From: Burkholderiaceae bacterium
Lineage (GTDB): Bacteria; Pseudomonadota; Gammaproteobacteria; Burkholderiales; Burkholderiaceae_D
Assembly: GCA_036561005.1 (NCBI GenBank)
Contig: DATBQE010000239.1
Span: 885 to 64,884 of the forward strand
Reading direction: 5' to 3'
Length of the DNA stretch: 64,000 nucleotides
Shown: in pieces, positions 1 through 64,000 of the stretch
How positions within the stretch are numbered: the stretch's first letter is position 1
How the letters are laid out: each line of letters starts with the position of its first letter
Translations under genes and position numbers: made by a program
Notes under the pieces: model-generated
Databases searched by the model: none
What the model saw: the letters and a program-made list of their open reading frames with translations, nothing else
Told to the model about the DNA's origin: nothing

Positions 1-1239
1 TTTGCGGTCGGTCAGCACATACACCGGGCCGTTCCACGCGCCGCGGAAGCCGTCGGCTGCGGCGGGCCAATGCAGGGTCTGGGCGGCGTCCGTGTCGCCG
101 TAGGCGTTCTCCGGCAGGAAGTCGAGCGGGCCGCCGGCAGAGCCGGCGCGCACCAGGCGGCTGCAGGCGGCATCAGGGTTCCAGGGCCGCATTTCATGCC
201 ATACCCAGGACATGTCGCAGGTTTGCGCATCGATGCCGGCCAGCGCCGCTTGCAGCCGCGCCAGCGCAGCCTGCAGCGCTTCCCGCGCTTCGGCATTGGT
301 CACTTTTGCCAGCTCTTCCTTGACGTCTTTGGTTTGCGATTCCAGCTCCGGCCGGGCTTTGGCGGAGTTGGACAGGTAGAGCCGCGCCGAGTGCACGTCG
401 CGCCGCGTGAAAATGCGCGCGCTGATGTCGCCTGAATCGTTGCCGCCGTGGTTGTTGCCCACATCGACGACGACCGCCGCCACGTGCGCCTGGCCGAATT
501 GCTTGAGGACTTGCGCGAGTTCCGCATACCAGGCATTTTGCACGGCATCGGTCACGGTGGCGCTGTTGCGCTCCTTGCCGGCCGCACCCAGCGCCGACCA
601 GACTTTGATGCAACCGGCGGCGTAGTCTTGCGGGTTGAACGATTGCAGGCGGATCAGCCCCAGCTTTGTCCCCTGCGCCGTGTCGATCACGCCGGTGCGC
701 AAGACCGTGGCCAGGCCGTCGGACTCCATGCGAAAACCCTGCAGGCTCGGCAGCGGCAGGGAAAAATCCAGTGCGCCGTTGGTATAGCCGAGCGCCGCGC
801 AGGCGGTGGGGCCGTCGGCATGGCTCAAGTCGGCCTCCGGCGGGTCTTCGATGGCGGCCGCATTCTTTTGCGGAGCCGGATCCGGGTAGATGCTGAAATG
901 CCCGTCGGGGAACGCCGCCTTGAAGCGGCGGATGGCTTCGCGCGCCTCGTCGTCGCTATGCGCCGCTTTCAGCACGGCCTGCGTGCGCCGGTCCAGCGCG
1001 GGCAGGTCCAGCTTCAGCTCGGTCGAGGCAAACCATGCGAGGTTCGCATAGTTGCGCTCCATGGCTTTTTTCAGGGCGGCGTAGTCGTCTTGCCACGCCG
1101 GGCGTTTGAAGGCCGCCTGGGCCGTGGCAGCGTGCGCTTGTTGCGCATGCAGGGCGGGCCAGGCAAGCCCCGTCAGCATGCCGGCCGCGAGTGCCAGGCG
1201 CCGCAGGCGCAAGCCGGATTTCGATTGGTGTTCATTCAT
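1..1239 (-). CDS. secreted S41-family peptidase-like protein (partial; 3' end lies beyond window start)
   Basis: Not in the ORF track because the frame leaves the window. My reverse-strand translation from ATG (plus-strand CAT 1237-1239) gives MNEHQSKSGLRLRRLALAAGMLTGLAWPALHA (signal-peptide-like). It continues in frame to position 1 and includes VVVDVGNNHGGNDSG, which resembles the DLRxNxGG loop of S41 peptidases. ORF 448..1392(+) is its antisense shadow. Confidence 0.5.
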   Translation of the reverse strand, partial: MNEHQSKSGLRLRRLALAAGMLTGLAWPALHAQQAHAATAQAAFKRPAWQDDYAALKKAMERNYANLAWFASTELKLDLPALDRRTQAVLKAAHSDDEAREAIRRFKAAFPDGHFSIYPDPAPQKNAAAIEDPPEADLSHADGPTACAALGYTNGALDFSLPLPSLQGFRMESDGLATVLRTGVIDTAQGTKLGLIRLQSFNPQDYAAGCIKVWSALGAAGKERNSATVTDAVQNAWYAELAQVLKQFGQAHVAAVVVDVGNNHGGNDSGDISARIFTRRDVHSARLYLSNSAKARPELESQTKDVKEELAKVTNAEAREALQAALARLQAALAGIDAQTCDMSWVWHEMRPWNPDAACSRLVRAGSAGGPLDFLPENAYGDTDAAQTLHWPAAADGFRGAWNGPVYVLTDRK

Positions 1240-1446
1240 ATGCGTGCATTTCCGATGAGATTGGGTATATGGCCGCGCCGCATCCGTGCCGGTCGTTACC
1301 GTTCCTGCGGCGCCATAGGGAAATTACCGCACGGCGTACCCGTCCGTCTTGTACGAAATGTTGTCTTTGTATTTTTTTCGGCGGTACCGTGAACGCGCTG
1401 CGCATGACACCCTGCTTGCGCCGGGCGCGGCGCCTTTGCCGCACGA

Positions 1447-2241
1447 TTAATTTTCCGTGCGAAAGCGCGCCGGTGTCATGCCGACGACGCGCTTGAATGC
1501 GCGGCTGAAGTGGGCCTGGTCGTGGAAGCCGCATTCGATGGCAATGTCGGCGATGGGCTGGCGCGTTTTGGCAAGCAGTGCAGCGGCACGCCGGAGGCGG
1601 ATTTCACGCGCATGCGCGGCGATCGATGTGCGGTAGGTCTGCCGATAGGCCTGGGCCAGTTCGGCCGGGTGCCGTGACAGCGCGCGCGCCATCTCGTCGA
1701 GCGTGAAATGCTCGGTCGCACTTTCGACGAATTCGCGCGCCTGAACAAGCCATGGCGCAATCACCGGCGAGCTGTCGCGCAGTGCGCGGCCAAAGCCGGC
1801 AAAACACTCCAGCACCAGGCCATCGAGGGCGATGCGCGAGAACGCGTCGTCATGCCTGCATTCGTCGACAAAGCGCTGTGCGAGGCCGGACAGCGCCGCG
1901 CTTTGCACGCACGGCGCCTCGTTCAAGCGCGTGCGGTCGGCGAGAAATTCGAGCGCCTGCGGCGTCGGCCGAATCGTCAGCTTGCGTGCGCCACTGCGCG
2001 AAATGCGCTGCGAATGCTCCTCATGCGGCGGGCAATAGAGCGCATGCCCGGCCGTGTGCAAGCCGGCACGCCCGCGCGTCTTTTCTTCATATTCGCCGCC
2101 CACGACCAGACAGATCAACGGCACGTCGTGATGGTGCGCCGCCATCGAATGCAAGGGCGTCCACTGCGAAATCGTGGCGCTATCCGCCCAGGAAGAACCC
2201 GACATTTCCAACGCGCGAAGCACGATCTTCCCCGATTGCAT
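1447..2241 (-). CDS. AraC-family transcriptional regulator
   Basis: 264-aa ORF. The C-terminus IADIAIECGFHDQAHFSRAFKRVVGMTPARFR is the classic AraC/XylS second HTH. The N-terminal half is cupin-like. Confidence 0.85.
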   Translation of the reverse strand: MQSGKIVLRALEMSGSSWADSATISQWTPLHSMAAHHHDVPLICLVVGGEYEEKTRGRAGLHTAGHALYCPPHEEHSQRISRSGARKLTIRPTPQALEFLADRTRLNEAPCVQSAALSGLAQRFVDECRHDDAFSRIALDGLVLECFAGFGRALRDSSPVIAPWLVQAREFVESATEHFTLDEMARALSRHPAELAQAYRQTYRTSIAAHAREIRLRRAAALLAKTRQPIADIAIECGFHDQAHFSRAFKRVVGMTPARFRTEN

Positions 2242-2413
2242 TGCTTGATCTCCTGTATGTGCCCGTTGCCCGCAGACTGGTGCCTTTATTGCCGGGGCAC
2301 AATGCGGTTGCGCAACCGATGAACAGGCACGCTATCTGCATGTGCATGGAATGCTGCCAGCAAATGCGGGTTTAGGCAAGCCCAGTGCCGCGCAAAGTCG
2401 ATTGTTCAAAATG

Positions 2414-2890
2414 CTATCGAAATTTCTCCGCTTCGGTTCGCATGATCCGATCTTCGCGAACGATCAATTTATCGGCATGGGCGAGCAAACGATCTATCTT
2501 TGCATCTTTCGCGCATTCTGGCGTGATCGTCGCCTTTTCAATTGGTTTCCCTCGCAGGCACTGGAGCAGGGCAAGCACGTCGTTCAATTTGGCCGCCTGG
2601 ATGTCGCTAAATTCATCCGACATCACGAGGGCTCTAACGATCTTCATTTTCGTTTGCTCCGAATAGCCGTCGGCCAAACCTCGCGCATCGAGCTCGGGAA
2701 TCATGCCGTTTTCCGACATGCGCCTTAATGCCTTGATCTTTTCCCAAACCAACATGGGTTGCGTTAATGCCGGCTCGGCAGGCGAGGCGCCGCCATCCGT
2801 TTCCGACGCAATCGTCGTGCCCGATGCCAGACCGGCCATCAGAAGCGAAAATAAAATCAGGCGCTTTCGTATCATGGTTGCAATGTGCAT
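2414..2890 (-). CDS. hypothetical secreted protein
   Basis: 158-aa ORF with an N-terminal signal-like segment MIRKRLILFSLLMAGLASGTTIASE. I recognise no family. Lower GC than the flanking core genes. Confidence 0.45.
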   Translation of the reverse strand: MHIATMIRKRLILFSLLMAGLASGTTIASETDGGASPAEPALTQPMLVWEKIKALRRMSENGMIPELDARGLADGYSEQTKMKIVRALVMSDEFSDIQAAKLNDVLALLQCLRGKPIEKATITPECAKDAKIDRLLAHADKLIVREDRIMRTEAEKFR

Positions 2891-3203
2891 TTTCCGGGTT
2901 TCGCTATCTAATCAATTTGCCGTGTTCCACATGATCTGCCCGAGGCTTGCCAAGCGCGAGTGCTTTTGGAATCGGCGCCAGGGAGCATGGGTGGTCGCGC
3001 TCTTCTCGCTCACCCAGCCCGTCGGCGTTCGCCGCTTTATGGCAATGCGGCATGGAAGGAAATCTGTGTAGCAATGGCACCATAACATTCCATACGGCAT
3101 CGGGCAACCGGATGCGCCGCAGCTTGGCTAAGTGTGTTGCCGAACAGAACGCGTGCCAATACCGCCACATAATGATCGTTCACAATCACAACGGAGAACG
3201 GCC

Positions 3204-3611
3204 ATGATCACAAACAATCCTCTCAAGCTCAGCTTGACCATTGCCGCTTTCGCAGTGCTGGGCGCCTTGTCGGCGACAGCCACCGCGCAAAGCAACGAAT
3301 ATCGCCAGGGCTACGACCAAGGCTACCGTGACCACGCGGAAGGACAAGGCCAGCCGAATCATGAAGGACGGATCATTATTGAAGAAGCACACTACGGCTC
3401 GCGCGAAGGCGGTTTCTGCGATCCACGCGAATCGATCCAGCGTGCAATCGGCTGGCGCCGCCACGCCGACATCCGTGCAGACAATCAATTGTGCGGCGAC
3501 CCGGCACCCAACCACGTCAAGCACCTGGAAGTGCGCTACCGCTGCGGCAACAGCCAGACGGCGCGCGCCGAGACACCGGAAAATACAGTATTGGCGCTGA
3601 GTTGCCAATAA
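3204..3611 (+). CDS. hypothetical secreted cysteine-containing protein
   Basis: Internal ATG (Met25 of track ORF 3132..3611) preceded by GGAGA. Signal peptide MITNNPLKLSLTIAAFAVLGALSATATAQS. The mature part carries 4 Cys. Confidence 0.5.
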   Translation: MITNNPLKLSLTIAAFAVLGALSATATAQSNEYRQGYDQGYRDHAEGQGQPNHEGRIIIEEAHYGSREGGFCDPRESIQRAIGWRRHADIRADNQLCGDPAPNHVKHLEVRYRCGNSQTARAETPENTVLALSCQ

Positions 3612-3702
3612 TGACGTCCATCTCATCACACCTGCGCCGCGCGCGGGTGTGATGGTAACGTGAACAATAGTCACGTCGTGTGGATTGTGTGATCGCGCGC
3701 AA

Positions 3703-4308
3703 CTAAGACCGTTTTTTGGGCGCTGTCGCAGCCTGCATGACGATTATTAGTGTTCGATGATAGCGCGCATTATCTATCGCTCGAACGCCCGTTGCTGAAC
3801 TTTGACGGGCGGTTGGGGGATTGTTTGGCGCGCGATCGGATGGCATGTATACGCCCCGCCCCTGTTTCGAACAATGGGCCGCGCGGGATGCAAGCGCAGT
3901 AGCGCAAACAATTTTGCCCGGGCGTATGCGGTCAATCGCTATTTGCATGCTGAATATGCGATATAACGTATTTGAAGCCGTTGCGTAAGCAATTGCTGCG
4001 CGTTGCACCTCCTCATGTCCCGGCCTATTGTCGTCCGACGTACCTGAGATATTGCGTTCAATCCGCGCACAAAATTTAATGTCCGCAGCGTCAACGCCGG
4101 GAAACCACTTTCCGTAGCCGTTGACGCTCAAGCAGTGCGGCTGCCCATGCGCCAACGCATTCGCAGCGTCTTGCTCTGGGTGCGCGAGATTGAACTGCAG
4201 GAATTCAAGGTCGGATACGACACCTTCCCGGGCACCGGCAAATTGAGGCGTAAGCGTCATCAGGAGGAAGCCGACCGGGACCAGCCTTGCAATTGAATAT
4301 GTTTTCAT
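3703..4308 (-). CDS. hypothetical secreted protein
   Basis: 201-aa ORF with N-terminal MKTYSIARLVPVGFLLMTLTPQFAGA signal-like sequence. No recognisable family. Confidence 0.45.
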   Translation of the reverse strand: MKTYSIARLVPVGFLLMTLTPQFAGAREGVVSDLEFLQFNLAHPEQDAANALAHGQPHCLSVNGYGKWFPGVDAADIKFCARIERNISGTSDDNRPGHEEVQRAAIAYATASNTLYRIFSMQIAIDRIRPGKIVCATALASRAAHCSKQGRGVYMPSDRAPNNPPTARQSSATGVRAIDNARYHRTLIIVMQAATAPKKRS

Positions 4309-4371
4309 GAAAGTTTTGGCACTGGGTTGGCGATCAATTGCAAGCTACCAGGCGTTCAATCTTAGTTCATC

Positions 4372-4770
4372 CTACGGGTCATATTGCTCGACGCGACCAT
4401 CCGACATAACAAGCGTCCATCTTCCCCGGAACGACCTGCGCATGTAAGGCGTGCTTGAACCGTCTTCATTGATCCGGTCCCAGAGTCTAGCGTTTCGCCG
4501 GATGTAGGTTTCTCGGCACGTTGGACATTGAAAGTAACTATGCCGCGATGCGAAGGCCACCAACGCCCATTGCGTAAATGCAGTACCGCAACCACACGGA
4601 GGATACGCCTGCAACTGACGCGAGGCAAGCCAAAGACAGCACCACATCAACATTGCGCCGATGAATCCGCCAAGGAGCGCGCCATCACCATCGGCAGCCT
4701 TCACACCCAATAGGATGCCGGCGATGGCGGAACAAAATATCGCGAAAAATTCGATTCTCTTTCTGATCAT
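4372..4770 (-). CDS. hypothetical membrane protein with C-terminal CxC...CxxC zinc-ribbon-like motif
   Basis: 132-aa ORF with two hydrophobic helices (FFAIFCSAIAGILLGV and GGFIGAMLMWCCLWLA), followed by PPCGCG...FQCPTCRETY. Confidence 0.45.
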   Translation of the reverse strand: MIRKRIEFFAIFCSAIAGILLGVKAADGDGALLGGFIGAMLMWCCLWLASRQLQAYPPCGCGTAFTQWALVAFASRHSYFQCPTCRETYIRRNARLWDRINEDGSSTPYMRRSFRGRWTLVMSDGRVEQYDP

Positions 4771-4889
4771 ATTTTTTGCGCGTGGACCATGTCAATTCGA
4801 AAGGATATTAGATATTTATTCGGTCAAAAACCATGCGCCATCATTTCCGCCAGACTACCAGAAATATTGCATACAATTGCTTTCTTCGG

Positions 4890-4918
4890 CAAAAGGCAAA
4901 AAGTGGCTGCTTTTCGCC
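4890..4918 (-). terminator. candidate intrinsic terminator after the 4976..5245 gene
   Basis: On the minus strand, GGCGAAAAG-CAGCCA-CTTTTTGCC (9-bp stem with one mismatch; plus coordinates 4895-4918) is followed by TTTTG. Confidence 0.4.
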
Positions 4919-4975
4919 ATTGATAAATAAAACCATCGCTGCTTGTTGCGCGTTTCAATCAACACTCAGCCCGCG

Positions 4976-5245
4976 CTAATGTCCGCCCCCATCATGTCCG
5001 CCACCACCGGCATCATTTGGTTCCTGCGGTACGAAAAAATTGTCGCTGTGGCGCGGCGGCTTGCGTTCGCTCTGCAGAATCAAATGACAACAGAGAGCGC
5101 CGAACAGAGGAACAAACCAAATGATAAGAAGCTGGAGGAGCTGTTGAACCCGCTCGTATTCATCCGCGCGAAAAATAATGACGGATACATAGACCTGGTA
5201 TATGACCAAGACTAGTGCACAGCCAACGTATACGCGTTCATTCAT
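4976..5245 (-). CDS. small two-helix membrane protein (PLDc_N-like WFxPxxG motif)
   Basis: ATG at Met5 of track ORF 4976..5257, preceded by GAGAGG. Contains VGCALVLVIYQVYVSVIIF and LLIIWFVPLFGALCCHLIL, with a Gly/His-rich tail GGGGHDGGGH. Confidence 0.45.
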   Translation of the reverse strand: MNERVYVGCALVLVIYQVYVSVIIFRADEYERVQQLLQLLIIWFVPLFGALCCHLILQSERKPPRHSDNFFVPQEPNDAGGGGHDGGGH

Positions 5246-5639
5246 GATGCCTCTCAAAATTGTTTAATCTGTGCACGATTAAACGCGCGTCTGACCAACC
5301 GCTTTTGCCGGCTGGTGATCGTAGCGTAGAGGGCTACGGCCAGAGCCATGTGCTTGGTTCGTTCGCAGCCTCGTGTGATCGGGCACTAGTAGTAGCAGGG
5401 CCGTCCGCATGCCAAGCCGGTGCTGATGATCGAGAATCGCAGCTTGCCGGAGGAGCGAATTCTGCGGTTGACGCGGAAGAATTGAAGAAAGGGCTTACGG
5501 GATTCACCGGGGCGGTGCTCGTCATCATCGGCAGAGCGATGGCGCTACCTTTGCCTGCTTGACGGAGGGCAGCGCCACTTCGGTTTGGCGCATGGAAGGA
5601 CAGCGTCAGGCTGCCTTGCCGCAAGGATCTGGCAATACC

Positions 5640-6761
5640 TTACGATGCCGTCGTGACCGCCTGCTTTTCATAAGTGAAAAAGGAATCCGGCGTGAGCGGA
5701 TCGAGCCTGTTCAGGCTTAAAAAGTGTTGGTAGCTGTCGGATTCAAGGTAGTCCGCGTAGCGTAATGTTTGCGCGCCGTCTGCAGTCTCCATCCCGGCAA
5801 GGTAGCGGCAAAACGTATCGAGCATCAACAAGCTCGGGTCGATGTCTTCCTTCCACAAAAACTGGCCGGCCTCGTTGATCTCCAAAAAAACGTAGTCGCC
5901 ATTCTTGTTGACGACCAGATCGATGCAGCCGAAAGCCAAATTCAAATTGCGGCACAACTGCAGGCAACGCTCCTCGATCACCTGCGGCAAGATGGTTGCC
6001 CGTAAGGGTGTCTTGCCTAGTATGCCGTCGTAGCGCCAGTCGATGGATTGCCCGTCTTTTTGACTGTCTATCGCTGCCGCCAGAACCTTCCGACCGATGA
6101 CGGTAACGCGCAACTCATAGGCTTTCTCGACCAATTCCTGAAAAATGCCCGGACAGCTGCGTATTGCATCTTCGTGCTGCAAGTCACTTTCAGTAAGCGC
6201 GGCAGTTTTCAGAACCACGGCAGAATCGTCTTCCGTGATCCACCCGCCCGGACGAAACGCCTTGTAGATGATTCTTCCCGAGTGCTTCCTGAAAAACGCG
6301 ATCACTTGATGGTAATCGTTGCCGACCATGGTGTCCGGAATGGTGAAACCTGCCTTCTTCGCTTCGCGTAATTGAACGGTTTTTATGCGGGCGCGACGCG
6401 CCGGGCCGGATGGATTGACGTGGAGCGTATGTTCATGATCAAGAGAGTCGATCGCATTGTCGATGAATTCGTCCGATTCGCGCGCGATGACTTTCAGATC
6501 ACCGGGGTGACTGCATGGCATGGCAAGCGGTGTTCCTCGTCGCCTGTGCCATATCACATCAAAAGGCCCCGCGATGTCGCTGCCGCCGATATTGAGGCTC
6601 ATCGATGGCCCGTCTTCCATGCCCAAATGCAGGCACCCGCTGTCGCGGATGGGGAAGTCGGATGTATCCCATATGGTTGCGGCACAATCGAGCTGGCGCA
6701 ATCCCCACATCACCGCCGCGGCGTGTGCGTCGTCTTTTTTCGATACCAATAATATTTTCAT
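5640..6761 (-). CDS. ATP-grasp ligase of the ribosomal-peptide maturase type (MdnB/MdnC, MvdC/MvdD-like)
   Basis: 373-aa ORF. It begins MKILLVS like the microviridin ligases. It has KTVQLREAKKAGFTIPDT, ELRVTVIGRKVLAAAID, IDWRY and GCIDLVVNKNGDYVFLEINEAGQFLW, which match my memory of the MdnC/MvdD C-terminal ATP-grasp motifs (..yGaiDfi.t.dGeyvFLEvNp.GeW.w). It lies 88 nt downstream of a precursor-like sORF. Confidence 0.75.
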   Translation of the reverse strand: MKILLVSKKDDAHAAAVMWGLRQLDCAATIWDTSDFPIRDSGCLHLGMEDGPSMSLNIGGSDIAGPFDVIWHRRRGTPLAMPCSHPGDLKVIARESDEFIDNAIDSLDHEHTLHVNPSGPARRARIKTVQLREAKKAGFTIPDTMVGNDYHQVIAFFRKHSGRIIYKAFRPGGWITEDDSAVVLKTAALTESDLQHEDAIRSCPGIFQELVEKAYELRVTVIGRKVLAAAIDSQKDGQSIDWRYDGILGKTPLRATILPQVIEERCLQLCRNLNLAFGCIDLVVNKNGDYVFLEINEAGQFLWKEDIDPSLLMLDTFCRYLAGMETADGAQTLRYADYLESDSYQHFLSLNRLDPLTPDSFFTYEKQAVTTAS

Positions 6762-6791
6762 CTGGCCGGACGGTCGAAATTGATTGTCGAT

Positions 6792-6827
6792 CGGAACCTG
6801 CCGCCCATGAGAGGACGGACAGGTTCG
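6792..6827 (-). promoter_or_regulatory. intercistronic stem-loop between precursor sORF and ATP-grasp gene
   Basis: GAACCTG (6794-6800) pairs with CAGGTTC (6820-6826), and CCG pairs with CGG next to it with one bulge. The loop is 12 nt. There is no U-tract, so it looks like an mRNA stabiliser/attenuator rather than a full terminator. Confidence 0.35.
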
Positions 6828-6849
6828 AGGCTAACTAACTACGCCGAAT

Positions 6850-7020
6850 TTATTGCGACTCATCCATTGTGGTGGATTTCCACTTGCCGGTAGTTTTGTC
6901 GTAAGTGCCGACAACCGTTTGAATGCCGCCGGCAACCATGGATGCCTCTTCGGCGCTGATTTCGCGACCGACTGTACGACCCAAAATGCGCGTTGTTTCT
7001 TCAGTTTGCTTAGTTTGCAT
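6850..7020 (-). CDS. 56-aa RiPP precursor peptide (double-glycine leader + graspetide-like core); absent from ORF track
   Basis: My translation of the minus strand is MQTKQTEETTRILGRTVGREISAEEASMVAGG/IQTVVGTYDKTTGKWKSTTMDESQ*. GGAG sits 6 nt upstream of the ATG (plus CAT 7018-7020). The stop is TAA (plus TTA 6850-6852). The leader fits the double-glycine consensus (hydrophobic at -4 and -12, Glu at -8, GG at -2/-1). The gene sits between a C39 ABC exporter and an ATP-grasp ligase. Confidence 0.65.
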   Translation of the reverse strand: MQTKQTEETTRILGRTVGREISAEEASMVAGGIQTVVGTYDKTTGKWKSTTMDESQ

Positions 7021-7181
7021 TGACTACTCCGTTACGAAAATTGGCCGTAATGTTCCACGCTCGCCCGACCGGCCAAAAAAATCGGACAAGCAACAACTCT
7101 GTAAAATCTCCGGGCGCGCGAAACGCGGGCCGGGGAATTGAGCAGCCGAACTATGCACTGCTCTCCATCGGGCAAGCTTCA

Positions 7182-9410
7182 TCACGCGCTCTCGGCAACG
7201 CCTGCTTCCGGCGCCTTTCTCAGATCCCTGACAATTTCGCCGTCAACCAGTTCGACAATCCTCTCGGCCGAGTGAATGGTTTCGGGCCGGTGCGCAACGA
7301 TGACCCTCGTCAGCGACAATGCGCCAATCGCCCGATTCACTTCCACCTCTCTCGTCACGTCAAGGTGACTCGTCGCTTCATCCAGAAACAGGATTTGCGG
7401 CCGCTTGTACAAGGCGCGTGCCAGCAATATTCTTTGCTTTTGCCCGCCCGACAGGCTATTGCCCATGTCGCCGATCAGGGTCTGGTACCCCATAGGCATC
7501 GATTTGATATCACCTGCAATCGCGGCCATCCTGGCGCATTCTTCTATGCGTTCCCGATCGGCCTGCAGATCGAAGAAGCAGATGTTGTCGGCGATGGAGC
7601 CGCTGAGCAGCTGGTCGTCCTGCATGACGGCGCCGATCAGCGCACGGTAATTTCGCTGGCCGAGCCGCGCCAGTGAAATGCCGCCGATCAAGACCTCGCC
7701 CTCGCTCGGCGACAGCAATCCCAGCAATAACTTGAGCAAGGTCGTCTTGCCGCAGCCGGAGGCGCCGACAAGCGCCAGCGATTCCCCCTGGCGGATGTGC
7801 AAGTTGAGATTTTTGATGATCCACGGCTCTTGCTCCGAATAGCGGAACGAGAGATTGCGCACTTCGATGCCGGTATCGCCGATCTCCTGCCGGGCCGGCG
7901 GAAGGACAGGAGAACCGGACACGCCTTGCGCCCCGTCCGTCTCCCGGCGCGCCCCTTCCTGCGGCGTCAGAACGATATCCGCCAGACGCTCACCTTGCAG
8001 CGACAGCATTTTCAATTCCTGCCACTTGTCGATCAATGAATAAATGCGGGTGGTGAACGTGATTTTGTAGGCGATGAAGGCATACAGCATACCGACCGAA
8101 AAGACGTTGCCCATCACCAGCAGCGCGCCCAGCCAGATGATGAGAATGTTTTCCGCGCCCGCGATCAAGGTTTGGCCTGCAGTAAACGCGAGTGTGATTT
8201 TTTGCGTAACGATGCTGCGGTTGACAGCCGCCGCGAGCGCATTAAGCCAGCGCGAGCGGCGTTCATCTTCATGATTGAACAGCTTGATCGTCTGGATACC
8301 GCGTATGGATTCCAAAAAAAGACTTTGTTCCCTTGCCTGCAGGCTGATCTGTTCCTCCGTGGCGCGCCGCAACGGCCGGTACATGACCCAGCGCAGCAAT
8401 CCATAAAGCGCAATCGAAAGAAGCACAATCATTGCCAACGACACGCTGTAGATGAACAGCATTGTCAGCGTGGTGACGGCCAACAGACCGTCGAGCAGGG
8501 CCTCGACAAAGCCGATGGAAAGCGTGTGTTGAATCGCCTGGATGGCATTGAAGCGCGAAACCACATCGCCCAGGTGCCGCTTCTCAAAATAATCCATGGG
8601 CAGTCGCAGCAGGTGCGTAAACACATTGCCGACCCATTGGAAATTGAGGTGGGTGCTCATGTACAGTACCGTCCAGGAGCGAAAAACCCCGAGCGCGGTC
8701 TGCACCAGCAGCAGCAATCCGAAACCCAGCGCCAGCATCGCCAGCAGGCTGCGGTCCGCAGATAGAATCGCCGAATCGACCACCCACTGCATGAAAAAAG
8801 GCGTCACCAGCGCAAATGCTTCCAGGGCCAATGCCAGCAGCAGGATTTGCCCGATCGAAGGAAGCAGGCCGACAACTCGCCCGACCATTTCACTCAAGTG
8901 CAAGCGCTGCTTTTCCTGCTTGCGCTGAAAACCCGGCGTGGGGGTCAGTTCCAAGGCAATGCCGGTGAAACAGCGCGATACTTCTTCGAGCGCAATATCC
9001 AGCAAGCCTTTACCCGGGTCATGTATGAGGACGCCGGATACGGCGCCGGTGCGGGTCAAGACGACCTTTTTCAGGACCACGAAATGATTCATGTTCCAAT
9101 GCAGCACGCAAGGCGTGGCGACATGCTGCAACTCGTCAAGTTCGATGCGGATAGGGCGCGCCGCCATGTCCAATGCCGAGGCGATCTCAATCACGCTTTT
9201 TAGCGTGGCGCCGCGCAGGCTCAGGGCAAAACGCTGCCGCAAGCTGAGCAAATCCGTTTCATAGCCATGGTAGCCGGCAATCATTGCCAGGCAGGCCAAT
9301 CCGCATTCAGCCGCCTCGCTTTGCAGGATCATTGGCAATTTCCTGCCGAACCCGAAGTGCAATTTGCCGTGACTCAAAGACTGAAGCAAACTGTTGTGAT
9401 CACTGGCCAC
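7182..9410 (-). CDS. peptidase-C39-domain bacteriocin/microcin ABC exporter (PCAT, CvaB-like)
   Basis: 742-aa ORF with a GTG start. The N-terminal QSEAAECGLACLAMIAGYHG and HWNMNHFVVL are C39 Cys/His motifs, close to CvaB QTETAECGLACLAMICGHFG. It has six TM segments, Walker A GASGCGKTT, signature LSGGQKQR and Walker B ILFLDEATS. Confidence 0.9.
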   Translation of the reverse strand: MASDHNSLLQSLSHGKLHFGFGRKLPMILQSEAAECGLACLAMIAGYHGYETDLLSLRQRFALSLRGATLKSVIEIASALDMAARPIRIELDELQHVATPCVLHWNMNHFVVLKKVVLTRTGAVSGVLIHDPGKGLLDIALEEVSRCFTGIALELTPTPGFQRKQEKQRLHLSEMVGRVVGLLPSIGQILLLALALEAFALVTPFFMQWVVDSAILSADRSLLAMLALGFGLLLLVQTALGVFRSWTVLYMSTHLNFQWVGNVFTHLLRLPMDYFEKRHLGDVVSRFNAIQAIQHTLSIGFVEALLDGLLAVTTLTMLFIYSVSLAMIVLLSIALYGLLRWVMYRPLRRATEEQISLQAREQSLFLESIRGIQTIKLFNHEDERRSRWLNALAAAVNRSIVTQKITLAFTAGQTLIAGAENILIIWLGALLVMGNVFSVGMLYAFIAYKITFTTRIYSLIDKWQELKMLSLQGERLADIVLTPQEGARRETDGAQGVSGSPVLPPARQEIGDTGIEVRNLSFRYSEQEPWIIKNLNLHIRQGESLALVGASGCGKTTLLKLLLGLLSPSEGEVLIGGISLARLGQRNYRALIGAVMQDDQLLSGSIADNICFFDLQADRERIEECARMAAIAGDIKSMPMGYQTLIGDMGNSLSGGQKQRILLARALYKRPQILFLDEATSHLDVTREVEVNRAIGALSLTRVIVAHRPETIHSAERIVELVDGEIVRDLRKAPEAGVAESA

Positions 9411-10701
9411 TAAGCTTGCCTTTCAAACTGTACAGAGGTTCGAATACCCACTCCAGCAAAGAGCGACGGTCTTGCAGGATATCGGCGTCGAGATGCATGC
9501 CCGCCGTCAGCCCCTGCGCTTTGCCATAGGCGGTGACGGTTTGCTTGTTCAGTGCGACTCTTACCCGGTACATGCCATCGTTGTTCGCTGCGTCTGCCAG
9601 GCCGGCAGGAATGTCGCCGGGGGCCAGCGCCGTGCGCGATACGTCTTGCACCACGCCCTGGTATTGACCGAATTTCTGGTAGGGATAGGCCGCAAAGCGG
9701 ATCGATACTTTCTGCCCGGACTCGATAAAGCCGACGGCGCGACTTGGCACATACAGTTGCGCCTCCAGGTTGGCGTTCGCCGGCAAAATGGTCAGCAGCG
9801 TCTGGTTCCCGGCCATTTGGCCGGGATCGGCGAGGATTGCCGTCACGGTGCCGGCCTGCGGCGCGGTCAGATAGAACTGCCGATGTGCCTGCGTGCTGAC
9901 GGTTTGTTCCTCCAATTCCTGGGATTGACGTTCCAGCTGATTTTGGTCGCGCTGGTTTTTGCTGGGCAACGTGGCCAGCTCGCCTTGCGCGTTGCTCAAA
10001 TCGCGGGCCACGCCAAGACGACTGCGCTGCAAGACCTGCAGGCGACTTTGCTGATCCAGCATCTCGTCTTGTTTCTGCTGCAGTGCGATCGGTGAAATGA
10101 AATTCTTTTCGGCCAGTTGCTGATGACGCTGGAGCTGCGCCTGTGCCGAGGAAAGCCGCGATTGTTGCGTCGCAATTTCCTGGTCCAACTGAAGCAACTC
10201 TGCCTGCAGGCTTGCAATGCTGCGCGAAAGTTGCTCGGCCTGCTTGCCGGCGATATCGTTTTGATGCGCGCGCTCGTCCTGCAGGCTTTGCTGCCGCGCT
10301 CTGAGGCTGGCGAGGACGGCGGCGCTGCTGTCGATGCCCTTGGCGCCGGCCGTTTCGGAAACCGGCGCGAGTTTCAAATCGGTGGACAACGCAAACAACA
10401 CATCACCGGCTTGCACAACCTGGCCCTCTTTGACGCGCCGCTCCAGGATCACGCCGACCTGCGACGACTGGATTTTGATCAACCCGGCATCGGGTGTCAG
10501 CAAACCAATCGCCTGGGTGCGTTTGGTATATTGAGCCAGGCAGAGAAACATCAGCAATGTACCGGTGCTGATGAGTGCAAAAAGGGTGAGAAAACGGAAA
10601 GATGGCGGGCGTATCAGGACAATTTGCCCCAGCCATTGGTGCTGCTTTGCCTGCTGGACTTCTGCGCGAAAAAGCGGCGGCGGACTTGCGGCACTACTCA
10701 T
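9400..10701 (-). CDS. HlyD-family membrane fusion/secretion adaptor (CvaA-like)
   Basis: Single N-terminal TM (FRFLTLFALISTGTLLMFLCLA), a long Gln/Leu-rich coiled coil, and a C-terminal beta-barrel part. It overlaps the ABC gene start by 11 nt. I prefer the ATG at 10701 (MSSAAS...) over the TTG at 10713 used by the track. Confidence 0.85.
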   Translation of the reverse strand: MSSAASPPPLFRAEVQQAKQHQWLGQIVLIRPPSFRFLTLFALISTGTLLMFLCLAQYTKRTQAIGLLTPDAGLIKIQSSQVGVILERRVKEGQVVQAGDVLFALSTDLKLAPVSETAGAKGIDSSAAVLASLRARQQSLQDERAHQNDIAGKQAEQLSRSIASLQAELLQLDQEIATQQSRLSSAQAQLQRHQQLAEKNFISPIALQQKQDEMLDQQSRLQVLQRSRLGVARDLSNAQGELATLPSKNQRDQNQLERQSQELEEQTVSTQAHRQFYLTAPQAGTVTAILADPGQMAGNQTLLTILPANANLEAQLYVPSRAVGFIESGQKVSIRFAAYPYQKFGQYQGVVQDVSRTALAPGDIPAGLADAANNDGMYRVRVALNKQTVTAYGKAQGLTAGMHLDADILQDRRSLLEWVFEPLYSLKGKLSGQ

Positions 10702-10713
10702 CCAATATTCCAA

Positions 10714-10860
10714 GTCAAGTTAAATAAGTACCTTTTTTGATATACTAATCGATAACAAATGAAGTGAAGCAACTTATTACTCTTTAATTAAAAAAACAAA
10801 ACAAAACATCAATTTAGTGAATAAATTCAAATTAAGTTCTGAGTTTTTAATTCAGCCAAG
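10714..10860. promoter_or_regulatory. very AT-rich upstream region (probable promoter region of the export/RiPP operon)
   Basis: My direct count for 10741-10800 is 13 G+C in 60 nt, a sharp contrast with the surrounding GC-rich DNA. It lies immediately upstream of the first gene of the minus-strand operon. I could not place exact -35/-10 hexamers with confidence. Confidence 0.35.
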
Positions 10861-10988
10861 AATATCGTTCATATTTTGATGGCATATTTTCGCCCGGTCG
10901 TTGACGGCCCTACCCTTGACTGAGGCAATTGCACACACCCGCATTCTGGCGCGGCCTTCAGGGCAACGATGCGGCAGGCGATTGAACG

Positions 10989-11105
10989 CTAACTGGAATT
11001 GGGGCAATCTCGCGGCGTAAGCTGATGGACCAGCGACGTCGGATGCTCGCTGATGCGCTGCAAGACATCCCACACGCATAACCCGGTGCGAGGCTTTTGC
11101 GATGC
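10989..11105 (-). mobile_element. IS66-family transposase C-terminal remnant (degenerate)
   Basis: The minus-strand frame reads ...ASQKPRTGLCVWDVLQRISEHPTSLVHQLTPRDCPNSS*. DVLxRIxEHP followed by xxxxLxP resembles the conserved IS66 Tnp C-terminus (..WL.DVL.RI.EHP..RIDELLPWNW) as I remember it. Upstream the frame is broken by stops, so only a fragment remains. Confidence 0.35.
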
Positions 11106-11438
11106 GCGCGGATGGTGGGGCAACCTGGAAATTGGACACGTCTTGTCAAGCATGTGACCGCGCGCAGCTGAAGCTTTCGTGTCTGCGCACTATTCCAGCC
11201 TGCTTGACGCTTGTTTGCCCGCCTCCACGGCGTGCGTTGCGTGTCTGTCGGCCGAGGCATCCATGACATTGCATATTGCCCCAAACGCCGGAAAAATTCC
11301 CCTGCTCCATAGCCGTACAGTTGCCGTAAAAATCGGCGCGCTTGTGAAGGTGCCCGCCACCCAGCCTCGCTTGCCTCTATGACGCTGCTCTGCCACTGCC
11401 GCCTGGCTCCAGCCCCCCTTGCAAGAACCTGTTCGCGA

Positions 11439-12314
11439 TCACGCAATCCTATCGAGCGCGCTCACATCTTCAGCGGAAAGCACAATCGATTGCGCTGCAA
11501 GGTTTTGCCGCAAGTGAGCGAGCGACGATGTGCCCGGGATAAGCAGGATATTCGGCGCGCGCTGCAAAAGCCAGGCGAGCGCCGCCTGCATGGGTGTGAT
11601 GCCGTTGCGAGCGGCAACGGACGACAGGCTTGACGATTGCAGCGGCGTAAAGCCGCCAAGTGGAAAATAAGGCACATAGGCCGTGCCGTCGCGGGCAAGA
11701 TCGGTGATCAGCGCATCGTCGCTGCGGTGCGCGAGATTGTAGTGGTTCTGCACGCAGACAATCGGGGCGATGCGCCGCCCTTCCTCGATCTGCGCCCGCG
11801 TCACGTTGCTTAAACCAATGTGGCGCACCAGACCCTGCCGTTGCAGTTCCGCCAGAACCGTGAGCGGCGCTTCCAGCGAACCTTCTGCCGGATGGTGCGG
11901 GTTAATCATGCTGCGCAGGTTGACCACATCGAGAACATCACGCCCCAGATTGCGCAGATTGTCGTGCACTGCCTGCGTCAATTCCTCGCGCGACAATGCG
12001 GCAAGCCACGATCCATCCGCGCCGCGGCGCGCGCCGATCTTGCTGACGATGACGAGGCCATCGCGGTACGGATGCAGCGCTTCTCGAATGATCTGATTGG
12101 TCACGTGCGGGCCATAGAAATCGCTGGTGTCGATATGATTGACGCCGCATTCGACCGCTTCGCGCAGCACCGCCAGCGCCGCATCGCGGTCCCTGGGCGG
12201 CCCGAATACGCCGGGGCCGGCAAGCTGCATCGCGCCGTAGCCGAGGCGGTTCACATGAAAGGCGCCGAGTTTGAAGGTGGCGGAATTTGCGGCGGGATTG
12301 TTGGCATGGGTCAT
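11439..12314 (-). CDS. aldo/keto reductase family oxidoreductase
   Basis: 291-aa ORF. GYGAMQLAGPGVFGP, GVNHIDTSDFYGP, HIGLSNV and IPGTSSLAHLRQN are typical AKR motifs. Confidence 0.85.
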   Translation of the reverse strand: MTHANNPAANSATFKLGAFHVNRLGYGAMQLAGPGVFGPPRDRDAALAVLREAVECGVNHIDTSDFYGPHVTNQIIREALHPYRDGLVIVSKIGARRGADGSWLAALSREELTQAVHDNLRNLGRDVLDVVNLRSMINPHHPAEGSLEAPLTVLAELQRQGLVRHIGLSNVTRAQIEEGRRIAPIVCVQNHYNLAHRSDDALITDLARDGTAYVPYFPLGGFTPLQSSSLSSVAARNGITPMQAALAWLLQRAPNILLIPGTSSLAHLRQNLAAQSIVLSAEDVSALDRIA

Positions 12315-12375
12315 GATTGGCTCTCCTGTAGGAATGCGTGCATCTTAGGCCTCCGTCTATCGTTCGACAATCACG

Positions 12376-12399
12376 TATAATTTGCACGGGTTGTACAAA
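12376..12399 (+). promoter_or_regulatory. candidate -10 box (TATAAT) and LysR-type imperfect palindrome
   Basis: TATAAT at 12376-12381. TTTGCAC-GGGTT-GTACAAA at 12381-12399 is an imperfect inverted repeat in the AKR/LysR divergent intergenic region, just upstream of the LysR ATG. Confidence 0.3.
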
Positions 12400-12409
12400 A
12401 ATATGCACA

Positions 12410-13375
12410 ATGGACATTGATCTTGCCGATTTGGACGCCTTCGTCGCGGTAGCGCGCGCCAAGGGATTTCGCGACGCCGCGCGGGCACGGGGCGGCAGCG
12501 CCTCCGGTCTCAGCGAAGCCGTGCGCCGCCTCGAAACCCGGCTCGGCGTGCGGCTGTTGAACCGCACAACGCGCAGTGTCGTGCCGACCGAAGCCGGGCA
12601 ACGCCTGCTGGAGCGGCTGGGACCGGCCATGCACGAAGTGGCGGCCTCGCTCGATGTGATCAATGCGTTTCGCGATAGCCCGGCAGGAACGCTGCGCCTC
12701 AACGTGCCGATCAGCGCCGCGCGCATCGTGCTGCCGGCTATCGTGCCGCCCTTCCTCGCTGCCTATCCGGACATCAAACTCGAAGTGATGGCCGATGACA
12801 CGTTCGTGGACGTGCTTGCCGCCGGATGCGATGCAGGCATTCGTTTTGAAGAACATCTGGAACAGGACATGATCGCCATCCCCATCGGCCCGCGTTCCCA
12901 GCGTTTTGCCACGGCCGCGTCGCCCGCCTACCTGGACCGGCGCGGCCGCCCGCAGCACCCGAGCGAGCTACTCAATCATGCCTGCCTGCGTGGACGCTTC
13001 ACCAGCGGTGCCATGCCACCCTGGGAATTCGAGCGCGCCGGCGAAATTGTCCGCGTCAATCCCACCGGCCCGCTGCTTGTTCAAATCGGCGCGGCGGCCG
13101 ATCTCAAAGTCGAAGCGGCCATTGCCGGCACCGGCGTCATTCAACTGTTCGAAGCATGGTTGCGCCCCTACCTCGATAGCGGCGCACTCGAACCCGTACT
13201 CGAACCATGGTGGACAAGTTTTCCCGGCACCTTTCTTTATTACCCCGGACGACGTCTGGTCCCAGCGCCGCTGCGCGCCTTCATCGATTTCATCAAGGCG
13301 CCGGCATCGCTTGCGCCGCCATCACCATCGAACCAAAAACGCGCTACGCGCCGGCCCGCAAAGCCGAAAGCTTGA
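12410..13375 (+). CDS. LysR-family transcriptional regulator
   Basis: Met25 of track ORF 12338..13375. The N-terminal MDIDLADLDAFVAVARAKGFRDAARARGGSASGLSEAVRRLE is a LysR wHTH. It is divergent from the AKR gene. Confidence 0.85.
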   Translation: MDIDLADLDAFVAVARAKGFRDAARARGGSASGLSEAVRRLETRLGVRLLNRTTRSVVPTEAGQRLLERLGPAMHEVAASLDVINAFRDSPAGTLRLNVPISAARIVLPAIVPPFLAAYPDIKLEVMADDTFVDVLAAGCDAGIRFEEHLEQDMIAIPIGPRSQRFATAASPAYLDRRGRPQHPSELLNHACLRGRFTSGAMPPWEFERAGEIVRVNPTGPLLVQIGAAADLKVEAAIAGTGVIQLFEAWLRPYLDSGALEPVLEPWWTSFPGTFLYYPGRRLVPAPLRAFIDFIKAPASLAPPSPSNQKRATRRPAKPKA

Positions 13376-13434
13376 AGAGGATAGGCGCAACGGGGCGGGA
13401 TTGGGGTTGGACAGCACGCGCGTCCTGCACACGT

Positions 13435-14067
13435 TCAATGGGAGCGCACGCGACATTCGGAGCCATACGCAACCTCATACGGCTTGTCGAAACACTGCAA
13501 CAACCCATCGACAACATCGATATTCGGCGGCCAAAGAAACTTCATCATCCGGCCATTATCCAAGTGTACTTCCATGTAGCCATCCTTGACAGGTGGCAAA
13601 CCGTCGCCAATCGGCGGTTCGACTGCGGCAAGCTTTGCCCGCGCCTGTTCCAGTGCAGAACGGTCCTTATGTAGATATGCGATGGTCGCATCGACATACT
13701 GGTTCCAGCCCGCCCGATCAGCGTCGGCCGGCTTGCGCGACCGCTCCATTAAGACAATGGCGGATGCGGACTGGCCTGCAAGCGCCCGCAGTTGCCCCTC
13801 GTGCCAATAAAGTATCCCTGCTGCGTTTCCATGCGCTTGCCGGTAGTCACGCAGCAAATCGGCTGCCACGAGGTCGCATCCAGGCTTGGAGGCCAGGGTG
13901 CGCCAGCCCCCCGCATCATCCTGGTCGAAGTGGTATTCATCAAGGCCAAGCAAGCGGCTGCTATCGTATTCGCAGCTCGCAGGCAGCGAGTCCTTCGGCG
14001 CGCTCGGGGTGCCGCACGATGCCATCAGAAGGCAGAGGACAAGAATGAGAGAACGGCGGATTGTCAT
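13435..14067 (-). CDS. hypothetical lipoprotein
   Basis: Met25 of track ORF 13435..14139. MTIRRSLILVLCLLMASCG contains a lipobox (LMAS-C). Confidence 0.6.
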   Translation of the reverse strand: MTIRRSLILVLCLLMASCGTPSAPKDSLPASCEYDSSRLLGLDEYHFDQDDAGGWRTLASKPGCDLVAADLLRDYRQAHGNAAGILYWHEGQLRALAGQSASAIVLMERSRKPADADRAGWNQYVDATIAYLHKDRSALEQARAKLAAVEPPIGDGLPPVKDGYMEVHLDNGRMMKFLWPPNIDVVDGLLQCFDKPYEVAYGSECRVRSH

Positions 14068-14129
14068 GCGGGCCTTCGGGCGAATTCTGGAACAGGGGCC
14101 GAGCGGGAAATGGCAATACCAGGTTGACG

Positions 14130-14552
14130 CTAAGCCCAATGCTCCATGTCAACAGGCACGCTCACCCACGAATGCATGCGATCCTCATAGACCGAGACCG
14201 TCGGTGCCGGGAAGGTCGAATCTGCGAACACGCCGATGGGGATGGCAATGCTGTCTTCGTTTGCTTCATTGACGTAGTACACCGTCACGCCGCACACCGG
14301 GCAGAAAGTGAATCTGCCCCTTCCGCCTTCGTCGCCTACGCGCACATACTCGGTGCCCGTTCCGCTGATCTCGACTGCTTCGCGCGGAAACCTGGCCTGG
14401 TTGGCAAATACGCTGCCTGTTCTGCGCTGACATGCGTAGCAATGGCAGACGGATATGCGAATCGGGTCGCCCGATACTTTGGCAGTGAGCCGGCCGCAAC
14501 TGCAAGATGCGATTCGAAGTGTCATGGTCGTGTCAAAAAAAGAGTTGTCCAA
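14130..14552 (-). CDS. GFA (glutathione-dependent formaldehyde-activating/CENP-V) family protein
   Basis: 140-aa ORF. CSCGRLTAKV...CHCYACQRRTGS...FCPVCG is the zinc-binding Cys pattern of GFA-family proteins. Confidence 0.75.
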   Translation of the reverse strand: MDNSFFDTTMTLRIASCSCGRLTAKVSGDPIRISVCHCYACQRRTGSVFANQARFPREAVEISGTGTEYVRVGDEGGRGRFTFCPVCGVTVYYVNEANEDSIAIPIGVFADSTFPAPTVSVYEDRMHSWVSVPVDMEHWA

Positions 14553-14782
14553 TGTCTACTTGCCGGCCTGCCCCGCCAACGGTGCCTGGGCGGTTCAGTG
14601 TCATGTCCACAACACCGCGGACACTGCACCGGCACAAATTGTGTACCATTGTCACTTTAACATCCGGCGCAGTATCGGGCAACCTGGCGCAAGGCCGAAG
14701 CCGGCACAGTACGACTGACGATCTTCAGCCGGCGGGCAGTGAATTAAATTTGCGATAAACGCACACTATAGGGAGCGCGAAG

Positions 14783-15247
14783 ATGGGGATACGAGCAAGT
14801 GTGGTGTTGTGCCTGGGCGTGCTCTGCATGGCTGGTGCGGGTGAATTTGCGTCTGCCGAGCCGGCGGGGCACATTACCGGCGTCGGCGGCGTGTTCTTCA
14901 AGGCCAAGGACCCCAAGGCGCTGGCCGCGTGGTATCGCGATGTGCTGGGCCTGCCGCTCGAAGCATGGGGTGGCGCGATGCTGCGCTACGACGCGCCGCA
15001 GCATCCGCCCGTGCTGACCTGGAGTGCGTTTCCTGCAACGAGCAAATATTTTGCGCCGTCGACCGGTGATTTCATGATCAACTATGCGGTCGACGATATG
15101 GATGCGTTCCTCGCGCGTCTGCGTGCGAAAGACGTCGCTGTTCTCAAGCGCGACGACGAAGAGCCAAATGGCCGCTTCGCCTGGATTCTGGATCCGGAGG
15201 GGAACAAGATCGAACTATGGGAACCGAAACGCACCGCAACACCCTAG
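14783..15247 (+). CDS. VOC/glyoxalase-family protein with signal peptide
   Basis: 154-aa ORF. After the signal-like MGIRASVVLCLGVLCMAGAG comes VGGVFFKAKDPKALAAWYRDVLGL ... FAWILDPEGNKIELWEP, which is typical of the glyoxalase/bleomycin-resistance fold. Confidence 0.75.
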   Translation: MGIRASVVLCLGVLCMAGAGEFASAEPAGHITGVGGVFFKAKDPKALAAWYRDVLGLPLEAWGGAMLRYDAPQHPPVLTWSAFPATSKYFAPSTGDFMINYAVDDMDAFLARLRAKDVAVLKRDDEEPNGRFAWILDPEGNKIELWEPKRTATP

Positions 15248-15290
15248 AAGCCGTGCCGCCGCCCTGCACGCAGCAAGGCGGCAATGCGCG

Positions 15291-15680
15291 CTAACGCAAT
15301 GAAGGGTTAATCGACAGCGCCCGCGATTGCGTTTCCGCCAGCAGGCCGTGCGCGGCGAGGTGGAACATGTCGCCGTCTTCCGGGTGCATGGCGAAATAGG
15401 GCAGGCGATCGGTGTCTTCCACGCTGTCGCGCTCGAACACCGCCCGTGCGCCATTGGGCCGTATGGTGATTCTTTCCAGCTGCCGCGCGCGGCAATCGCA
15501 AACGGACACGTCGAGCTGCAGAATCCCGCCGTCGGTCGGCATCATGTCGGCGCGTTCCATGCAGGCGCGCGCTGCAGCAGCGAGCGCATGGGCCTCGGAC
15601 TCGGCATCAAAATTGAAGGCGATGTCGGAACGGCAGCCCTGATTGGTCAGAAGTCGAATTAATATTTTGAAATTGTCCAT
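15291..15680 (-). CDS. hypothetical protein
   Basis: 129-aa ORF with protein-like composition. No Shine-Dalgarno sequence seen and no family recognised. Confidence 0.4.
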   Translation of the reverse strand: MDNFKILIRLLTNQGCRSDIAFNFDAESEAHALAAAARACMERADMMPTDGGILQLDVSVCDCRARQLERITIRPNGARAVFERDSVEDTDRLPYFAMHPEDGDMFHLAAHGLLAETQSRALSINPSLR

Positions 15681-15940
15681 TGTAGTTATCTTATTTTGAA
15701 TTATTTCAGGCTTAAAGTAATTCTTACTTCATGGAAACCATGTTGCCATAGCAAACGCGTGACAACAAGATACCACCTGAGACATTTCGTCGATAAACAA
15801 CAGTGCAACCCAATACCAGTTGCGATAATTTGCACTCTGTCACATTCGCCGGCCGTTGTGAAAAAACGCTACACGAATACACGTAACGGCCGACAACACC
15901 TTTATTGCCGTCACAGACCTAATGATGTGGCCCGCTATAC

Positions 15941-15967
15941 AAGTCCGGCAAGTCCGGCAAGTCTGGC
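15941..15967. repeat. 9-bp tandem repeat x3 (AAGTCCGGC AAGTCCGGC AAGTCTGGC)
   Basis: Read directly in the intergenic DNA downstream of the PBP-like gene. Confidence 0.8.
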
Positions 15968-16041
15968 ATGAACGCCAAGGACCTGACGAGGCGAAGACAG
16001 GGCCACCGCTTGCCCCTTGCCCTCGCTCCACCCATCCCGGG

Positions 16042-19000
16042 CTACTTGGCCTTGGCCACGGCCTTGTTCTGCGTCACCAACGGCTGCAGCGCCGGAATCA
16101 GGGACTTGAGCAATTGCACGGTCAAGGCGCTGGTGAAATTATAATCGGCCGCATATGGTTCGTGCACATAGGCCGTGATGGTGCCGAAGTATCTGTCGCC
16201 GATAAGGAAGACAAAAGTGGCGGAGCGGTTGACCGCGCGCGATTCGATGAGCCTGCCGCCCGGCGCATAGGTTTCGTAGCGCTGGTCGCCGGTGCCGGTC
16301 TTGCCGCCGATTTCGATGGCCGTGCCGTCCTTTTGCCCGAAGCCGTTGCGCAGGCGCACGCCGGTGCCGCCCTGCACCACGTCGATGAGAGAGCGGCGCA
16401 CGATGTCGGTCAATTCTTCCGGCAGCATGCGCTTGCCGCCCGGCGGCACCTGCGCGAAATGGGTTTCATACGGCGTGCCCTTGGCGAATTGCATGCCTTG
16501 CAATTTGCGCACCGGCATGAGCATGCCGCGATTGACGATGATGCCCATCAATTCGGCCAACGAGGCGGGCCGGTCGCCCGATGCGCCGAGCGCGCTGGCG
16601 ATGGACGGCGTCAACGCGCCGAAGGGGTAGCCCAGGCGGCGCCAGGCCGCGCCGATTTCCTGGAAGGCTTCCAGCTCCAGCAACTGGCGTATGCGCGTCT
16701 CCTGGGTGCGTTTGTTGTGCGTCTTGAACAGCCACTCGTAGACTTGCTGGCGCTCGTCGCGGCTGGCTTCGGCGCATTGGGCAAAGGTGGCGTCCGGGTG
16801 CGCGCGCAGATAGCCGACCAGCCACAGTTCAAGCGGATGCACGCCGGCCAGGTAGCCGCGGTCATTCAATGAATATTGCTCGATGCCGAATTTGTCGTAC
16901 AGGGTTTGCAGGGTCTGGTCGTTCAGTTCCGCTTCGGGGAATTCGGCACGCATCAATGCGCTGAAGCGCGCGATATCGGCTTGCGGTTCCAGGCTGCGGT
17001 AAATGATGGCCAGGCGCTTGGGGCGTGCGTGGATGGAATCGATCAGCATCTGTTCCGCTTCGTCGCTGTTCTTGCCCGCATACTTCTTGTAGAAGCGACC
17101 GAGAAATTCCTTGCCTTCCTTGTCGGCAAAGCGCGACAGCGCGGCGCGGCGCACGGTGTCGCCCGGCTCGGCGGCGTTGTTCTGGTCGTCGTCCCGATCA
17201 TCGTTGCCGGCGTTCTTCTTGCCGCGCTTTTTCCCTTTTTTAGCGGCATCCGCTGCGCTGTGCCGGGCCTCCCCGGCCGGTGTCGCGGGCCCCGCTGCAT
17301 CGGCCAGGCGCTGGATGTTGGCGCTGGAAGTCTTGAATTCGTAGTAGCGCACGATGTCGCGCATCAGGCGCACGAACACCAGATTGACGGAGTGCTGGAA
17401 ACCCTCGCGCACAGTCATTGTGCGGTGGTTCTCTTCGGGCTCGAAGTTTTCGAATTGCTGCTCGCCGCCGCCGGTGAAAAATACTTCCGCCGGATTGCCG
17501 GAATAGGTGCGCAGCATGGCCGCTTCCAGCGTATCGGCCAGCGTGCTGTGCGGGTTGGCGGCAAAATAATCGAGCGCCCATTTGCTCAGCACGTCTTCAT
17601 GGTCGACCGGCACGCGCGCCACATCGGCTGGCTCCATGTCGGCATAAAATTTGTGCAGGTTGGTGATGATTTCCAGGTAGGTGATCAGCGTGCGCAGCTT
17701 GGCCGTGGAACCGAGATTGAGGCGCGCGCCGCTGTTGATGTCGAAAGGCTGGTCGAGGTTGTCGGTCTGCACGCGCAGGAAGTTGGCGTCGGCGCCGCGC
17801 TCGAACAGGGTGAAGCTGAAGGTCAAGCGCCCCGGATTGTCGCCCGGCGCCAGCATGTTGTGGCCGAACAGCTCCGCCGCCTTGGCGTGGGCCGGGTCGC
17901 GCAGGTCGCGCAGCACCTGCGTCACGGCTTGCTGGATGTCGGCGTCGAGCGTGGTTTGCACCGACATGTCGATGCGGTCGAGGTCATACAGATGCGACGT
18001 GTGCAACAAGCCGGAAAGGTCGGCGCGCAGGGTATTGACCGCCTTGCGCGAGACGAACGAGCCGGCCGGCTCCGACAGCGCGCCCTGATACAAATCGAGC
18101 TTCAGCGGCAAGGCAGCCTTTTCCAGCGCCGGCGAGACGATGCCGGCCGCGCCCAGCAGGCGCAAATGGTTATTGGTCATTTGCATCAGGGCCGGCGCGC
18201 CTTCGCGCAGAAAATAGGAAGGGCGGCGTTGCGCAATCATCAACGACAGGGCCTGTTTATAGGCCAGCGCCAGCGCAGCCAGATGTTGCGCGTCTGTTTC
18301 CTTCGGCGCATTTTTCAGCAAGGTGTTGGTATCGGCAAAATCGCGCCCATACCAGGCCCACATGCCGTCGCCCAGCCCGTTGATCTCGCCATAGCCGGCC
18401 TTGGCCGTCAGCGGCACGGTGTTCAGGTAGGCCACCACGGTCTGGCGCCGGCTCGCCGTCGTGTCCGGCCCATGCAGGTAGGCGCGGATCGAGGCCGATT
18501 CCATCTGCAGCAGTTTTTCCTTGGCCGAGGTGGTGCGGCCGTCGGGCGAATGACGGTATTTTTCAATCTGCGTCACCAGCGTGCTGGCGCCGGGCGCTTC
18601 GTGCGAAGGGCTAATTGCGTGCAAGCCCTGATCGAGCACGGCGCGGTCGAGCCGGCTCCAGTTGACGGCCGGGTTGCGGTTGGGGTGCGCCGGGTCGAGC
18701 AATTCACGGTCTTCAATGAACAGCAGCGTATCGGTCAGCAATTTGGGCACGGCGTCGAAATTGGCGTACACGCGCTCGGGCGAACGCGCGCTGTACAACA
18801 GTTTCTCTTTGTTATCATACAGGTCGAGACCGGCCTGATCCTTTTCCGGATAGATGGGCGGCAATGGCAGGTTCAACAACTCGGGCGACATGCGCGCCTG
18901 CTGCGTGACGACGAAATTCTGCTGGTTCAGCAACTTGGTGTATTCGGGAATTTTGCTATAACCAAGCCGCTCGTCATAGGGCCCGGTTTTGGGAAAGCGG

Positions 19001-19275
19001 ATCGCCTTGCTCGGCCCCTCACCCATCTTGTAGCGCAACCCGGCGGCGATCCTGGAGAAATATTGGGCCTGGTAATGCGACGAGCGCATTTCGTGCAGCA
19101 CCATCCCTGCAGCGATGGCCAGCAAAATGAATAGGATGAGCAGGATCTTGAACTTGAGGGTGCGGAAAAAAGACACTATAGCGGCGCAGTCGGTGTTGAT
19201 GATGGCGATGATGACAAGAAAAGCTCTCCGGCTTCGCCCCGGTCGCATCGCGCAGCGGGAATGGAAGCCACGCAC
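16042..19275 (-). CDS. atypical large class-A penicillin-binding-protein-like protein (GT51 transglycosylase + transpeptidase motifs)
   Basis: 1077-aa ORF. GT51-like motifs are FIEDRELLDP, GASTLVTQIEK and AYLNTVPLTAKAGYGEINGLGDG. Transpeptidase-like motifs are STAK (SxxK), SVN (SxN) and KTGTG. N-terminal TM is KFKILLILFILLAIAAGMVL. It has a Lys/Asp-rich insert AAKKGKKRGKKNAGNDDRDDDQ. The start is uncertain (alternatives 19251 ATG, 19176 GTG). Confidence 0.75.
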   Translation of the reverse strand: MRGFHSRCAMRPGRSRRAFLVIIAIINTDCAAIVSFFRTLKFKILLILFILLAIAAGMVLHEMRSSHYQAQYFSRIAAGLRYKMGEGPSKAIRFPKTGPYDERLGYSKIPEYTKLLNQQNFVVTQQARMSPELLNLPLPPIYPEKDQAGLDLYDNKEKLLYSARSPERVYANFDAVPKLLTDTLLFIEDRELLDPAHPNRNPAVNWSRLDRAVLDQGLHAISPSHEAPGASTLVTQIEKYRHSPDGRTTSAKEKLLQMESASIRAYLHGPDTTASRRQTVVAYLNTVPLTAKAGYGEINGLGDGMWAWYGRDFADTNTLLKNAPKETDAQHLAALALAYKQALSLMIAQRRPSYFLREGAPALMQMTNNHLRLLGAAGIVSPALEKAALPLKLDLYQGALSEPAGSFVSRKAVNTLRADLSGLLHTSHLYDLDRIDMSVQTTLDADIQQAVTQVLRDLRDPAHAKAAELFGHNMLAPGDNPGRLTFSFTLFERGADANFLRVQTDNLDQPFDINSGARLNLGSTAKLRTLITYLEIITNLHKFYADMEPADVARVPVDHEDVLSKWALDYFAANPHSTLADTLEAAMLRTYSGNPAEVFFTGGGEQQFENFEPEENHRTMTVREGFQHSVNLVFVRLMRDIVRYYEFKTSSANIQRLADAAGPATPAGEARHSAADAAKKGKKRGKKNAGNDDRDDDQNNAAEPGDTVRRAALSRFADKEGKEFLGRFYKKYAGKNSDEAEQMLIDSIHARPKRLAIIYRSLEPQADIARFSALMRAEFPEAELNDQTLQTLYDKFGIEQYSLNDRGYLAGVHPLELWLVGYLRAHPDATFAQCAEASRDERQQVYEWLFKTHNKRTQETRIRQLLELEAFQEIGAAWRRLGYPFGALTPSIASALGASGDRPASLAELMGIIVNRGMLMPVRKLQGMQFAKGTPYETHFAQVPPGGKRMLPEELTDIVRRSLIDVVQGGTGVRLRNGFGQKDGTAIEIGGKTGTGDQRYETYAPGGRLIESRAVNRSATFVFLIGDRYFGTITAYVHEPYAADYNFTSALTVQLLKSLIPALQPLVTQNKAVAKAK

Positions 19276-19505
19276 CGATTGTAAGGGGTTTCCCAGTCAT
19301 TTTGAAGATTTGTCGCGTATGACCAACAGCGTTGGGCACCTACTTTCACTTCCACCCCGAGGACGGCCAGAAGATGTCTCCGTTTTCGCTTTCTCGGAAT
19401 GATTTTCACATGTTGATCCAACCAGCAATCAATTTTTCGGGATTTGCATCATGCCGCGCAATTCCTGGCTTAATATTGGGTTTCCTCAGGTTACGAAGAC
19501 TTATC

Positions 19506-22196
19506 ATGGCAAGAAGCTTTGTGCATACCGCTGCCGTTGCATTGCTTATATTTGGCACGGCATTCTCCCTCGGCGGATGCGGCGGCAATCCGGGCGAAGC
19601 GGCCGATGCGCAAAACAAATTGCAGGCCAGGCAACCCGGGCGCATGGCCAAACAGGCCGGCTCGCCGTATGCGTCCGCCGTGCAGGAACTCTATGTCGCC
19701 TATTTCGGCCGCCCCGCAGACCCGGCCGGCTTGACCAACTTCGCTGCGGCCCTGGCCGCCGCCAATGCGCCGGCTGACCTGCAAAGCCTCACCTCCGCCT
19801 ATTCGACCAACCAGGCGGTGCGCACGCTGATCGACAGCTTCGGCACCAGCAAGGAATCGCAAACTTTGTATGGCAGCGGCACGACGCAGGATTTTGTCAC
19901 TGCAGTGTTCAAAAACGTCCTTGGCCGGGCGCCGCAGCAGGCCGGGCTGAGCTACTGGTCGGATGCGATTGACAAGGGGTCGCTCAGCAAAGGCAATGCG
20001 GCGCTGGCCATCATGAACGGTGCGCTGACCAATACCACGGCGCAAGGGCTGATCGATGCACAACTGGTCAATAACCGGCTGGCTGTCGCGGCGAGCTTTA
20101 CCGCCCAAACTGCAAGCCAGGGGGCGACTTATGCCTACACCGGCGCCGGCGCGGCCGCCGCTGCGCGCGCCATGCTGAGCCAAGTGGACGGACAAACCCA
20201 GGTGGCGTCGTTCTCGCCGACGATTTCGACCACGATCACCGGCCTTCTGCACAGTGCACCCGGGGTATCGCTGCTGGCGGGCGATATTCGCCCCGGCAAC
20301 AATCAGAATGCGGCAGGCCCAATGGTGCGCGATAGCGTCGGCAATTTGTATGTGATCCACGATTACGTCATCGACAAAATCACGCCCGACGGAACCTTCA
20401 CGGTTTTTGCCGGCACTCCCAATGTCACGGGGTATGCCGACGGCACCGGCACAGCCGCAATGTTTAACTATCTCAATGGCATAGGGATCGACAGTCGCGA
20501 CAATCTTTACGTCTCCGACATGTACAACCACGTGATCCGCAAGATCACGCCGGCCGGTGTAGTGACAACTTTTGCAGGATCACAAATCCAACCCGGCAAC
20601 GCCGACGGCACGGGGGCGGCAGCGCAATTCGCCAATCCAGGCGCGATGGTGGTCGATGCTGCCGACAATATCTACGTGATGGACAATTCCTTGCGCAAGA
20701 TCTCGCCTGCCGGTGTGGTGACGACCGTCAATGGCTATGGCGGACCTTGCGGCAATATTGCTTTAGGATCATGCTTCGCACAAGTTGAAGCGATGACAAT
20801 GGACAGCTCCGGTAATCTCTATATCGCCGAAAGCTGGTTCAATACAGTACGCAAGATGACACGAGATGGCGCTGTCTCCATCATCGCCGGTGCACCCGGC
20901 GTACGCGGTATGACCGACGGCCCGGCAGCGAATGCATCTTTCGAACATCCACGAGCAATTGCCGTCGACAATGCAGGCAACCTATTCGTGGGTGATGGTG
21001 TTTACTATGATTTTGGCGCTCAATCGTTCAGCCCGGATCTTACGATACGCAAGATTTCGGTCGATGGAACTGTCTCTACAGTGGCGGGGGCCGCATCACC
21101 GTCCGGCGGATATGTCGACGGCCCGGCACAAATATCGCGCCTGGACGGCGCGTACGGCATGCTGTTCGACGCGCAAGGCAATCTCGTGTTTTGCGACGGC
21201 ATCGGCGCACTCCGCAAGCTGTCGCCGTCGGGAATCGTATCGACTGTCGCGGGTTTCTATGGATTCGTCGGCATTGCCGATGGACTCAGTGCGGCTGCCG
21301 GCTTCTACCAGCCCAAGGGCATTGTCGCCGACAGCGACGGCAACGCCTACGTGGTTGACAGCCGCAACGACACAATACGGAAGATCACGCCGGCAGGATA
21401 CGTGACCACGCTGGCGGGTACCGCGCAATTGGCCTTGTCCCGCGACGGTTCGCTCGCCGCCGCAACTTTTCTCAATCCTGTCGGGCTGGCGCGTGACGCA
21501 GGCGGCAACATGTATGTGACTGAAAACGGCAGCGTGCGCCGTATCAGCACAACAGGTACAGTCACGCAGTTGGCGACAGGGATCGACTTGACCATAGCCG
21601 GCAATCAATTTTATTTCTACAACCCATGCGGGATTGCAGTCGACCTATCCGGCAACGTCTATGCCACCGACACTACCATCAATGGCGTCATCAAGATCGC
21701 GCCGAACGGCACCGCTGCGCCGTTGGCAGGATTTTCTTCTATTGGCGGCTCGAATGATGGCACCGGCACCGCAGCGAGTTTCAAAAAGCCGAGCGGCATA
21801 GCGCTCGACGCCGCCGGCTACGCCTACGTGGCCGACACGGGCAACAACTCGATCCGCAAGATTTCACCGGCGGGCGTTGTCACAACCCTGGCCGGCAGCG
21901 CCGGCAATGCCGGCGCTGCAGACGGAGCAGGCAGCGCGGCAAGGTTCAATCAACCGATCGGCGTGGCGCTAGACCCCAGCGGCAACCTGTACGTGGCCGA
22001 CAGCGGCAATAACCTGATCCGCAAGATCACACCGGCAGGCGTGGTCAGCACAGTTGCCGGCACGACCAATGCCTACCGCACTATCCTCGGCCCCTTGCCC
22101 GCCGCGATCCAGAGCCCGCAATACCTGACCCTGGTCGGCGCCAAGACGCTGTACGTGACGGCTGCCAACGCCGTGGTACAGGTGAATTTGCCTTGA
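19506..22196 (+). CDS. DUF4214 + NHL-repeat lipoprotein (paralog 1)
   Basis: Met59 of the track ORF. MARSFVHTAAVALLIFGTAFSLGGCGG is lipobox-like. ELYVAYFGRPADPAGL is the DUF4214 signature. I count about 11 repeats of ..GxADGxGxAAxFxxPxGIAxDxxGNLYVADxxNxxIRKITPxG (NHL type). Confidence 0.8.
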   Translation: MARSFVHTAAVALLIFGTAFSLGGCGGNPGEAADAQNKLQARQPGRMAKQAGSPYASAVQELYVAYFGRPADPAGLTNFAAALAAANAPADLQSLTSAYSTNQAVRTLIDSFGTSKESQTLYGSGTTQDFVTAVFKNVLGRAPQQAGLSYWSDAIDKGSLSKGNAALAIMNGALTNTTAQGLIDAQLVNNRLAVAASFTAQTASQGATYAYTGAGAAAAARAMLSQVDGQTQVASFSPTISTTITGLLHSAPGVSLLAGDIRPGNNQNAAGPMVRDSVGNLYVIHDYVIDKITPDGTFTVFAGTPNVTGYADGTGTAAMFNYLNGIGIDSRDNLYVSDMYNHVIRKITPAGVVTTFAGSQIQPGNADGTGAAAQFANPGAMVVDAADNIYVMDNSLRKISPAGVVTTVNGYGGPCGNIALGSCFAQVEAMTMDSSGNLYIAESWFNTVRKMTRDGAVSIIAGAPGVRGMTDGPAANASFEHPRAIAVDNAGNLFVGDGVYYDFGAQSFSPDLTIRKISVDGTVSTVAGAASPSGGYVDGPAQISRLDGAYGMLFDAQGNLVFCDGIGALRKLSPSGIVSTVAGFYGFVGIADGLSAAAGFYQPKGIVADSDGNAYVVDSRNDTIRKITPAGYVTTLAGTAQLALSRDGSLAAATFLNPVGLARDAGGNMYVTENGSVRRISTTGTVTQLATGIDLTIAGNQFYFYNPCGIAVDLSGNVYATDTTINGVIKIAPNGTAAPLAGFSSIGGSNDGTGTAASFKKPSGIALDAAGYAYVADTGNNSIRKISPAGVVTTLAGSAGNAGAADGAGSAARFNQPIGVALDPSGNLYVADSGNNLIRKITPAGVVSTVAGTTNAYRTILGPLPAAIQSPQYLTLVGAKTLYVTAANAVVQVNLP

Positions 22197-22293
22197 ATTT
22201 TCCTTGAGCCTGCCTTGAGCCTGCCGTGAATCTGCCATGAGCCACAGCCTACATATTGAGATTGCCCCACAAAATCGTTCCCGGAAACCCGTC

Positions 22294-24990
22294 ATGCAAA
22301 GAATCGTCCGCCCTATCCTTCTAACCTGCCTCACCTGCCTGCTGGGCGCCTTCCTCAACGGCTGCGGCGGCAATTCGGGCCGGCCCGAAGCACAGAACAA
22401 GCACGCAAGCCGCGCAGTCAAGCAGGCGGCATCGCCCTATGCCACCGTGGTGCAGGAACTTTATGTCGCCTATTTCGGCCGCCCCGCCGATCCGGGTGGC
22501 CTGGCCAACTTCGAAAACGCCCTGGCCGGCGCCGGCGCGCCGGCCGGCATTCAAGACCTGACTGCAGCCTATGCAAGCAACAAGCAGGTGCAGAGCTTGA
22601 TCGACAGCTTCGGCACCAGCAAGGAATCGCAAACGCTGTATGGCAGCGGCAGCACGCAAGACTTCGTGACGGCGGTGTTTACTCATGTGCTCGGCCGCGC
22701 GCCGCTATCCGAGGGGCTGTCTTACTGGTCCGGCGCCATCGACAAAGGAACGCTGAGCAAGGGCGACGCGGCATTGGCCATCATGGCCGGCGCGCTGGCC
22801 AACACGACGGTGCAGGGACAGGTCGATACGGCATTGATCAATAACCGGCTCACCGTGGCAGCGGACTTCACCGCCGAGCTGGCGAACGGCAGCACAAGCG
22901 ACACCTACAGCGGCGCCGCGGCGGCCGGCACGGCGCGCAGCATGCTGAGCCAGGTCGGCGCGTACACCGACATTTCTCAGTTCGCAGCCGTCATCACGTC
23001 CACCATCGGCACCATCGCTACGAACTCTCCCGGGATACACCTGGTGGCGGGGGACATTCGAGCCGGGGTCAATTTGTTATATCCGACCGGCATGGTGCAA
23101 GACGCTGCGGGCAACATGTATGTAACGGACCAGACCAACAACACCGTCGACAAAATCACACCGGACGGCACATTGACGATTATCGCCGGCTCGCCCGGCG
23201 TGGCGGACTACGCCGACGGCACCGGCACTGCAGCGCGTTTCAACGCGCCATGGGGCATCGGCATGGACAGCCACGGCAATCTTTTTGTCGCAGACGACGG
23301 CAACGCCGTCATCAGAAAAATCACGCCTGCAGGCGTGGTAAGCACGCTGGCCGGATCGCCCAAAGGGTTCGGACAAAGCGACGGGACCGGCACTGCGGCG
23401 TCGTTCTTTACGCCGACAGGACTGGTGATCGATTCGCGCGACAACATTTATGTCGCCGACACCGAGAACAGCTATATCCGCAAGGTCACGCCTGCCGGCG
23501 TGGTAACAACTGTGATCGGAACCGGCGGGCCGTGCGACAGCATTCCCGCCCGAGGTTGCTTTGGCGCCCCCTTGGGCTTGACCTTCGACGCCGCCGGCAA
23601 TCTCTATGTGGCAGACTCATACTACGGCACCGTACGCAAAATGACGACGAACGGCGTCGTGTCGATCATCGCCGGCACGCCCGGCGTGCACGGTTTGGAC
23701 AACGGTGTGGGCGCTGCAGCGACGTTCAATTCACCGAGCGCCATTGCAGTGGACGCCGCAGGCAATATCTTCGTGAGCGATCCACCCAGAGTCGCCATGC
23801 AGTATTACGATATGGCGGATTTTACGATTCGCAAAATCAGCCCGGACGGCACGGTTTCCACCTTTGCCGGAAGCAAGTCAACCTTTACGCAATATATCGA
23901 CGGACCGCTCGCAAGCGCGCGATTCGGCTATGTCTATGGGCTGCTGTTCGACAAAAACGGCACCCTCTATATGGCCGACAGCACCTACAGCACGATCCGC
24001 GCCATGGACACGGCAGGAAACGTTTCGACCTTTGTCAGCCGATATGGCTTTCCAGGTTCGGCAAACGGAACCGGCCAGGCCGCCGACTTTTTTCAGCCGA
24101 CAGGCATCGTGGCCGATGCATCGGGCAATCTTTATGTGTCCGATACCCGCAACGATACGATACGTAAAATTACCGCGTCCGGAGAGGTCACGACCAAGAA
24201 CGGAGAAGTTCAATTTGGCATGGATTACTTCTATGGAACCCAAACCTTTGACTTGGCCGGACCGACCGGACTCGCCTTTGACCAGGGCGGCAATCTTTAT
24301 CTGGCCGATCACGCAGGCAACTCGATCCTCGTCGTTCCGCCCACCCCGAGTCTCCCGAGAATACTCAACAGGAACGCCTCCTCCGACATAGGCGGCAGTA
24401 CAAGCTATTTCCAGGACCCGAGCGGCTGCGCAGTCGACGCCGCGGGCACCATCTACCTGACCGATACGACCTCCGGCGATGTCAGAAAAGTGGCACCGGA
24501 CGGCAGTTCCACTCTCCTCGCCGGCAATCCGGGACACCCCGGCTCGGCCGACGGCAGCGGCATGGCTGCTGCGTTCAATGCGCCGACCGGCATCGCCGTG
24601 GACGCGGCCGGTAATGCCTATGTTGCCGATTCGGGCAACAACACGATACGCAAAATTACACCGGGCGGCGCGGTCACAACGCTCGCCGGCAAAGCCGGGG
24701 CCGGTGGCTATGCCGACGGCAACGGGACGGCGGCGGCGTTCAATAACCCGATTGGCGTGACACTCGACGCCGGCGGCAATCTCTATGTGGCCGACAGCGG
24801 CAACAACATCATCCGCAAGATCACGCCGGCCAGCATGGTGACAACCGTGGCAGGCACTTACGGCACCGCGCGCAACATACTGGGACCCATGCCGGGCGGC
24901 CTCTACAAACCGCAATACCTGACTTTCGTCTGGCCGAGCACGCTTTATGTCACCACGGCCAATGCCGTCGTGCGGGTAAATTTGCCCTGA
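22294..24990 (+). CDS. DUF4214 + NHL-repeat lipoprotein (paralog 2)
   Basis: Met20 of the track ORF. MQRIVRPILLTCLTCLLGAFLNGCGG is a lipobox. It has the same architecture as 19506..22196, with near-identical blocks (ELYVAYFGRPADP, LIDSFGTSKESQTLYGSG, C-terminal TLYVT.ANAVV.VNLP). Confidence 0.8.
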   Translation: MQRIVRPILLTCLTCLLGAFLNGCGGNSGRPEAQNKHASRAVKQAASPYATVVQELYVAYFGRPADPGGLANFENALAGAGAPAGIQDLTAAYASNKQVQSLIDSFGTSKESQTLYGSGSTQDFVTAVFTHVLGRAPLSEGLSYWSGAIDKGTLSKGDAALAIMAGALANTTVQGQVDTALINNRLTVAADFTAELANGSTSDTYSGAAAAGTARSMLSQVGAYTDISQFAAVITSTIGTIATNSPGIHLVAGDIRAGVNLLYPTGMVQDAAGNMYVTDQTNNTVDKITPDGTLTIIAGSPGVADYADGTGTAARFNAPWGIGMDSHGNLFVADDGNAVIRKITPAGVVSTLAGSPKGFGQSDGTGTAASFFTPTGLVIDSRDNIYVADTENSYIRKVTPAGVVTTVIGTGGPCDSIPARGCFGAPLGLTFDAAGNLYVADSYYGTVRKMTTNGVVSIIAGTPGVHGLDNGVGAAATFNSPSAIAVDAAGNIFVSDPPRVAMQYYDMADFTIRKISPDGTVSTFAGSKSTFTQYIDGPLASARFGYVYGLLFDKNGTLYMADSTYSTIRAMDTAGNVSTFVSRYGFPGSANGTGQAADFFQPTGIVADASGNLYVSDTRNDTIRKITASGEVTTKNGEVQFGMDYFYGTQTFDLAGPTGLAFDQGGNLYLADHAGNSILVVPPTPSLPRILNRNASSDIGGSTSYFQDPSGCAVDAAGTIYLTDTTSGDVRKVAPDGSSTLLAGNPGHPGSADGSGMAAAFNAPTGIAVDAAGNAYVADSGNNTIRKITPGGAVTTLAGKAGAGGYADGNGTAAAFNNPIGVTLDAGGNLYVADSGNNIIRKITPASMVTTVAGTYGTARNILGPMPGGLYKPQYLTFVWPSTLYVTTANAVVRVNLP

Positions 24991-25266
24991 ACGCAAGGTC
25001 CTGTGTCGGCATTGCCCAAGCAATTCACGATCGCAAGACAGGCATGAATGGAATTTAGCGCGACGTGCCTGTCGTTCGTGTGCCTGGTGGCGCCCACGAC
25101 GCATGCGGTGGCGCATAGCACGAGCTGACCACATTGCACAACAGGCTCTCTGGCTCCGCCGCCGTCGCCTGGTGCGGCGGGAATGAAAGCCAGGTCGCGA
25201 CTGACCGGTGCCTGGCGGCGCGTCAGGCGACGTGCAGCCACCAGGAACTTCACACAATGGCCGACG

Positions 25267-25713
25267 CTACAACACTTCCATGACCGTCAGATAAACGGTA
25301 TTCCCGTCACGATAGCCGTCGCTGAGAAACACACTGTCGTTGAGCCATTGCAGCGCGCCCGGCGGCGCGCAAAAACGCATGACCCCGCGAAAATACGGCG
25401 CAGCCTCGACCTCGCCGGATTTGGCCATGCGGCGAATGCCGGTGTTTTCGATCAGCAGCTTGCCGTGGGCGCCAAGATCCACTGCGTAGCGGGCGAGCAG
25501 CTCGATGGTGCCGTCCGGCCGCACGGCTTGCACGTCGGACCCGCCGGGCAGGATCGCGCCGCTGAAATCGGGACCGGTGAGTTTTCCGCCGACGATGGGG
25601 ACCATGCGGCGCTCCATTCCGCCCAGTTCGCCCAGCGTGATCGGCGCAGCCACAATCACTTCAATCTGCAGCGCCTTGCGCAGCACCGCCGGCTTGCTTG
25701 TCGTGGCGTGCAT
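25267..25713 (-). CDS. DUF3237 (UPF0311) family protein
   Basis: 148-aa ORF. RRMVPIVGGKLTGPDFSGAILPGGSDVQAVRPDG matches the DUF3237 pattern as I remember it. There is a 4-nt gap to the upstream monooxygenase gene. Confidence 0.65.
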   Translation of the reverse strand: MHATTSKPAVLRKALQIEVIVAAPITLGELGGMERRMVPIVGGKLTGPDFSGAILPGGSDVQAVRPDGTIELLARYAVDLGAHGKLLIENTGIRRMAKSGEVEAAPYFRGVMRFCAPPGALQWLNDSVFLSDGYRDGNTVYLTVMEVL

Positions 25714-25717
25714 GACC

Positions 25718-26971
25718 TCACCCTCCCCCGCTCGCGGTGCCGGTGCGCAGGCTGTCCTTGTCGAACCCGGCCAGACGCTTGTAGCGCAAGGATATGGCCT
25801 CCAGCTCCGAGCGTGGAATCACTTCATCGATATGGGAAAAACCCTGCGGTGCGCGCGTTTCCGCCAATTGCATGACCTGCTCGGGCCCGTTCATGCGATT
25901 GCGCAGGACAATGCCCGTTGTGCGCGGCAAGCGCTCGGCCTCATACTCGCGCAAGGCATACAAAATATCAGGGTCACCCGTGATGCAATCGGTCAGATAG
26001 CGGGCGTCGAGGATGGCCTGCGCGCTGCCGTTCGAACCGATCGGGTACATCGGATGGGCGGCATCGCCCATCAGGGTCACGCGTTCGAAACTCCAGCGCG
26101 GCAAGGGGTCGCGGTCGACCAGGGGGAATTCATAGACCACCTCGGCCGCGTCGATCAAGGCCGGTATGTCGATCCAGCCCCACTTCCAGGCGTCGAATGG
26201 CCGGCTGAAGGTGGATTTGTCGACCTTGCGGTTCCAGTCGGACTTGGGCAATTCGCCGTTCGGCACACGCAGTTCGGCGATCCAGTTGATCAGCGAACGC
26301 CCCTTCTTGCGCAATGGTTCTGAAATCGGATAGCAGACAAATTTCTGGTCCTGGTGCCCCGCCATGAACATGCTGCGTCCATCCATGTATGGCTCGGCCT
26401 CGGTCACCGCGCGCCACAGCATGCGGCCCGAGAAGCGCGGCTGGTCGCCTTGCGGATAGAGGAAGCGCCTGACTGCGGAATGGATGCCATCGGCGCCGAT
26501 CAACAGGTCGGATTCCACCTGCACTGCCGCCTGGTCGGACTGCCTGGTAAATGTGGAGACGACTCTGTCGGCCACTTGTTCGAACGACTGGAATGCATGC
26601 CCCGGATGAATGCGCCCGGCGCCGAGCCGCTCAATGGCCGTCTGCAGCAAGCTCATCTGCAACGCGCCGCGATGGATTGAATATTGCGGCGCATCGTAGC
26701 CGGCGGCGCGGCCGCGCGGTTCGCTCCAGATTTGTTGCCCGAATTTGTTGAAATAAGACAGTGACGACGTTTCCACGCCCTGCTCCGCCAGACATTGCTC
26801 CAGGCCCAGCCGGCAAAGCTGCTGGCTCGCGTGCGGCAGCAAATTGATGCCAACGCCGAGCGGTCGGATCTCGGACACCGCTTCATAGACATCAACCTCG
26901 ACGCCGCGCTCGTACAACATCAGGGCCAGGCTCAATCCGCCGATGCCTGCGCCCGCAATGGTGATTTTCAT
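25718..26971 (-). CDS. FAD-dependent aromatic-ring monooxygenase (salicylate/3-hydroxybenzoate hydroxylase-like)
   Basis: Met54 of the track ORF, preceded by GGAGAC. MKITIAGAGIGGLSLALML is the GxGxxG dinucleotide fold. LIGADGIHSAVR (DG motif) and TLMGDAAHPMYPIGSNGSAQAILDA (GD motif) are present. Confidence 0.85.
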   Translation of the reverse strand: MKITIAGAGIGGLSLALMLYERGVEVDVYEAVSEIRPLGVGINLLPHASQQLCRLGLEQCLAEQGVETSSLSYFNKFGQQIWSEPRGRAAGYDAPQYSIHRGALQMSLLQTAIERLGAGRIHPGHAFQSFEQVADRVVSTFTRQSDQAAVQVESDLLIGADGIHSAVRRFLYPQGDQPRFSGRMLWRAVTEAEPYMDGRSMFMAGHQDQKFVCYPISEPLRKKGRSLINWIAELRVPNGELPKSDWNRKVDKSTFSRPFDAWKWGWIDIPALIDAAEVVYEFPLVDRDPLPRWSFERVTLMGDAAHPMYPIGSNGSAQAILDARYLTDCITGDPDILYALREYEAERLPRTTGIVLRNRMNGPEQVMQLAETRAPQGFSHIDEVIPRSELEAISLRYKRLAGFDKDSLRTGTASGGG

Positions 26972-27094
26972 TTCCGTCTCCAGGTCAATTTTCGTCAGCA
27001 TGCAAACGGGCTGCACGCACAATCCGTGCGCCGCGCGACAGATGCAAATTTCCGAATCGAAGCATTGAATCGATGAATATAAGTTAATGCATAT

Positions 27095-27111
27095 TGTTAT
27101 ACTGTATAACA
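27095..27111. promoter_or_regulatory. palindromic operator candidate TGTTAT-ACTGT-ATAACA
   Basis: Perfect 6-N5-6 inverted repeat in the monooxygenase/MarR divergent intergenic region. It overlaps a second palindrome, ACAGTT-CTA-AACTGT (27109-27123). Confidence 0.5.
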
Positions 27112-27299
27112 GTTCTAAACTGTAACACAAGTGGGTTTCCCGTTTACCGTGCTGCTACCGCACGCAACGTGCGAGGCTTGCACGTCGCATCACATCGCAG
27201 CGCCGCAACTTGTGCATTGCGGAATTTTCATAGCGCCCAATCCACCAATCTCATTGTGTTAACATAAGGACATAGCCGCTCCCGATCAATTCCCCCAAT

Positions 27300-27836
27300 A
27301 TGTCCACGCCAAAACAATCCGCCACGAAAAAAATGACGCGCACCGGCGATAGCAGGCGCGCCCCCGGCAAAGCAGGTGCGGTGCACTTCAACGCCCGCAT
27401 CGAAGGGATCAATTACGACATCCTGGAAAATTTGGTCGGCTATGCAGTGCGTCGCGCCCAGCTCTCGATCTACGAGGATTTCGCCGCCACGCTGGGTGAG
27501 GAAGGCGTCACGCCGCAGCGATTTTCGTCGCTCGTCATCATCGGCAGTAATCCGGGCATCTCGCAGACCCGGCTGGCAGAAGTCATGGGCATCGCGCGTT
27601 CCGGCGTGGTTTCCATCATCGACAGCTTCGAAGGCGCCGGCATGCTGGAACGACAGGATTCCGGCGACCGTCGCTCCTACAACCTGCACCTCACCAGAGA
27701 AGGCCAGCGCCAACTGAAACGCTACAAAATCGCAGTCAAGGAACACGACGACCATATCAGCCAGCAGTTGACTGAAGCAGAGAAACGGCAATTGCTTGCG
27801 TTGCTCGGCAAGCTGTGCGCCGGCCCCGGGCGCTAG
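27300..27836 (+). CDS. MarR-family transcriptional regulator
   Basis: 178-aa ORF. SSLVIIGSNPGISQTRLAEVMGIARSGVVSIIDSFEGAGMLERQDSGDRRSYNLHLTREG is a MarR winged helix. The 244-aa ORF 27228..27962(-) is its antisense shadow. Confidence 0.85.
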   Translation: MSTPKQSATKKMTRTGDSRRAPGKAGAVHFNARIEGINYDILENLVGYAVRRAQLSIYEDFAATLGEEGVTPQRFSSLVIIGSNPGISQTRLAEVMGIARSGVVSIIDSFEGAGMLERQDSGDRRSYNLHLTREGQRQLKRYKIAVKEHDDHISQQLTEAEKRQLLALLGKLCAGPGR

Positions 27837-28107
27837 CGGTACGGGTACGTGACCGAAACTGCCGCAAAGACAAACCCCGCAAAAACCACCACAAAATGAT
27901 GCAGCGCGCAATATGCGCAGGTAGCGGTCGCCCCGCAGTTTAAGGGTTCGCCTATCGCACACTTTCCATCAGACGCGCTGGCATGGGCCAACGCCGCACC
28001 GTCTCCCACAACTATGCAGGCCCGCCAGGACGGCACACCGCATCTGTGCCTGCAGGCGGAGCGGTGCAGGCTTGCGTCGCCTGGCGAAATTCATTATATT
28101 CAATAAC

Positions 28108-28124
28108 TGTTATGTTGGATAACA
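28108..28124. promoter_or_regulatory. second copy of operator candidate TGTTAT-GTTGG-ATAACA
   Basis: Same 6-N5-6 half-sites as 27095-27111, located about 170 nt upstream of the ABC transporter operon start. Confidence 0.45.
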
Positions 28125-28295
28125 ATCATGCGGCATGACATGAAATGAAGCGGCACGCTTTGAATTGATTCGTTCGCACGGTATCGTTGATAAAAATAAA
28201 TCAGGGCGGTGCCTGGTGACCCGGACCATGGAGTTGCACAGTGAGATGCGCATCGCCCGCCGCAGATCATCGACGAACAAGCACATGGAGACAAT

Positions 28296-29360
28296 GTGGA
28301 TTGGCAGATATTCGGCATTCTGACGCAGGATGGCATCACCTCGGGAGCGATCTATGCGTTGCTGGCGATTGCGCTGGTGCTGGTTTTTTCGGTGACGCGG
28401 GTGATTTTCATTCCCCAGGGCGAGTTCGTGGCCTACGGCGCGTTGACGCTGGCGGCCATCCAGAACGGCGTTGCACCCAAAGTCACCTGGCTGCTCGTTG
28501 CCATGGGCGTGCTGGTATTTCTGCTCGAAGCAGGCTCGGCATGGCTACCGATGCGGAAGCGCCCCGGGCGCAACAAGCCGGGCCGGGCAATCGCCTTGTG
28601 TGCGGTGAAATACCTTGCCTTCCCGCTGGCAGTGCATGTGGCGACCCAGAAACTTCCCTTGGCGAGCTTGCCTGCGGCCCTGCAGGTGCTGCTGACTGTC
28701 TGCATCGTCGTGCCGCTTGGTCCCATGCTCTACCGCGCAGCTTACCAGCGCCTGTCGCAGGCTTCCATTCTGGTGTTGCTCATTGTCTCGGTCAGCGCGC
28801 ATCTCGTTCTGACCGGCGCAGGCTTGTTGGCGTTCGGTGCCGAAGGCACGCGCACCCGGCCGTTCAATGACTTTACAACAGATGTGGGCGGCATCGGCAT
28901 CACGGGCCAATCGATCACCGTCGTATTGACGGCGGCCGCGCTGATCGTGCTGCTCTATCTGTATTTCGACCGCTCCCTGTCCGGCAAGGCATTGCGCGCC
29001 ACGGCGGTCAACAGGCTGGGGGCGAATCTTGTGGCCATCGGCACGGCGCAGACCGGCAAGCTCGCATTCACGCTGGCAGCCGCAATCGGCACACTGTCGG
29101 GCATCCTGATCGGACCCATGACCACGCTGTTTTACGACTCCGGCTTTCTCATTGGATTGAAAGGCTTTGTGGCGGCGATTGTCGGCGGCCTCGCCAGTTA
29201 CCCGCTGGCCGCGCTCGGCGCGCTGTTTGTCGGTTTGCTGGAGGCGTATAGCTCCTTCATCGCCAGCGAGTTCAAGGAAGTCATCGTATTCACCATGATC
29301 CTGCCGGTTCTCTTGTGGCGCTCGCTCGCCGGCAAGCATCTGGCCGAGGAAGACCATTGA
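28296..29360 (+). CDS. Liv-type (HAAT family) ABC transporter permease, LivH-like
   Basis: 354-aa polytopic ORF. The N-terminal GITSGAIYALLAIALVLVFSVTRVIFIPQGEF is typical of LivH-type permeases. Confidence 0.85.
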   Translation: MDWQIFGILTQDGITSGAIYALLAIALVLVFSVTRVIFIPQGEFVAYGALTLAAIQNGVAPKVTWLLVAMGVLVFLLEAGSAWLPMRKRPGRNKPGRAIALCAVKYLAFPLAVHVATQKLPLASLPAALQVLLTVCIVVPLGPMLYRAAYQRLSQASILVLLIVSVSAHLVLTGAGLLAFGAEGTRTRPFNDFTTDVGGIGITGQSITVVLTAAALIVLLYLYFDRSLSGKALRATAVNRLGANLVAIGTAQTGKLAFTLAAAIGTLSGILIGPMTTLFYDSGFLIGLKGFVAAIVGGLASYPLAALGALFVGLLEAYSSFIASEFKEVIVFTMILPVLLWRSLAGKHLAEEDH

Positions 29361-29376
29361 GCAGCCAAGGTAAGCA

Positions 29377-31155
29377 ATGAACCGAAACCGCCTCATGATG
29401 GCCGGCCTGATCGCGGCCGGCGCCTTGCTCCCGGCACTGACTGCGCCCGGCTATTGGATCAACCTGCTCGACTACGTCGGCCTCTATGCGCTGGTGGCCG
29501 TCGGCCTGGTACTGTTGACCGGAATCGGCGGCATGACTTCTTTCGGCCAGGCCGCATTCGTCGGCATCGGCGCCTACACCACCGCCTACCTCTCGACCGA
29601 ATATGGCGTTTCACCCTGGCTCGGCTTGCCGGCAGGCGTGGCGTTGACTGCCCTGTTCGCCTACGTCATCGGCCAGGTGACGATGCGCATGGCCGGGCAC
29701 TACCTGCCGCTGGCCACCATTGCCTGGGGCATCTCGCTCTACTTCGTGTTCGGCAACCTGGCGTTCCTCGGCAAATATGACGGCCTTAACGGCATCCCTG
29801 CCATTACCCTGGCCGGCATCGACATGACCGACAGCCGCGCCATGTATTACCTGATCTGGGGCATCGTGCTGCTGGCCGTGGTCGCCGTCGGCAACTTGCT
29901 CAACTCGCGGCCGGGGCGCGCCATACGCGCGCTCAAAGGCGGCAATATCATGGCCGAGGCCATGGGCATCGATACGGCGAAAATCAGGATCGCCATCTTC
30001 GTCATGGCCGCCATGCTGGCAAGCACCTCGGGATGGCTGTATGCCCACTTGCAACGCTCGGTCAACCCGTCGCCGTTTGGCCTGAACTATGGCATCGAAT
30101 ATCTGTTCATGGTCGTGGTCGGGGGCATGGGCAGCCTGTGGGGCGCGCTACTCGGTGCGGCCCTGCTGACGATACTCAAAGACGTGCTGCAAGATACACT
30201 GCCGCGTCTGTTGGGCAGCGCAGGCAACTTTGAAATCATCGTCTTCGGCGCGCTGGTCATCGTCCTGCTGCAATATGCGCCGCACGGCATCTGGGCCTTT
30301 GTGTGCAAGGTTTTCCCGCGTAGGCTGCGCAGCGCTGCACCGGTGCCGGCGGCACGACTCGCCACCCGTGCCAAGCCCCCTGCGGGTGCCGTGATTCTGG
30401 ATGTCAGCATGGCGCGCAAGCAGTTCGGCGGGCTGGTGGCCGTCAACGATGTCAGCTTCAGCGTCAACGCCGGCGAGATCGTCGGCCTGATCGGCCCCAA
30501 CGGCGCCGGCAAATCCACAACCTTCAACCTCGTCACCGGCATCACACCGCTGACCTCGGGCAGCGTCACCTTTCTCGGCCAGCCTATCGCGGGCGCACGG
30601 TCACGCGACATTGCCAAGCGCGGCATCGGGCGCACCTTCCAGCATGTGCGATTGATGCCTGCCATGTCGGTGCTGGAGAACGTCGCACTCGGTTGCCACC
30701 TGCGCGGCGATTTTCGTCCCCAGGGCGGATTCGTCGCCGGCATGCTGCGCCTTAACAAGGACGAAGAAGCCAAGATATTTCACGAAGCCGCCATTCAGAT
30801 CGAGCGTGCCGGACTGAAGGAGCACATGCATGCCGAAGCCGGCAGCCTCGCGCTCGGTCAACAGCGCATCGTGGAGATTGCCCGCGCTTTATGCTGCGAC
30901 CCGGCCTTGCTGTTGTTGGACGAACCCGCAGCCGGCCTGCGCCATCAGGAAAAACAGACCCTCGCCTTGCTGTTGCAACAGCTCAAGGCCGACGGCATGA
31001 GCATTCTGATTGTGGAACACGATATGGACTTTGTCATGGGGTTGACCGACAAGCTGGTGGTGATGGAGTTCGGCAGCAAGATCGCGGAGGGCACGCCGCA
31101 GGCGGTACGGCAAGACCCGGTCGTGCTGGAAGCTTACCTCGGCGGCGTAGACTAA
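29377..31155 (+). CDS. fused Liv-type permease (LivM-like) + ATP-binding (LivG-like) protein
   Basis: 592-aa ORF. The N-terminal ~330 aa are polytopic. The C-terminal half has Walker A GPNGAGKST, LALGQQRIVEIARAL and Walker B LLLLDEPAAGL. Confidence 0.85.
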   Translation: MNRNRLMMAGLIAAGALLPALTAPGYWINLLDYVGLYALVAVGLVLLTGIGGMTSFGQAAFVGIGAYTTAYLSTEYGVSPWLGLPAGVALTALFAYVIGQVTMRMAGHYLPLATIAWGISLYFVFGNLAFLGKYDGLNGIPAITLAGIDMTDSRAMYYLIWGIVLLAVVAVGNLLNSRPGRAIRALKGGNIMAEAMGIDTAKIRIAIFVMAAMLASTSGWLYAHLQRSVNPSPFGLNYGIEYLFMVVVGGMGSLWGALLGAALLTILKDVLQDTLPRLLGSAGNFEIIVFGALVIVLLQYAPHGIWAFVCKVFPRRLRSAAPVPAARLATRAKPPAGAVILDVSMARKQFGGLVAVNDVSFSVNAGEIVGLIGPNGAGKSTTFNLVTGITPLTSGSVTFLGQPIAGARSRDIAKRGIGRTFQHVRLMPAMSVLENVALGCHLRGDFRPQGGFVAGMLRLNKDEEAKIFHEAAIQIERAGLKEHMHAEAGSLALGQQRIVEIARALCCDPALLLLDEPAAGLRHQEKQTLALLLQQLKADGMSILIVEHDMDFVMGLTDKLVVMEFGSKIAEGTPQAVRQDPVVLEAYLGGVD

Positions 31156-31156
31156 A

Positions 31157-31900
31157 ATGGCCAACCTGTTCGAACTGAAAAATCTGCATGCCTGCTACGG
31201 CAAGGTCGAAGCCGTGCACGGCATCAGCCTCTCGCTTGAAGCCGGCCAGATTGTCTCGATGATCGGCCCGAACGGCGCCGGCAAATCCACTGCGCTTAAC
31301 GCCGCCATGGGCGCCCTGCCGGACGGCGCCGAAGCCAGCGGCCAGATCCTGTTCATGGGCCAGGACATCATGGACATGCCCGTTGAAGAGCGCGTGATGC
31401 TCGGCATTTCGCTGGTGCCGGAGCGGCGCGAGCTGTTTTCAGCTATGAGCGTGCAAGACAATCTCAAGCTCGGCGCCTTTCCGCGCAAGCGCGCCGGCGC
31501 GAAACATTTCATGGACCAGCTCGAAGTCGTCTACGCGATCTTCCCGCGCCTGAAGGAACGCGCGCGCCAGGAAGCCGCCACGCTTTCCGGCGGCGAGCGG
31601 CAAATGCTGGCCCTGGGCCGCGCCCTCATGGCCAAGCCCACCTTGTTGATGCTCGACGAACCGAGCCTGGGGCTGGCGCCGCGCATCGTGAAAGACATAT
31701 TTCACATCATCAGCGACTTGAGAAAAACCGGCGTCGCCACCCTGCTGGTCGAACAGAATGCGCGGGCGGCGCTCCAGGTGTCGGATTACGGCTACGTGAT
31801 CGAAACAGGCGAGATCACGATCCATGGCAAGGCTTCGGAGCTGGCGCACGACCAACGCGTCATCGATGCCTACCTCGGCCTTGCGAGAAAGGCCGCATGA
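31157..31900 (+). CDS. Liv-type ABC transporter ATP-binding protein (LivF-like)
   Basis: 247 aa. Walker A GPNGAGKST, LSGGERQMLALGRAL and LLMLDEPSLGLAP are present. Confidence 0.9.
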   Translation: MANLFELKNLHACYGKVEAVHGISLSLEAGQIVSMIGPNGAGKSTALNAAMGALPDGAEASGQILFMGQDIMDMPVEERVMLGISLVPERRELFSAMSVQDNLKLGAFPRKRAGAKHFMDQLEVVYAIFPRLKERARQEAATLSGGERQMLALGRALMAKPTLLMLDEPSLGLAPRIVKDIFHIISDLRKTGVATLLVEQNARAALQVSDYGYVIETGEITIHGKASELAHDQRVIDAYLGLARKAA

Positions 31901-31997
31901 GCGAAACCACCAAAACGGAATCACCAAAGCCGCAGCAATAATGCCGCCTGAACAACCATCGCCGCACAAGAAAGCATCATACAACCAGGAGACCACC

Positions 31998-33137
31998 ATG
32001 CAAATCGCCGCCAGATTATCGCTACTTTGCCTGCTTACCACAGCCATGTTCAATGCCCACGCCGATATCACCATCGGCGTGAGCCTCCCTTTGACCGGCC
32101 CCGCCTCCGGCCTCGGCATACCGACCAAAAACGGTATCGGCATGTGGCCGGACACCATCGGCGGCGAGAAAGTGAAACTGGTCGTACTCGACGATGCGTC
32201 CGATCCGACACAGTCGAGCAAGAACGCGCGCCGCCTGATCACCGAAGACAGAGTTGACGTCATCATCGGCTCCACCTCGACACCCGCCTCGGTCGCGCTG
32301 GCGGAGGTGGCGCAGGAATTGAAGACGCCGCAAATCTCCACCTCCCCGGTGGAATTGCCCGCCGGCAAGGGCCTGTGGACTTTCCGCGTCGCGCAATCGA
32401 CACCGCTGATGGCAAGCGCGATCGTCAATCACATGAAGAATCGCGGCATCAAAACCTACGCCTACCTCGGCTACGCCGATGCCTACGGCGAAGCCTGGCT
32501 GCGCGACTTCACCAGCGCAGCGACCAAGGCCGGCTTGCAGCAGGTCGGCGCGGAACGCTTTAACCGGACCGACACATCGGTCACGGCCCAGGCTTTGAAA
32601 ATCGTCGCAACCAAGCCCGATGCGATCCTGATCGGCGCGTCCGGCAGCGGCGCAGCCATGCCGCACAAGGCCTTGATCGAACGCGGCTACAAAGGCACGA
32701 TCTACCAGACCCACGGGGCAGTGTCGCACGACCTGATCCGCCTGGGCGGCAAAGACGTGGAAGGCTGCTTCGTGGTGGCAGGTCTTGCCATCCTGCCCGA
32801 ACTGCTGCCGGACGACCATCCCTCCAAGAAACTGGCTACCGATTTCGTCAACCGCTATGAAAAGCAATACGGCGAGGGTTCCAGAAACCAATTCGCCGCC
32901 CACGGCTACGACGCCTATCTGGTGTTGAACCAGGTTGTTCCGCAGGCACTGAAGAAAGCCAAGCCCGGCACGCCGGAATTCCATGCCGCGCTCAAGGACG
33001 CGCTGGAATCGGGCGGCGGCATCGCCATTACCCAGGGCGTATTGCAATACTCGCCAACGGACCACTTCGGCCTGGAGGAAAAGGCGCGCGTCATGCTGAC
33101 CGTGCAAAACGGCGCCTGGAAAGCCGTGGCGCCGTGA
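31998..33137 (+). CDS. periplasmic substrate-binding protein of Liv-type ABC transporter
   Basis: Met59 of the track ORF, preceded by AGGAG. Signal peptide MQIAARLSLLCLLTTAMFNAHA, followed by DITIGVSLPLTGPASGLG, typical of the type I PBP (LivK/LivJ-like) family. Confidence 0.85.
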   Translation: MQIAARLSLLCLLTTAMFNAHADITIGVSLPLTGPASGLGIPTKNGIGMWPDTIGGEKVKLVVLDDASDPTQSSKNARRLITEDRVDVIIGSTSTPASVALAEVAQELKTPQISTSPVELPAGKGLWTFRVAQSTPLMASAIVNHMKNRGIKTYAYLGYADAYGEAWLRDFTSAATKAGLQQVGAERFNRTDTSVTAQALKIVATKPDAILIGASGSGAAMPHKALIERGYKGTIYQTHGAVSHDLIRLGGKDVEGCFVVAGLAILPELLPDDHPSKKLATDFVNRYEKQYGEGSRNQFAAHGYDAYLVLNQVVPQALKKAKPGTPEFHAALKDALESGGGIAITQGVLQYSPTDHFGLEEKARVMLTVQNGAWKAVAP

Positions 33138-33748
33138 TCATGCGCCAGTGGCGCCGCTGTGCGCGCATCGTGGGCGCACCCAAGGGCCGCTGAAGATTCG
33201 TGCACCTACGACTCGAAGGCGTGCAGTAGGGCGCGTGGGCAGCGATGCAGCTTCGCCCGGCGCCCGATTGGCCTTGCCGCGCGCTGCAACTTTGGGCGGC
33301 GCTTCAAGCACGGAGATCGGCCCATGCGGCAAGTTGTCCTATTGAACCGCCTTGGCGAGACTTTGTGCACTGTCAGGAGTCTGCATTGATCTTTATGGCC
33401 GTGCCCCAAGCAACAAGGAGTCGTCGTGTCGGCCGATATGACGCTTTGGCAGAGCAACGCGCGTTCAAGGCGCGTTGCCGGAGCAAACTCGTCTACGCAA
33501 AACTGTAAAGTCGCGACAACCTGTTCGTTGCGCCGACCCTGAGTTCGTTTGCAGCCGCAACCACCCACAGCAATCGAAAATCCAAAGGCCTCTCCGAGGA
33601 AATGCTGACTGACCGCAGCGGAATCGAAAGCTGGCCCATCGCCGCCTGCATCTCCCCTGCAAAATCGATTGATCGACAAATCGCCGCGCGTTCGCCATAA
33701 TATTTTGCCTTGGGGCCTTCCCCGCCCCTGCGTTACGAGACAAGCGAT

Positions 33749-34210
33749 ATGAATCAGATTGCCAAATTATGCCCGGCTGAAGATATTCTGCTGGCACGCG
33801 ACATTCGCAACAAGGGCCAGCTTTTCGACGTGGTCGCGCGCCATTTCGAACAACGCCACGGTTTGTCGGTCAAAGACGTGGACGACAGCCTGAACGCCCG
33901 CGAAGCCCTGGGTTCGACCGGCGTGGGAAACGGTGTGGCGATTCCGCATGCACGCATGGCCGGCCTGCAGCACGTGGTGGCCGCATTCGTCCGCCCCAAG
34001 GTCGCCATTGCGTTTGACGCACCGGACCGCAAACCGGTGTCGGATGTGCTGGTGTTGCTGGTGCCGGAAGAGGCGTTGCAGGAACACCTGCAAATCCTGG
34101 CCGACATCGCGCACCTGTTTTCCGACCGGCGCTTTCGCGATCAATTGCAAGCTTGCGCCGGACCCGACGAGGTAAGCCGAATTTTCAGGGACTGGCCGTC
34201 CAAGGGATAA
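33749..34210 (+). CDS. PTS EIIA(Ntr)/PtsN-like domain protein
   Basis: Met14 of the track ORF. REALGSTGVGNGVAIPHARM contains the EIIA-2 phosphorylatable His motif. 153 aa. Confidence 0.8.
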   Translation: MNQIAKLCPAEDILLARDIRNKGQLFDVVARHFEQRHGLSVKDVDDSLNAREALGSTGVGNGVAIPHARMAGLQHVVAAFVRPKVAIAFDAPDRKPVSDVLVLLVPEEALQEHLQILADIAHLFSDRRFRDQLQACAGPDEVSRIFRDWPSKG

Positions 34211-34301
34211 CTTCCGCGGCTTGGCGTGCGAAAATTAGCACCCTGGCGGCGGCGCCAAGTTTCGCAAGCCGGCGCCGCAGCAAACAAATTTAGAACACAA
34301 C

Positions 34302-37064
34302 ATGATCGATTTCACCCATTTCTTCAGCAACTTTGTCCGCTCGCGCGGCATGACCGACAAATTTCGCCGGTTAAGCCTGGTCGACATGTTGAAGCGCCCG
34401 ATTGCGCCCAAAGACATGCCGCTGGTGGCCACCATCTCGCTGATGGACGCCTCGCGAAGCGAAGCGGCAACGCTGCTGGCCGAGCTCAATTCGCATGACG
34501 ACGGCTTGACCGAGGCGCAGGCAGAGGGCATCCGCGCCATTGCCGGCCCCAATGAAATCGAAAGCGAAAAACCGCGGCCGTGGTGGGTGCATCTGTGGCA
34601 GTGCTATCGCAATCCCTTCAATCTTTTGTTGACGGTGCTGGCCGGCATTTCGTATTACACGGAAGACGTGAAAGCCACCATCGTGATCGGCTCGATGGTC
34701 GCCCTGTCGACCCTGATCCGTTTCTACGAAGAGTCGCGCTCGAACAGGGCGGCCGAGAAATTGAAGGAAATGGTCAGCAACAAAGCAACCGTCCTGCGGC
34801 GCAATCTGGTCGACCCGATGCTGCAGCAATCGAGCGCCTATTTCGGCGTCGCCCTGGCGCCCACGGCGCCGGCACGGGTGGAGTTGCCCATCAAGCTGCT
34901 GGTGCCCGGCGATGTCATTGCCCTGTCTGCCGGCGACATGATCCCGGCCGACGTGCGCCTGCTGGCAGCCAAGGACTTGTTTGTCAGCCAGGCCGCCATG
35001 ACGGGCGAATCGCTGCCGGTGGAAAAATTCCCGCTCCAGCATGACGCCACACTGGCCGCCAATCCGCTCGAACTCGACAACATCTGCTTCATGGGCACCA
35101 ATGTGGTCAGCGGTTCTGCGCGGGCGGTTGTGCTCACCACCGGCAACCGCACGCTGTTCGGCATGCTGGCGCACCGCGCCACGGCGGTCGAGCGCACGCC
35201 GACCGCGTTCCAGCAAGGGATCAACAAAGTGAGTTGGCTGCTGGTGCGCTTCATGCTGGTGATGACGCCCATCGTGCTGTTGTTGAACGGTCTGGTCAAG
35301 GGCGACTGGTTTGACGCCACCCTGTTTGCCATCGCCATCGCCATCGGCATGACGCCGGAAATGCTGCCCATGATCGTCACCGCAACCCTGGCCAAGGGCG
35401 CGGTCTACCTCTCGCGCAAGAAAGTGATCGTCAAGCGGCTCGACGCGATCCAGAATTTCGGCGCCATGGACGTGCTGTGCACCGACAAGACCGGCACGCT
35501 CACGCAGGACAAGATTTACCTGGAACGCCACACCGATGTATTGGGCCACCCCTCCGACGACGTGCTGGAACACGCCTACCTCAACAGCTACTACCAGACC
35601 GGCCTGAAAAACCTGCTCGACGTGGCCGTGCTCGAACATGCCGAATTGCAGCGCGAACTCAACATCGCCACCAATTTCCGCAAGGTCGATGAAATCCCGT
35701 TCGACTTCCAGCGCCGCCGCATGTCGGTCGTCATCGCCGAATGCAACGACAAGCACCGCCTGATCTGCAAGGGTGCGCTCGAAGAAGTGCTTGCCGTCTG
35801 CACGCGCGTGCGCATCGGCAATGAAGACTGGCCGCTGGAACATGAACACCTCGACCGCATCCGCGAGGTCACCTCGGAATTGAATAACGACGGCCTGCGC
35901 GTGGTGGCAGTGGCAGCGCGCGAAATGCCGCCCAGCCAGGAGATATATGGCGTGCGCGATGAAAGCGACCTGACCCTGATCGGGTACATCGCCTTCCTCG
36001 ACCCGCCCAAGGAATCCACCGCCCCTGCACTGGAAGCCCTGCGCGAGCACGGCATTACCGTCAAAGTCCTGACCGGCGACAATGCGCTGGTCACGACAAA
36101 GGTATGCCGCGAGGTCGGCCTGCCGATCGATAGCGTGCTGCTCGGTTCCGACATAGAGAACATCAGCGACGCCGAATTGGGCCGCCTTGCCGAAACCTGC
36201 CACGTTTTTGCCAAGCTCACGCCGACGCACAAGGAACGCGTGGTGCGCGCGCTGCGCACCAACGGCCACGTGGTCGGTTTCCTCGGTGACGGCATCAACG
36301 ACGCCGCCGCATTGCGCGCAGCCGACATCGGCATCTCGGTCGATTCTGCAGTCGATATTGCCAAAGAAGCGGCCGACATCATCCTGCTGGAAAAAAGCCT
36401 GATGGTGCTGGAACAAGGCGTGCTCGAAGGCAGGCGCACGTCGGCCAATATGGTGAAGTACGTGAAGATGAATGCCAGCTCCAACTTCGGCAACGTGTTC
36501 TCGGTGCTGGTGGCGAGCGTGTTCCTGCCCTTCCTGCCCATGCTGCCGCTGCAATTGCTGGTGCAGAATCTGCTGTACGACTTCTCCCAGGTGGCCATTC
36601 CCTTCGACCATGTCGATGCGGAACAGCTGACGCGCCCGCAGCGCTGGAACCCCGGCGACATCGGACGCTTCATGATCTTCTTCGGCCCCATCAGCTCCAT
36701 TTTCGACATCGCCACCTTCGCGCTGATGTGGTACGTCTTCGGCGCCAACAGCGCCGATTCGCAATCGCTGTTCCAGTCAGGCTGGTTCGTCGAGGGCTTG
36801 CTGTCGCAAACCCTGATCGTACACATGATACGCACGCGCAAGATCCCCTTCCTGCAAAGCCGCGCCGCGTGGCCGCTGCTGCTGGGCACGATCTGCATCA
36901 TCGCAGTCGGCATCTTCCTGCCCTTGAGCCCCATCGCCGGCTACTTCAAGCTGCAACCCCTGCCCTGGCTCTACTTCCCCTGGCTGGTGGTGGTGCTGGT
37001 GGCCTACGTGGGACTGACGCAGGTGATGAAAGGAATCTACAGCAGGCGTTATGGCTGGCAATAG
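34302..37064 (+). CDS. mgtA: magnesium-translocating P-type ATPase
   Basis: 920 aa. DKTGTLT phosphorylation motif, TGESLPVEK, GDGINDAAAL and MTGDN-like VLTGDN are present. The overall length and the ends are typical of MgtA/MgtB. Confidence 0.92.
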   Translation: MIDFTHFFSNFVRSRGMTDKFRRLSLVDMLKRPIAPKDMPLVATISLMDASRSEAATLLAELNSHDDGLTEAQAEGIRAIAGPNEIESEKPRPWWVHLWQCYRNPFNLLLTVLAGISYYTEDVKATIVIGSMVALSTLIRFYEESRSNRAAEKLKEMVSNKATVLRRNLVDPMLQQSSAYFGVALAPTAPARVELPIKLLVPGDVIALSAGDMIPADVRLLAAKDLFVSQAAMTGESLPVEKFPLQHDATLAANPLELDNICFMGTNVVSGSARAVVLTTGNRTLFGMLAHRATAVERTPTAFQQGINKVSWLLVRFMLVMTPIVLLLNGLVKGDWFDATLFAIAIAIGMTPEMLPMIVTATLAKGAVYLSRKKVIVKRLDAIQNFGAMDVLCTDKTGTLTQDKIYLERHTDVLGHPSDDVLEHAYLNSYYQTGLKNLLDVAVLEHAELQRELNIATNFRKVDEIPFDFQRRRMSVVIAECNDKHRLICKGALEEVLAVCTRVRIGNEDWPLEHEHLDRIREVTSELNNDGLRVVAVAAREMPPSQEIYGVRDESDLTLIGYIAFLDPPKESTAPALEALREHGITVKVLTGDNALVTTKVCREVGLPIDSVLLGSDIENISDAELGRLAETCHVFAKLTPTHKERVVRALRTNGHVVGFLGDGINDAAALRAADIGISVDSAVDIAKEAADIILLEKSLMVLEQGVLEGRRTSANMVKYVKMNASSNFGNVFSVLVASVFLPFLPMLPLQLLVQNLLYDFSQVAIPFDHVDAEQLTRPQRWNPGDIGRFMIFFGPISSIFDIATFALMWYVFGANSADSQSLFQSGWFVEGLLSQTLIVHMIRTRKIPFLQSRAAWPLLLGTICIIAVGIFLPLSPIAGYFKLQPLPWLYFPWLVVVLVAYVGLTQVMKGIYSRRYGWQ

Positions 37065-37287
37065 CGCAGCCATGCGCGTTGGCATTGACTTGCGGCGGCG
37101 GGACGCCAATGTGCTCCACCGAAGCGTCGCTGGAGATTGCGACCGGCCTGTGTGCCATGTCCGGGTTACACAGGGCATCGGCTCTCCCAATACAGGTCAT
37201 TCATCCAACACTGGGACAATAAACATCGCAAAATGAAGCCGCGGCATTCCGCATAGGCGTTTGGCCGGGAATGGCATAATTAGCATT

Positions 37288-37355
37288 CGTAGGCTGGGAT
37301 GCAATCCCAGCAATCACCTCTCAATGCATGCGCTGGGATTACATCCCAGCCTACG
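37288..37355. repeat. REP-like composite inverted repeat (two 24-nt arms, each itself a hairpin)
   Basis: CGTAGGCTGGGATGCAATCCCAGC (37288-37311) and GCTGGGATTACATCCCAGCCTACG (37332-37355) are reverse complements apart from 1 nt. Each arm contains CTGGGAT-NNN-ATCCCAG. Confidence 0.7.
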
Positions 37356-37870
37356 GCCCTGTTATATGCAGTCACCGCTGAAGCAAGCAGCAAACAATTG
37401 AACTGCCAATAATCCAATAGACATTGCTGCTGCATACAGAAGACTAAAAACTACCCGAAGCCAAGTTCGCTTCAGCGATACAAAATACACAAAGATCGTA
37501 CCGGCCAGGAGACATGCCGCGAAAGCGGCCAGTCAAACGTAAAGTTTGTATCGGTGCCAATGACAGGCAAACGCACCCGTATTTGAGGGTCGGACGGCCA
37601 TTCGCGGGGAAAAATTACCTGCGCTGTCGCGTCAACTTTGGCGCGGGTTCAGTCAAGTCACTATTTCCCCCCTTTCCCGCCGCACGAACCGTAGCGTCTT
37701 ACTGCGGCCGGACTACGCAACACCCATCTGCTCCACAGTTCGACCTCGCACATCGAACGTTCCTTGGAACGAAATGAGGCATCATTTTGATCAAATTCGC
37801 CGACACTCGCAAAATAGTTACGCCCATGGAATCTTTCGAGTGCTTATTTCCCATCGCAAGTGGATAGCGA

Positions 37871-38689
37871 TTGCCAAGTGCACGCATAGCGGCTAGCATC
37901 GACTCCATGCCCCGCAACCCTGTCCAATTCACCTCAAAACGAGACCTGTATGAATGGCTACTGCTGATCGCAGCCCTGGCGTTGATCGGATCGATATTCC
38001 TTTACGTGCATGAGGCCGAAGCCGATCGCGCCGACGCAGCCGAGCGCGACCGCCTGCAAGTACTCACCAACTTCGTCGCCAACGATATCGAAGGCAACCT
38101 GACCTCGGTCAACCACGTCCTCGAAGGCGTGATCCAGGATTACCTGAGCAATTCCGGCGTCCCGGAATCCTCCCATTTCCTGACACTAAGGCTGCGCGCG
38201 CTCGAAGGCGCCATCCCGGGCGTGCGTGCGCTGCTGGTGCTCAACACCCAGGGTGTGGTGACCCACACTTCCAGGGCCATCCTGGAAAACCAGAACCTGA
38301 ACTACCGCGACTATTTCAAACAGGTTCGCGATCATCCCGACAAAACCACGCTCTATATTTCCGCCCCCTTCCAGTCGCTCAAGCAGGGCCCCGACCTTGT
38401 CATCACCGCGAGCCGGATGGTGCAGGGCCAAAACGGTCAATTTGCCGGCATGGTGGTCGCCGTGCTGGACCAGGAATATTTTTATGACCCGTTCAGAATG
38501 CTGCTCTACGCGCCCGATGTCTGGGCTTACGTCGTCCACGGCGACGGGCTGCAGGTGATCAACTTCCCGAGCAAGAAAAACAGCATCGACGGCACCGATC
38601 TGAATCGGCAGGGGAGCTTTTTCCGCCGTCATGTCGAAAGCGGCAAGATCGCCAGCATGTTGAGCGGTCGGGTGTATACCACGGGCTAA
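37871..38689 (+). CDS. N-terminal fragment of hybrid sensor kinase (TM1 + Cache-like periplasmic domain), ended by in-frame TAA
   Basis: 272-aa ORF with TM LLLIAALALIGSIFLYV and an extracytoplasmic sensor-like region. It ends ..GRVYTTG*. The next ORF continues in the same frame 3 codons later. Confidence 0.7.
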   Translation: MPSARIAASIDSMPRNPVQFTSKRDLYEWLLLIAALALIGSIFLYVHEAEADRADAAERDRLQVLTNFVANDIEGNLTSVNHVLEGVIQDYLSNSGVPESSHFLTLRLRALEGAIPGVRALLVLNTQGVVTHTSRAILENQNLNYRDYFKQVRDHPDKTTLYISAPFQSLKQGPDLVITASRMVQGQNGQFAGMVVAVLDQEYFYDPFRMLLYAPDVWAYVVHGDGLQVINFPSKKNSIDGTDLNRQGSFFRRHVESGKIASMLSGRVYTTG

Positions 38690-38698
38690 AACCGCCTG

Positions 38699-41614
38699 AT
38701 GAGCCTGCGTACCATCGCGCCTGCCGCCCTGCACATGGACAAGCCGCTAGTGATCGGCCTGAGCCGCGAATTGGCAGTCTTGGCGCTACCGTTGCAACGC
38801 CGGGCGCTGGCCCTCGGCTTAAGCTTCGCGGCCATCGCGCTCGCCTGTTGCGCCGCACTGCCGTGGATACAAGTCCGCCGCGCACGCGCAGGCGCACTGG
38901 CGGCAGAGCTGGAAAGCAACCAGCGCGCCGCGGAACAGGATCGGCGCCTGGGCAAGGCCGAGCGCGAGAGCGAATTACGCTTTCGCACGCTTATCGAAGA
39001 CGCCCCGCTGGCCGTCGCCATGCTGCGCAAAGGCCATTTTGTATATACCAACCCGCGTTATCGCGACCTGCACGGCTATTTGCCGGACGACGACCTGACG
39101 GGCATGCCCTGGGGCGCGATGATCGCGCCGGCATCGCGCGCGGCGCTGCACGAGCAGGAGGCGTTGCTCATCGCAGACTCGCCGATCGAGCAGAAATTTG
39201 AAGCGCAGGGGATGGGCAAGCAGGGCCGGCCGGTACCTGTCTTCAAAACCACCACCCGCGTCGAATTGATCGACGGCCCCGCCACGCTGGTATTTGCGCA
39301 AGATATTTCGGCGCAAAAGAGCGCCGAAAGCGCCCTGTTGCTGGCGCGCGATGTCGCCGAAGCGGCAAGCCGCAGCAAGGCCGATTTCCTGGCCAACATG
39401 AGCCACGAGATCCGCTCGCCGTTGAACGCCATGCTTGGTATGGCCTATTTGCTGGAGCAGGCGCATCTGGATTTGGATGCGCGCAACATGGTGCGGAAGA
39501 TACGCACTTCAGGACGTATGCTGCTGGGCATCATCAACGATATTCTCGATGTATCGAAGATCGAGGCCGGGCACATGGAAATCGATCAGGCGCCATTTCA
39601 GATAGGCGACGTGCTCGACAATCTGGCCGCCAGCATGGGGATCGCCGTGGCAGATAAAGACATCCAGTTGATCATTCAACCGGTGCCGGCCAATGTTTCC
39701 TCCGTAATCGGCGACGCGCTGCGGCTGGAGCAAATATTGACCAACCTGATGGGCAACGCCATCAAATTCACAAAGACAGGACGGGTTGAATTGCGTATCG
39801 CGCTGCTGTCGCGCGACGCCGCCCAGGTGGCGTTGCATTTCTCCGTCCACGACACCGGCATCGGCATTGCGCCGGAACTTCAAGGCGAAGTGTTTTCGGC
39901 GTTCGCCCAGGCGGACACATCCACCACGCGCCGTTTCGGCGGCACCGGCCTGGGACTGACAATTTGCCGCCGGCTGGTCGGCTTGATGGGCGGCGAAATC
40001 GGTTTGCACAGCACGCCTGGCCACGGGAGCGAATTCTGGTTCACCTTGCCGCTGCAACTGGCCGCCGAAGAAGAACTCTCCTCTCCCGCCATGGCCCGCA
40101 TCGAAGCATTGATTGCCGACGATAGCGACATCGGGCTCAAAGCCATCGGCGACATCGCCAATAGCCTGGGCTGGCAGGTCGACGCCGTCACGTCGGGCGA
40201 GGCCGTGCTGGCGCAATTGCGTGACCGGCGCGGCGGCAGATTGCCCAACCTTGTCGTTCTCGACTGGAAGATGCCCGGCATGGACGGCCTCGAAACGGCA
40301 CGCGCCATCCGCGAAACGCTGACTGAAGGCGAATGTCCTATTGTGATCATGGCAACCGCCTATTCGCTGGCAGGCATGGCAAGCCAGCCGGGTGCAGAGT
40401 TGGTCGACGCGGTATTGAGCAAGCCGGTTACCGCTTCGGCCCTCTATAACGCAATGATCGAGGCACAAAGCAGGCGCGCAGCCGTAGTCGGCGCCTCAGC
40501 AGCGCTACTGCATGCGCCAAACGAGGGGCTCGCGGGTGTGTCGCTACTGGTTGTCGACGACAGCGAAATCAACCGCGAAGTGGCGCAGCGCATTTTGCAG
40601 ACACAGGGTGCGAAAGTGGCCCTGGCGGTCGACGGCAGGGACGCACTGGACTGGCTGCTGGCGCATCCCGACGAAATCGATCTGGTTCTGATGGACATCC
40701 AAATGCCGGTCATGGACGGCATTGAAGCGACACGCCAATTGCGCCTCAGGCGCCAATTCGACGACCTTCCCGTGGTCGCCTTGACGGCCGGCGCGTTCAA
40801 GTCGCAGCAGGAGGCCGCGCGCGCAGCCGGCATGGTCCATTTCATCAGCAAGCCCTTCGATGTGCCCGCCACCATCGCCCTGATCCAGCGCCTCAAGCGC
40901 CACCGCTCAGGCGAAGCCGCCGGCCGATCAAGAGAAGGCAGCGGCGTTCCCGCCCACGGATACGACGACGCCATCCATATGACAGCGGCTGTCGATTCCT
41001 CGGTAATCGATACGCAGAGGGGATTGCAACTCTGGTCCGATATCCAAACCTATCGCCATTATTTGCAGTACTTCGCCGGCAGCTATGGCGATGCCGTAGA
41101 TACGGTCAATGCCAGCCTTGCCATCGACGACCGTCCTGGCGCCGCAGCGCTGGTGCACAAACTGGCAGGTGTCGCCGGTAACATGGCCCTGCCAAACACC
41201 CATCGTCTGGCGCTCGAAGCCGAGCGCGTACTCGCAACCGAACACGATCCCACGTTTGCGCTGGCGCGGCTGCAAGAGGCGCTGACGCAGGCGGCGGCCG
41301 CCATCGGCCGCTTCGCACCGCAAACGTCGGAACAATCTGCAGGGACTGAGCATGCAACCTGGGCCGCTGCGATGCCGTTATCGGCGCAGGCGCGCATCGA
41401 ACTCAGGCCGCTTTTCATTGCACTCCTGGCAGCCATCGACACCGACAATCCAACGCCGGTCGAGCCGGTTCTGGCGGCACTGTTGCAACGGCTGCCTCTC
41501 AAGGAATTGACCGACATCCGCGATTCGTCCCGCGTGTTCGATTTTCGTCAGGCCGAAGCAGCCGCGATGGATCTTGCCGAAAAACTCGGCATCATTTTAC
41601 AGGACACAAAGTGA
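38699..41614 (+). CDS. hybrid sensor histidine kinase (PAS-HisKA-HATPase-REC-REC-Hpt), C-terminal part of the interrupted gene
   Basis: 971 aa. TM LALGLSFAAIALACCAALPWI, H-box [18 protein letters not shown]-boxes GTGLGLTI, two receiver domains (LDWKMPGMDG and MDIQMPVMDG), and Hpt HKLAGVAGNMAL. Confidence 0.85.
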   Translation: MSLRTIAPAALHMDKPLVIGLSRELAVLALPLQRRALALGLSFAAIALACCAALPWIQVRRARAGALAAELESNQRAAEQDRRLGKAERESELRFRTLIEDAPLAVAMLRKGHFVYTNPRYRDLHGYLPDDDLTGMPWGAMIAPASRAALHEQEALLIADSPIEQKFEAQGMGKQGRPVPVFKTTTRVELIDGPATLVFAQDISAQKSAESALLLARDVAEAASRSKADFLANMSHEIRSPLNAMLGMAYLLEQAHLDLDARNMVRKIRTSGRMLLGIINDILDVSKIEAGHMEIDQAPFQIGDVLDNLAASMGIAVADKDIQLIIQPVPANVSSVIGDALRLEQILTNLMGNAIKFTKTGRVELRIALLSRDAAQVALHFSVHDTGIGIAPELQGEVFSAFAQADTSTTRRFGGTGLGLTICRRLVGLMGGEIGLHSTPGHGSEFWFTLPLQLAAEEELSSPAMARIEALIADDSDIGLKAIGDIANSLGWQVDAVTSGEAVLAQLRDRRGGRLPNLVVLDWKMPGMDGLETARAIRETLTEGECPIVIMATAYSLAGMASQPGAELVDAVLSKPVTASALYNAMIEAQSRRAAVVGASAALLHAPNEGLAGVSLLVVDDSEINREVAQRILQTQGAKVALAVDGRDALDWLLAHPDEIDLVLMDIQMPVMDGIEATRQLRLRRQFDDLPVVALTAGAFKSQQEAARAAGMVHFISKPFDVPATIALIQRLKRHRSGEAAGRSREGSGVPAHGYDDAIHMTAAVDSSVIDTQRGLQLWSDIQTYRHYLQYFAGSYGDAVDTVNASLAIDDRPGAAALVHKLAGVAGNMALPNTHRLALEAERVLATEHDPTFALARLQEALTQAAAAIGRFAPQTSEQSAGTEHATWAAAMPLSAQARIELRPLFIALLAAIDTDNPTPVEPVLAALLQRLPLKELTDIRDSSRVFDFRQAEAAAMDLAEKLGIILQDTK

Positions 41615-42612
41615 ATCGTTCCATTATCCTGATCGTCGACGACGAGCCGGCCAACCTGGCGATCATGCGCGACATTCTTTGCGACACCTACACCCTGGCA
41701 TTCGCACGCAATGGCGGTGAAACGCTCGCCGCAGTGGTCAAACATACGCCTGCGATGGTATTGCTCGACGTCGGTCTGCCCGATATCAGTGGCTACGAAC
41801 TGTGCCGTCAGATCAAGCAAATCGACGCGACGGGGAACGTGCAAATCATCTTTGTGACCGGTTATACCGACAACGATCACGAAACGGCCGGTTTCGACGC
41901 CGGCGGCGCGGACTACATCGTCAAGCCGGTTTCACCGCCCATCGTGCGCGCGCGCGTCGCCACCCACCTCTCACTGGTGCGCGCCGGTTTGTTGGCGCAA
42001 AGTTATCGCGATGCAATCCTGATGCTGGGCGTGGCCGGCCATTTCAACGACACCGACACCGGTGCCCACATTTGGCGCATGGCAGCCTACGCCCGCGCGC
42101 TCGCCATCGCATCCGGCTGGAGCGAAGACGATGCCGACCGGCTGGAACTGGCGGCGCCCATGCACGACACCGGCAAGATCGGCATTCCGCAGGGCATATT
42201 GCGCAAGCCCGGCCCGCTCGATGAACAGGAATGGGCGATCATGAGAACCCATCCACAAATCGGCTACGACATCCTGGCAAAGAGCAGCGCACCGGTATTC
42301 CAGCTGGCGGCGCAAGTGGCGTTGCGGCACCACGAAAAATGGGACGGCAGCGGCTATCCCGATGGGCTGGCGGGCGAAAACATCGCGCAATCGGCACGCA
42401 TCGTGGCGCTGGCAGACGTGTTCGACGCGCTCAGCATGCAGCGCCCTTACAAGGACGCCTGGGGTGTGGAGAAAATTTTGGAATACATCAACGCCGGCGC
42501 CGGGGCGCATTTCGACCCGAACCTGGTGCGCGTCTTTTCCGAAATCCTGCCGCAGCTTCTCGAAATACAAAACAAATGGAACGCAAAAGACGCCGTCCCG
42601 GCGCCGCCCTGA
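41611..42612 (+). CDS. response regulator with HD-GYP domain (RpfG family c-di-GMP phosphodiesterase)
   Basis: 333 aa. GTG start overlapping the kinase stop (GTGA). REC ILIVDDEPANL..LLDVGLPDISG, followed by HDTGKIGIP...HPQIGY...HHEKWDGSGYPDGL. Confidence 0.88.
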   Translation: MNRSIILIVDDEPANLAIMRDILCDTYTLAFARNGGETLAAVVKHTPAMVLLDVGLPDISGYELCRQIKQIDATGNVQIIFVTGYTDNDHETAGFDAGGADYIVKPVSPPIVRARVATHLSLVRAGLLAQSYRDAILMLGVAGHFNDTDTGAHIWRMAAYARALAIASGWSEDDADRLELAAPMHDTGKIGIPQGILRKPGPLDEQEWAIMRTHPQIGYDILAKSSAPVFQLAAQVALRHHEKWDGSGYPDGLAGENIAQSARIVALADVFDALSMQRPYKDAWGVEKILEYINAGAGAHFDPNLVRVFSEILPQLLEIQNKWNAKDAVPAPP

Positions 42613-42748
42613 CAGATCGATGCCAGTGGGCGGCAAGCTGGCCGCGAGCGGAACAACGGCAAGCCTGCGGCGTGCCCGACAGTTGACTGTGTTGAACCTG
42701 CCCTCGCTATTCGATTGCAGCCGGCGCGCATTTCCCCCCGAACCCGTT

Positions 42749-43516
42749 ATGGGTTTTTCCCCAAGGCTCGCACGATGGATTCGAGAATCCATGCAAATGG
42801 CACAAGGACGAACCCGTTCGACGCTTCTTTCGCCGCCTGCATCCACAGCGAGTCAGGGCACAAATTCGTTCTTTAGCTGGCATGACGTTCGATTTACCGA
42901 CTTTGCGCAGCAAATCCACGCGGACAATAAGGTGACGGGATATACTGGAGCCTGGCAGCTGGCTATTACAGCATTATTTCTTTGGAATCTCATCATTTTG
43001 AACACCGCAAAACCCAAACGCTGGAATGGCAAGATCGAATCGCTGACGGCAGATTATCTCAATCGCGTGCTGGAACAAATGCTCTCCTACGGCGAACGCG
43101 TCCAATTCGCGCTCACCGGCGGCGCGCAGGGCCCGCAGTATCAGGTTATCAACGCGTCTGAAAAGAAAATGACCTTCGACAGCGGCCACCTGTTGACCGC
43201 GAATGCCGACAATTTCCTGCGCGGCACGACGTCACCCATCTATACGCTGGAGCAGATTGAAGCCGTTATCGCCGGCACGAACAAGAAAACTGCCGCCACA
43301 GGCGCGAAACGCAGCAGCAGCAGCGGCGGCGGTACGCGCACAACAGCGGCGCAAAAGATCGCGTTAATTGACGCCGAGAAGTACGAATACTTTAAGAACA
43401 ATCGCGCAACCATGCCGGCCAACATCAGCAAGCATGCGCAGGAAATCACGGCATTGATGATGAACGGACTGTCGGTGGAAGATGCGTTCGCCGATGTGAT
43501 TAAGCGGTGCCGTTGA
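42749..43516 (+). CDS. hypothetical protein (ORFan-like, low GC); start uncertain
   Basis: This is the 3' part of track ORF 42362..43516 that lies beyond the HD-GYP gene stop. Candidate ATGs are at 42620, 42749, 42791 and 42797. By my count, 42961-43020 has 23 G+C in 60 nt. No family recognised. Confidence 0.4.
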   Translation: MGFSPRLARWIRESMQMAQGRTRSTLLSPPASTASQGTNSFFSWHDVRFTDFAQQIHADNKVTGYTGAWQLAITALFLWNLIILNTAKPKRWNGKIESLTADYLNRVLEQMLSYGERVQFALTGGAQGPQYQVINASEKKMTFDSGHLLTANADNFLRGTTSPIYTLEQIEAVIAGTNKKTAATGAKRSSSSGGGTRTTAAQKIALIDAEKYEYFKNNRATMPANISKHAQEITALMMNGLSVEDAFADVIKRCR

Positions 43517-43596
43517 CTAAATTTTGACTGAGCTTACAGCTGATTGATCAGAGTCGGATGCGGTCAGTCGTTGATATCAACAATGACGGTTACTAG

Positions 43597-43712
43597 TCAG
43601 TAAGGTAGGCACTCGTGCCCACGCGCAATTCGAATCGGGAAAGATTATCGCGTGTAGCGAGTCGAACTGCTTGTGTGCGAAAACGCGTGGGAACGGGTGT
43701 CCACCCTACGCG
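43597..43712 (+). repeat. ~116-bp structured repeat, copy A
   Basis: TCAGTAAGGTAGGCACTCGTGCCCACGCG...CTGCTTGTGTGCGAAAACGCGTGGGAACGGGTGTCCACCCTACGCG. It is homologous to 44372-44490. The 5' and 3' ends are mutually complementary. Confidence 0.7.
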
Positions 43713-43861
43713 TCCTCGTCGCGTGACTACGGGATAATTCCTTTCGAGGCTAAGTACCGAATGTCTTTTCTGGATATAGGCGAAAGGTCGTTGTGGGTCG
43801 CTTGTACTCGGCCAAGTTTATCGAAGTTATATTCTCAAATGCATGCGTGAGATATCGTCAA

Positions 43862-44335
43862 ATGCAAAAATTATTGACCATTAGGCGGTTCGTCGCAGTA
43901 TTGCTCGCAATCTGCTTTGTATTGCCACTTTCGAAGTGCACTTCAACGGTTGACCCGGATGGACGCGTTGTAGCTGCCGCTACATACCTGCGCGCTTATG
44001 ACGTGGTGAAAGGAGGTTGGACCGATATTCATGGACAGAATTTGCAGAACGGTATCGTTACTATATTCGCCGCAGTCGTTGTTTTTTTTCTTCCATTCGT
44101 TTGCTTAACATTAAACGATGTTGCGCAATCGGTTATACATTTTGTCGCATCCTTTCCGGCAGGCTACGTGCTTTATTGTTGGGTATTCCTATTTGGCAGC
44201 GCCCCGCAATATGGAGGGATCGTAGCGGTCGGGTGCTGGCTAATTTTATTCGTCATCAGCACGTTTTGCATTCTTCGACGCTGGCCATTTAGACGACTGT
44301 TCAACAGTACTGTAGACGGTGCGAGGAACTCGTGA
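43862..44335 (+). CDS. hypothetical polytopic membrane protein (low GC)
   Basis: Met24 of track ORF 43793..44335. MQKLLTIRRFVAVLLAICFVLPLSKC is followed by further hydrophobic helices. The gene is flanked by repeat copies A and B. Confidence 0.45.
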   Translation: MQKLLTIRRFVAVLLAICFVLPLSKCTSTVDPDGRVVAAATYLRAYDVVKGGWTDIHGQNLQNGIVTIFAAVVVFFLPFVCLTLNDVAQSVIHFVASFPAGYVLYCWVFLFGSAPQYGGIVAVGCWLILFVISTFCILRRWPFRRLFNSTVDGARNS

Positions 44336-44371
44336 ACCGCATCGGCCAATCGGAAAAGATCATGGTGCTTC

Positions 44372-44490
44372 TCAGTCGGGTTAGCAACCGTGCCCAGGCG
44401 AAACTCGATTCGTGAAACATCACGTTGCTTTTGCAAGTCGCACTGCTTGTGTGCGACAAACGCGTGGGCGCGGGTGCCCACGCTACTCGG
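44372..44490 (+). repeat. ~116-bp structured repeat, copy B
   Basis: TCAGTCGGGTTAGCAACCGTGCCCAGGCG...GTCGCACTGCTTGTGTGCGACAAACGCGTGGGCGCGGGTGCCCACGCTACTCGG. By eye the last ~45 nt are nearly identical to copy A. It contains hairpins GTCGCAC-N7-GTGCGAC and GTGGGC-N6-GCCCAC. Confidence 0.7.
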
Positions 44491-44581
44491 CTGCCCGCTT
44501 GCGGGAGAGCAAGTTTGCCAGACGCACGAAAACCCTCTGCCTACCGCGGCCAACCCATACGCTTCTCCCGTAAGCGGGCAG
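44491..44581. repeat. REP-like inverted repeat pair
   Basis: CTGCCCGCTTGCGGGAGAG (44491-44509) and its near reverse complement TTCTCCCGTAAGCGGGCAG (44563-44581) have 2 mismatches. Each arm contains a CCCGC-NNN-GCGGG hairpin. Confidence 0.65.
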
Positions 44582-44720
44582 AGGGAAAGTCACGCCATGA
44601 GTTGTGAGTAACGATTAGTGTCGACGCGGGGACGACAGAGGGGGGCCAAGCCGCGAAAATGCTTTCATGCACTCACAAAAAAAACCGGCGCAACGAATGT
44701 CGAAAACCTGAGCCAACCCC

Positions 44721-46241
44721 TCAATCGTCCTTCGCCCCATCAATCCCCAGTTCATGAATCTTGCGTGTAATGGTATTGCGCCCTATTCCCAGCCGCACGG
44801 CCGCATCGTTCTTGCGCCCATGCGTATGCTTGAGCGCCGCCTTGATCAGCGTGGATTCGAACAGGCGCCCCAGTGCGTCCATCACTTCGGGTTGGCCGGC
44901 ACTGAGCATTTGTGCGGCTTCGCTTTCCAATAGCGTGACCCAGTTCGACTTGTCGAATTTGTCGGCCAGCAGCGCGTCGGAACCATTGGTGCCGCCGATT
45001 GCAGCGGGCATGCCGGCAGGCGCATGCTGCGGCGCCGGCTGCGCATAGCTGGCTGGCTGACTGAGCGGCGCGGCATAGGCTTGCGGCTGCGTGTCGATCA
45101 GTTCGGGCGGCAGGTCCTTGGTTTCCACGGTCTGACCCGGCGCCATGACGGTGATCCAGTTGCACAGGTTTTCCAGTTGGCGCACATTGCCGGGGAAGTC
45201 GAGCAGGCTGAGGAATTGCATGGCGTTGTCGGACAGGCGCTTGGCTTCCACGCCGAGCTGCTTGGCGCTTTGCGCCAGGAAAAAGCGCGCCAGGATGGGG
45301 ATGTCTTCGCGCCGCTCGCGCAAGGACGGCAGGCGAAGGCGGATGACGTTCAAGCGATGGTACAAGTCTTCGCGGAACAGGCCGTCGCGCACGCGCTGCT
45401 CCAGGTTTTGATGGGTTGCCGCAATCACGCGCACGTTGGCCTTCAAGGGCTGATGGCCGCCGACACGATAGAAGTGCCCGTCCGACAGCACGCGCAGCAA
45501 ACGTGTCTGCAGGTCGAACGGCATGTCGCCGATCTCATCGAGAAACAGCGTGCCGTCTTCGGCCTGCTCGAAGCGGCCGCGCCGCGTTGCCTGCGCGCCG
45601 GTGAACGCGCCGCGCTCATGGCCGAACAGTTCCGACTCCAGCAATTCCTTTGGAATGGCTGCCGTGTTGAGGGCGATGAACGGTTGCGAGCCGCGCGGGC
45701 TGTGCTTGTGCAGCGCACGCGCGACCAGTTCCTTGCCCGAGCCCGATTCGCCGGTAATGAGCACCGTGACGTTCGATTGCGAAAGCCGACCGATGGCGCG
45801 GAACACGTCCTGCATGGCTGGCGCCTGGCCGAGAATTTCCGGCGGCGTAATGGTCGATTGCTCGACGATGGCTTCACGCAGGCTTTCTTCAAGCGCACGC
45901 CGGATCAGCTCGACGGCCTTGTCCACGTCGAACGGTTTGGCGAGGTATTCGAAGGCGCCGCCCTGGAAGGCCGCCACGGCGGAGTCGAGGTCGGAGAATG
46001 CGGTGATGATGATGACCGGCAGGCCGGGATGGCGCGCCTTCACTTCCTGCAGCAGTTTGAGCCCCGATTCACCCGGCATGCGGATGTCGGACACCAGCAC
46101 CTGCGGCAAGCCGCTGTTCAAGGCTTCAATGGCATCGCGCGCATTGGAAAAGCTTCGCGTTGCCAGGTTTTCTCGCGCCAGTGCTTTTTCAAGCACCCAG
46201 CGGATCGACTCGTCGTCGTCTACGATCCAGATTGGTTTCAT
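44721..46241 (-). CDS. ntrC: nitrogen regulation protein NR(I), sigma54-dependent response regulator NtrC
   Basis: 506 aa. REC MKPIWIVDDDESIRWVL..DIRMPGESG, AAA+ GESGSGKE and GAFTGA, ESELFGHE, and a C-terminal Fis-type HTH AAVRLGIGRNTITRKI. It lies downstream of ntrB and glnA. Confidence 0.93.
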   Translation of the reverse strand: MKPIWIVDDDESIRWVLEKALARENLATRSFSNARDAIEALNSGLPQVLVSDIRMPGESGLKLLQEVKARHPGLPVIIITAFSDLDSAVAAFQGGAFEYLAKPFDVDKAVELIRRALEESLREAIVEQSTITPPEILGQAPAMQDVFRAIGRLSQSNVTVLITGESGSGKELVARALHKHSPRGSQPFIALNTAAIPKELLESELFGHERGAFTGAQATRRGRFEQAEDGTLFLDEIGDMPFDLQTRLLRVLSDGHFYRVGGHQPLKANVRVIAATHQNLEQRVRDGLFREDLYHRLNVIRLRLPSLRERREDIPILARFFLAQSAKQLGVEAKRLSDNAMQFLSLLDFPGNVRQLENLCNWITVMAPGQTVETKDLPPELIDTQPQAYAAPLSQPASYAQPAPQHAPAGMPAAIGGTNGSDALLADKFDKSNWVTLLESEAAQMLSAGQPEVMDALGRLFESTLIKAALKHTHGRKNDAAVRLGIGRNTITRKIHELGIDGAKDD

Positions 46242-46460
46242 TGTTCCTCTTGCCGCCTGAGTTGCACTTTCATGCGCCTGCGGAAATCGTGGCGAGCGGT
46301 CCCATACCGGATCGACGAGCGCAACCGTACGGAGGTACGGCTTGGCAGGGTGTTCGGACGATCAGCTCGTCCGCCTGCGTAGCGGTGTCTGCCAACAAAC
46401 AGACACTGCCAGCGTTCAAAGACCCGGATTGGCCCACGCAACAGATTTTCGAAAGGCGCA

Positions 46461-47606
46461 TCAAGGCAACGGTATCAACATTCTAAAATCCGTGTACCCC
46501 GGACGACTTTCGCATTCGATCACGCCCTGATGCTGTTGCACGAAGGTTTGCGCCAAGGTCAATCCTAATCCGCTTCCGCCTTCGCGCCCAGAGACCAGGG
46601 GGTAAAAAATGCGATCATAAATCTCCAACGGGATACCCGGTCCATTGTCGATGATATGCAAGTCTAATGCCAGCCGGTAGCGCACCTTGGCCAGCGTCAC
46701 CTGGCGCGCGACCCGTGTCACAAATGTCAGTTGGGCATCACCGGCCTGGATGCGCTCGGACAAGGCCTGCGCCGCGTTGTGGGTAATGTTCAACACCGCC
46801 TGGATCAACTGTTCCTTGTCGCCGCGAAATTCGGGCACCGAGAGGTCATAATCGCGCTTGATAGTGAGGCCGACGGGGAATTCGGCCACGATCAGGCTGC
46901 GCACGCGCTCGCACACCTCGTGGATGTTGACGTCGCCCACGATGTGCGGCAGCCGGTGCGGCGCCAGCAGGCGGTCCACCAGGGTTTGCAGGCGGTCGGC
47001 TTCCTTGATGATGACCTGGGTGTATTCGCGCAATTCCTTCAATTGCCGTTCGGGCAATTCGAGTTCGAGCAATTGTGCGGCGCCGCGTATGCCGCCGAGC
47101 GGGTTCTTGATCTCATGCGCAAGGTTGCGGATCAGCTCTTTGTTGGCCTGGCTCTGGTCGAGAATGCGCTCTTCGCGGTCCACCTTCAGTTGCTGCACGT
47201 TTTCGCGCAATTCGATCAACACCGGGATGTCGGCATCGTCCAAGGCCGTCACCACGACGTGCACCTGCAGCGATTCACGGCCGGCGCGCTCGAGCGTCAA
47301 GTCCAGGCGCTTGTCGGCGAACTGGCGCGCGCGTGCCTGGCGGAACACGTCGATCAGCTCCTGGCCGTTCTGGAACACCTCGTCGAGGCGCAAATGCTGC
47401 AAGGCCTTGGCAGAGCTTTCGAGCAGATTTTCCGCAGCGGCATTGACGTAGGTCACGCGTCCCTCGGCATCGAGGATGATGACCGACGAGGCCAGCAAAT
47501 CGAGCCCGCTCAAGTCGCGCGACGCCGCCGTCTGCGGCTTGTTGGGCACCTCTTTCGCGCCCGCTTTCATCGCCTTGCCTGCGCCCTTGTTTTCGCCAGT
47601 TTCCAA
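46461..47606 (-). CDS. ntrB: nitrogen regulation sensor histidine kinase NtrB
   Basis: 381 aa. PAS region, H-box LAHEIKNPLGGIRGAAQLL, N/G boxes IIDNGPGIP and GSGLGLTLA. Synteny with glnA and ntrC. Confidence 0.9.
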   Translation of the reverse strand: METGENKGAGKAMKAGAKEVPNKPQTAASRDLSGLDLLASSVIILDAEGRVTYVNAAAENLLESSAKALQHLRLDEVFQNGQELIDVFRQARARQFADKRLDLTLERAGRESLQVHVVVTALDDADIPVLIELRENVQQLKVDREERILDQSQANKELIRNLAHEIKNPLGGIRGAAQLLELELPERQLKELREYTQVIIKEADRLQTLVDRLLAPHRLPHIVGDVNIHEVCERVRSLIVAEFPVGLTIKRDYDLSVPEFRGDKEQLIQAVLNITHNAAQALSERIQAGDAQLTFVTRVARQVTLAKVRYRLALDLHIIDNGPGIPLEIYDRIFYPLVSGREGGSGLGLTLAQTFVQQHQGVIECESRPGYTDFRMLIPLP

Positions 47607-47665
47607 AATTCGTTCCCAAAAAAATAGGCCGCATGGCGCGGCCTCAGTTTCCGATCGCGCGATGC

Positions 47666-48187
47666 TTATCGCGCGTCGCCCGACTCGCGCTTCAATTCGC
47701 GTTGCAGGGCTTCGATGTTTTTCTCGGTGCGGCTGATGTTGTCGCGCATGGCCGTCACGCGTTCCTGGTATTTGGAATAATTGTGCTCGTCACCCTGGCG
47801 TTCCGGCTCGCCGTTGTTGTAGTCCTTCTTCAAGGCGGCAAGCTTGTCCTGCTCGCTCTTCATCTCGTCGAGCAGAATCTGGCGCCGGTCGTTGTCGCGT
47901 GACTTTTGCGTGGTGCTGTCGACGCGCGGGAAGTCGGACGGCGACGCCGACGACGACGACTTCAGCGAAGCCGTTTGCACGGTGGCGCTGCGCTTGCTCG
48001 GTGCGGGGATGACGCTCACGCCTTCCAGATCCATCTTCTTGCAATCCTTGACCGGGCCGGTGTTCTTGAACTCGATCGTGCCGTTGGCGCCGACGCATTT
48101 ATAGATTTCACCTTCCGCTTGTGCGGTCCCCATTGCCCCAGTAAATCCGAGTAAAGCGGCAAGAAGTGCTAAAAGTTGATGTTTCAT
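47666..48187 (-). CDS. DUF4124-domain secreted protein
   Basis: Met22 of the track ORF. Signal peptide MKHQLLALLAALLGFTGAMGTAQA, followed by GEIYKCVGANGTIEFKNTGPVKDCKKMDL (DUF4124-like) and a coiled-coil tail. Confidence 0.7.
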   Translation of the reverse strand: MKHQLLALLAALLGFTGAMGTAQAEGEIYKCVGANGTIEFKNTGPVKDCKKMDLEGVSVIPAPSKRSATVQTASLKSSSSASPSDFPRVDSTTQKSRDNDRRQILLDEMKSEQDKLAALKKDYNNGEPERQGDEHNYSKYQERVTAMRDNISRTEKNIEALQRELKRESGDAR

Positions 48188-48324
48188 AAACTTTTGGTAC
48201 AAACCTTGATGGCGGACTGGTAGTTTAGGATAAGAATCATTGCAGTACAAACATTTGTTAAACGAATTTCGAATTGACGCAACAATTTCATGCCCAAGTC
48301 ACATCTTTCTCATGACATGAAGGC

Positions 48325-48353
48325 AAAAAAGCGGAAAGCCTGGGGCTTTCCGC
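48325..48353 (-). terminator. rho-independent terminator of glnA
   Basis: On the minus strand, GCGGAAAGCC-CCA-GGCTTTCCGC (10-bp perfect stem; plus 48331-48353) is followed by TTTTTT (plus A-run 48325-48330). It lies 67 nt after the glnA stop. Confidence 0.75.
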
Positions 48354-48419
48354 TTCTTAACGCATGCTCAATTTAACAATTGCGTGCCACCTTGACTACG
48401 GTTGGCACGCCCTCCTAAA

Positions 48420-49835
48420 TTACAGCGAGTAGTACATGTCGAACTCGACCGGGTGTGTCGTCATGCGGAAACGTGTCACTTCAGCTTGCTTCAGTTCGAT
48501 GTAGGCATCGATCATGGTGTCGCTGAACACGCCGCCGCGGGTCAGGAACTCGCGGTCCTTGTCGAGGTATTCCAGCGCTTGTTCGAGCGAGGAGCACACG
48601 GTTGGGATCAGCGCGTCTTCTTCCGGCGGCAGGTGGTACAGGTCCTTCGAGGCAGCTTCGCCCGGATGGATCTTGTTTTGCACGCCGTCGAGACCTGCCA
48701 TCAGCAGAGCCGAGAAGCACAGGTAAGGATTAGCCAGCGGGTCCGGGAAACGCGTTTCGATGCGGCGGCCCTTTGGATTGGGCACGTGCGGAATACGGAT
48801 CGAAGCCGAACGGTTACGCGACGAGTAAGCCAGCTTGACCGGTGCTTCAAAGCCTGGGACCAGACGCTTGTAGGAGTTTGTGCCGGGGTTGGTGATCGCG
48901 TTCAAAGCGCGGGCATGCTTGATGATGCCGCCGATGTAGTACAGCGCGAATTCCGACAGACCTGCATAGCCGTCGCCGGCGAACAGGTTCTTGCCGTCTT
49001 TCCAGACCGATTGGTGCACGTGCATGCCCGAACCGTTGTCGCCAACGATAGGCTTCGGCATGAAAGTCGCAGTCTTGCCGTAAGTGTGGGCGACGTTCCA
49101 GACGACATACTTCAGGTTCTGGGTCCAGTCGGCGCGCTCGACCAGGGTCGAGAACTTGGTGCCGATTTCATTTTGACCGGCGCCGGCCACTTCGTGGTGG
49201 TGCACTTCAACGGGGATGCCGAGCGATTCGAGGATCAGGCACATTTCCGAACGCATGTCCTGGAAGCTGTCGACCGGTGGAACCGGGAAATAGCCGCCCT
49301 TGACTGCCGGACGATGGCCGGTGTTGCCGCCTTCGAGCTTTTCGCCGGTGGACCACGATGCTTCTTCGGAATCGATCTGCACGAAGCAGCCGGACATGTC
49401 GATCTTCCAGCGCACGCCGTCGAAAATGAAGAATTCTGGTTCCGGACCGAAGTAGGCTGTGTCGCCCAGGCCGGAGGACTTCAGGTAAGCTTCTGCGCGC
49501 TTGGCGATCGAACGCGGGTCGCGGTCATAGCCCTTGCCGTCGGAAGGTTCGATCACGTCGCATTGCATGAACAACGTGGTTTCTTCCATGAACGGATCGA
49601 TGTTGGCGGTGTTCGGGTCTGGCATCAGGATCATGTCCGACGCTTCGATACCCTTCCAGCCGGCGATCGAGGAGCCGTCGAATGCGTGGCCGGATTCGAA
49701 CTTGTCAATATCGAAGGCCGATACCGGAACCGTAACGTGCTGTTCCTTGCCCCGTGTGTCAGCAAAGCGGAAATCAACGAATTTAACTTCGTTGTCTTTC
49801 GCCATCTTCAAGACCTCTGCGGCCGTCATTGCCAT
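48420..49835 (-). CDS. glnA: glutamine synthetase, type I
   Basis: 471 aa. [59 protein letters not shown] (including the adenylylation-site Tyr context [10 protein letters not shown]) and MYYSL* are textbook GlnA features. Confidence 0.96.
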
Positions 49836-49980
49836 GCGAATCTCCCTAAAATGAGCAAATCAATGAAAAAATTGGGTTTTGAGCCGACTAAAGCGCCGCT
49901 TCGAGGAAATTTCCAAGAAGCAACGCACTACATGCATTTGGGTATGAACCGAAGTGCGACCAGAACTCGGAATAAATCAT

Positions 49981-49996
49981 AGCAGATTCCGTGCCA
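49981..49996 (-). promoter_or_regulatory. sigma54 (-24/-12) promoter upstream of glnA
   Basis: The minus strand reads TGGCACGGAATCTGCT. This matches TGGCAC-N5-TTGCW with GG and GC at the canonical 10-nt offset. It lies about 146 nt upstream of the glnA ATG. Confidence 0.6.
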
Positions 49997-50021
49997 CCAC
50001 CCGTATCAAAATAGAGCGCCC

Positions 50022-50189
50022 TGCACTCCGATGATGCACCGGGGATATGACAAATTGATGTCTTTTTAGAGGATTTTAAGGCGAAATTGCACGAGGATTA
50101 GTTTGCACCAAAAAAGAACGTGAAAAATAAAAATGCACCAAAAATAAACAATTTGTTGTCAGTCTGACTTTTTGCGACATTTTGGTGCA
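50022..50189. promoter_or_regulatory. cluster of NtrC-type enhancer sites
   Basis: TGCACTCCGATGATGCA (50022-50038) and TGCGACATTTTGGTGCA (50173-50189) approximate TGCACC-N5-GGTGCA. Two direct TGCACCA half-sites at 50104 and 50134 are 30 bp apart. Confidence 0.45.
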
Positions 50190-50302
50190 TGCAATACCAC
50201 TCATGCCATGCGGTTGCTACCAATCTGATACCAGTCAAATACCACGCCAGATTTACAAAAAGCAGCCGGCCGGCCTGCTGCAGCCGTATTCTTCGCCTCG
50301 CG

Positions 50303-50821
50303 TCAGTCCTCGTCTTGTTTGAGCAGTTTGCCGTCGTCCGACAGGAACTGTGCGCCCAGTTCAAAGATGGCGTCGCCCGACAAAACACGCGGCACCAGGG
50401 GCAGCAACTCCTGCTCTTCCTTCATCAGGCGCAATTGCAGGTTGCTGCAATACAGTTCCATGGCCCGACGCAATTCCTTTTGCCTGGCCACGCCATGTTG
50501 AAACGCCAGTTGCAATTGCTGCGGCAGGGTCTGGACGATCTTCAGGCAAAAGCTGCTCAGCGCTTCGAGCTCGTCGAGCAGCAGGTCGGCCTCGCGGGTG
50601 GCGCTCTTGATGGCGGGGATCACATACTGCTCCATCTTGCGCGAATGGAACAGGCGTTCGAACTGGGTGAGTTTATGGATCACGGCCTCAACGCTGGCGA
50701 GATCGATTTCCTGCAGGTTCTTCCAGACATGCGAAATGCTTTGCTGCAAGCGGGCCAGCACGCGGCGGGCTTTTTGCTGTTCGGCGGACAGGACGACGAT
50801 GGAATAGGTGGCTGTGAGCAT
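50303..50821 (-). CDS. hemerythrin-like (HHE cation-binding) domain protein
   Basis: Met31 of the track ORF. FHSRKMEQYVIPAI and LRLMKEEQELLPLVPRVLSGDAIFELGAQFL resemble the H..EE..l.P.l repeats of hemerythrin-like domains. Confidence 0.55.
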   Translation of the reverse strand: MLTATYSIVVLSAEQQKARRVLARLQQSISHVWKNLQEIDLASVEAVIHKLTQFERLFHSRKMEQYVIPAIKSATREADLLLDELEALSSFCLKIVQTLPQQLQLAFQHGVARQKELRRAMELYCSNLQLRLMKEEQELLPLVPRVLSGDAIFELGAQFLSDDGKLLKQDED

Positions 50822-51129
50822 CAGGCTTCCTTGGCATAACTTGAGATAACATAAAGGCAAACTGCTGCATATGTGGCAGCGCATGGAGGCTGGTTCCATC
50901 GGCGCCGGCACAATTGCGGCAAAAGCTGCTTATCGACCGCGCGAGCGGCCGAAGGTTCCGGGATACGCAAGCATACGCGCGAATTGGAAAGTCGGCCGGC
51001 TCCCGGCATATTTCATGATGCCCGGATTGCGCATCGCGGCCTGAACGTTTCTCGCCTGCCGCGATTGGCATGGCCCATCGCCGTCCTCATGGTGTATTCT
51101 GAGGTGAACGGACAAACAGGGGACAAGCG

Positions 51130-51513
51130 TTGCTGAAACCCAAATCGCTCAACGTAGTCATCATCGACGACAACGAAACCATGCGCGCCATGCTGCGCAT
51201 GATCATTCAAGGCGACACATATAACGTTATCGGTGAAGCCAATAATGGGCGAACCGGCCTGGAACGGGCCAAACGCCTGAAACCGGATATCGTGTGCCTC
51301 GATATCCTGATGCCGGAGCTCGATGGCCTCGATGTGCTCGTCGAACTGAAGCAGGCCCTGCCCGATACGCGCGTCTTGATGGTCACCGCCAGCAATGAGC
51401 GCGCCACAGTACTCAAGGCGATCGCGCTCGGTGCCAGTGGCTTCATTCTCAAGCCGTTCAATACCGGGGTGGTGCTCGACACGCTGGCCAAGGCGGCCGT
51501 CACGCCGAAATGA
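51130..51513 (+). CDS. single-domain CheY-like response regulator
   Basis: 127 aa. TTG start preceded by GGGGA. VVIIDDNETMRAML..DIVCLDILMPELDG..ILKPF are the receiver-domain hallmarks. Confidence 0.85.
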   Translation: MLKPKSLNVVIIDDNETMRAMLRMIIQGDTYNVIGEANNGRTGLERAKRLKPDIVCLDILMPELDGLDVLVELKQALPDTRVLMVTASNERATVLKAIALGASGFILKPFNTGVVLDTLAKAAVTPK

Positions 51514-51525
51514 TACGAGCGCCGG

Positions 51526-54500
51526 TCACCGCGTGAGCTTGCCTTCCGTTGAAGCCGACTCACCGGGCATTGTCAGCAACAGCTCGGCGCACATTGCGGC
51601 AGCAGCGCGGTAATCCAATCGGTCGATGCAATCGGAAATTCGCGCAAACTGCTCGGGAAACGCCCTGTTGTGCGCCATGCGCAGCGTTTCAAATACCTGG
51701 TCGGCCCCAAGATCGGCGGCACGCAGCATGGTTTGCAACTCGATCAGGCCGGTGCGCAGTTCCGGTGCACCGCTGCGCTGTTGCGCGGCCGGCGGTTCCA
51801 CAGCCAGGCGAGCGAGGTGCGCACGGGCGTGCGCCATGGCCGTAACGCCGGCCTGCCATACGTCTTCGTGCGGCAGGAGCAGGCCAAGAGAGGCCGCATC
51901 GGCCGGCACATCACGCAAGCGCTGTTCCGCATGCGCCGCCAAGGCGGCAAAGCGGTTCGCGCCGACCGTTCCCGCCATGCCCTTCAAGGTATGCAAAATG
52001 CGCCTGGCATCATCGCGCTGCTTGACACGCATTGCCTGCGCATATTCTTCCCGATATTTTGGGACTTCCTTGAGAAATCCCTTCAAGGCAGCGACATAGA
52101 CCGGCACCATGTTGCCCAACCTTTGTAATGCCGCGTCAACGTCGAATTCGAGTGCAGCCGATAACGGGTCGGTTGCGGGCGCTGTATGCCACGGCGCACC
52201 AGCGATCTCCGCGCGGCCGGTGTGGCGCAATATGGTTGCCACCAGGTGCGACAACTCGAACGGTTTGCCGACATGGTCGTTCATGCCCGCCGCCAGCGCG
52301 GCTTCGCGGTCCGAGGCCATGGCATTGGCTGTCATCGCAATGATCGGCAGGGTGTGCAAACCCATCCTTTCGCGGATGATCCTGGTGGCGGCATAGCCGT
52401 CCATCTCAGGCATCTGCACATCCATCAGCACCACGTCGAACGGCCGCCGCGCGGCCAGGATCGTATCGATGCCGGCCTGGCCGTTCTCGGCCACCACGAC
52501 CACCGCCCCGTCGTTACTGAGCAAATCGCGCGCCACAATCTGGTTGGTGGCATTGTCTTCAACCAACAAAATATGCAGTCCGGCAAGGCGCTGCTGCGCC
52601 GGGTTGCGGCGCATTTCCATCGGCAGGTTCTTGCCGTGACCGGCGCGGCCATCGGCCACCGCGTCATACAGAATAGAGGCCGTGACGGGCTTGACGAGGA
52701 AGGCATCGCACAGCGCCGACACATCGTCGCCGCACTCTGCCAGCATCTTCCGGCTGTGCGCTGTCACCATGACGATCAGCGTGCCTGCATCGGGCAGCAG
52801 CTCTCTGATCCGGCGGCAGGTTTCCAGCCCATCCATGCCGGGCATGCGCCAATCGACAAGGACAAGGTCGTAACCGCGGATCTGGCGCCGCGCGGCGATT
52901 GCATCGACGGCGGCGCCACCGCTTTCGACAGCATCGACGTGCCAGCCGAACGAGAGCAACATTTCCGTCAACACCTGGCGCGCGCTGGCATTGTCGTCAA
53001 CCACCAGGCAATGCAGATTGCGCGTGTCGACAATCAGGCGCGGCTTGTCGGGCTGGTATCCGAGCGGCGCCGGTTGGCAGGCAATGGTGAAATGAAAGGT
53101 GCTGCCCTGCCCGACCACGCTGTCGACGCACAAATCGCCGCCCATCAGCTTGACCAGGCGCTTGCTGATGGCCAGGCCCAGCCCCGAACCGCCGAAGCGC
53201 CGCGCGGTGGACGCTTCGGCCTGCGAAAAACCTTCGAATATGCGCGTGCATTGCTCAGACGAAATGCCAATCCCGGTATCGCGCACGGAAAACCGGATCG
53301 CCAATTCGTCGTCAGGCGTCGGCTGCAGTTTCACCGACATCACGACTTCGCCGCGCTCGGTGAACTTGACGGCATTGCCGGCCAGGTTGATAAGCACCTG
53401 CTGCAGGCGCAGACTGTCGCCGACCACCCAGTCGGGCAATGCCGGATCGACATCGAACAAAATCTCCAGGTCTTTTTCGCCGACGCTGGAAGACAGGATG
53501 ACGGCAATGTCGCGCAACAGCTTGTCGATACTGAATGGTTGCGGGTCCAATTCCATCTTGCCCGCTTCCACACGGGAAAAGTCGAGAATGTCGTTGAGGA
53601 TGCCGAGCAGGGTGCGCGCCGCCGTCTCCGCCTTGCCGGCATAGTCGCCCTGGCGCCGGTCGAGCCCGGTTTGCTGCAACAACTGCAGCATGCCCAGAAT
53701 GGCATTCATCGGCGTGCGGATTTCGTGGCTCATGTTGGCGAGAAACTCGGACTTGGCGCGGTTCGCCGATTCCGCCTCGACGGTGCGTGCCTCAAGCTCA
53801 TCGTTCAATTTTTGCAACGCAAATTGAGCCCGTTTTACCTCGCTGACGTCGGTGACGAGCACGATCACGCCGCGTACGACGTCGCCATCCATGTCGGGAA
53901 TGTAATGCGCCCAGGTGTGGGAAATGGTGCCGTCCTGTTTCTTCAGGGTGCGTTCAAAGCGCTGCGCGCGGCCTTCGAAAGCGGCTTGCATGAACGGCTC
54001 ATTTTGCGCAAACAGGGCGTTGCCGAGCAAAGTCTTCAGGTGGATGCCGCGCATTGCATCGTCCGACTTGCCGAACCAATCTATATAGTTGCGATTGGAA
54101 AAGCGGCATCGCAGGTCGCGGTCCCAGTAGGCGATCAAGCCGGGAATATTTGCCGCCAGCGTATCGAGAAAACGATTTTTTTCTTGCATGGCCTGCTCGG
54201 CCTCGTGCCGTTCGCTCAAATCGGCTGCCATGCCGAGGTAGCCGAAAATCGATCCGTCTTCCGCCCGCAGCGCCGTCACGGCAAGCAATACCGGAATGCG
54301 CGTGCCGTCCCTGGCGACATACGTCCACTCATGTTCATTGGGCAGACCCATCTGCGACTTGACGACAAACACGCCGAAGCCGGGCTCGATCGATTGCCCC
54401 AGCGTTTCGGAAAACTCCGCCGCGCGGGCAACGACTTCGGCCGGATCATGGAAAACACCTGGGCTTTGTTGGCCTATCATCTCGTCGGCGCGATAGCCGA

Positions 54501-56139
54501 GCATTTTTTCCGCGGACGGATTGAACAAGGTGATCAACCCAGTCGTGTCGGTTGCGATGATGGCGTAAGCGGCGCTATTGAGAATGGCGCCTTGCAGGGC
54601 CGAGTAATTGCGTATTTCGACCGTGCGCTCTGCAACCTGGTGTTCCAGCGTCCGGTTCAATTCGCGGATACGCCGCTCCACCATCATTTGCGAGCCGATA
54701 TCGCGCGCGGTCTTGGCGGCGCCGATGACGCGCCCCTGAGCCGACAGGATGGGCGACACCGTAATGGCGACGTCGACGTCGCTGCCGTCCTTCCTGCGCC
54801 GTGTCGTGATCATATTGTCGACACGCTCGCCCCGGCCGATGCGGCGCAGGATGTCGCTTTCCTCATCGCGCAATTCTTCGGGAACGATCAAGGTCATCAG
54901 CGACTTGCCGATTGCTTCGCGGACGCTGTAGCCGAACAAATCTTCAGCGCCGCGATTCCAGCTCGTCACCTCGCCTGCAAGTGTCTTGCCGATGATAGCG
55001 TCATGTGAGCTTTCCACAATGGCCGCCAATTCGGCTTGCCTTTTGAACGCCTGCCTTCTTTGCCGCATATAAATGAGGACAATAAGCAATACGGTCAACT
55101 CCGCCAGGAACATGGCCACCGCCGCCTTGATCTGGATTTTCCGCGCCGAAGCGATCAGCGTGCGGTCGGCCAATACGACGCGCAAGGTGAGCGACCTGGC
55201 CGGATCGGCGCGATTGAGGGCAATGCTCTGCGTGGCCACGTGCACCACGCCGCCGGCGCCGGCATACCGTTCCAGCCCGGCCGGTTCGTCGCTGTCGCGC
55301 GGCAACAACCGGAAATCGTTTTGCCAGCGCCACGCATTACCCTGATCAAATCCGAAAACGTCCTGCGAGTCGGGCCGCAACAAATAATCGCCTTTTCCGT
55401 TGGTCAGGTAGATTTGCAAAAACGTCGACGAATTCGCCGCCAGGCGGTTGAACAGCCCCTGCACGTTGAGATTCAACACAATGACACCGAACAACTTGCC
55501 GTCGGCCGCATAGACCGGTGTAGCGGCGCGGATGGTTTTGACAAAGGGCGGCTGGACTTTTCCATGCTCCTGGTTCAAATCGACGTCGGAAATATAAACC
55601 TCGCCGGCGGCCAGCTTCACCGCATTGACGATGAAATAGCGCTCTGCCTTGGACTGCAATTGGTCGTCCGGCGTGACGACAATCCGGCCCTGCAACTGAT
55701 CGACACGGACGATTTCCCCGACGTTGCCGGCTATCCCGATGAAACGCACCTTCGACACATCGGGATTTTCCTGCGCGAAGGCGGAAAAGATCTGCTGCAT
55801 GCGCACGCGCCACAACGGCAGCGGTGTTTTTTCCTGCGTGTCATAGCCGTTGTTGCCGTAGGCACGGACCATACCCTGAACCGGCGGAATGTGCGCAAGA
55901 AACCGTGTATTCTGGCGCAGTCGTTCGATGTTTTCGTTCAGTATTGCAGCGCGCAGCCCGGCAGAGGCTTCCATGCGCGAATCCATGGAGTTGAGGTTTT
56001 GCGCGCGATCAAAGCTCCCTGCGAAATAGATGGTTGCCAGGAGTATAGAAACCAGCAGGGCAACAGACACCGCCGCCAGACGAAAGCTCGGATTTTCAAC
56101 CAGGTTCTTGAATCTCGTCATTCGCATCGGGGCTGCCAT
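51526..56139 (-). CDS. large hybrid sensor histidine kinase (periplasmic sensor, 3 PAS, HisKA-HATPase, 2 REC, Hpt)
   Basis: 1537 aa. Two TM segments bracket a ~300-aa extracytoplasmic domain. H-box [29 protein letters not shown], receivers [10 protein letters not shown] and [10 protein letters not shown], and Hpt [12 protein letters not shown]. Confidence 0.88.
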
Positions 56140-56193
56140 TGGGCATTCACGTTCAAATCGCTAAAACAGGTGACTCGGCCCGGATGGCAAAGG

Positions 56194-57117
56194 TCAGATA
56201 ATTGGCCATGCGACCACCCGGTCACGCCCTGAAGATTTGGCCCGATACAAGGCCTGATCGGCTTCTTCGATGAAGCTACGGGCAGTATCGCCCTCATCGG
56301 GAATATGCGCGGTGACGCCAACGCTGATGGTCACCAATCCACCCTGCGGCGAAGCAGGATGAGAAAGGTTCAGCGAACGAATTGCGGCACAGATTTTTTC
56401 ACCGTACCCGCTCGCTTCCCCGATATTGGCATAGGGCAGCACGGCAACGAACTCTTCGCCGCCAAAACGCGCGACAAACTCGCCCGGACGTTGCGACGCA
56501 TCGGCCAAGGCCGTTGCCACCTTGCGCAGGCATTCGTCACCGCCCAAATGGCCAAAGGTATCGTTATACGGCTTGAAGTAATCGATGTCGACGAGGACCA
56601 ATCCCAACGACAGGCCCTGGCGCCGATGGCGCAGGAACTCGCTTTCCATCGTTTCGTCGAAATAGCGCCGGTTATACAAACCGGTCAGCACGTCGCGGGT
56701 GGCGGCACGCATCAGGGCGGCAGCCTGGCGCTGTATTTTCAAATGTGCGCTCACGCGTGCCCGCACCACAAGATGGTGAAGCGGCTTGGAAATGAAATCG
56801 ACCGCGCCGCCCTGCAGCGCCCTGATTTCACTGTCCCTGTTGGTTTCGGCCGTGACAAAAATGACGGAAATATCGCTGGTCGCCGCGTCGGCCTTGAGCT
56901 GCCTGCAGACCTCGTAGCCATTCATGAGCGGCATCTCGACATCGAGCAGGATCAGTTGCGGGTGATAATTGCGTGCTAGTTGCAGGCCGTCTGCACCGTT
57001 GGTGGCAAAGCGGATTTCCGCCAGATCCTTGAGCATTTCCGCCAGCAAACGAACGGCCACGACACTGTCGTCTATGATCAGAATGGTACTTTGATCTTCG
57101 GTCGAAACGGCCATCAC
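56194..57117 (-). CDS. response regulator diguanylate cyclase (REC-GGDEF)
   Basis: 307 aa. ILIIDDSVVAVRLL..LLDVEMPLMNG, then RYFDE...RFGGEEFVAVL (GGEEF active site). Confidence 0.88.
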   Translation of the reverse strand: MMAVSTEDQSTILIIDDSVVAVRLLAEMLKDLAEIRFATNGADGLQLARNYHPQLILLDVEMPLMNGYEVCRQLKADAATSDISVIFVTAETNRDSEIRALQGGAVDFISKPLHHLVVRARVSAHLKIQRQAAALMRAATRDVLTGLYNRRYFDETMESEFLRHRRQGLSLGLVLVDIDYFKPYNDTFGHLGGDECLRKVATALADASQRPGEFVARFGGEEFVAVLPYANIGEASGYGEKICAAIRSLNLSHPASPQGGLVTISVGVTAHIPDEGDTARSFIEEADQALYRAKSSGRDRVVAWPII

Positions 57118-57498
57118 GGTCCTATCGCGCGCTCTGAACAGGTAATCCAGTCATTTCAACCCAGGTCAGTGGATCCGGCGGCGCCATGGAAGCACCACCG
57201 CGGGGGTTGCCGGCCTCGACACGGCGGACCACGAAATTCGCGGTGACAGACAAAAAGAAAAGCAAAAAGGTAAGCAAAAACATGTCCCCGGCGTGGCCGC
57301 CTGTAATGGGGCCTTATCCTAAAACTGCTAGGTTCCAAGAATCAATTGTATTGCCGGAGCGGGAAATGCAAGCGCCGGAGCCCAAAATAAACGGGGCGCC
57401 GGCGCTGGAAGTGTTGTTTTCAGGCAAACCACAATGCGAACGAAAACCAATCGCAGCCGGGTTCTCTTGGCCGTCTGCGTGCAATCGGCCCTTCGGCC

Positions 57499-59229
57499 CT
57501 ACGTCACCTTCACCGCATGTTCGCGCGTCGAATGGAATGTCACCTTGGGCCAGCGTTCTTGCGTCAGCTTGAGATTGACGCCGGAAGTAGCCAGGTATGC
57601 AAGGTTACCGGCCGCGTCGTAGGCCAGGTTATGGCCGGCCGACGATTTCTCGAAATCGGCCAGAATACGCTTGTCGTCGCACGACACCCAGCGCGCGCTG
57701 CTGATGCTGGTGCCCTCGAACACGGCGTCGACGCCATATTCATTGAGCAGGCGGCTCGCCACCACTTCAAACTGCAGCACCCCGACCGCGCCAAGCACCA
57801 GGTCGCTATTGTTGACCGGTTTGAACACCTGCACCGCGCCCTCTTCGCCCAACTGCTGCAAGCCCTTGTGCAACTGCTTGATCTTGAGCGGGTTACGGAT
57901 GCGTACCGAACGGAAAAAATCGGGCGCGAAGTAGGGAATGCCGGTAAATTGCAGCAATTCGCCTTCGGAAAAACTGTCGCCGATCTGCATGTTGCCGTGG
58001 TTGGGCAGGCCGATGATGTCGCCCGCGTAGGCTTCTTCCACCTGCTCGCGGCTCGATGCCATGAAGGTCACCACCGACGACACCTTGATCTCGCGATTGA
58101 GGCGCAGATGCTTGATCTTCATGCCGCGTTCGAAATGGCCGGAACAAACGCGCAGAAAGGCAATGCGGTCGCGGTGCGCCGGGTCCATGTTGGCCTGGAT
58201 CTTGAACACAAAGCCGGAGAACGCCGGCTCGCTCGGCTTGACCGAGCGCACCGTCGCATCGCGCTCGCGCGGCGGCTGGGCCCAGTCGAGCAAGGCGTCG
58301 AGAATTTCACGCACGCCGAAGTTGTTGATGGCCGAACCGAAAAACACCGGCGTCTGCGTGCCGGCCAGAAAGGCGTCGAGATCGAACGGGTGCGACGCGC
58401 CGTGCACCAGTTCCACTTCCATCTTCAACTGCTCGATTTCCAGCGGGAACATCTCCGCCAGGCGCGGGTTGTCGATGCCCTTCAGAATTTCAAAAGTCTG
58501 GTCGGCCTTTTCGCTACCCGGCGCAAACAGCATGATCTCATCGCGCAGCAAGTGATAGACGCCGCGGAAAGTCTTGCCCATGCCGATCGGCCAGGTCACC
58601 GGCGCGCACTGGATTTCCAGCACCGATTCGAGTTCGTCGAGCAATTCCAACGGATCGCGCGTTTCGCGGTCCATCTTGTTCATGAACGTGATGATGGGCG
58701 TATTGCGCATGCGACACACGTTCAACAGCTTGATCGTCTGCGCTTCCACGCCCTTGGCCGCATCGATCACCATCAGCGCCGAGTCCACGGCGGTCAGCAC
58801 GCGGTAGGTATCTTCGGAAAAGTCCTGGTGGCCCGGGGTATCGAGCAGGTTCACCACGTGATCGCGATATTCGAACTGCATCACCGAGCTGGCCACCGAA
58901 ATGCCGCGCTGCTTTTCGATTTCCATCCAGTCCGAGGTGGCGTGCCGCCCGCTCTTGCGCGCCTTGACGGTTCCGGCCAGCTGGATCGCGCCCGAGAACA
59001 GCAGCAGCTTTTCCGTCAGCGTGGTTTTACCGGCGTCCGGGTGGGAAATGATGCCGAAGGTGCGGCGCCGCGCGACTTCTCGCACGATCTGGTCGGTCGA
59101 AACCTTGCTGGGTTCCGGCGTCGCCAGGGCCGCGTCAGTCGCTTCGGCGATTGAAGGCACGTCGCTGCCGGGTTCGGAATTATCTACCGTGCCGTCTGAG
59201 GAATTGTCGGTTGCTGCTGCCATGACCAT
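57499..59229 (-). CDS. prfC: peptide chain release factor 3
   Basis: 576 aa. [35 protein letters not shown] and NKMD are the GTPase motifs with RF3-specific context. It has an N-terminal ~45-aa acidic/Ser-Thr-rich extension relative to E. coli RF3, so the start is uncertain. Confidence 0.92.
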
Positions 59230-59535
59230 GTTTATCGCGTTTGCAAAACCCTCAAGTTTACCGGCTCTTGAGCGGCAAGTCTATGTCATTGATAAAAAAG
59301 GAGATTTTCTCCGATGCCCAAGCGACGCCAAGCCGGCTCAATCCCCTGACCCGCCGCGCCTTGCCTACATGAGCGGCCCCGCCGAAGTTATGAACAATTA
59401 TTGTGTCCAAGTTTGTGGATAACCCGCGGAAAAGTCATTCAAACCATTGAATTTAAACAAAATTATAGTGCTGCCCTCAAGCTGCACAACGCGCTGTGTA
59501 ACCTCACCCGGCCAACGGCCACGCCGCACGCGGAC

Positions 59536-59568
59536 AAAAAAATGCCCGCGTGGCGCACAGTGCGGGCA
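59536..59568 (-). terminator. orphan intrinsic-terminator-like hairpin
   Basis: The minus strand reads TGCCCGC-ACTGTGCGCCAC-GCGGGCA followed by TTTTTTT (plus A-run 59536-59542). No annotated minus-strand gene ends just upstream of it. Confidence 0.4.
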
Positions 59569-59862
59569 AACGCAAACTCCGAGGAGTTTCCGAGGGAGAT
59601 ACGATTTGAACCGGCTCGCAAGGCTGCGCACAGTTGCCCGCGCAGCAAGATCGAAACCGGCGCTTGTACTGTAACCGCCAGCGCACAGGGTGTTATTCGC
59701 TTGTTCAAAGGTTCGGCCGAACATTATCAAGCAGACACTTTTGGGCGCGGCGCCCGACTTGATGGTGCAAAATATTTAACAAAATTTGCATTTGACCATT
59801 GCCTCTTTGACGATTCTTGCCTAAGTTTAAAGCCCGTACCTGAACCCGAATGGAGGAGCAAC

Positions 59863-60204
59863 ATGATGCAGGCAGTCTCAAACAGCAACCCCGGGTACCA
59901 GGAGGGAGCAATCCAGCGCGTCAACCACCGCAGCACCGTCACCACCCCGCTCAGGCTGCTCGAAGTCGAGCGCGCCAGTGTGGTTGACGCCATAAGCCCC
60001 GACAGTGGCGCAGGCAGCCAGTACGACACCGTGTTCGCCATGGGCACCATGCGCGAACTCTGCCCGCATTGCAATTCCACGCACCTGCAACTGATATTGC
60101 GCCAGAAACGCGTGCGCCACGCGCACCTGTTCTGCGATCATTGCGAACGCTGCTACGATGCGCGCTATCTCGATGGGGCGCCGGCTTTGGAGATGGGTGG
60201 CTGA
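59863..60204 (+). CDS. hypothetical zinc-ribbon protein (CPHC...CDHC)
   Basis: ATG preceded by GGAGGAG (59852-59858). 113 aa: MMQAVSNSNPGYQ...ELCPHCNSTHLQLILRQKRVRHAHLFCDHCERCYDARY. The longer 267-aa track ORF has an implausible N-terminal part. Confidence 0.5.
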   Translation: MMQAVSNSNPGYQEGAIQRVNHRSTVTTPLRLLEVERASVVDAISPDSGAGSQYDTVFAMGTMRELCPHCNSTHLQLILRQKRVRHAHLFCDHCERCYDARYLDGAPALEMGG

Positions 60205-60229
60205 GAGCGAAGTTGGGTATAGCGCCGCA

Positions 60230-60796
60230 TCACCGCGCGCCGATGCCCAGCTCGCCGTCAAACGCCTGTTCCACATCGCAATAGGGACGTTTCGCAACGA
60301 CGGTACCCGCTTGCTCGAACGAATAAGGCGGGTAACCCGGTATGCCGTCGAGGTTGTGGACCAGCGAATAAAAGGTAAACGTCACCTTTGCCGTGTCGGC
60401 AAAACTGTTTCCAAAATCGCGGTCCGCCATGATCAGCGTGGCAGGCTCCTTGCCGCGTGCAGCCAGCAGCCTGAAATCATGCAAGACGCAATCGGCACCG
60501 CCACTGACGGTCACTTGCCATTTCTCGCCACCTTTGGTCATGACGGGCACCACGTCCCATGGCGCCGAAGCACTCGTGTCGTGCCGATCGGGAACATAGA
60601 ATGACACCACGTCGAAACTGTGGGCGTTGTAGCTCTCCCGGTGGCCGGACACAACCATATCGGCCACGCCCTCACCGGTGAAATCAACCTGCGTGATGCC
60701 GTTTGCGATCTTGACCACGCGCGAAGTCGATTGTTCGTCGGCAGAAGCCGAGGCGGAGCCAAGCAGTGCGACAAACAATAAGGCGAAAATTTTCAC
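60230..60796 (-). CDS. hypothetical secreted protein
   Basis: 188 aa. Signal peptide MKIFALLFVALLGSASASA. No family assigned with confidence. Confidence 0.55.
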   Translation of the reverse strand: MKIFALLFVALLGSASASADEQSTSRVVKIANGITQVDFTGEGVADMVVSGHRESYNAHSFDVVSFYVPDRHDTSASAPWDVVPVMTKGGEKWQVTVSGGADCVLHDFRLLAARGKEPATLIMADRDFGNSFADTAKVTFTFYSLVHNLDGIPGYPPYSFEQAGTVVAKRPYCDVEQAFDGELGIGAR

Positions 60797-61090
60797 GGTT
60801 CACCTGATCCTCTTTGGTTGCATTGAATCGAATCCAATCCGTGGCGTATCGCCCCGCGCAGTCAAGCGACCTTGCATAGCATCTTGCGCGGTTTGCACAT
60901 CGCTGGGCAAATTGGCCATAAATCATCATACCTTGCCGTGCAGGTGCACGGTGAGGCGGCTTTAGGGGCGAGCACGGAAGAAATCTTCACAGGCGTTGCG
61001 CGCTTAGTTGGCCGTCATATCAAAAAAGGGATCGACGCGATGCGCAGCAAAGAGTGCGCGGTCGATACGCACCAGCCCGCAGTAGCCTAC

Positions 61091-61134
61091 GCCGTCATTG
61101 CGCCGTCATTGCGCCGTCATTGCGCCGTCATTGC
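61091..61134. repeat. 11-bp tandem repeat x4 (GCCGTCATTGC)
   Basis: Four perfect head-to-tail units read directly. The last unit overlaps the stop codon of the minus-strand gene 61128..61586. Confidence 0.9.
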
Positions 61135-61586
61135 GTTTTCAAAGACGCTAAAAAGCCCGCGAGCATGTTCTTGTTCGCGATATCGGACCTGTAGGGAAAG
61201 TATTTTTCCAGCGCCGTCATTAAGGCGAGCCAACCAGTGAGGAAGGCTTCGTCCTTTTGCAGCGCAGGCTTTGCTTGCGCCCACATCCTCTCGCAGTTGC
61301 GTAATGATTCACGGATGCGATGCGACTCCAACCAGCAATCGGCGCAGAGCGCACGTCGCTGGCTGATGTTGGCCTTCTTGACTTCGTAGTTGTATTGCTG
61401 GTCCTGCGCGGTGAAAATGCAATTGGCCTTGCAGCATCGGCATTGATAGGCAATGTCCTTGTATACGTAACCATAATGGAACGAATAGGAACGCTTGCTC
61501 TCGACCGACCACTGGTCCGGGTTGGCAGTCACCTCGGTCGGCCTGTCACTTAAACCTTTGCGTTTCGATCTATTCTGTCTGGACAT
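61128..61586 (-). CDS. zinc-ribbon-domain protein (zf-trcl-like)
   Basis: 152 aa. YKDIAYQCRCCKANCIFTAQDQQYNYEVKKANISQRRALCADCW resembles the 'probable zinc-ribbon' domain pattern (C.xC...f.ftaeeQ.fy...g...P.rC..C). Confidence 0.5.
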   Translation of the reverse strand: MSRQNRSKRKGLSDRPTEVTANPDQWSVESKRSYSFHYGYVYKDIAYQCRCCKANCIFTAQDQQYNYEVKKANISQRRALCADCWLESHRIRESLRNCERMWAQAKPALQKDEAFLTGWLALMTALEKYFPYRSDIANKNMLAGFLASLKTQ

Positions 61587-61641
61587 GCTGAAAACCCGGC
61601 CGCCTGTTCATTTGCCCCATCGGAGCAAGCGCGTTGAACGA

Positions 61642-61932
61642 TTACTTCGAGAAAAAATACTTGACGCTCTCCTGATCCCCGCCCTGCTCGTAGGTGAATT
61701 CTGAAAAGGGACCCGGTGTTTTGTAGACATTTCCCACATAGCCTTCCTGGGTGCCATCGTACTTCATAAACGTGGCGTGATAATACATTTTGACCGGGCG
61801 CGCCGACGCGTACAGGTAAGTCAGAACAAAGACATAGCCTTGTTCGCCGACTACTGTCGCCGTTGCAGTTCCACGCGCGGCAAGCTGCCCGGCCAAATCC
61901 GTATCATCGGGCAAGCTTGAACGCACTGTCAC
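61642..61932 (-). CDS. hypothetical small protein
   Basis: 96-aa ORF with a GTG start and protein-like composition. No family recognised. Confidence 0.35.
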   Translation of the reverse strand: MTVRSSLPDDTDLAGQLAARGTATATVVGEQGYVFVLTYLYASARPVKMYYHATFMKYDGTQEGYVGNVYKTPGPFSEFTYEQGGDQESVKYFFSK

Positions 61933-62536
61933 GATGCTGATTTATTCGGTATTTACCCTTCTCAATTCTCACATTTCTCAAATCGAGGCCGGCATCGCGT
62001 GGACAAAGCCGCGCAAGAATTCATGTCGGAAGGCGCTGCAGAAAAGGAGTCGCTACGATAGCACGGCGAGGCGAGAGCACAGCGTCATATTCGTTGCGAA
62101 ATATTTTCCAAATACCATATTCATGGGATTTTCAATCTACCTTGGTTGAACATAGAATGCCTTTCATGCAACTGCCACTATGCTAAGAAATCGCCCGGCG
62201 ATGATACCAGCGTATCGGCATGCGCTATGAAAATGGTCGCGGTATATTAGAACCACTTCAGCCCTGTCACAACACGCCGACGGAATAGACCGCATCAATA
62301 TTCTCAGGCTTCCCATTTTTTGAAATGCCCCTGGTTGAGCATGCCATTAGCGGCGCTCGTCCGGTAAAAACATATTGCCCACTGGCCTGTCGCAAACGGT
62401 CTCTGGAGCGGAGCAAGGTACCCAAATGCTCCGCCTGAGGCGCTGAGTTCCTATCGTTTTAATGCATCGCCCTGCAAGATCCAAGTCGATTTCCTTCTCA
62501 AATCACCGCAGCAATCACAGCCAGGAGTACCTAGCC

Positions 62537-64000
62537 ATGCCTTTAGATACCGCCATTTCCCAAGCCGCCACCCTGTCCAACAAGGCAGGCGCGCAGATCG
62601 CCCAGTTTGGCCTGAACAAGGTTTTGCAGAGCCAACTCGTTGCCACGCAATTGTTCGGCAAATTCGCCATGCAGAGTCCAGCCAGCGATCCGACCGTGAT
62701 GAGCAATATCTCCCATCACCTGGCAAATATCGCCAGGAATCCTGCCTTTGCCAGCATTGATCTGGCCAGCCTCGGCAAGCTCGAACTCAAGGATGCCGTG
62801 TCGTTCCAATTGGGCGCCGTCACAGTTCCAGTTTCCTCAGGCAGCGCATCGAGCCAAAGCAGCAGTTCTCCGGGCAGCACCGGCAGTATTCTCGTGACCG
62901 TCATGGAAAACTGCGGCCCGACGAGCAACCCGGCAAATCATGGCCCCGTGGTCAATCCGGGCGAACAACCGTGGCAACTCGTCACATCGCTGCGCAGCGT
63001 GAACACCTTGCCGGCACAAAGTTTGAGGACAACGACGCAGGGCAATTTGCATCAGCTACGCATTGTCGATCCTGACCTGACGCAGACCGCTTATGTGCTG
63101 GCCGACGAGGTCGATTTCTCGGACAACGCCATCGCTGTGTTGAATGGGCAAAGCCGTGTCGTGATCATTTGCCACACGCTCAAATTCGGCCAGAACGTCC
63201 AATTCACCGGCGAATTGCTCAGCCCGCCTGCGCCGCCCAATCCGCGCAAGCAGGCAACCCCGGCCAATTCTTTCAGCGGCCCAGCCTCCAAGATGACTTT
63301 CATCGGCCAGCCGGGCCAGATGCCGACGGCATTGGCGGGAACAAACGGCCCTGCAGGCAATACCGGCAATCAAGGCGTCGACGCGCCGAAACTGGAAATC
63401 TATGCCTTGACTATTTCCGGCTTTCCCACCGCTTGCAATCTACCAGGCTATGCGGGACAACAAGGCCAGGACGGCGGCGACGGCAATCCGGGCCAGGATG
63501 GCGGCGCCGGCACTGACGCGAAATATGATTGGGCGGGGTTCCGCACCGCAGGACGCGGCAACGGCGGTAACGGCGGCAACGGCGGTGTTGCCGGCACGGG
63601 CGGCAACGGCGGAACCGGTGGTGCGGGCGGCAGTTTCCTCATTGCTGCGCCCAATGCAACCCTGCAAACGCTGAGCAACCAGGCCACGGTATTTTCCAGC
63701 AGCAGTGGAAACGGCGGCAACGGCGGCATCGGCGGTCGTGGCGGCCTGGGTGGACGTCCCGGTCCGGTCGGCAACGACGCCCATGGCGCCGATCCGAAGG
63801 ACGGACGCACCGCAGGTAATGCAGGGGCAAACCAGCCGAGCGCATCGAACGGCGCCAATGGCGCACCGGGCGCAGCCGGGAGTTTTTCGGCACGCAACCT
63901 GACCCTGCAAGACTTTGAAAAAGCCTTCGAAGCACCCGGCATCGCAACGATTACCATCAATGGCGTCACAGAAAATCCGGGAAAGATTTTTGCCAAAGCA
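62537..64000 (+). CDS. Gly/Asn-rich protein with collagen-like GXY and GNGG tracts (partial; continues past window end)
   Basis: Not in the track because the frame is open-ended. ATG 62537 is preceded by AGGAG (62523-62527), and my translation stays open for 488 codons to position 64000. MPLDTAISQAATLSNKAG... has no signal peptide. Later come GTNGPAGNTGNQG, GYAGQQGQDGGDGNPGQDGGAG, GRGNGGNGGNGGVAGTGGNGGTGGAGG, GNGGNGGIGGRGGLGGRPGPVG and GANGAPGAAG. Confidence 0.6.
   Translation, partial: MPLDTAISQAATLSNKAGAQIAQFGLNKVLQSQLVATQLFGKFAMQSPASDPTVMSNISHHLANIARNPAFASIDLASLGKLELKDAVSFQLGAVTVPVSSGSASSQSSSSPGSTGSILVTVMENCGPTSNPANHGPVVNPGEQPWQLVTSLRSVNTLPAQSLRTTTQGNLHQLRIVDPDLTQTAYVLADEVDFSDNAIAVLNGQSRVVIICHTLKFGQNVQFTGELLSPPAPPNPRKQATPANSFSGPASKMTFIGQPGQMPTALAGTNGPAGNTGNQGVDAPKLEIYALTISGFPTACNLPGYAGQQGQDGGDGNPGQDGGAGTDAKYDWAGFRTAGRGNGGNGGNGGVAGTGGNGGTGGAGGSFLIAAPNATLQTLSNQATVFSSSSGNGGNGGIGGRGGLGGRPGPVGNDAHGADPKDGRTAGNAGANQPSASNGANGAPGAAGSFSARNLTLQDFEKAFEAPGIATITINGVTENPGKIFAKA

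What the first reader, a model, noticed from the sequence alone, without database searches (positions are those of the whole stretch)
5640..10713. Candidate graspetide-type RiPP operon exported by a microcin-V-like (CvaAB-type) system
Seen in sequence:
- Four co-directional minus-strand genes have short gaps or overlaps.
- The first is a HlyD/CvaA-like adaptor (9400..10701).
- The second is a C39-peptidase ABC exporter (7182..9410). Its QSEAAECGLACLAMIAGYHG is almost the CvaB motif.
- The third is a 56-aa sORF (6850..7020).
- The fourth is an ATP-grasp ligase (5640..6761) with MdnC/MvdD-like motifs (LRVTVIG, IDWRY, GCIDLVVNKNGDYVFLEINEAGQFLW).

Established knowledge:
- ATP-grasp ligases of the microviridin family install side-chain omega-ester (Thr/Ser-Asp/Glu) and omega-amide (Lys-Asp/Glu) macrocycles in graspetides.
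- C39 PCATs cleave double-glycine leaders during export.
- CvaAB/TolC exports class II microcins.

Inference:
- The locus makes a macrocyclised peptide secreted like a class II microcin.
- That would combine graspetide chemistry with microcin-style leader and export logic in a Gram-negative.
- No TolC-like gene and no obvious immunity gene are in the operon.
- I cannot say from sequence alone whether this precursor class has been described.
Basis: partly seen in the sequence, partly recalled or inferred. Interest (0 to 1): 0.88.

Follow-up and report, generated by a model that had tools for sequence, protein, structure and literature searches.

The report
Graspetide peptide operon with dedicated exporter
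This is a real four-gene cluster for a small ribosomal peptide that an ATP-grasp enzyme probably cross-links into rings and a peptidase-transporter pair cuts and secretes; this cluster type is already described, and only this particular peptide is new.

Summary
Four co-directional minus-strand genes lie at the stated coordinates: a HlyD/CvaA-type adaptor, a C39-peptidase ABC exporter, a 56-aa ORF and an ATP-grasp ligase.

- **Ligase.** It matches graspetide maturase models at about 1e-49, against 9e-10 for RimK. Its only solved-structure relatives are graspetide ligases (MdnC, CdnC, MdnB, AMdnB, PsnB).
- **Precursor.** The short ORF is genuine. A profile built only from leaders outside the window's own clade, including published group-8/cluster-75 leaders, finds it as the sole hit among 816 window ORFs (E 5e-8). 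Its leader ends in Gly-Gly.
- **Synteny.** Relatives at 40-51% ligase identity, mostly Oxalobacteraceae, keep a short ORF beside the ligase. The leader (RILGRTVGREIS-EE---VAGG) is conserved and the cores are unrelated. Ten of 16 clade loci also keep the adaptor and exporter.

The implied novelty does not hold. Makarova 2022 lists the C39 transporter and HlyD among the genes most often linked to graspetide ligases. Ayikpoe 2022 showed three dehydrations and C39 (LahT150) leader cleavage for a Legionella relative with the same leader type.

This is a new, uncharacterised member of a known kind. Its 24-residue core matched nothing but its own database entry in a 5.8-billion-protein search. Ring chemistry, activity and the outer-membrane partner remain untested.

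The parts
9400..10713 (-). HlyD/CvaA-type membrane-fusion (periplasmic adaptor) protein, 437 aa from TTG 10713. The first ATG is at 10701.
   Evidence: ORF. (TIGR01843 type_I_hlyD 7.6e-41, below its curated cut-off). (HlyD_3, HlyD_D23, Biotin_lipoyl_2). (22% identity over the full length to the HlyD-family protein encoded just upstream of E. coli cvaB, E 5e-34).
7182..9410 (-). Peptidase-containing ABC transporter (PCAT), 742 aa: an N-terminal C39 domain, six-helix ABC membrane domain and nucleotide-binding domain.
   Evidence: Peptidase_C39 1.7e-30, ABC_membrane 3.6e-38, ABC_tran 3e-32. (best model NHLM_micro_ABC1, 4.6e-142, below cut-off). (PCAT1 structures, about 2e-99, full length). (41% identity to E. 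coli CvaB).
8937..9338 (-). C39 double-glycine peptidase domain of the PCAT (residues about 25-158). Gln30, Cys36, His109 and Asp131 are all present.
   Evidence: The best solved-structure match is LahT150 (6mpz, 6e-22). The QxxxxxCG, NHFVVL and DP motifs are aligned. The roles of these residues come from established knowledge of C39 peptidases.
6850..7020 (-). Precursor peptide gene, 56 aa. The leader is residues 1-32 (6925-7020), MQTKQTEETTRILGRTVGREISAEEASMVAGG. The core is residues 33-56 plus the stop codon (6850-6924), IQTVVGTYDKTTGKWKSTTMDESQ.
   Evidence: ORF. (conserved leader with variable core next to homologous ligases). (only hit among 816 window ORFs to a profile of 31 leaders from other clades, E 5.4e-8). 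(annotated only as a hypothetical protein; the whole-precursor search returned only its own entry).
7027..7030 (-). Shine-Dalgarno-like GGAG, 6 nt upstream of the precursor ATG.
   Evidence: Read directly from the sequence.
6794..6826 (-). GC-rich hairpin (13 pairs) in the 88-nt gap between the precursor stop and the ligase start. It has no T-run. It is inferred to be a partial terminator or an mRNA-stabilising element that sets the precursor-to-enzyme ratio.
   Evidence: structure of the 106-nt stretch; -32.8 kcal/mol, z -2.2. (a strong hairpin at the same position, with unrelated sequence, in most of 17 related loci).
5640..6761 (-). ATP-grasp macrocyclase of the graspetide (MdnB/MdnC/MvdD) superfamily, 373 aa.
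   Evidence: MvdD 7.5e-49, SAV_5884 1.6e-48, MvdC 5.1e-44, RimK 8.7e-10. (all six solved-structure matches are graspetide ligases; MdnC 1.3e-33 over residues 4-311). (invariant K127, K167, E216, R218, D241, R243, D281, E294, N296 across the clade).

Best explanation
The locus is a self-contained graspetide (omega-ester/omega-amide RiPP) gene cluster.

**Proposed pathway**
1. The 56-aa precursor is translated.
2. The N-terminal half of its leader (RILGRTVGRE) recruits the ATP-grasp ligase.
3. The ligase uses ATP to activate Asp/Glu side chains of the core as acyl phosphates. It joins them to Thr/Ser hydroxyls or Lys amines. The core has three acidic residues (D9, D21, E22), so at most three side-chain rings can form.
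4. The C-terminal half of the leader (ISAEEASMVAGG) is a double-glycine export signal.
5. The C39 domain of the ABC transporter cuts after Gly32. The transporter, the HlyD-type adaptor and an outer-membrane channel encoded elsewhere then secrete the 24-residue cross-linked peptide.

**Shown here:** gene identities, active-site residues, leader homology to experimentally processed relatives, and conserved synteny.

**Inferred:** the number and positions of rings, the division of labour within the leader, the TolC-type partner, and the biological activity. By analogy with characterised graspetides (my background knowledge, not checked here), a secreted protease inhibitor is somewhat more likely than a bacteriocin.
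For: - **Ligase.** It scores 7.5e-49 to MvdD, 1.6e-48 to SAV_5884 and 5.1e-44 to MvdC, against 8.7e-10 for RimK. Its only PDB relatives at E<=1e-3 are MdnC, CdnC, MdnB, AMdnB, 9bou and PsnB.
- **Precursor.** A profile of 31 leaders from other clades, including the published Gra-7A/B and cluster-75 sequences, hits the sORF at 5.4e-8. The next window ORF scores 0.57.
- **Leader shape.** It fits the double-glycine consensus LSxxELxxIxGG at I-12, S-11, E-8, V-4 and GG (read directly; the consensus is established knowledge).
- **Synteny.** In 14 of 16 loci of the window's clade a leader-type sORF lies beside the ligase on the same strand. Ten of the 16 also carry adaptor and PCAT, in varying gene order.
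- **Exporter.** The C39 Gln/Cys/His/Asp are intact, and the best structural match is LahT150. The PCAT is 41% identical to CvaB.
- **Experimental precedent.** Legionella Gra-7A/B have the same leader type. Their ATP-grasp dehydrated both three times in E. coli, and LahT150 cleaved the Gra-7A leader (PMC9576775).
Against: - The ligase falls below the curated cut-off of every NCBIfam graspetide equivalog (166 bits against 475, 350 and 425). It therefore belongs to no curated subfamily.
- No mass-spectrometric or expression data exist for this clade.
- Some relatives' cores have only one Ser/Thr/Lys donor, for example the first Janthinobacterium precursor. Ring number therefore cannot be transferred between members.
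- Six of 16 clade loci show no exporter in the DNA held; one of them (L007) is only a 3.4-kb contig.
- No TolC-type gene was found among the 21 window ORFs scanned with Pfam. That scan was not exhaustive.
- The published leader signature Phhx(1,2)h (PMC8939145) is absent from this leader.
Confidence: 0.85

Rival explanations
1. The peptide is a class-II-microcin-like bacteriocin. The cross-linked 24-mer would kill related bacteria, and immunity would be encoded nearby or supplied by the exporter.
For: The export pair is homologous to CvaAB: 41% and 22% identity. Cores are hypervariable behind a conserved leader, as in diversifying bacteriocin families. Two small hydrophobic same-strand ORFs lie downstream, at 4976-5257 and 4372-4770.
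Against: The downstream ORFs have no Pfam match. None of them gave a tblastn match in any of the 79 related loci searched. The ColV locus, by contrast, has cvi next to cvaC. As far as I know (background knowledge, not checked here), characterised graspetides are mostly protease inhibitors rather than antibiotics. No activity data exist.
Confidence: 0.25
2. The exporter pair and the ligase-precursor pair are unrelated neighbours. The PCAT would export a different double-glycine peptide, and the graspetide would stay intracellular or leave by another route.
For: The Undibacterium and Massilia relatives, and three metagenomic loci, have precursor plus ligase without an adjacent PCAT.
Against: The four genes recur together in at least 14 loci across several clades (10 of them in the window's own clade), despite changes in gene order. 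The precursor is the only leader-type ORF in the 64-kb window. It carries a good double-glycine signal. Gaps are short or overlapping, and all four genes share one strand.
Confidence: 0.07
3. The ATP-grasp protein is a RimK/glutathione-synthetase-type ligase acting on a protein or metabolite, and the 56-aa ORF is not its substrate.
For: JGI and NCBI annotate many homologues as 'glutathione synthase/RimK-type ligase-like ATP-grasp enzyme'. Pfam gives only a sub-threshold RimK match, 0.007.
Against: The RimK family model scores 8.7e-10 against 7.5e-49 for MvdD. No RimK or GshB structure matches at E<=1e-3, whereas six graspetide ligases do. The adjacent short ORF with a conserved leader is syntenic in 14 of 16 clade loci.
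Confidence: 0.03

Closest known systems
Group 8 graspetides / precursor cluster 75 (Legionella, Xanthomonas, Janthinobacterium sp. HH01), including Gra-7A/B of Legionella pneumophila (Makarova 2022, PMC8939145; Ayikpoe 2022, PMC9576775)
   Same: The leader architecture is the same: h-[AG]-x-x-h-[AG]-[RK]-E-h-[ST]-x-E-E-h-x-x-V-[SA]-G-G, detectable by profile. The Legionella rubrilucens and L. erythra loci carry the same four-gene module of precursor, ATP-grasp, HlyD and C39 PCAT. Experiments showed three dehydrations and C39 (LahT150) leader removal for Gra-7A.
   Different: The ligases are only 33% identical and fall in a separate clade of the neighbour-joining tree. The window core lacks the cluster-75 pattern of T...T...D..D..D-W at the C-terminus. 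The leader has Gly where cluster 75 has Ala/Tyr (ILGRTVG against VLAYxLA).
Lysobacter graspetides (Gra-8 of L. capsici, listed as group 18 or 19 in different parts of Ayikpoe 2022; Makarova cluster 859)
   Same: Lysobacter and Arenimonas ligases (L014, L015, L062) are among the nearest neighbours outside the window's own clade, at 39-41% identity. The Gra-8 leader, TRLIGRMVAIEVS, resembles RILGRTVGREIS. Three dehydrations were observed experimentally.
   Different: The Lysobacter-type loci fetched here have no C39 domain in the adjacent ABC gene and no HlyD. Their precursors lack a clear Gly-Gly site and have a conserved EIDR-DNGDQIP core that the window lacks.
Microviridin pathway (MdnA with MdnB/MdnC; MvdC/MvdD)
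   Same: The ATP-grasp fold and chemistry are homologous. MdnC is the best solved-structure match, at 1.3e-33 over residues 4-311, with the ELRVTV, DWR, GxID and FLEIN-G-F-W motifs aligned.
   Different: There is one ligase here rather than two. No acetyltransferase domain was detected in any of the four operon proteins. The PFFARFL leader motif is absent, and the leader is a double-glycine type. Scores are far below the MvdC and MvdD equivalog cut-offs.
Colicin V (microcin V) export system CvaAB-TolC of E. coli
   Same: The PCAT is a full-length homologue of CvaB at 41% identity, and the adaptor is homologous to the HlyD-family protein at the CvaA position. The genes are adjacent and overlapping in the same order. 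The substrate has a double-glycine leader.
   Different: The ColV cargo, as annotated, has an adjacent immunity gene cvi, and no ligase gene appears in the 8.4-kb stretch shown. Here the cargo gene is paired with a macrocyclase and no immunity gene is detectable.

Membership tests
Graspetides (ATP-grasp-modified RiPPs) | An ATP-grasp ligase of the MdnB/MdnC/MvdD superfamily, rather than the RimK/GshB type | tested here: met
   MvdD 7.5e-49, SAV_5884 1.6e-48, MvdC 5.1e-44, against RimK 8.7e-10.: only graspetide ligases match among solved structures.
Graspetides (ATP-grasp-modified RiPPs) | A short precursor gene beside the ligase, with a leader conserved across relatives and a variable core | tested here: met
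   14 of 16 clade loci.: independent leader profile, E 5.4e-8, the only hit among 816 ORFs.
Graspetides (ATP-grasp-modified RiPPs) | A core containing Thr/Ser/Lys donors and Asp/Glu acceptors | tested here: met
   Read directly from the core IQTVVGTYDKTTGKWKSTTMDESQ: 11 donors and 3 acceptors. Enrichment over chance was not tested.
Graspetides (ATP-grasp-modified RiPPs) | Side-chain macrolactone or macrolactam cross-links in the mature peptide | not testable with these tools
   This needs co-expression and mass spectrometry. The precedent is in relatives only (PMC9576775).
NCBIfam equivalogs MvdD (TIGR04184), MvdC (TIGR04185), SAV_5884 (TIGR04187), grasp-with-spasm (TIGR04192) | A whole-protein score at or above the curated cut-off | tested here: not met
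   166.6 against 475, 150.7 against 425, 165.5 against 350, and 88.9 against 230 bits.
Group 8 / cluster 75 graspetides | Leader of the cluster-75 type ending in Gly-Gly | tested here: met
Group 8 / cluster 75 graspetides | Conserved core pattern: Thr donors followed by spaced Asp residues, with a C-terminal D-[WFY] | tested here: not met
   The window core ends in MDESQ and shows no such spacing (one search compared).
Group 8 / cluster 75 graspetides | Ligase in the same similarity cluster as the Legionella and Xanthomonas enzymes | tested here: inconclusive
   The ligase is 33% identical to the Legionella rubrilucens and L. erythra enzymes and sits in a separate neighbour-joining clade. The published similarity-network thresholds (Ramesh 2021) could not be consulted.
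Peptidase-containing ABC transporters (PCAT; CvaB/ComA/LahT type) | An N-terminal C39 domain with catalytic Cys and His (plus Gln and Asp), not the Cys-less C39-like domain of HlyB | tested here: met
   Peptidase_C39 1.7e-30.: Q30, C36, H109 and D131 aligned to LahT150 and PCAT1.
Peptidase-containing ABC transporters (PCAT; CvaB/ComA/LahT type) | ABC membrane domain and nucleotide-binding domain in the same polypeptide | tested here: met
CvaAB-TolC-type three-part exporter of Gram-negatives | A membrane-fusion protein encoded next to the PCAT | tested here: met
CvaAB-TolC-type three-part exporter of Gram-negatives | An outer-membrane TolC-family channel | tested here: inconclusive
   No OEP domain was found in the 21 window ORFs scanned. 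The scan was not exhaustive and the rest of the genome is not available. From my background knowledge, tolC is also unlinked to cvaAB in E. coli.
Class II microcins | A dedicated immunity gene adjacent to the structural gene | tested here: not met
   No conserved small gene accompanies the module in the 79 related loci searched. The downstream ORFs have no family match. The ColV locus has cvi.

The most novel reading that the evidence does not exclude
The clade, dominated by Oxalobacteraceae and other Burkholderiales, may be a graspetide group that has not been catalogued. It would be defined by the Gly-rich leader RILG[RHK]xVG[RKQ]E[IL][ST]xEE and by ligases 40-51% identical to this one.

In this reading one conserved leader and ligase service very different cores, which are exchanged between strains as a mobile, diversifying set of secreted peptides. 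The window's Lys- and Thr-rich core would then have a ring topology (mixed lactone and lactam) not yet seen.

Neither these leaders nor these cores occur in the Makarova 2022 supplementary sets that could be searched. A database search with the precursor returned only its own entry.
Probability: 0.3. Interest if true: 0.4.

Novelty: new member of a known kind. Interest (0 to 1): 0.3.

Why it matters
The locus adds an unannotated and probably functional RiPP cluster to a Burkholderiaceae metagenome-assembled genome, where both the ligase and the precursor are labelled 'hypothetical protein'. It also supplies a new 24-residue core for a ligase family known to accept very different cores behind one leader.

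That tolerance is useful for peptide engineering. The conserved leader could serve as a genome-mining probe for further precursors, which gene callers often miss.

It does not change what is known about how graspetides are made or exported.

Tried and rejected
- **Single-protein genome scan.** A scan of genome contigs with the ligase alone found nothing. A 24-sequence alignment was too divergent to seed patterns. An 8-sequence alignment worked.
- **Ramesh 2021.** This graspetide classification could not be read by PMC id or DOI. Assignment to a numbered group is therefore left open.
- **Literature searches.** Searches for graspetide with Burkholderiales, or with 'group 8', added nothing beyond Makarova 2022.
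- **Precursor database search.** Searching the 56-aa precursor against the 5.8-billion-protein collection returned only its own entry. Short leaders are below that tool's reach, so relatives had to be found by local six-frame ORF extraction and a profile.
- **Regulatory-site scan.** The promoter and terminator consensus scan gave counts no higher than in shuffled sequence. No promoter or terminator is claimed.
- **Downstream ORFs as immunity genes.** I considered ORFs 4976-5257, 4372-4770 and 3703-4308. This was rejected as unsupported: they have no family match and are not conserved near any relative.
- **RimK-type function.** Rejected.
Full report
**1. The observation**

The six-frame ORF list shows four co-directional minus-strand ORFs.

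- 9400-10713 is 437 aa from a TTG.
- 7182-9410 is 742 aa from a GTG and overlaps the upstream stop by 11 nt.
- 6850-7020 is 56 aa from an ATG.
- 5640-6761 is 373 aa from an ATG.

The short ORF has a GGAG 6 nt before its ATG. The region from about 4000 to 11500 has 52-59% G+C, against 60-68% in the flanks.

**2. The proteins**

*Adaptor.* It has HlyD_3, HlyD_D23 and Biotin_lipoyl_2 domains. It matches type_I_hlyD at 7.6e-41.

*Exporter.* It has Peptidase_C39 (1.7e-30), ABC_membrane and ABC_tran domains.
- Its best NCBIfam model is the NHLP bacteriocin exporter NHLM_micro_ABC1, at 4.6e-142 and below the cut-off.
- Its best solved-structure matches are PCAT1 structures, at about 2e-99 over the full length.
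- The isolated C39 domain matches LahT150 best (6mpz, 6e-22). Gln30, Cys36, His109 and Asp131 are aligned, so this is an active peptidase domain rather than a Cys-less HlyB-type domain.

*Comparison with ColV export.* I fetched a real E. coli ColV locus (L080).
- The exporter is 41% identical to CvaB over 699 residues.
- The adaptor is 22% identical over its full length to the HlyD-family protein encoded just upstream of cvaB, the CvaA position (E 5e-34).
- The label 'CvaAB-type' is therefore justified by homology.

*Ligase.*
- It scores 7.5e-49 to MvdD, 1.6e-48 to SAV_5884, 5.1e-44 to MvdC and 3.8e-25 to the grasp-with-spasm maturase. RimK scores only 8.7e-10.
- All of these scores are below the curated cut-offs, so the enzyme belongs to none of the curated subfamilies.
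- Among solved structures only graspetide ligases match: MdnC (1.3e-33, residues 4-311), CdnC, MdnB, AMdnB, 9bou and PsnB.
- Residues invariant across 24 clade members include K127, K167, E216, R218, D241, R243, D281, E294 and N296. D281, E294 and N296 lie in the GCID and FLEIN motifs that align with MdnC. In ATP-grasp enzymes generally, these positions bind Mg-ATP (established knowledge).

**3. The short ORF is a real precursor**

The source is a MAG labelled 'Burkholderiaceae bacterium'. There the ligase and the short ORF are both annotated as hypothetical proteins.

*First relatives.* The closest ligase homologues are 43-51% identical. They come from Janthinobacterium, Undibacterium and Duganella, and each has a 55-62-aa ORF just upstream. 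Translating these ORFs shows a shared leader, RILGRTVGREISAEEA--VAGG or -GA, followed by unrelated cores.

*Wider survey.* A genome-collection scan with an 8-sequence alignment returned 75 loci. An iterated leader profile, run over all 25-130-aa ORFs of those loci, found 42 leader-type ORFs. All lie on the ligase strand, most of them immediately upstream of the ligase and a few immediately downstream.

*Control against circularity.* I rebuilt the profile from 31 leaders taken only from outside the window's clade. These included the published Gra-7A, Gra-7B and cluster-75 sequences. Against all 816 ORFs of at least 25 aa in the 64-kb window, the 6850-7020 ORF scored E 5.4e-8 and the next best scored 0.57.

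*Further loci.* Five more metagenomic loci of the clade each carry a leader-type ORF beside the ligase, again with unrelated cores.

*Leader signal.* The last 12 leader residues, ISAEEASMVAGG, fit the double-glycine consensus LSxxELxxIxGG at five of six key positions (read directly; the consensus is established knowledge).

**4. Synteny of the whole module**

tblastn with the window's proteins, together with the called genes of the extra loci, gave the following.
- HlyD plus a C39 PCAT lie next to the ligase in 10 of 16 loci of the window's clade. They also do so in the Legionella rubrilucens and L. erythra loci and in the 'RILARQLARPLT' clade.
- Gene order differs between loci: the exporter is upstream in Janthinobacterium and downstream in Duganella and Legionella. 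This argues for a functional link rather than inherited adjacency.
- The three same-strand ORFs downstream of the ligase (4976-5257, 4372-4770, 3703-4308) have no Pfam match. None gave a match in any of the 79 related loci searched.
- No conserved immunity gene is therefore evident.
- No OEP/TolC domain was found in the 21 window ORFs scanned. That scan is incomplete.

**5. Position among known graspetides**

A neighbour-joining tree of 70 ligases puts the window in a clade dominated by Oxalobacteraceae: Janthinobacterium, Massilia, Undibacterium, Duganella and Pseudoduganella, plus MAGs.
- Its neighbours are a Lysobacter/Arenimonas clade and the 'RILARQLARPLT' clade.
- The Legionella clade is more distant, at 33% identity.

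*Makarova 2022 (PMC8939145).*
- The C39 peptidase/ABC transporter heads its list of genes associated with graspetide ligases (433 loci).
- HlyD also ranks high (191 loci).
- Its cluster-75 precursors from Legionella, Xanthomonas and Janthinobacterium sp. HH01 have leaders such as ERVLAYxLAKELSxEELxxVSGG.
- The paper notes that leader similarity persists between precursors with dissimilar cores.

*Ayikpoe 2022 (PMC9576775).*
- Both were dehydrated three times.
- LahT150 localised the modifications to the Gra-7A core; digestion of Gra-7B failed.
- Lysobacter capsici Gra-8 also gave three dehydrations.

The architecture and logic of the window's locus are therefore already documented and partly validated by experiment.

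*What is not documented, as far as I could check.*
- The Oxalobacteraceae-type leaders and cores are absent from the Makarova supplementary files that are held. One of those files is truncated, and gapped alignments could hide strings.
- A database search with the precursor returned only its own entry.
- Ramesh 2021 could not be read, so a group number cannot be assigned or excluded.

**6. Mechanism**

The most likely pathway has four steps.
1. The leader recruits the ligase. This is inferred by analogy with the microviridin PFFARFL-MdnC interaction.
2. The ligase activates Asp/Glu side chains with ATP and joins them to Thr/Ser or Lys. The core has three acidic residues, so up to three rings can form.
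3. The C39 domain cleaves after Gly32.
4. The PCAT, the adaptor and an unlinked outer-membrane channel export the 24-mer.

Gene identities, active sites, leader homology and synteny are shown here. Ring number and positions, the outer-membrane partner and the activity are inferred. No immunity gene is evident, and characterised graspetides are, to my knowledge, mostly protease inhibitors (background knowledge, not checked here). I therefore rate a protease-inhibitor or other non-lethal extracellular role somewhat above a bacteriocin role, with low certainty.

**7. An extra anatomical feature**

A 13-pair GC-rich hairpin (6794-6826, minus strand) sits between the precursor stop and the ligase start. 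The 106-nt stretch containing it folds at -32.8 kcal/mol, z -2.2.
- A strong hairpin of unrelated sequence occupies the same position in most of 17 related loci (14 of 17 at z <= -2.1). Some of these are followed by T-runs.
- The window's hairpin has no T-run.
- This conservation of position suggests an attenuator or mRNA-stabilising element that raises the precursor-to-enzyme ratio, as in other RiPP operons. That is inference.
- The generic promoter and terminator scan was uninformative.

**8. Verdict**

Novelty is modest: a new, uncharacterised member, possibly a new subgroup, of a known class with a known export arrangement.

Noticed in passing
window 6794-6826 (-); also L001 7906-8000, L003 7825-8000, L004 7933-8000, L008 6941-7000, L010 6920-7000, L016 6952-7000, L026 898-969, L039 6948-7000, L043 1985-2041: A strong GC-rich hairpin lies directly after the precursor stop codon and before the ligase in most of 17 related loci (14 of 17 at z <= -2.1). 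Its position is conserved but its sequence is not. Some copies carry a T-run; the window's does not. It may be an attenuator or an mRNA-stability element.
   Followed up: partly
window about 4000-11500: G+C is 52-59% here, against 60-68% in the flanks. Homologous modules sit in unrelated genomic contexts: next to LysR and SDR genes, next to the fts/mur cluster, and next to an integrase in L084. This suggests a horizontally mobile cassette.
   Followed up: partly
window 4976-5257 (-), 4372-4770 (-), 3703-4308 (-): Three same-strand ORFs lie downstream of the ligase: 93 aa with two hydrophobic helices, 132 aa with hydrophobic helices and a CxxC pair, and 201 aa with a signal-peptide-like N-terminus. 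None has a Pfam match, and none is conserved near any related ligase. They could be an immunity or accessory function, or they may not be genes.
   Followed up: partly
L001 7479-7664 and 7717-7905; L008 6482-6682 and 6698-6940: Janthinobacterium sp. CG3 and Massilia sp. SR12 each carry two tandem precursors with different cores. These cores share a G-T-x-P-[FH] motif, and three of the four also share a C-terminal D-x-x-x-D-P-T-[LQ]. This hints at a conserved Thr-to-Asp ring in that sub-branch. The window core has V-G-T at a similar distance from the cleavage site.
   Followed up: no
window 19332-22196 (+) and 22237-24990 (+): Two large tandem paralogous proteins (954 and 917 aa) carry DUF4214 and many NHL / teneurin-NHL beta-propeller repeats.
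   Followed up: no
window 16876-19134 (+) and 16042-19275 (-): A 752-aa ORF with no Pfam match lies opposite a 1077-aa antisense ORF in a high-GC stretch. Which strand codes was not resolved.
   Followed up: no
window 38699-41614 (+), 44721-46241 (-), 51526-56139 (-): A cluster of signalling genes: a hybrid histidine kinase with an Hpt domain (971 aa), a sigma-54-dependent response regulator (506 aa) and a 1537-aa multi-PAS hybrid kinase.
   Followed up: no
L085 10559-11911: One metagenomic relative has an OEP (TolC-family) gene 3.5 kb from the ligase. It sits beside a multicopper oxidase gene, so it more likely belongs to a copper-resistance system than to the peptide exporter.
   Followed up: no
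L012 (Pseudoduganella guangdongensis) and L007: No leader-type ORF was detected beside these two ligases of the clade. L012 nevertheless has HlyD and a PCAT. The precursor may be too divergent, shorter than 25 aa, or (for the 3.4-kb contig L007) off the contig.
   Followed up: no

Follow-up and report, generated by a model that had tools for sequence, protein, structure and literature searches.

A probable graspetide precursor with a double-glycine leader, encoded between a peptidase-containing exporter and an ATP-grasp ligase in a Burkholderiaceae genome

Does a small open reading frame lodged between an exporter gene and an ATP-grasp ligase gene specify a ribosomal peptide that the ligase cross-links, or is it one of many short frames that have no product? 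The question is raised by a locus of an uncultured Burkholderiaceae bacterium (assembly GCA_036561005.1, contig DATBQE010000239.1, positions 885 to 64,884), a stretch of 64,000 nucleotides which is called the window below and whose numbering is used for all coordinates unless another locus is named. The frame lies on the minus strand at 6850-7020 and encodes 56 amino acids (MQTKQTEETTRILGRTVGREISAEEASMVAGGIQTVVGTYDKTTGKWKSTTMDESQ), its ATG at 7020-7018 being preceded by a Shine-Dalgarno GGAG at 7030-7027 with a 6-nt spacer, exactly as a preliminary description of this DNA had recorded. Codons 1-32 (6925-7020, minus strand) constitute a leader that includes RILGRTVGREISAEEASMVAGG, within which RILGRTVGREIS is presumed to be the part recognised by the ligase and ISAEEASMVAGG the double-glycine signal for export and cleavage, while codons 33-56 (6853-6924) constitute the predicted core, IQTVVGTYDKTTGKWKSTTMDESQ, followed by the stop codon at 6850-6852. 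The preliminary description had termed this gene unannotated. That is correct as far as function is concerned, and no model of the Pfam and NCBIfam libraries matches the precursor; the coding sequence, however, had already been called in GenBank, where the identical 56-residue protein stands as hypothetical protein VIF60_24075 of a Burkholderiaceae metagenome-assembled genome, and the gene is likewise called on a Logan contig. Hence the precursor is functionally unannotated, yet not an uncalled gene.

Short frames are abundant here, with 213 ORFs of at least 30 residues in the first 16 kb of the window, and for this reason the coding status of the 56-residue ORF had to be tested by comparison. 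The same abundance is what speaks for regarding it as a chance ORF in GC-rich DNA that yields no product, as does the existence of an equally long mirror ORF on the plus strand (6853-7023). On the other side stand the ribosome-binding site, the conservation of the protein family and the fact that the gene was called by two independent pipelines. The leader is also kept in syntenic loci of Janthinobacterium and Undibacterium, with the stretch RILGRTVGREISAEEA near-identical in the window and in both of these genera, and with cores that are unrelated among the three. When the window is compared with the first Janthinobacterium copy (locus L001) over 16 leader codons, 10 are found to differ, all 10 synonymously, and 9 of the 10 nucleotide substitutions affect the third position of a minus-strand codon. 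The mirror ORF was rejected, because these third positions are the first positions of the plus-strand frame. In the core, a comparison with the copy at locus L170 from GTY onward shows identity at 10 of 18 residues, 7 of which are specified by different codons. Together the leader and core comparisons effectively refute the chance-ORF explanation, which we regard as having practically no probability, and they indicate that 6850-7020 is a real gene under purifying selection in leader and core alike. The preliminary description had proposed that conservation of the frame be sought in related loci, and the purely synonymous divergence of the leader from that of L001 provides it.

The precursor is the third of four minus-strand genes that form a cluster, in the order HlyD adaptor, C39-peptidase ABC exporter, precursor and ATP-grasp ligase. 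The first of these (9400-10713) encodes a membrane-fusion or periplasmic adaptor protein of the HlyD family, which matches the Pfam models HlyD_3 (E 3.4e-17), HlyD_D23 and Biotin_lipoyl_2 and the NCBIfam model type_I_hlyD (E 7.6e-41), and its stop overlaps the start of the exporter gene by 11 nt. The exporter (7182-9410) is a peptidase-containing ABC transporter (PCAT) that has a C39 double-glycine peptidase at its N-terminus in addition to transmembrane and ATPase domains (Peptidase_C39 1.7e-30, ABC_membrane 3.6e-38 and ABC_tran 3e-32 in Pfam), its best NCBIfam match being NHLP bacteriocin export ABC1 (4.6e-142). Its C39 domain, the adjacent domain to which the preliminary description had assigned cleavage, is closest to LahT150 (6mpz, 5.8e-22), and alignment with LahT150 and PCAT1 shows that QxxxxEC(G), NHFVVL and DP are kept. 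As the Gln, Cys, His and Asp positions are thus intact, this is a true peptidase domain rather than a degenerate C39-like one. The last gene (5640-6761, 373 residues) begins 88 nt downstream of the precursor on the same strand and is predicted to encode a graspetide synthetase, i.e. a ligase that forms macrolactones or macrolactams. In NCBIfam it matches MvdD (TIGR04184, 7.5e-49), GRASP_SAV_5884 (1.6e-48) and MvdC (5.1e-44), all below the curated trusted cut-offs, and among structures it matches MdnC (5ig9, 1.3e-33), CdnC (7mgv, 1.7e-30) and MdnB (5ig8, 3.8e-26). These matches identify it by homology as a ligase of the MvdD/MdnC type and support the graspetide reading that the preliminary description had advanced.

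The arrangement recurs beyond the window. The order HlyD, PCAT, precursor or precursors and ligase is also seen in L170, in L173 and in L001 of Janthinobacterium sp. CG_23.3, which has two precursors. In Undibacterium sp. Di27W (L003) precursor and ligase occur with no exporter within 8 kb, suggesting that the peptide goes with the ligase. Taking cluster, leader and core together, we consider it very probable that the ORF encodes a graspetide precursor, i.e. the precursor of a side-chain cross-linked ribosomal peptide, with the adjacent ligase as its modifying enzyme and the PCAT/HlyD pair as its route of export.

Counted back from Gly32 the leader carries I-12, S-11, E-9, E-8, V-4, G-2 and G-1, and a recount gave the same Ile, Glu, Val and GG positions as had been described earlier. 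The double-glycine pattern has GG (or GA/GS) at -2/-1, an acidic residue at -8 and hydrophobic ones at -4, -7 and -12; the leader fits it with V-4, I-12, E-8 and GG, and matches weakly only at -7, where it has Ala instead of the consensus Leu. A leader that fits this pattern, encoded directly after a PCAT/HlyD pair, could belong to an unmodified double-glycine bacteriocin, microcin or signalling peptide that the PCAT cuts and exports while the ATP-grasp enzyme acts elsewhere, and the greater conservation of the exporter genes than of the ligase between loci would agree with this. To trace how the leader is distributed we used an HMM, built from four leaders and iterated over the small ORFs of 168 loci that had been fetched through ligase homologues. 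It matched 124 small ORFs in 106 of the 168 ATP-grasp loci, 116 of them within 1.5 kb of the ligase and on the same strand. Leader ORFs thus adjoin the ligase in 106 loci, a count from loci fetched through the ligase, and some of these have no nearby exporter; this argues against an unmodified peptide, as does the dehydration of relatives with the same leader type by their ligase (PMC9576775). No conserved immunity gene was seen in the related loci, which is a further point against a bacteriocin-like peptide. In view of this and of the co-variation of leader and ligase described below, an unmodified product appears highly improbable to us.

The family so defined has the leader consensus TERILGRQLARELTAEELEKVSGG, and the GG site of the window aligns with the leader/core boundary of the 116 related precursors, whose leaders end in GG in 71 cases, in GA in 16 and in GS in 8. 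Across these precursors the leader is conserved and the core variable. The cores have a median length of 24 residues, which is also the length of the window core, and 94% of them have Asp or Glu within the last six residues; they are rich in Asp, Gly, Thr and Ser, with Lys making up 1.7% of residues. At least two Cys residues are present in 44% of the family cores (116 precursors, L004-L167), so that ester rings and disulfides may coexist in many of these peptides; that of the window is devoid of Cys. A separate observation concerns locus L169, where at 3541-6397 one ligase is flanked by five leader-bearing precursors with different Cys-containing cores, downstream of genes that are TauD-like and CmlA-like (beta-lactamase fold); it may represent a multi-precursor, further-tailored variant.

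To place the enzyme itself, 287 ligases were compared in a rough similarity network with EFI-style scoring, which is distinct from the published network and was built without the L. pneumophila reference ligase. At an alignment score of 70 the window ligase falls in a 205-member component that includes Legionella loci, and at a score of 80 in a separate 80-member subclade apart from them. This subclade is composed of Oxalobacteraceae isolates (Janthinobacterium, Undibacterium, Duganella and Pseudoduganella) and metagenomic sequences. Genome and metagenome scans with the ligase returned mostly distant relatives of 28-40% identity, only the one at L084 being close. Among the 17 precursors from 11 loci of the subclade, the leader has Val-Gly in 14 and Ile-Gly in 3, where the wider family has Leu/Val-Ala (RILG+xVG+E); the Gly of this pair, residue 18 in the window, is specific to the subclade. 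That the Val-Gly variant tracks the ligase subclade points to co-evolution of leader and enzyme, and this co-variation is the remaining argument against an unmodified peptide.

How does this precursor relate to graspetides that have been characterised? The nearest experimental parallel to the proposed graspetide precursor is found in Legionella pneumophila, whose group-8 precursors Gra-7A and Gra-7B were expressed and both found to be dehydrated three times, with cleavage by the C39 protease LahT150 localising the modifications of Gra-7A to the predicted core (Ayikpoe et al. 2022, PMC9576775). These are likewise short precursors with one ATP-grasp ligase and with a leader of the same family, R-[IT]-L-A-Y-K…SGG; their cores, in contrast, are unrelated to that of the window, which shows no resemblance to any of the collected Legionella cores, and the window ligase differs in belonging to its own 80-member subclade at score 80, with Val-Gly or Ile-Gly rather than Leu/Val-Ala leaders. 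On the leader HMM the Gra-7 leaders score 11-14 bits, a thatisin-like leader 24 bits and that of the microviridin precursor MdnA -1.4. Thatisin of Lysobacter antibioticus belongs to group 16 (Ramesh et al. 2021, as cited in PMC10849128 and PMC13097080). The same leader type as that of the window occurs in clusters 70, 75 and 859 of Makarova et al. 2022, with members from Xanthomonas, Legionella, Janthinobacterium HH01 and Lysobacter (PMC8939145). In our identification, the thatisin precursor is the cluster 859 sequence from Lysobacter antibioticus, given that numbering from the residue after GG puts Asp14-Pro15 at the published isomerising bond (PMC10849128). The thatisin leader, RPLARIAARELSLDEIAAISGG, accounts for the score of 24 bits, and its core too starts right after GG. 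The thatisin core (KGDSTHATGPNGDDPGDPDFL) is rich in Asp and Pro and does not resemble that of the window, and the thatisin-like ligase (L082) is only about 33% identical to the window ligase; with an alignment score of 43.6 the two are not linked at any threshold from 60 upwards. As the ligase is unlinked and a THATGPNGDDPGDPD-type core is absent, we rejected placement in the thatisin group (group 16).

The microviridins (MdnA with MdnC and MdnB; group 1) share with the window a ligase homologous over its full length to MdnC and, presumably, leader-dependent activation followed by the formation of esters between Thr/Ser and Asp/Glu. They differ in having two ligases, MdnC and MdnB, where the window cluster has one; no acetyltransferase is among the four genes of the cluster, and export and cleavage are predicted to be the task of a true C39 PCAT. 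The window precursor has neither the PFFARFL leader motif nor the TxKxPSDxxE/D core, and with both motifs absent membership of group 1 was rejected. A third comparison is with PCAT-processed double-glycine peptides (LahT/ProcA, ComA and PCAT1): the window leader resembles theirs in being hydrophobic at -4 and -12 and in having Glu at -8 and GG at -2/-1, and the C39 domain of the exporter is nearest to LahT150. Here the cargo is a predicted graspetide instead of a lanthipeptide or unmodified bacteriocin, and the leader has an additional upstream segment, RILGRTVGRE; to our knowledge no segment of this kind is part of the double-glycine consensus.

A Pro-h-h-x-h motif has been reported for about half of graspetide leaders (PMC8939145), and this motif is absent from the window leader. 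In the part of the text of the Makarova et al. supplements that was available, neither a RILGR leader nor a YD[KR]xTGK core was found, and the leader strings and genus names searched for in the supplements of the 2026 RODEO update were not found there. A survey from 2026 puts the number of predicted graspetides at 21,584, divided among 43 groups, and reports an association with NHLM-type peptidase exporters for groups 2, 8, 14, 16, 18, 20, 21 and 23, in which the two co-occur (PMC13097080). Given this co-occurrence in eight groups, the coupling of a graspetide to a peptidase exporter is an architecture already established. By its leader and gene content the window system is thus to be classed as a PCAT-coupled graspetide with a group-8/thatisin-type leader, a type of system already known.

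What is less common is the core. Its acids are D9, D21 and E22 and its candidate donors are T3, T7, T11, T12, S17, T18, T19 and S23 together with K10, K14 and K16, so that the three acidic acceptors and 11 potential donors tallied in the preliminary description were found again on recounting. For the predicted 24-mer the computed [M+H]+ is 2704.31, less 18.011 for each ring, giving 2686.30, 2668.29 and 2650.28 with one, two and three rings. Word-indexed protein searches, with the precursor or with the precursor and the L170 sequence, brought up nothing beyond the window protein and a single protein of Janthinobacterium. Four relatives of the core were nevertheless found. One is the uncalled ORF of L170, recognised in our own ORF scan of the fetched loci (GDIPVQHITGTYSKIDGHWISTTNDGQ); its locus has the gene order of the window and its ligase is 43% identical to the window ligase. 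The other three came from an exhaustive HMMER search: P0131 (VQCLSGVYDRHTGKYLGNDDASTVDA), which lies in the syntenic locus L173 and also in L174, P0126 (AQSLSGVYDRNTGKYKYPDDSTTSDA) and P0133 (AKVQTRIQHYDKKTGKKLEAEDD). Window and relatives share the pattern Q-x3-G-x-Y-D-[KR]-x-T-G-K…[ST]T-x-D, and the BLOSUM62 local score of the window core against that of L170 is 61, compared with 18.6±4.3 for shuffles, none of 5000 of which reached 61. As far as could be checked, this core family is rare, Lys-rich and uncatalogued.

In the five-way alignment Gln2, Tyr8, Gly13 and Asp21 are invariant and position 10 is basic throughout, with either Lys or Arg; Asp9, Thr12 and Lys14 are present in four of the five, L170 having Ser9, Asp12 and His14 instead, and Glu22 and Lys16 are not conserved. 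Accordingly aligned, Asp21 and Asp9 are the best-supported and likely acceptors, and Glu22 is predicted to be dispensable in this role. The three rings which the preliminary description had allowed as a maximum thus stand as an upper bound, with two conserved acceptor sites beneath it; likewise its 11 donors are all present as residues, but they are not equally plausible, since Lys is rare in family cores and there is only one ligase. On the same two grounds we consider esters more likely than Lys amides. The replacement of Asp9/Thr12 by Ser9/Asp12 in L170 hints that residues 9 and 12 are linked. This exchange has the appearance of an ester pair with reversed polarity, but it could just as well reflect that an Asp9-Lys14 lactam has been lost; moreover, it is a single event, in a copy that may be a pseudogene or an assembly error. 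The L170 precursor (4699-4883 in that locus) is uncalled. Compared with L173, the N-terminal part of its leader has a gap of 16 nt, with the result that the MNNVQ start codon no longer lies in frame; the gap may stem from faulty assembly of 4x long reads, or the copy may be a pseudogene. The preliminary description held that ring topology cannot be deduced from sequence; the alignment narrows the candidate topologies.

These core sequences also bear on whether the ligase might modify the peptide by a different chemistry, either forming only lactams between Lys and Asp/Glu or adding amino acids in the manner of RimK. The window core is Lys-rich, being one of only two among the 116 family cores with at least three Lys, and lactams occur in a Burkholderia graspetide whose core has TxxKxxDD repeats (PMC9576775). 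RimK-type models do match the window ligase, at only 1e-10 in NCBIfam, and the similarity to MvdD, MvdC and MdnC is about 40 orders of magnitude stronger. In addition, the core relatives conserve the Thr/Ser and Asp positions but not Lys14 (His14 in L170) or Lys16. Such a different chemistry is in our estimate unlikely, if a little less so than an unmodified peptide; having three Lys, which sets it apart from about 98% of family cores, the window core may all the same differ in chemistry from its relatives.

The loci L170 and L173 permit a further comparison within this core family. These are syntenic metagenome loci with the same metE/LysR flanks, and their products are 96.0% (HlyD), 96.4% (PCAT), 79.2% (ligase) and 47% (precursor) identical. 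With the exporter at about 96% and the ligase and precursor so much lower, the precursor-ligase cassette appears from these identities to diverge or be exchanged much faster than the export genes. It is conceivable, though in our judgement rather doubtful, that the five-member core family has a graspetide topology that is as yet undescribed, for instance a 9-12 ring of invertible polarity or a Lys lactam made by a single ligase, in a cassette that turns over far more rapidly than the exporter. If true, such turnover of precursor and ligase is what one would expect of a molecule that evolves in an arms race or in signalling.

The spacers on either side of the precursor have features of their own. 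That between exporter and precursor (7021-7181, minus strand) holds, besides the GGAG, an inverted repeat at 7043-7074 with the arms GGCCGG (7074-7069) and ACGGCC (7048-7043). A repeat of the form GGCC[GC]G-N18-22-ACGGCC occurs 20-30 nt upstream of the precursor ribosome-binding site in four loci (elsewhere at L001 7428-7457, L170 4644-4677 and L173 5946-5979), the rest of the spacer being unalignable; as a background, the pattern has 50 matches in 1.54 Mb when both strands are counted. The repeat may act as an operator or form an RNA stem. A scan of this spacer revealed no sigma-70-like promoter, and terminator-like matches in the region did not exceed shuffle expectation. Downstream, between the precursor stop and the ligase start, lies a 13-bp stem-loop lacking a U-tract (6794-6826, minus strand). 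The whole 94-nt precursor-ligase spacer folds with a minimum free energy of -30.4 kcal/mol (z -3.16 versus shuffles), and its centroid structure (-23.4 kcal/mol) consists of the 6794-6826 hairpin alone. Strong hairpins of unrelated sequence are present at the same position in L001, L003, L084, L164, L167, L170 and L173, some of them with U-tracts, such as the hairpin plus TTTTT of L170. Hairpins so placed in RiPP operons are typically intercistronic attenuators or stabilisers that raise the ratio of precursor to enzyme, and that at 6794-6826 is probably an attenuator or RNA-stabilising hairpin of this kind. No tRNA or Rfam family was detected anywhere in the 64-kb window.

Downstream of the ligase there is a 93-residue ORF (4976-5257, minus strand) that is predicted to form two hydrophobic helices and has a tail rich in Gly and His; on the Logan contig, a gene overlapping this ORF is called where the contig is cut off. 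Since the related loci lack the ORF, a role as a conserved immunity gene is improbable. The GC content is 0.47-0.60 at about 2000-11200 and 0.62-0.68 in the flanks, a difference that may mark an island acquired by horizontal transfer and comprising the gene cluster and several genes for small hypothetical proteins of secreted or membrane type.

From these elements a pathway can be proposed. The 56-residue precursor would be translated from its own ribosome-binding site, with the stem-loop after its stop codon probably allowing precursor RNA to outnumber ligase RNA. By homology to MdnC and CdnC, the ligase would recognise the conserved leader segment RILGRTVGRE and, at the expense of ATP, activate Asp or Glu side chains of the core as acyl phosphates, with Thr/Ser hydroxyls as the likelier and Lys amines as the less likely partners in ring closure; Asp21 and Asp9 would be the acceptors, Asp9 plausibly pairing with Thr12. 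The C39 domain, having its catalytic residues, would cut after Gly31-Gly32, and the released 24-mer would leave through the PCAT and the HlyD adaptor. What the peptide might do once secreted is a matter of speculation: microviridin and marinostatin prompt the idea of a protease inhibitor, with the invariant basic residue at position 10 (Lys10 in the window) as the specificity residue.

The window cluster does not reveal a new type of system, and it is the core sequence that is rare. For this graspetide cluster of an uncultured Burkholderiaceae genome the comparison delimits the precursor, its predicted cleavage site and a core of 24 residues, and it yields testable predictions, namely Asp21 and Asp9 as likely acceptors, residues 9 and 12 as a candidate pair and Glu22 as dispensable. 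That the exporter is conserved while ligase and core diverge bears on the substrate tolerance of the ligases and on peptide engineering.
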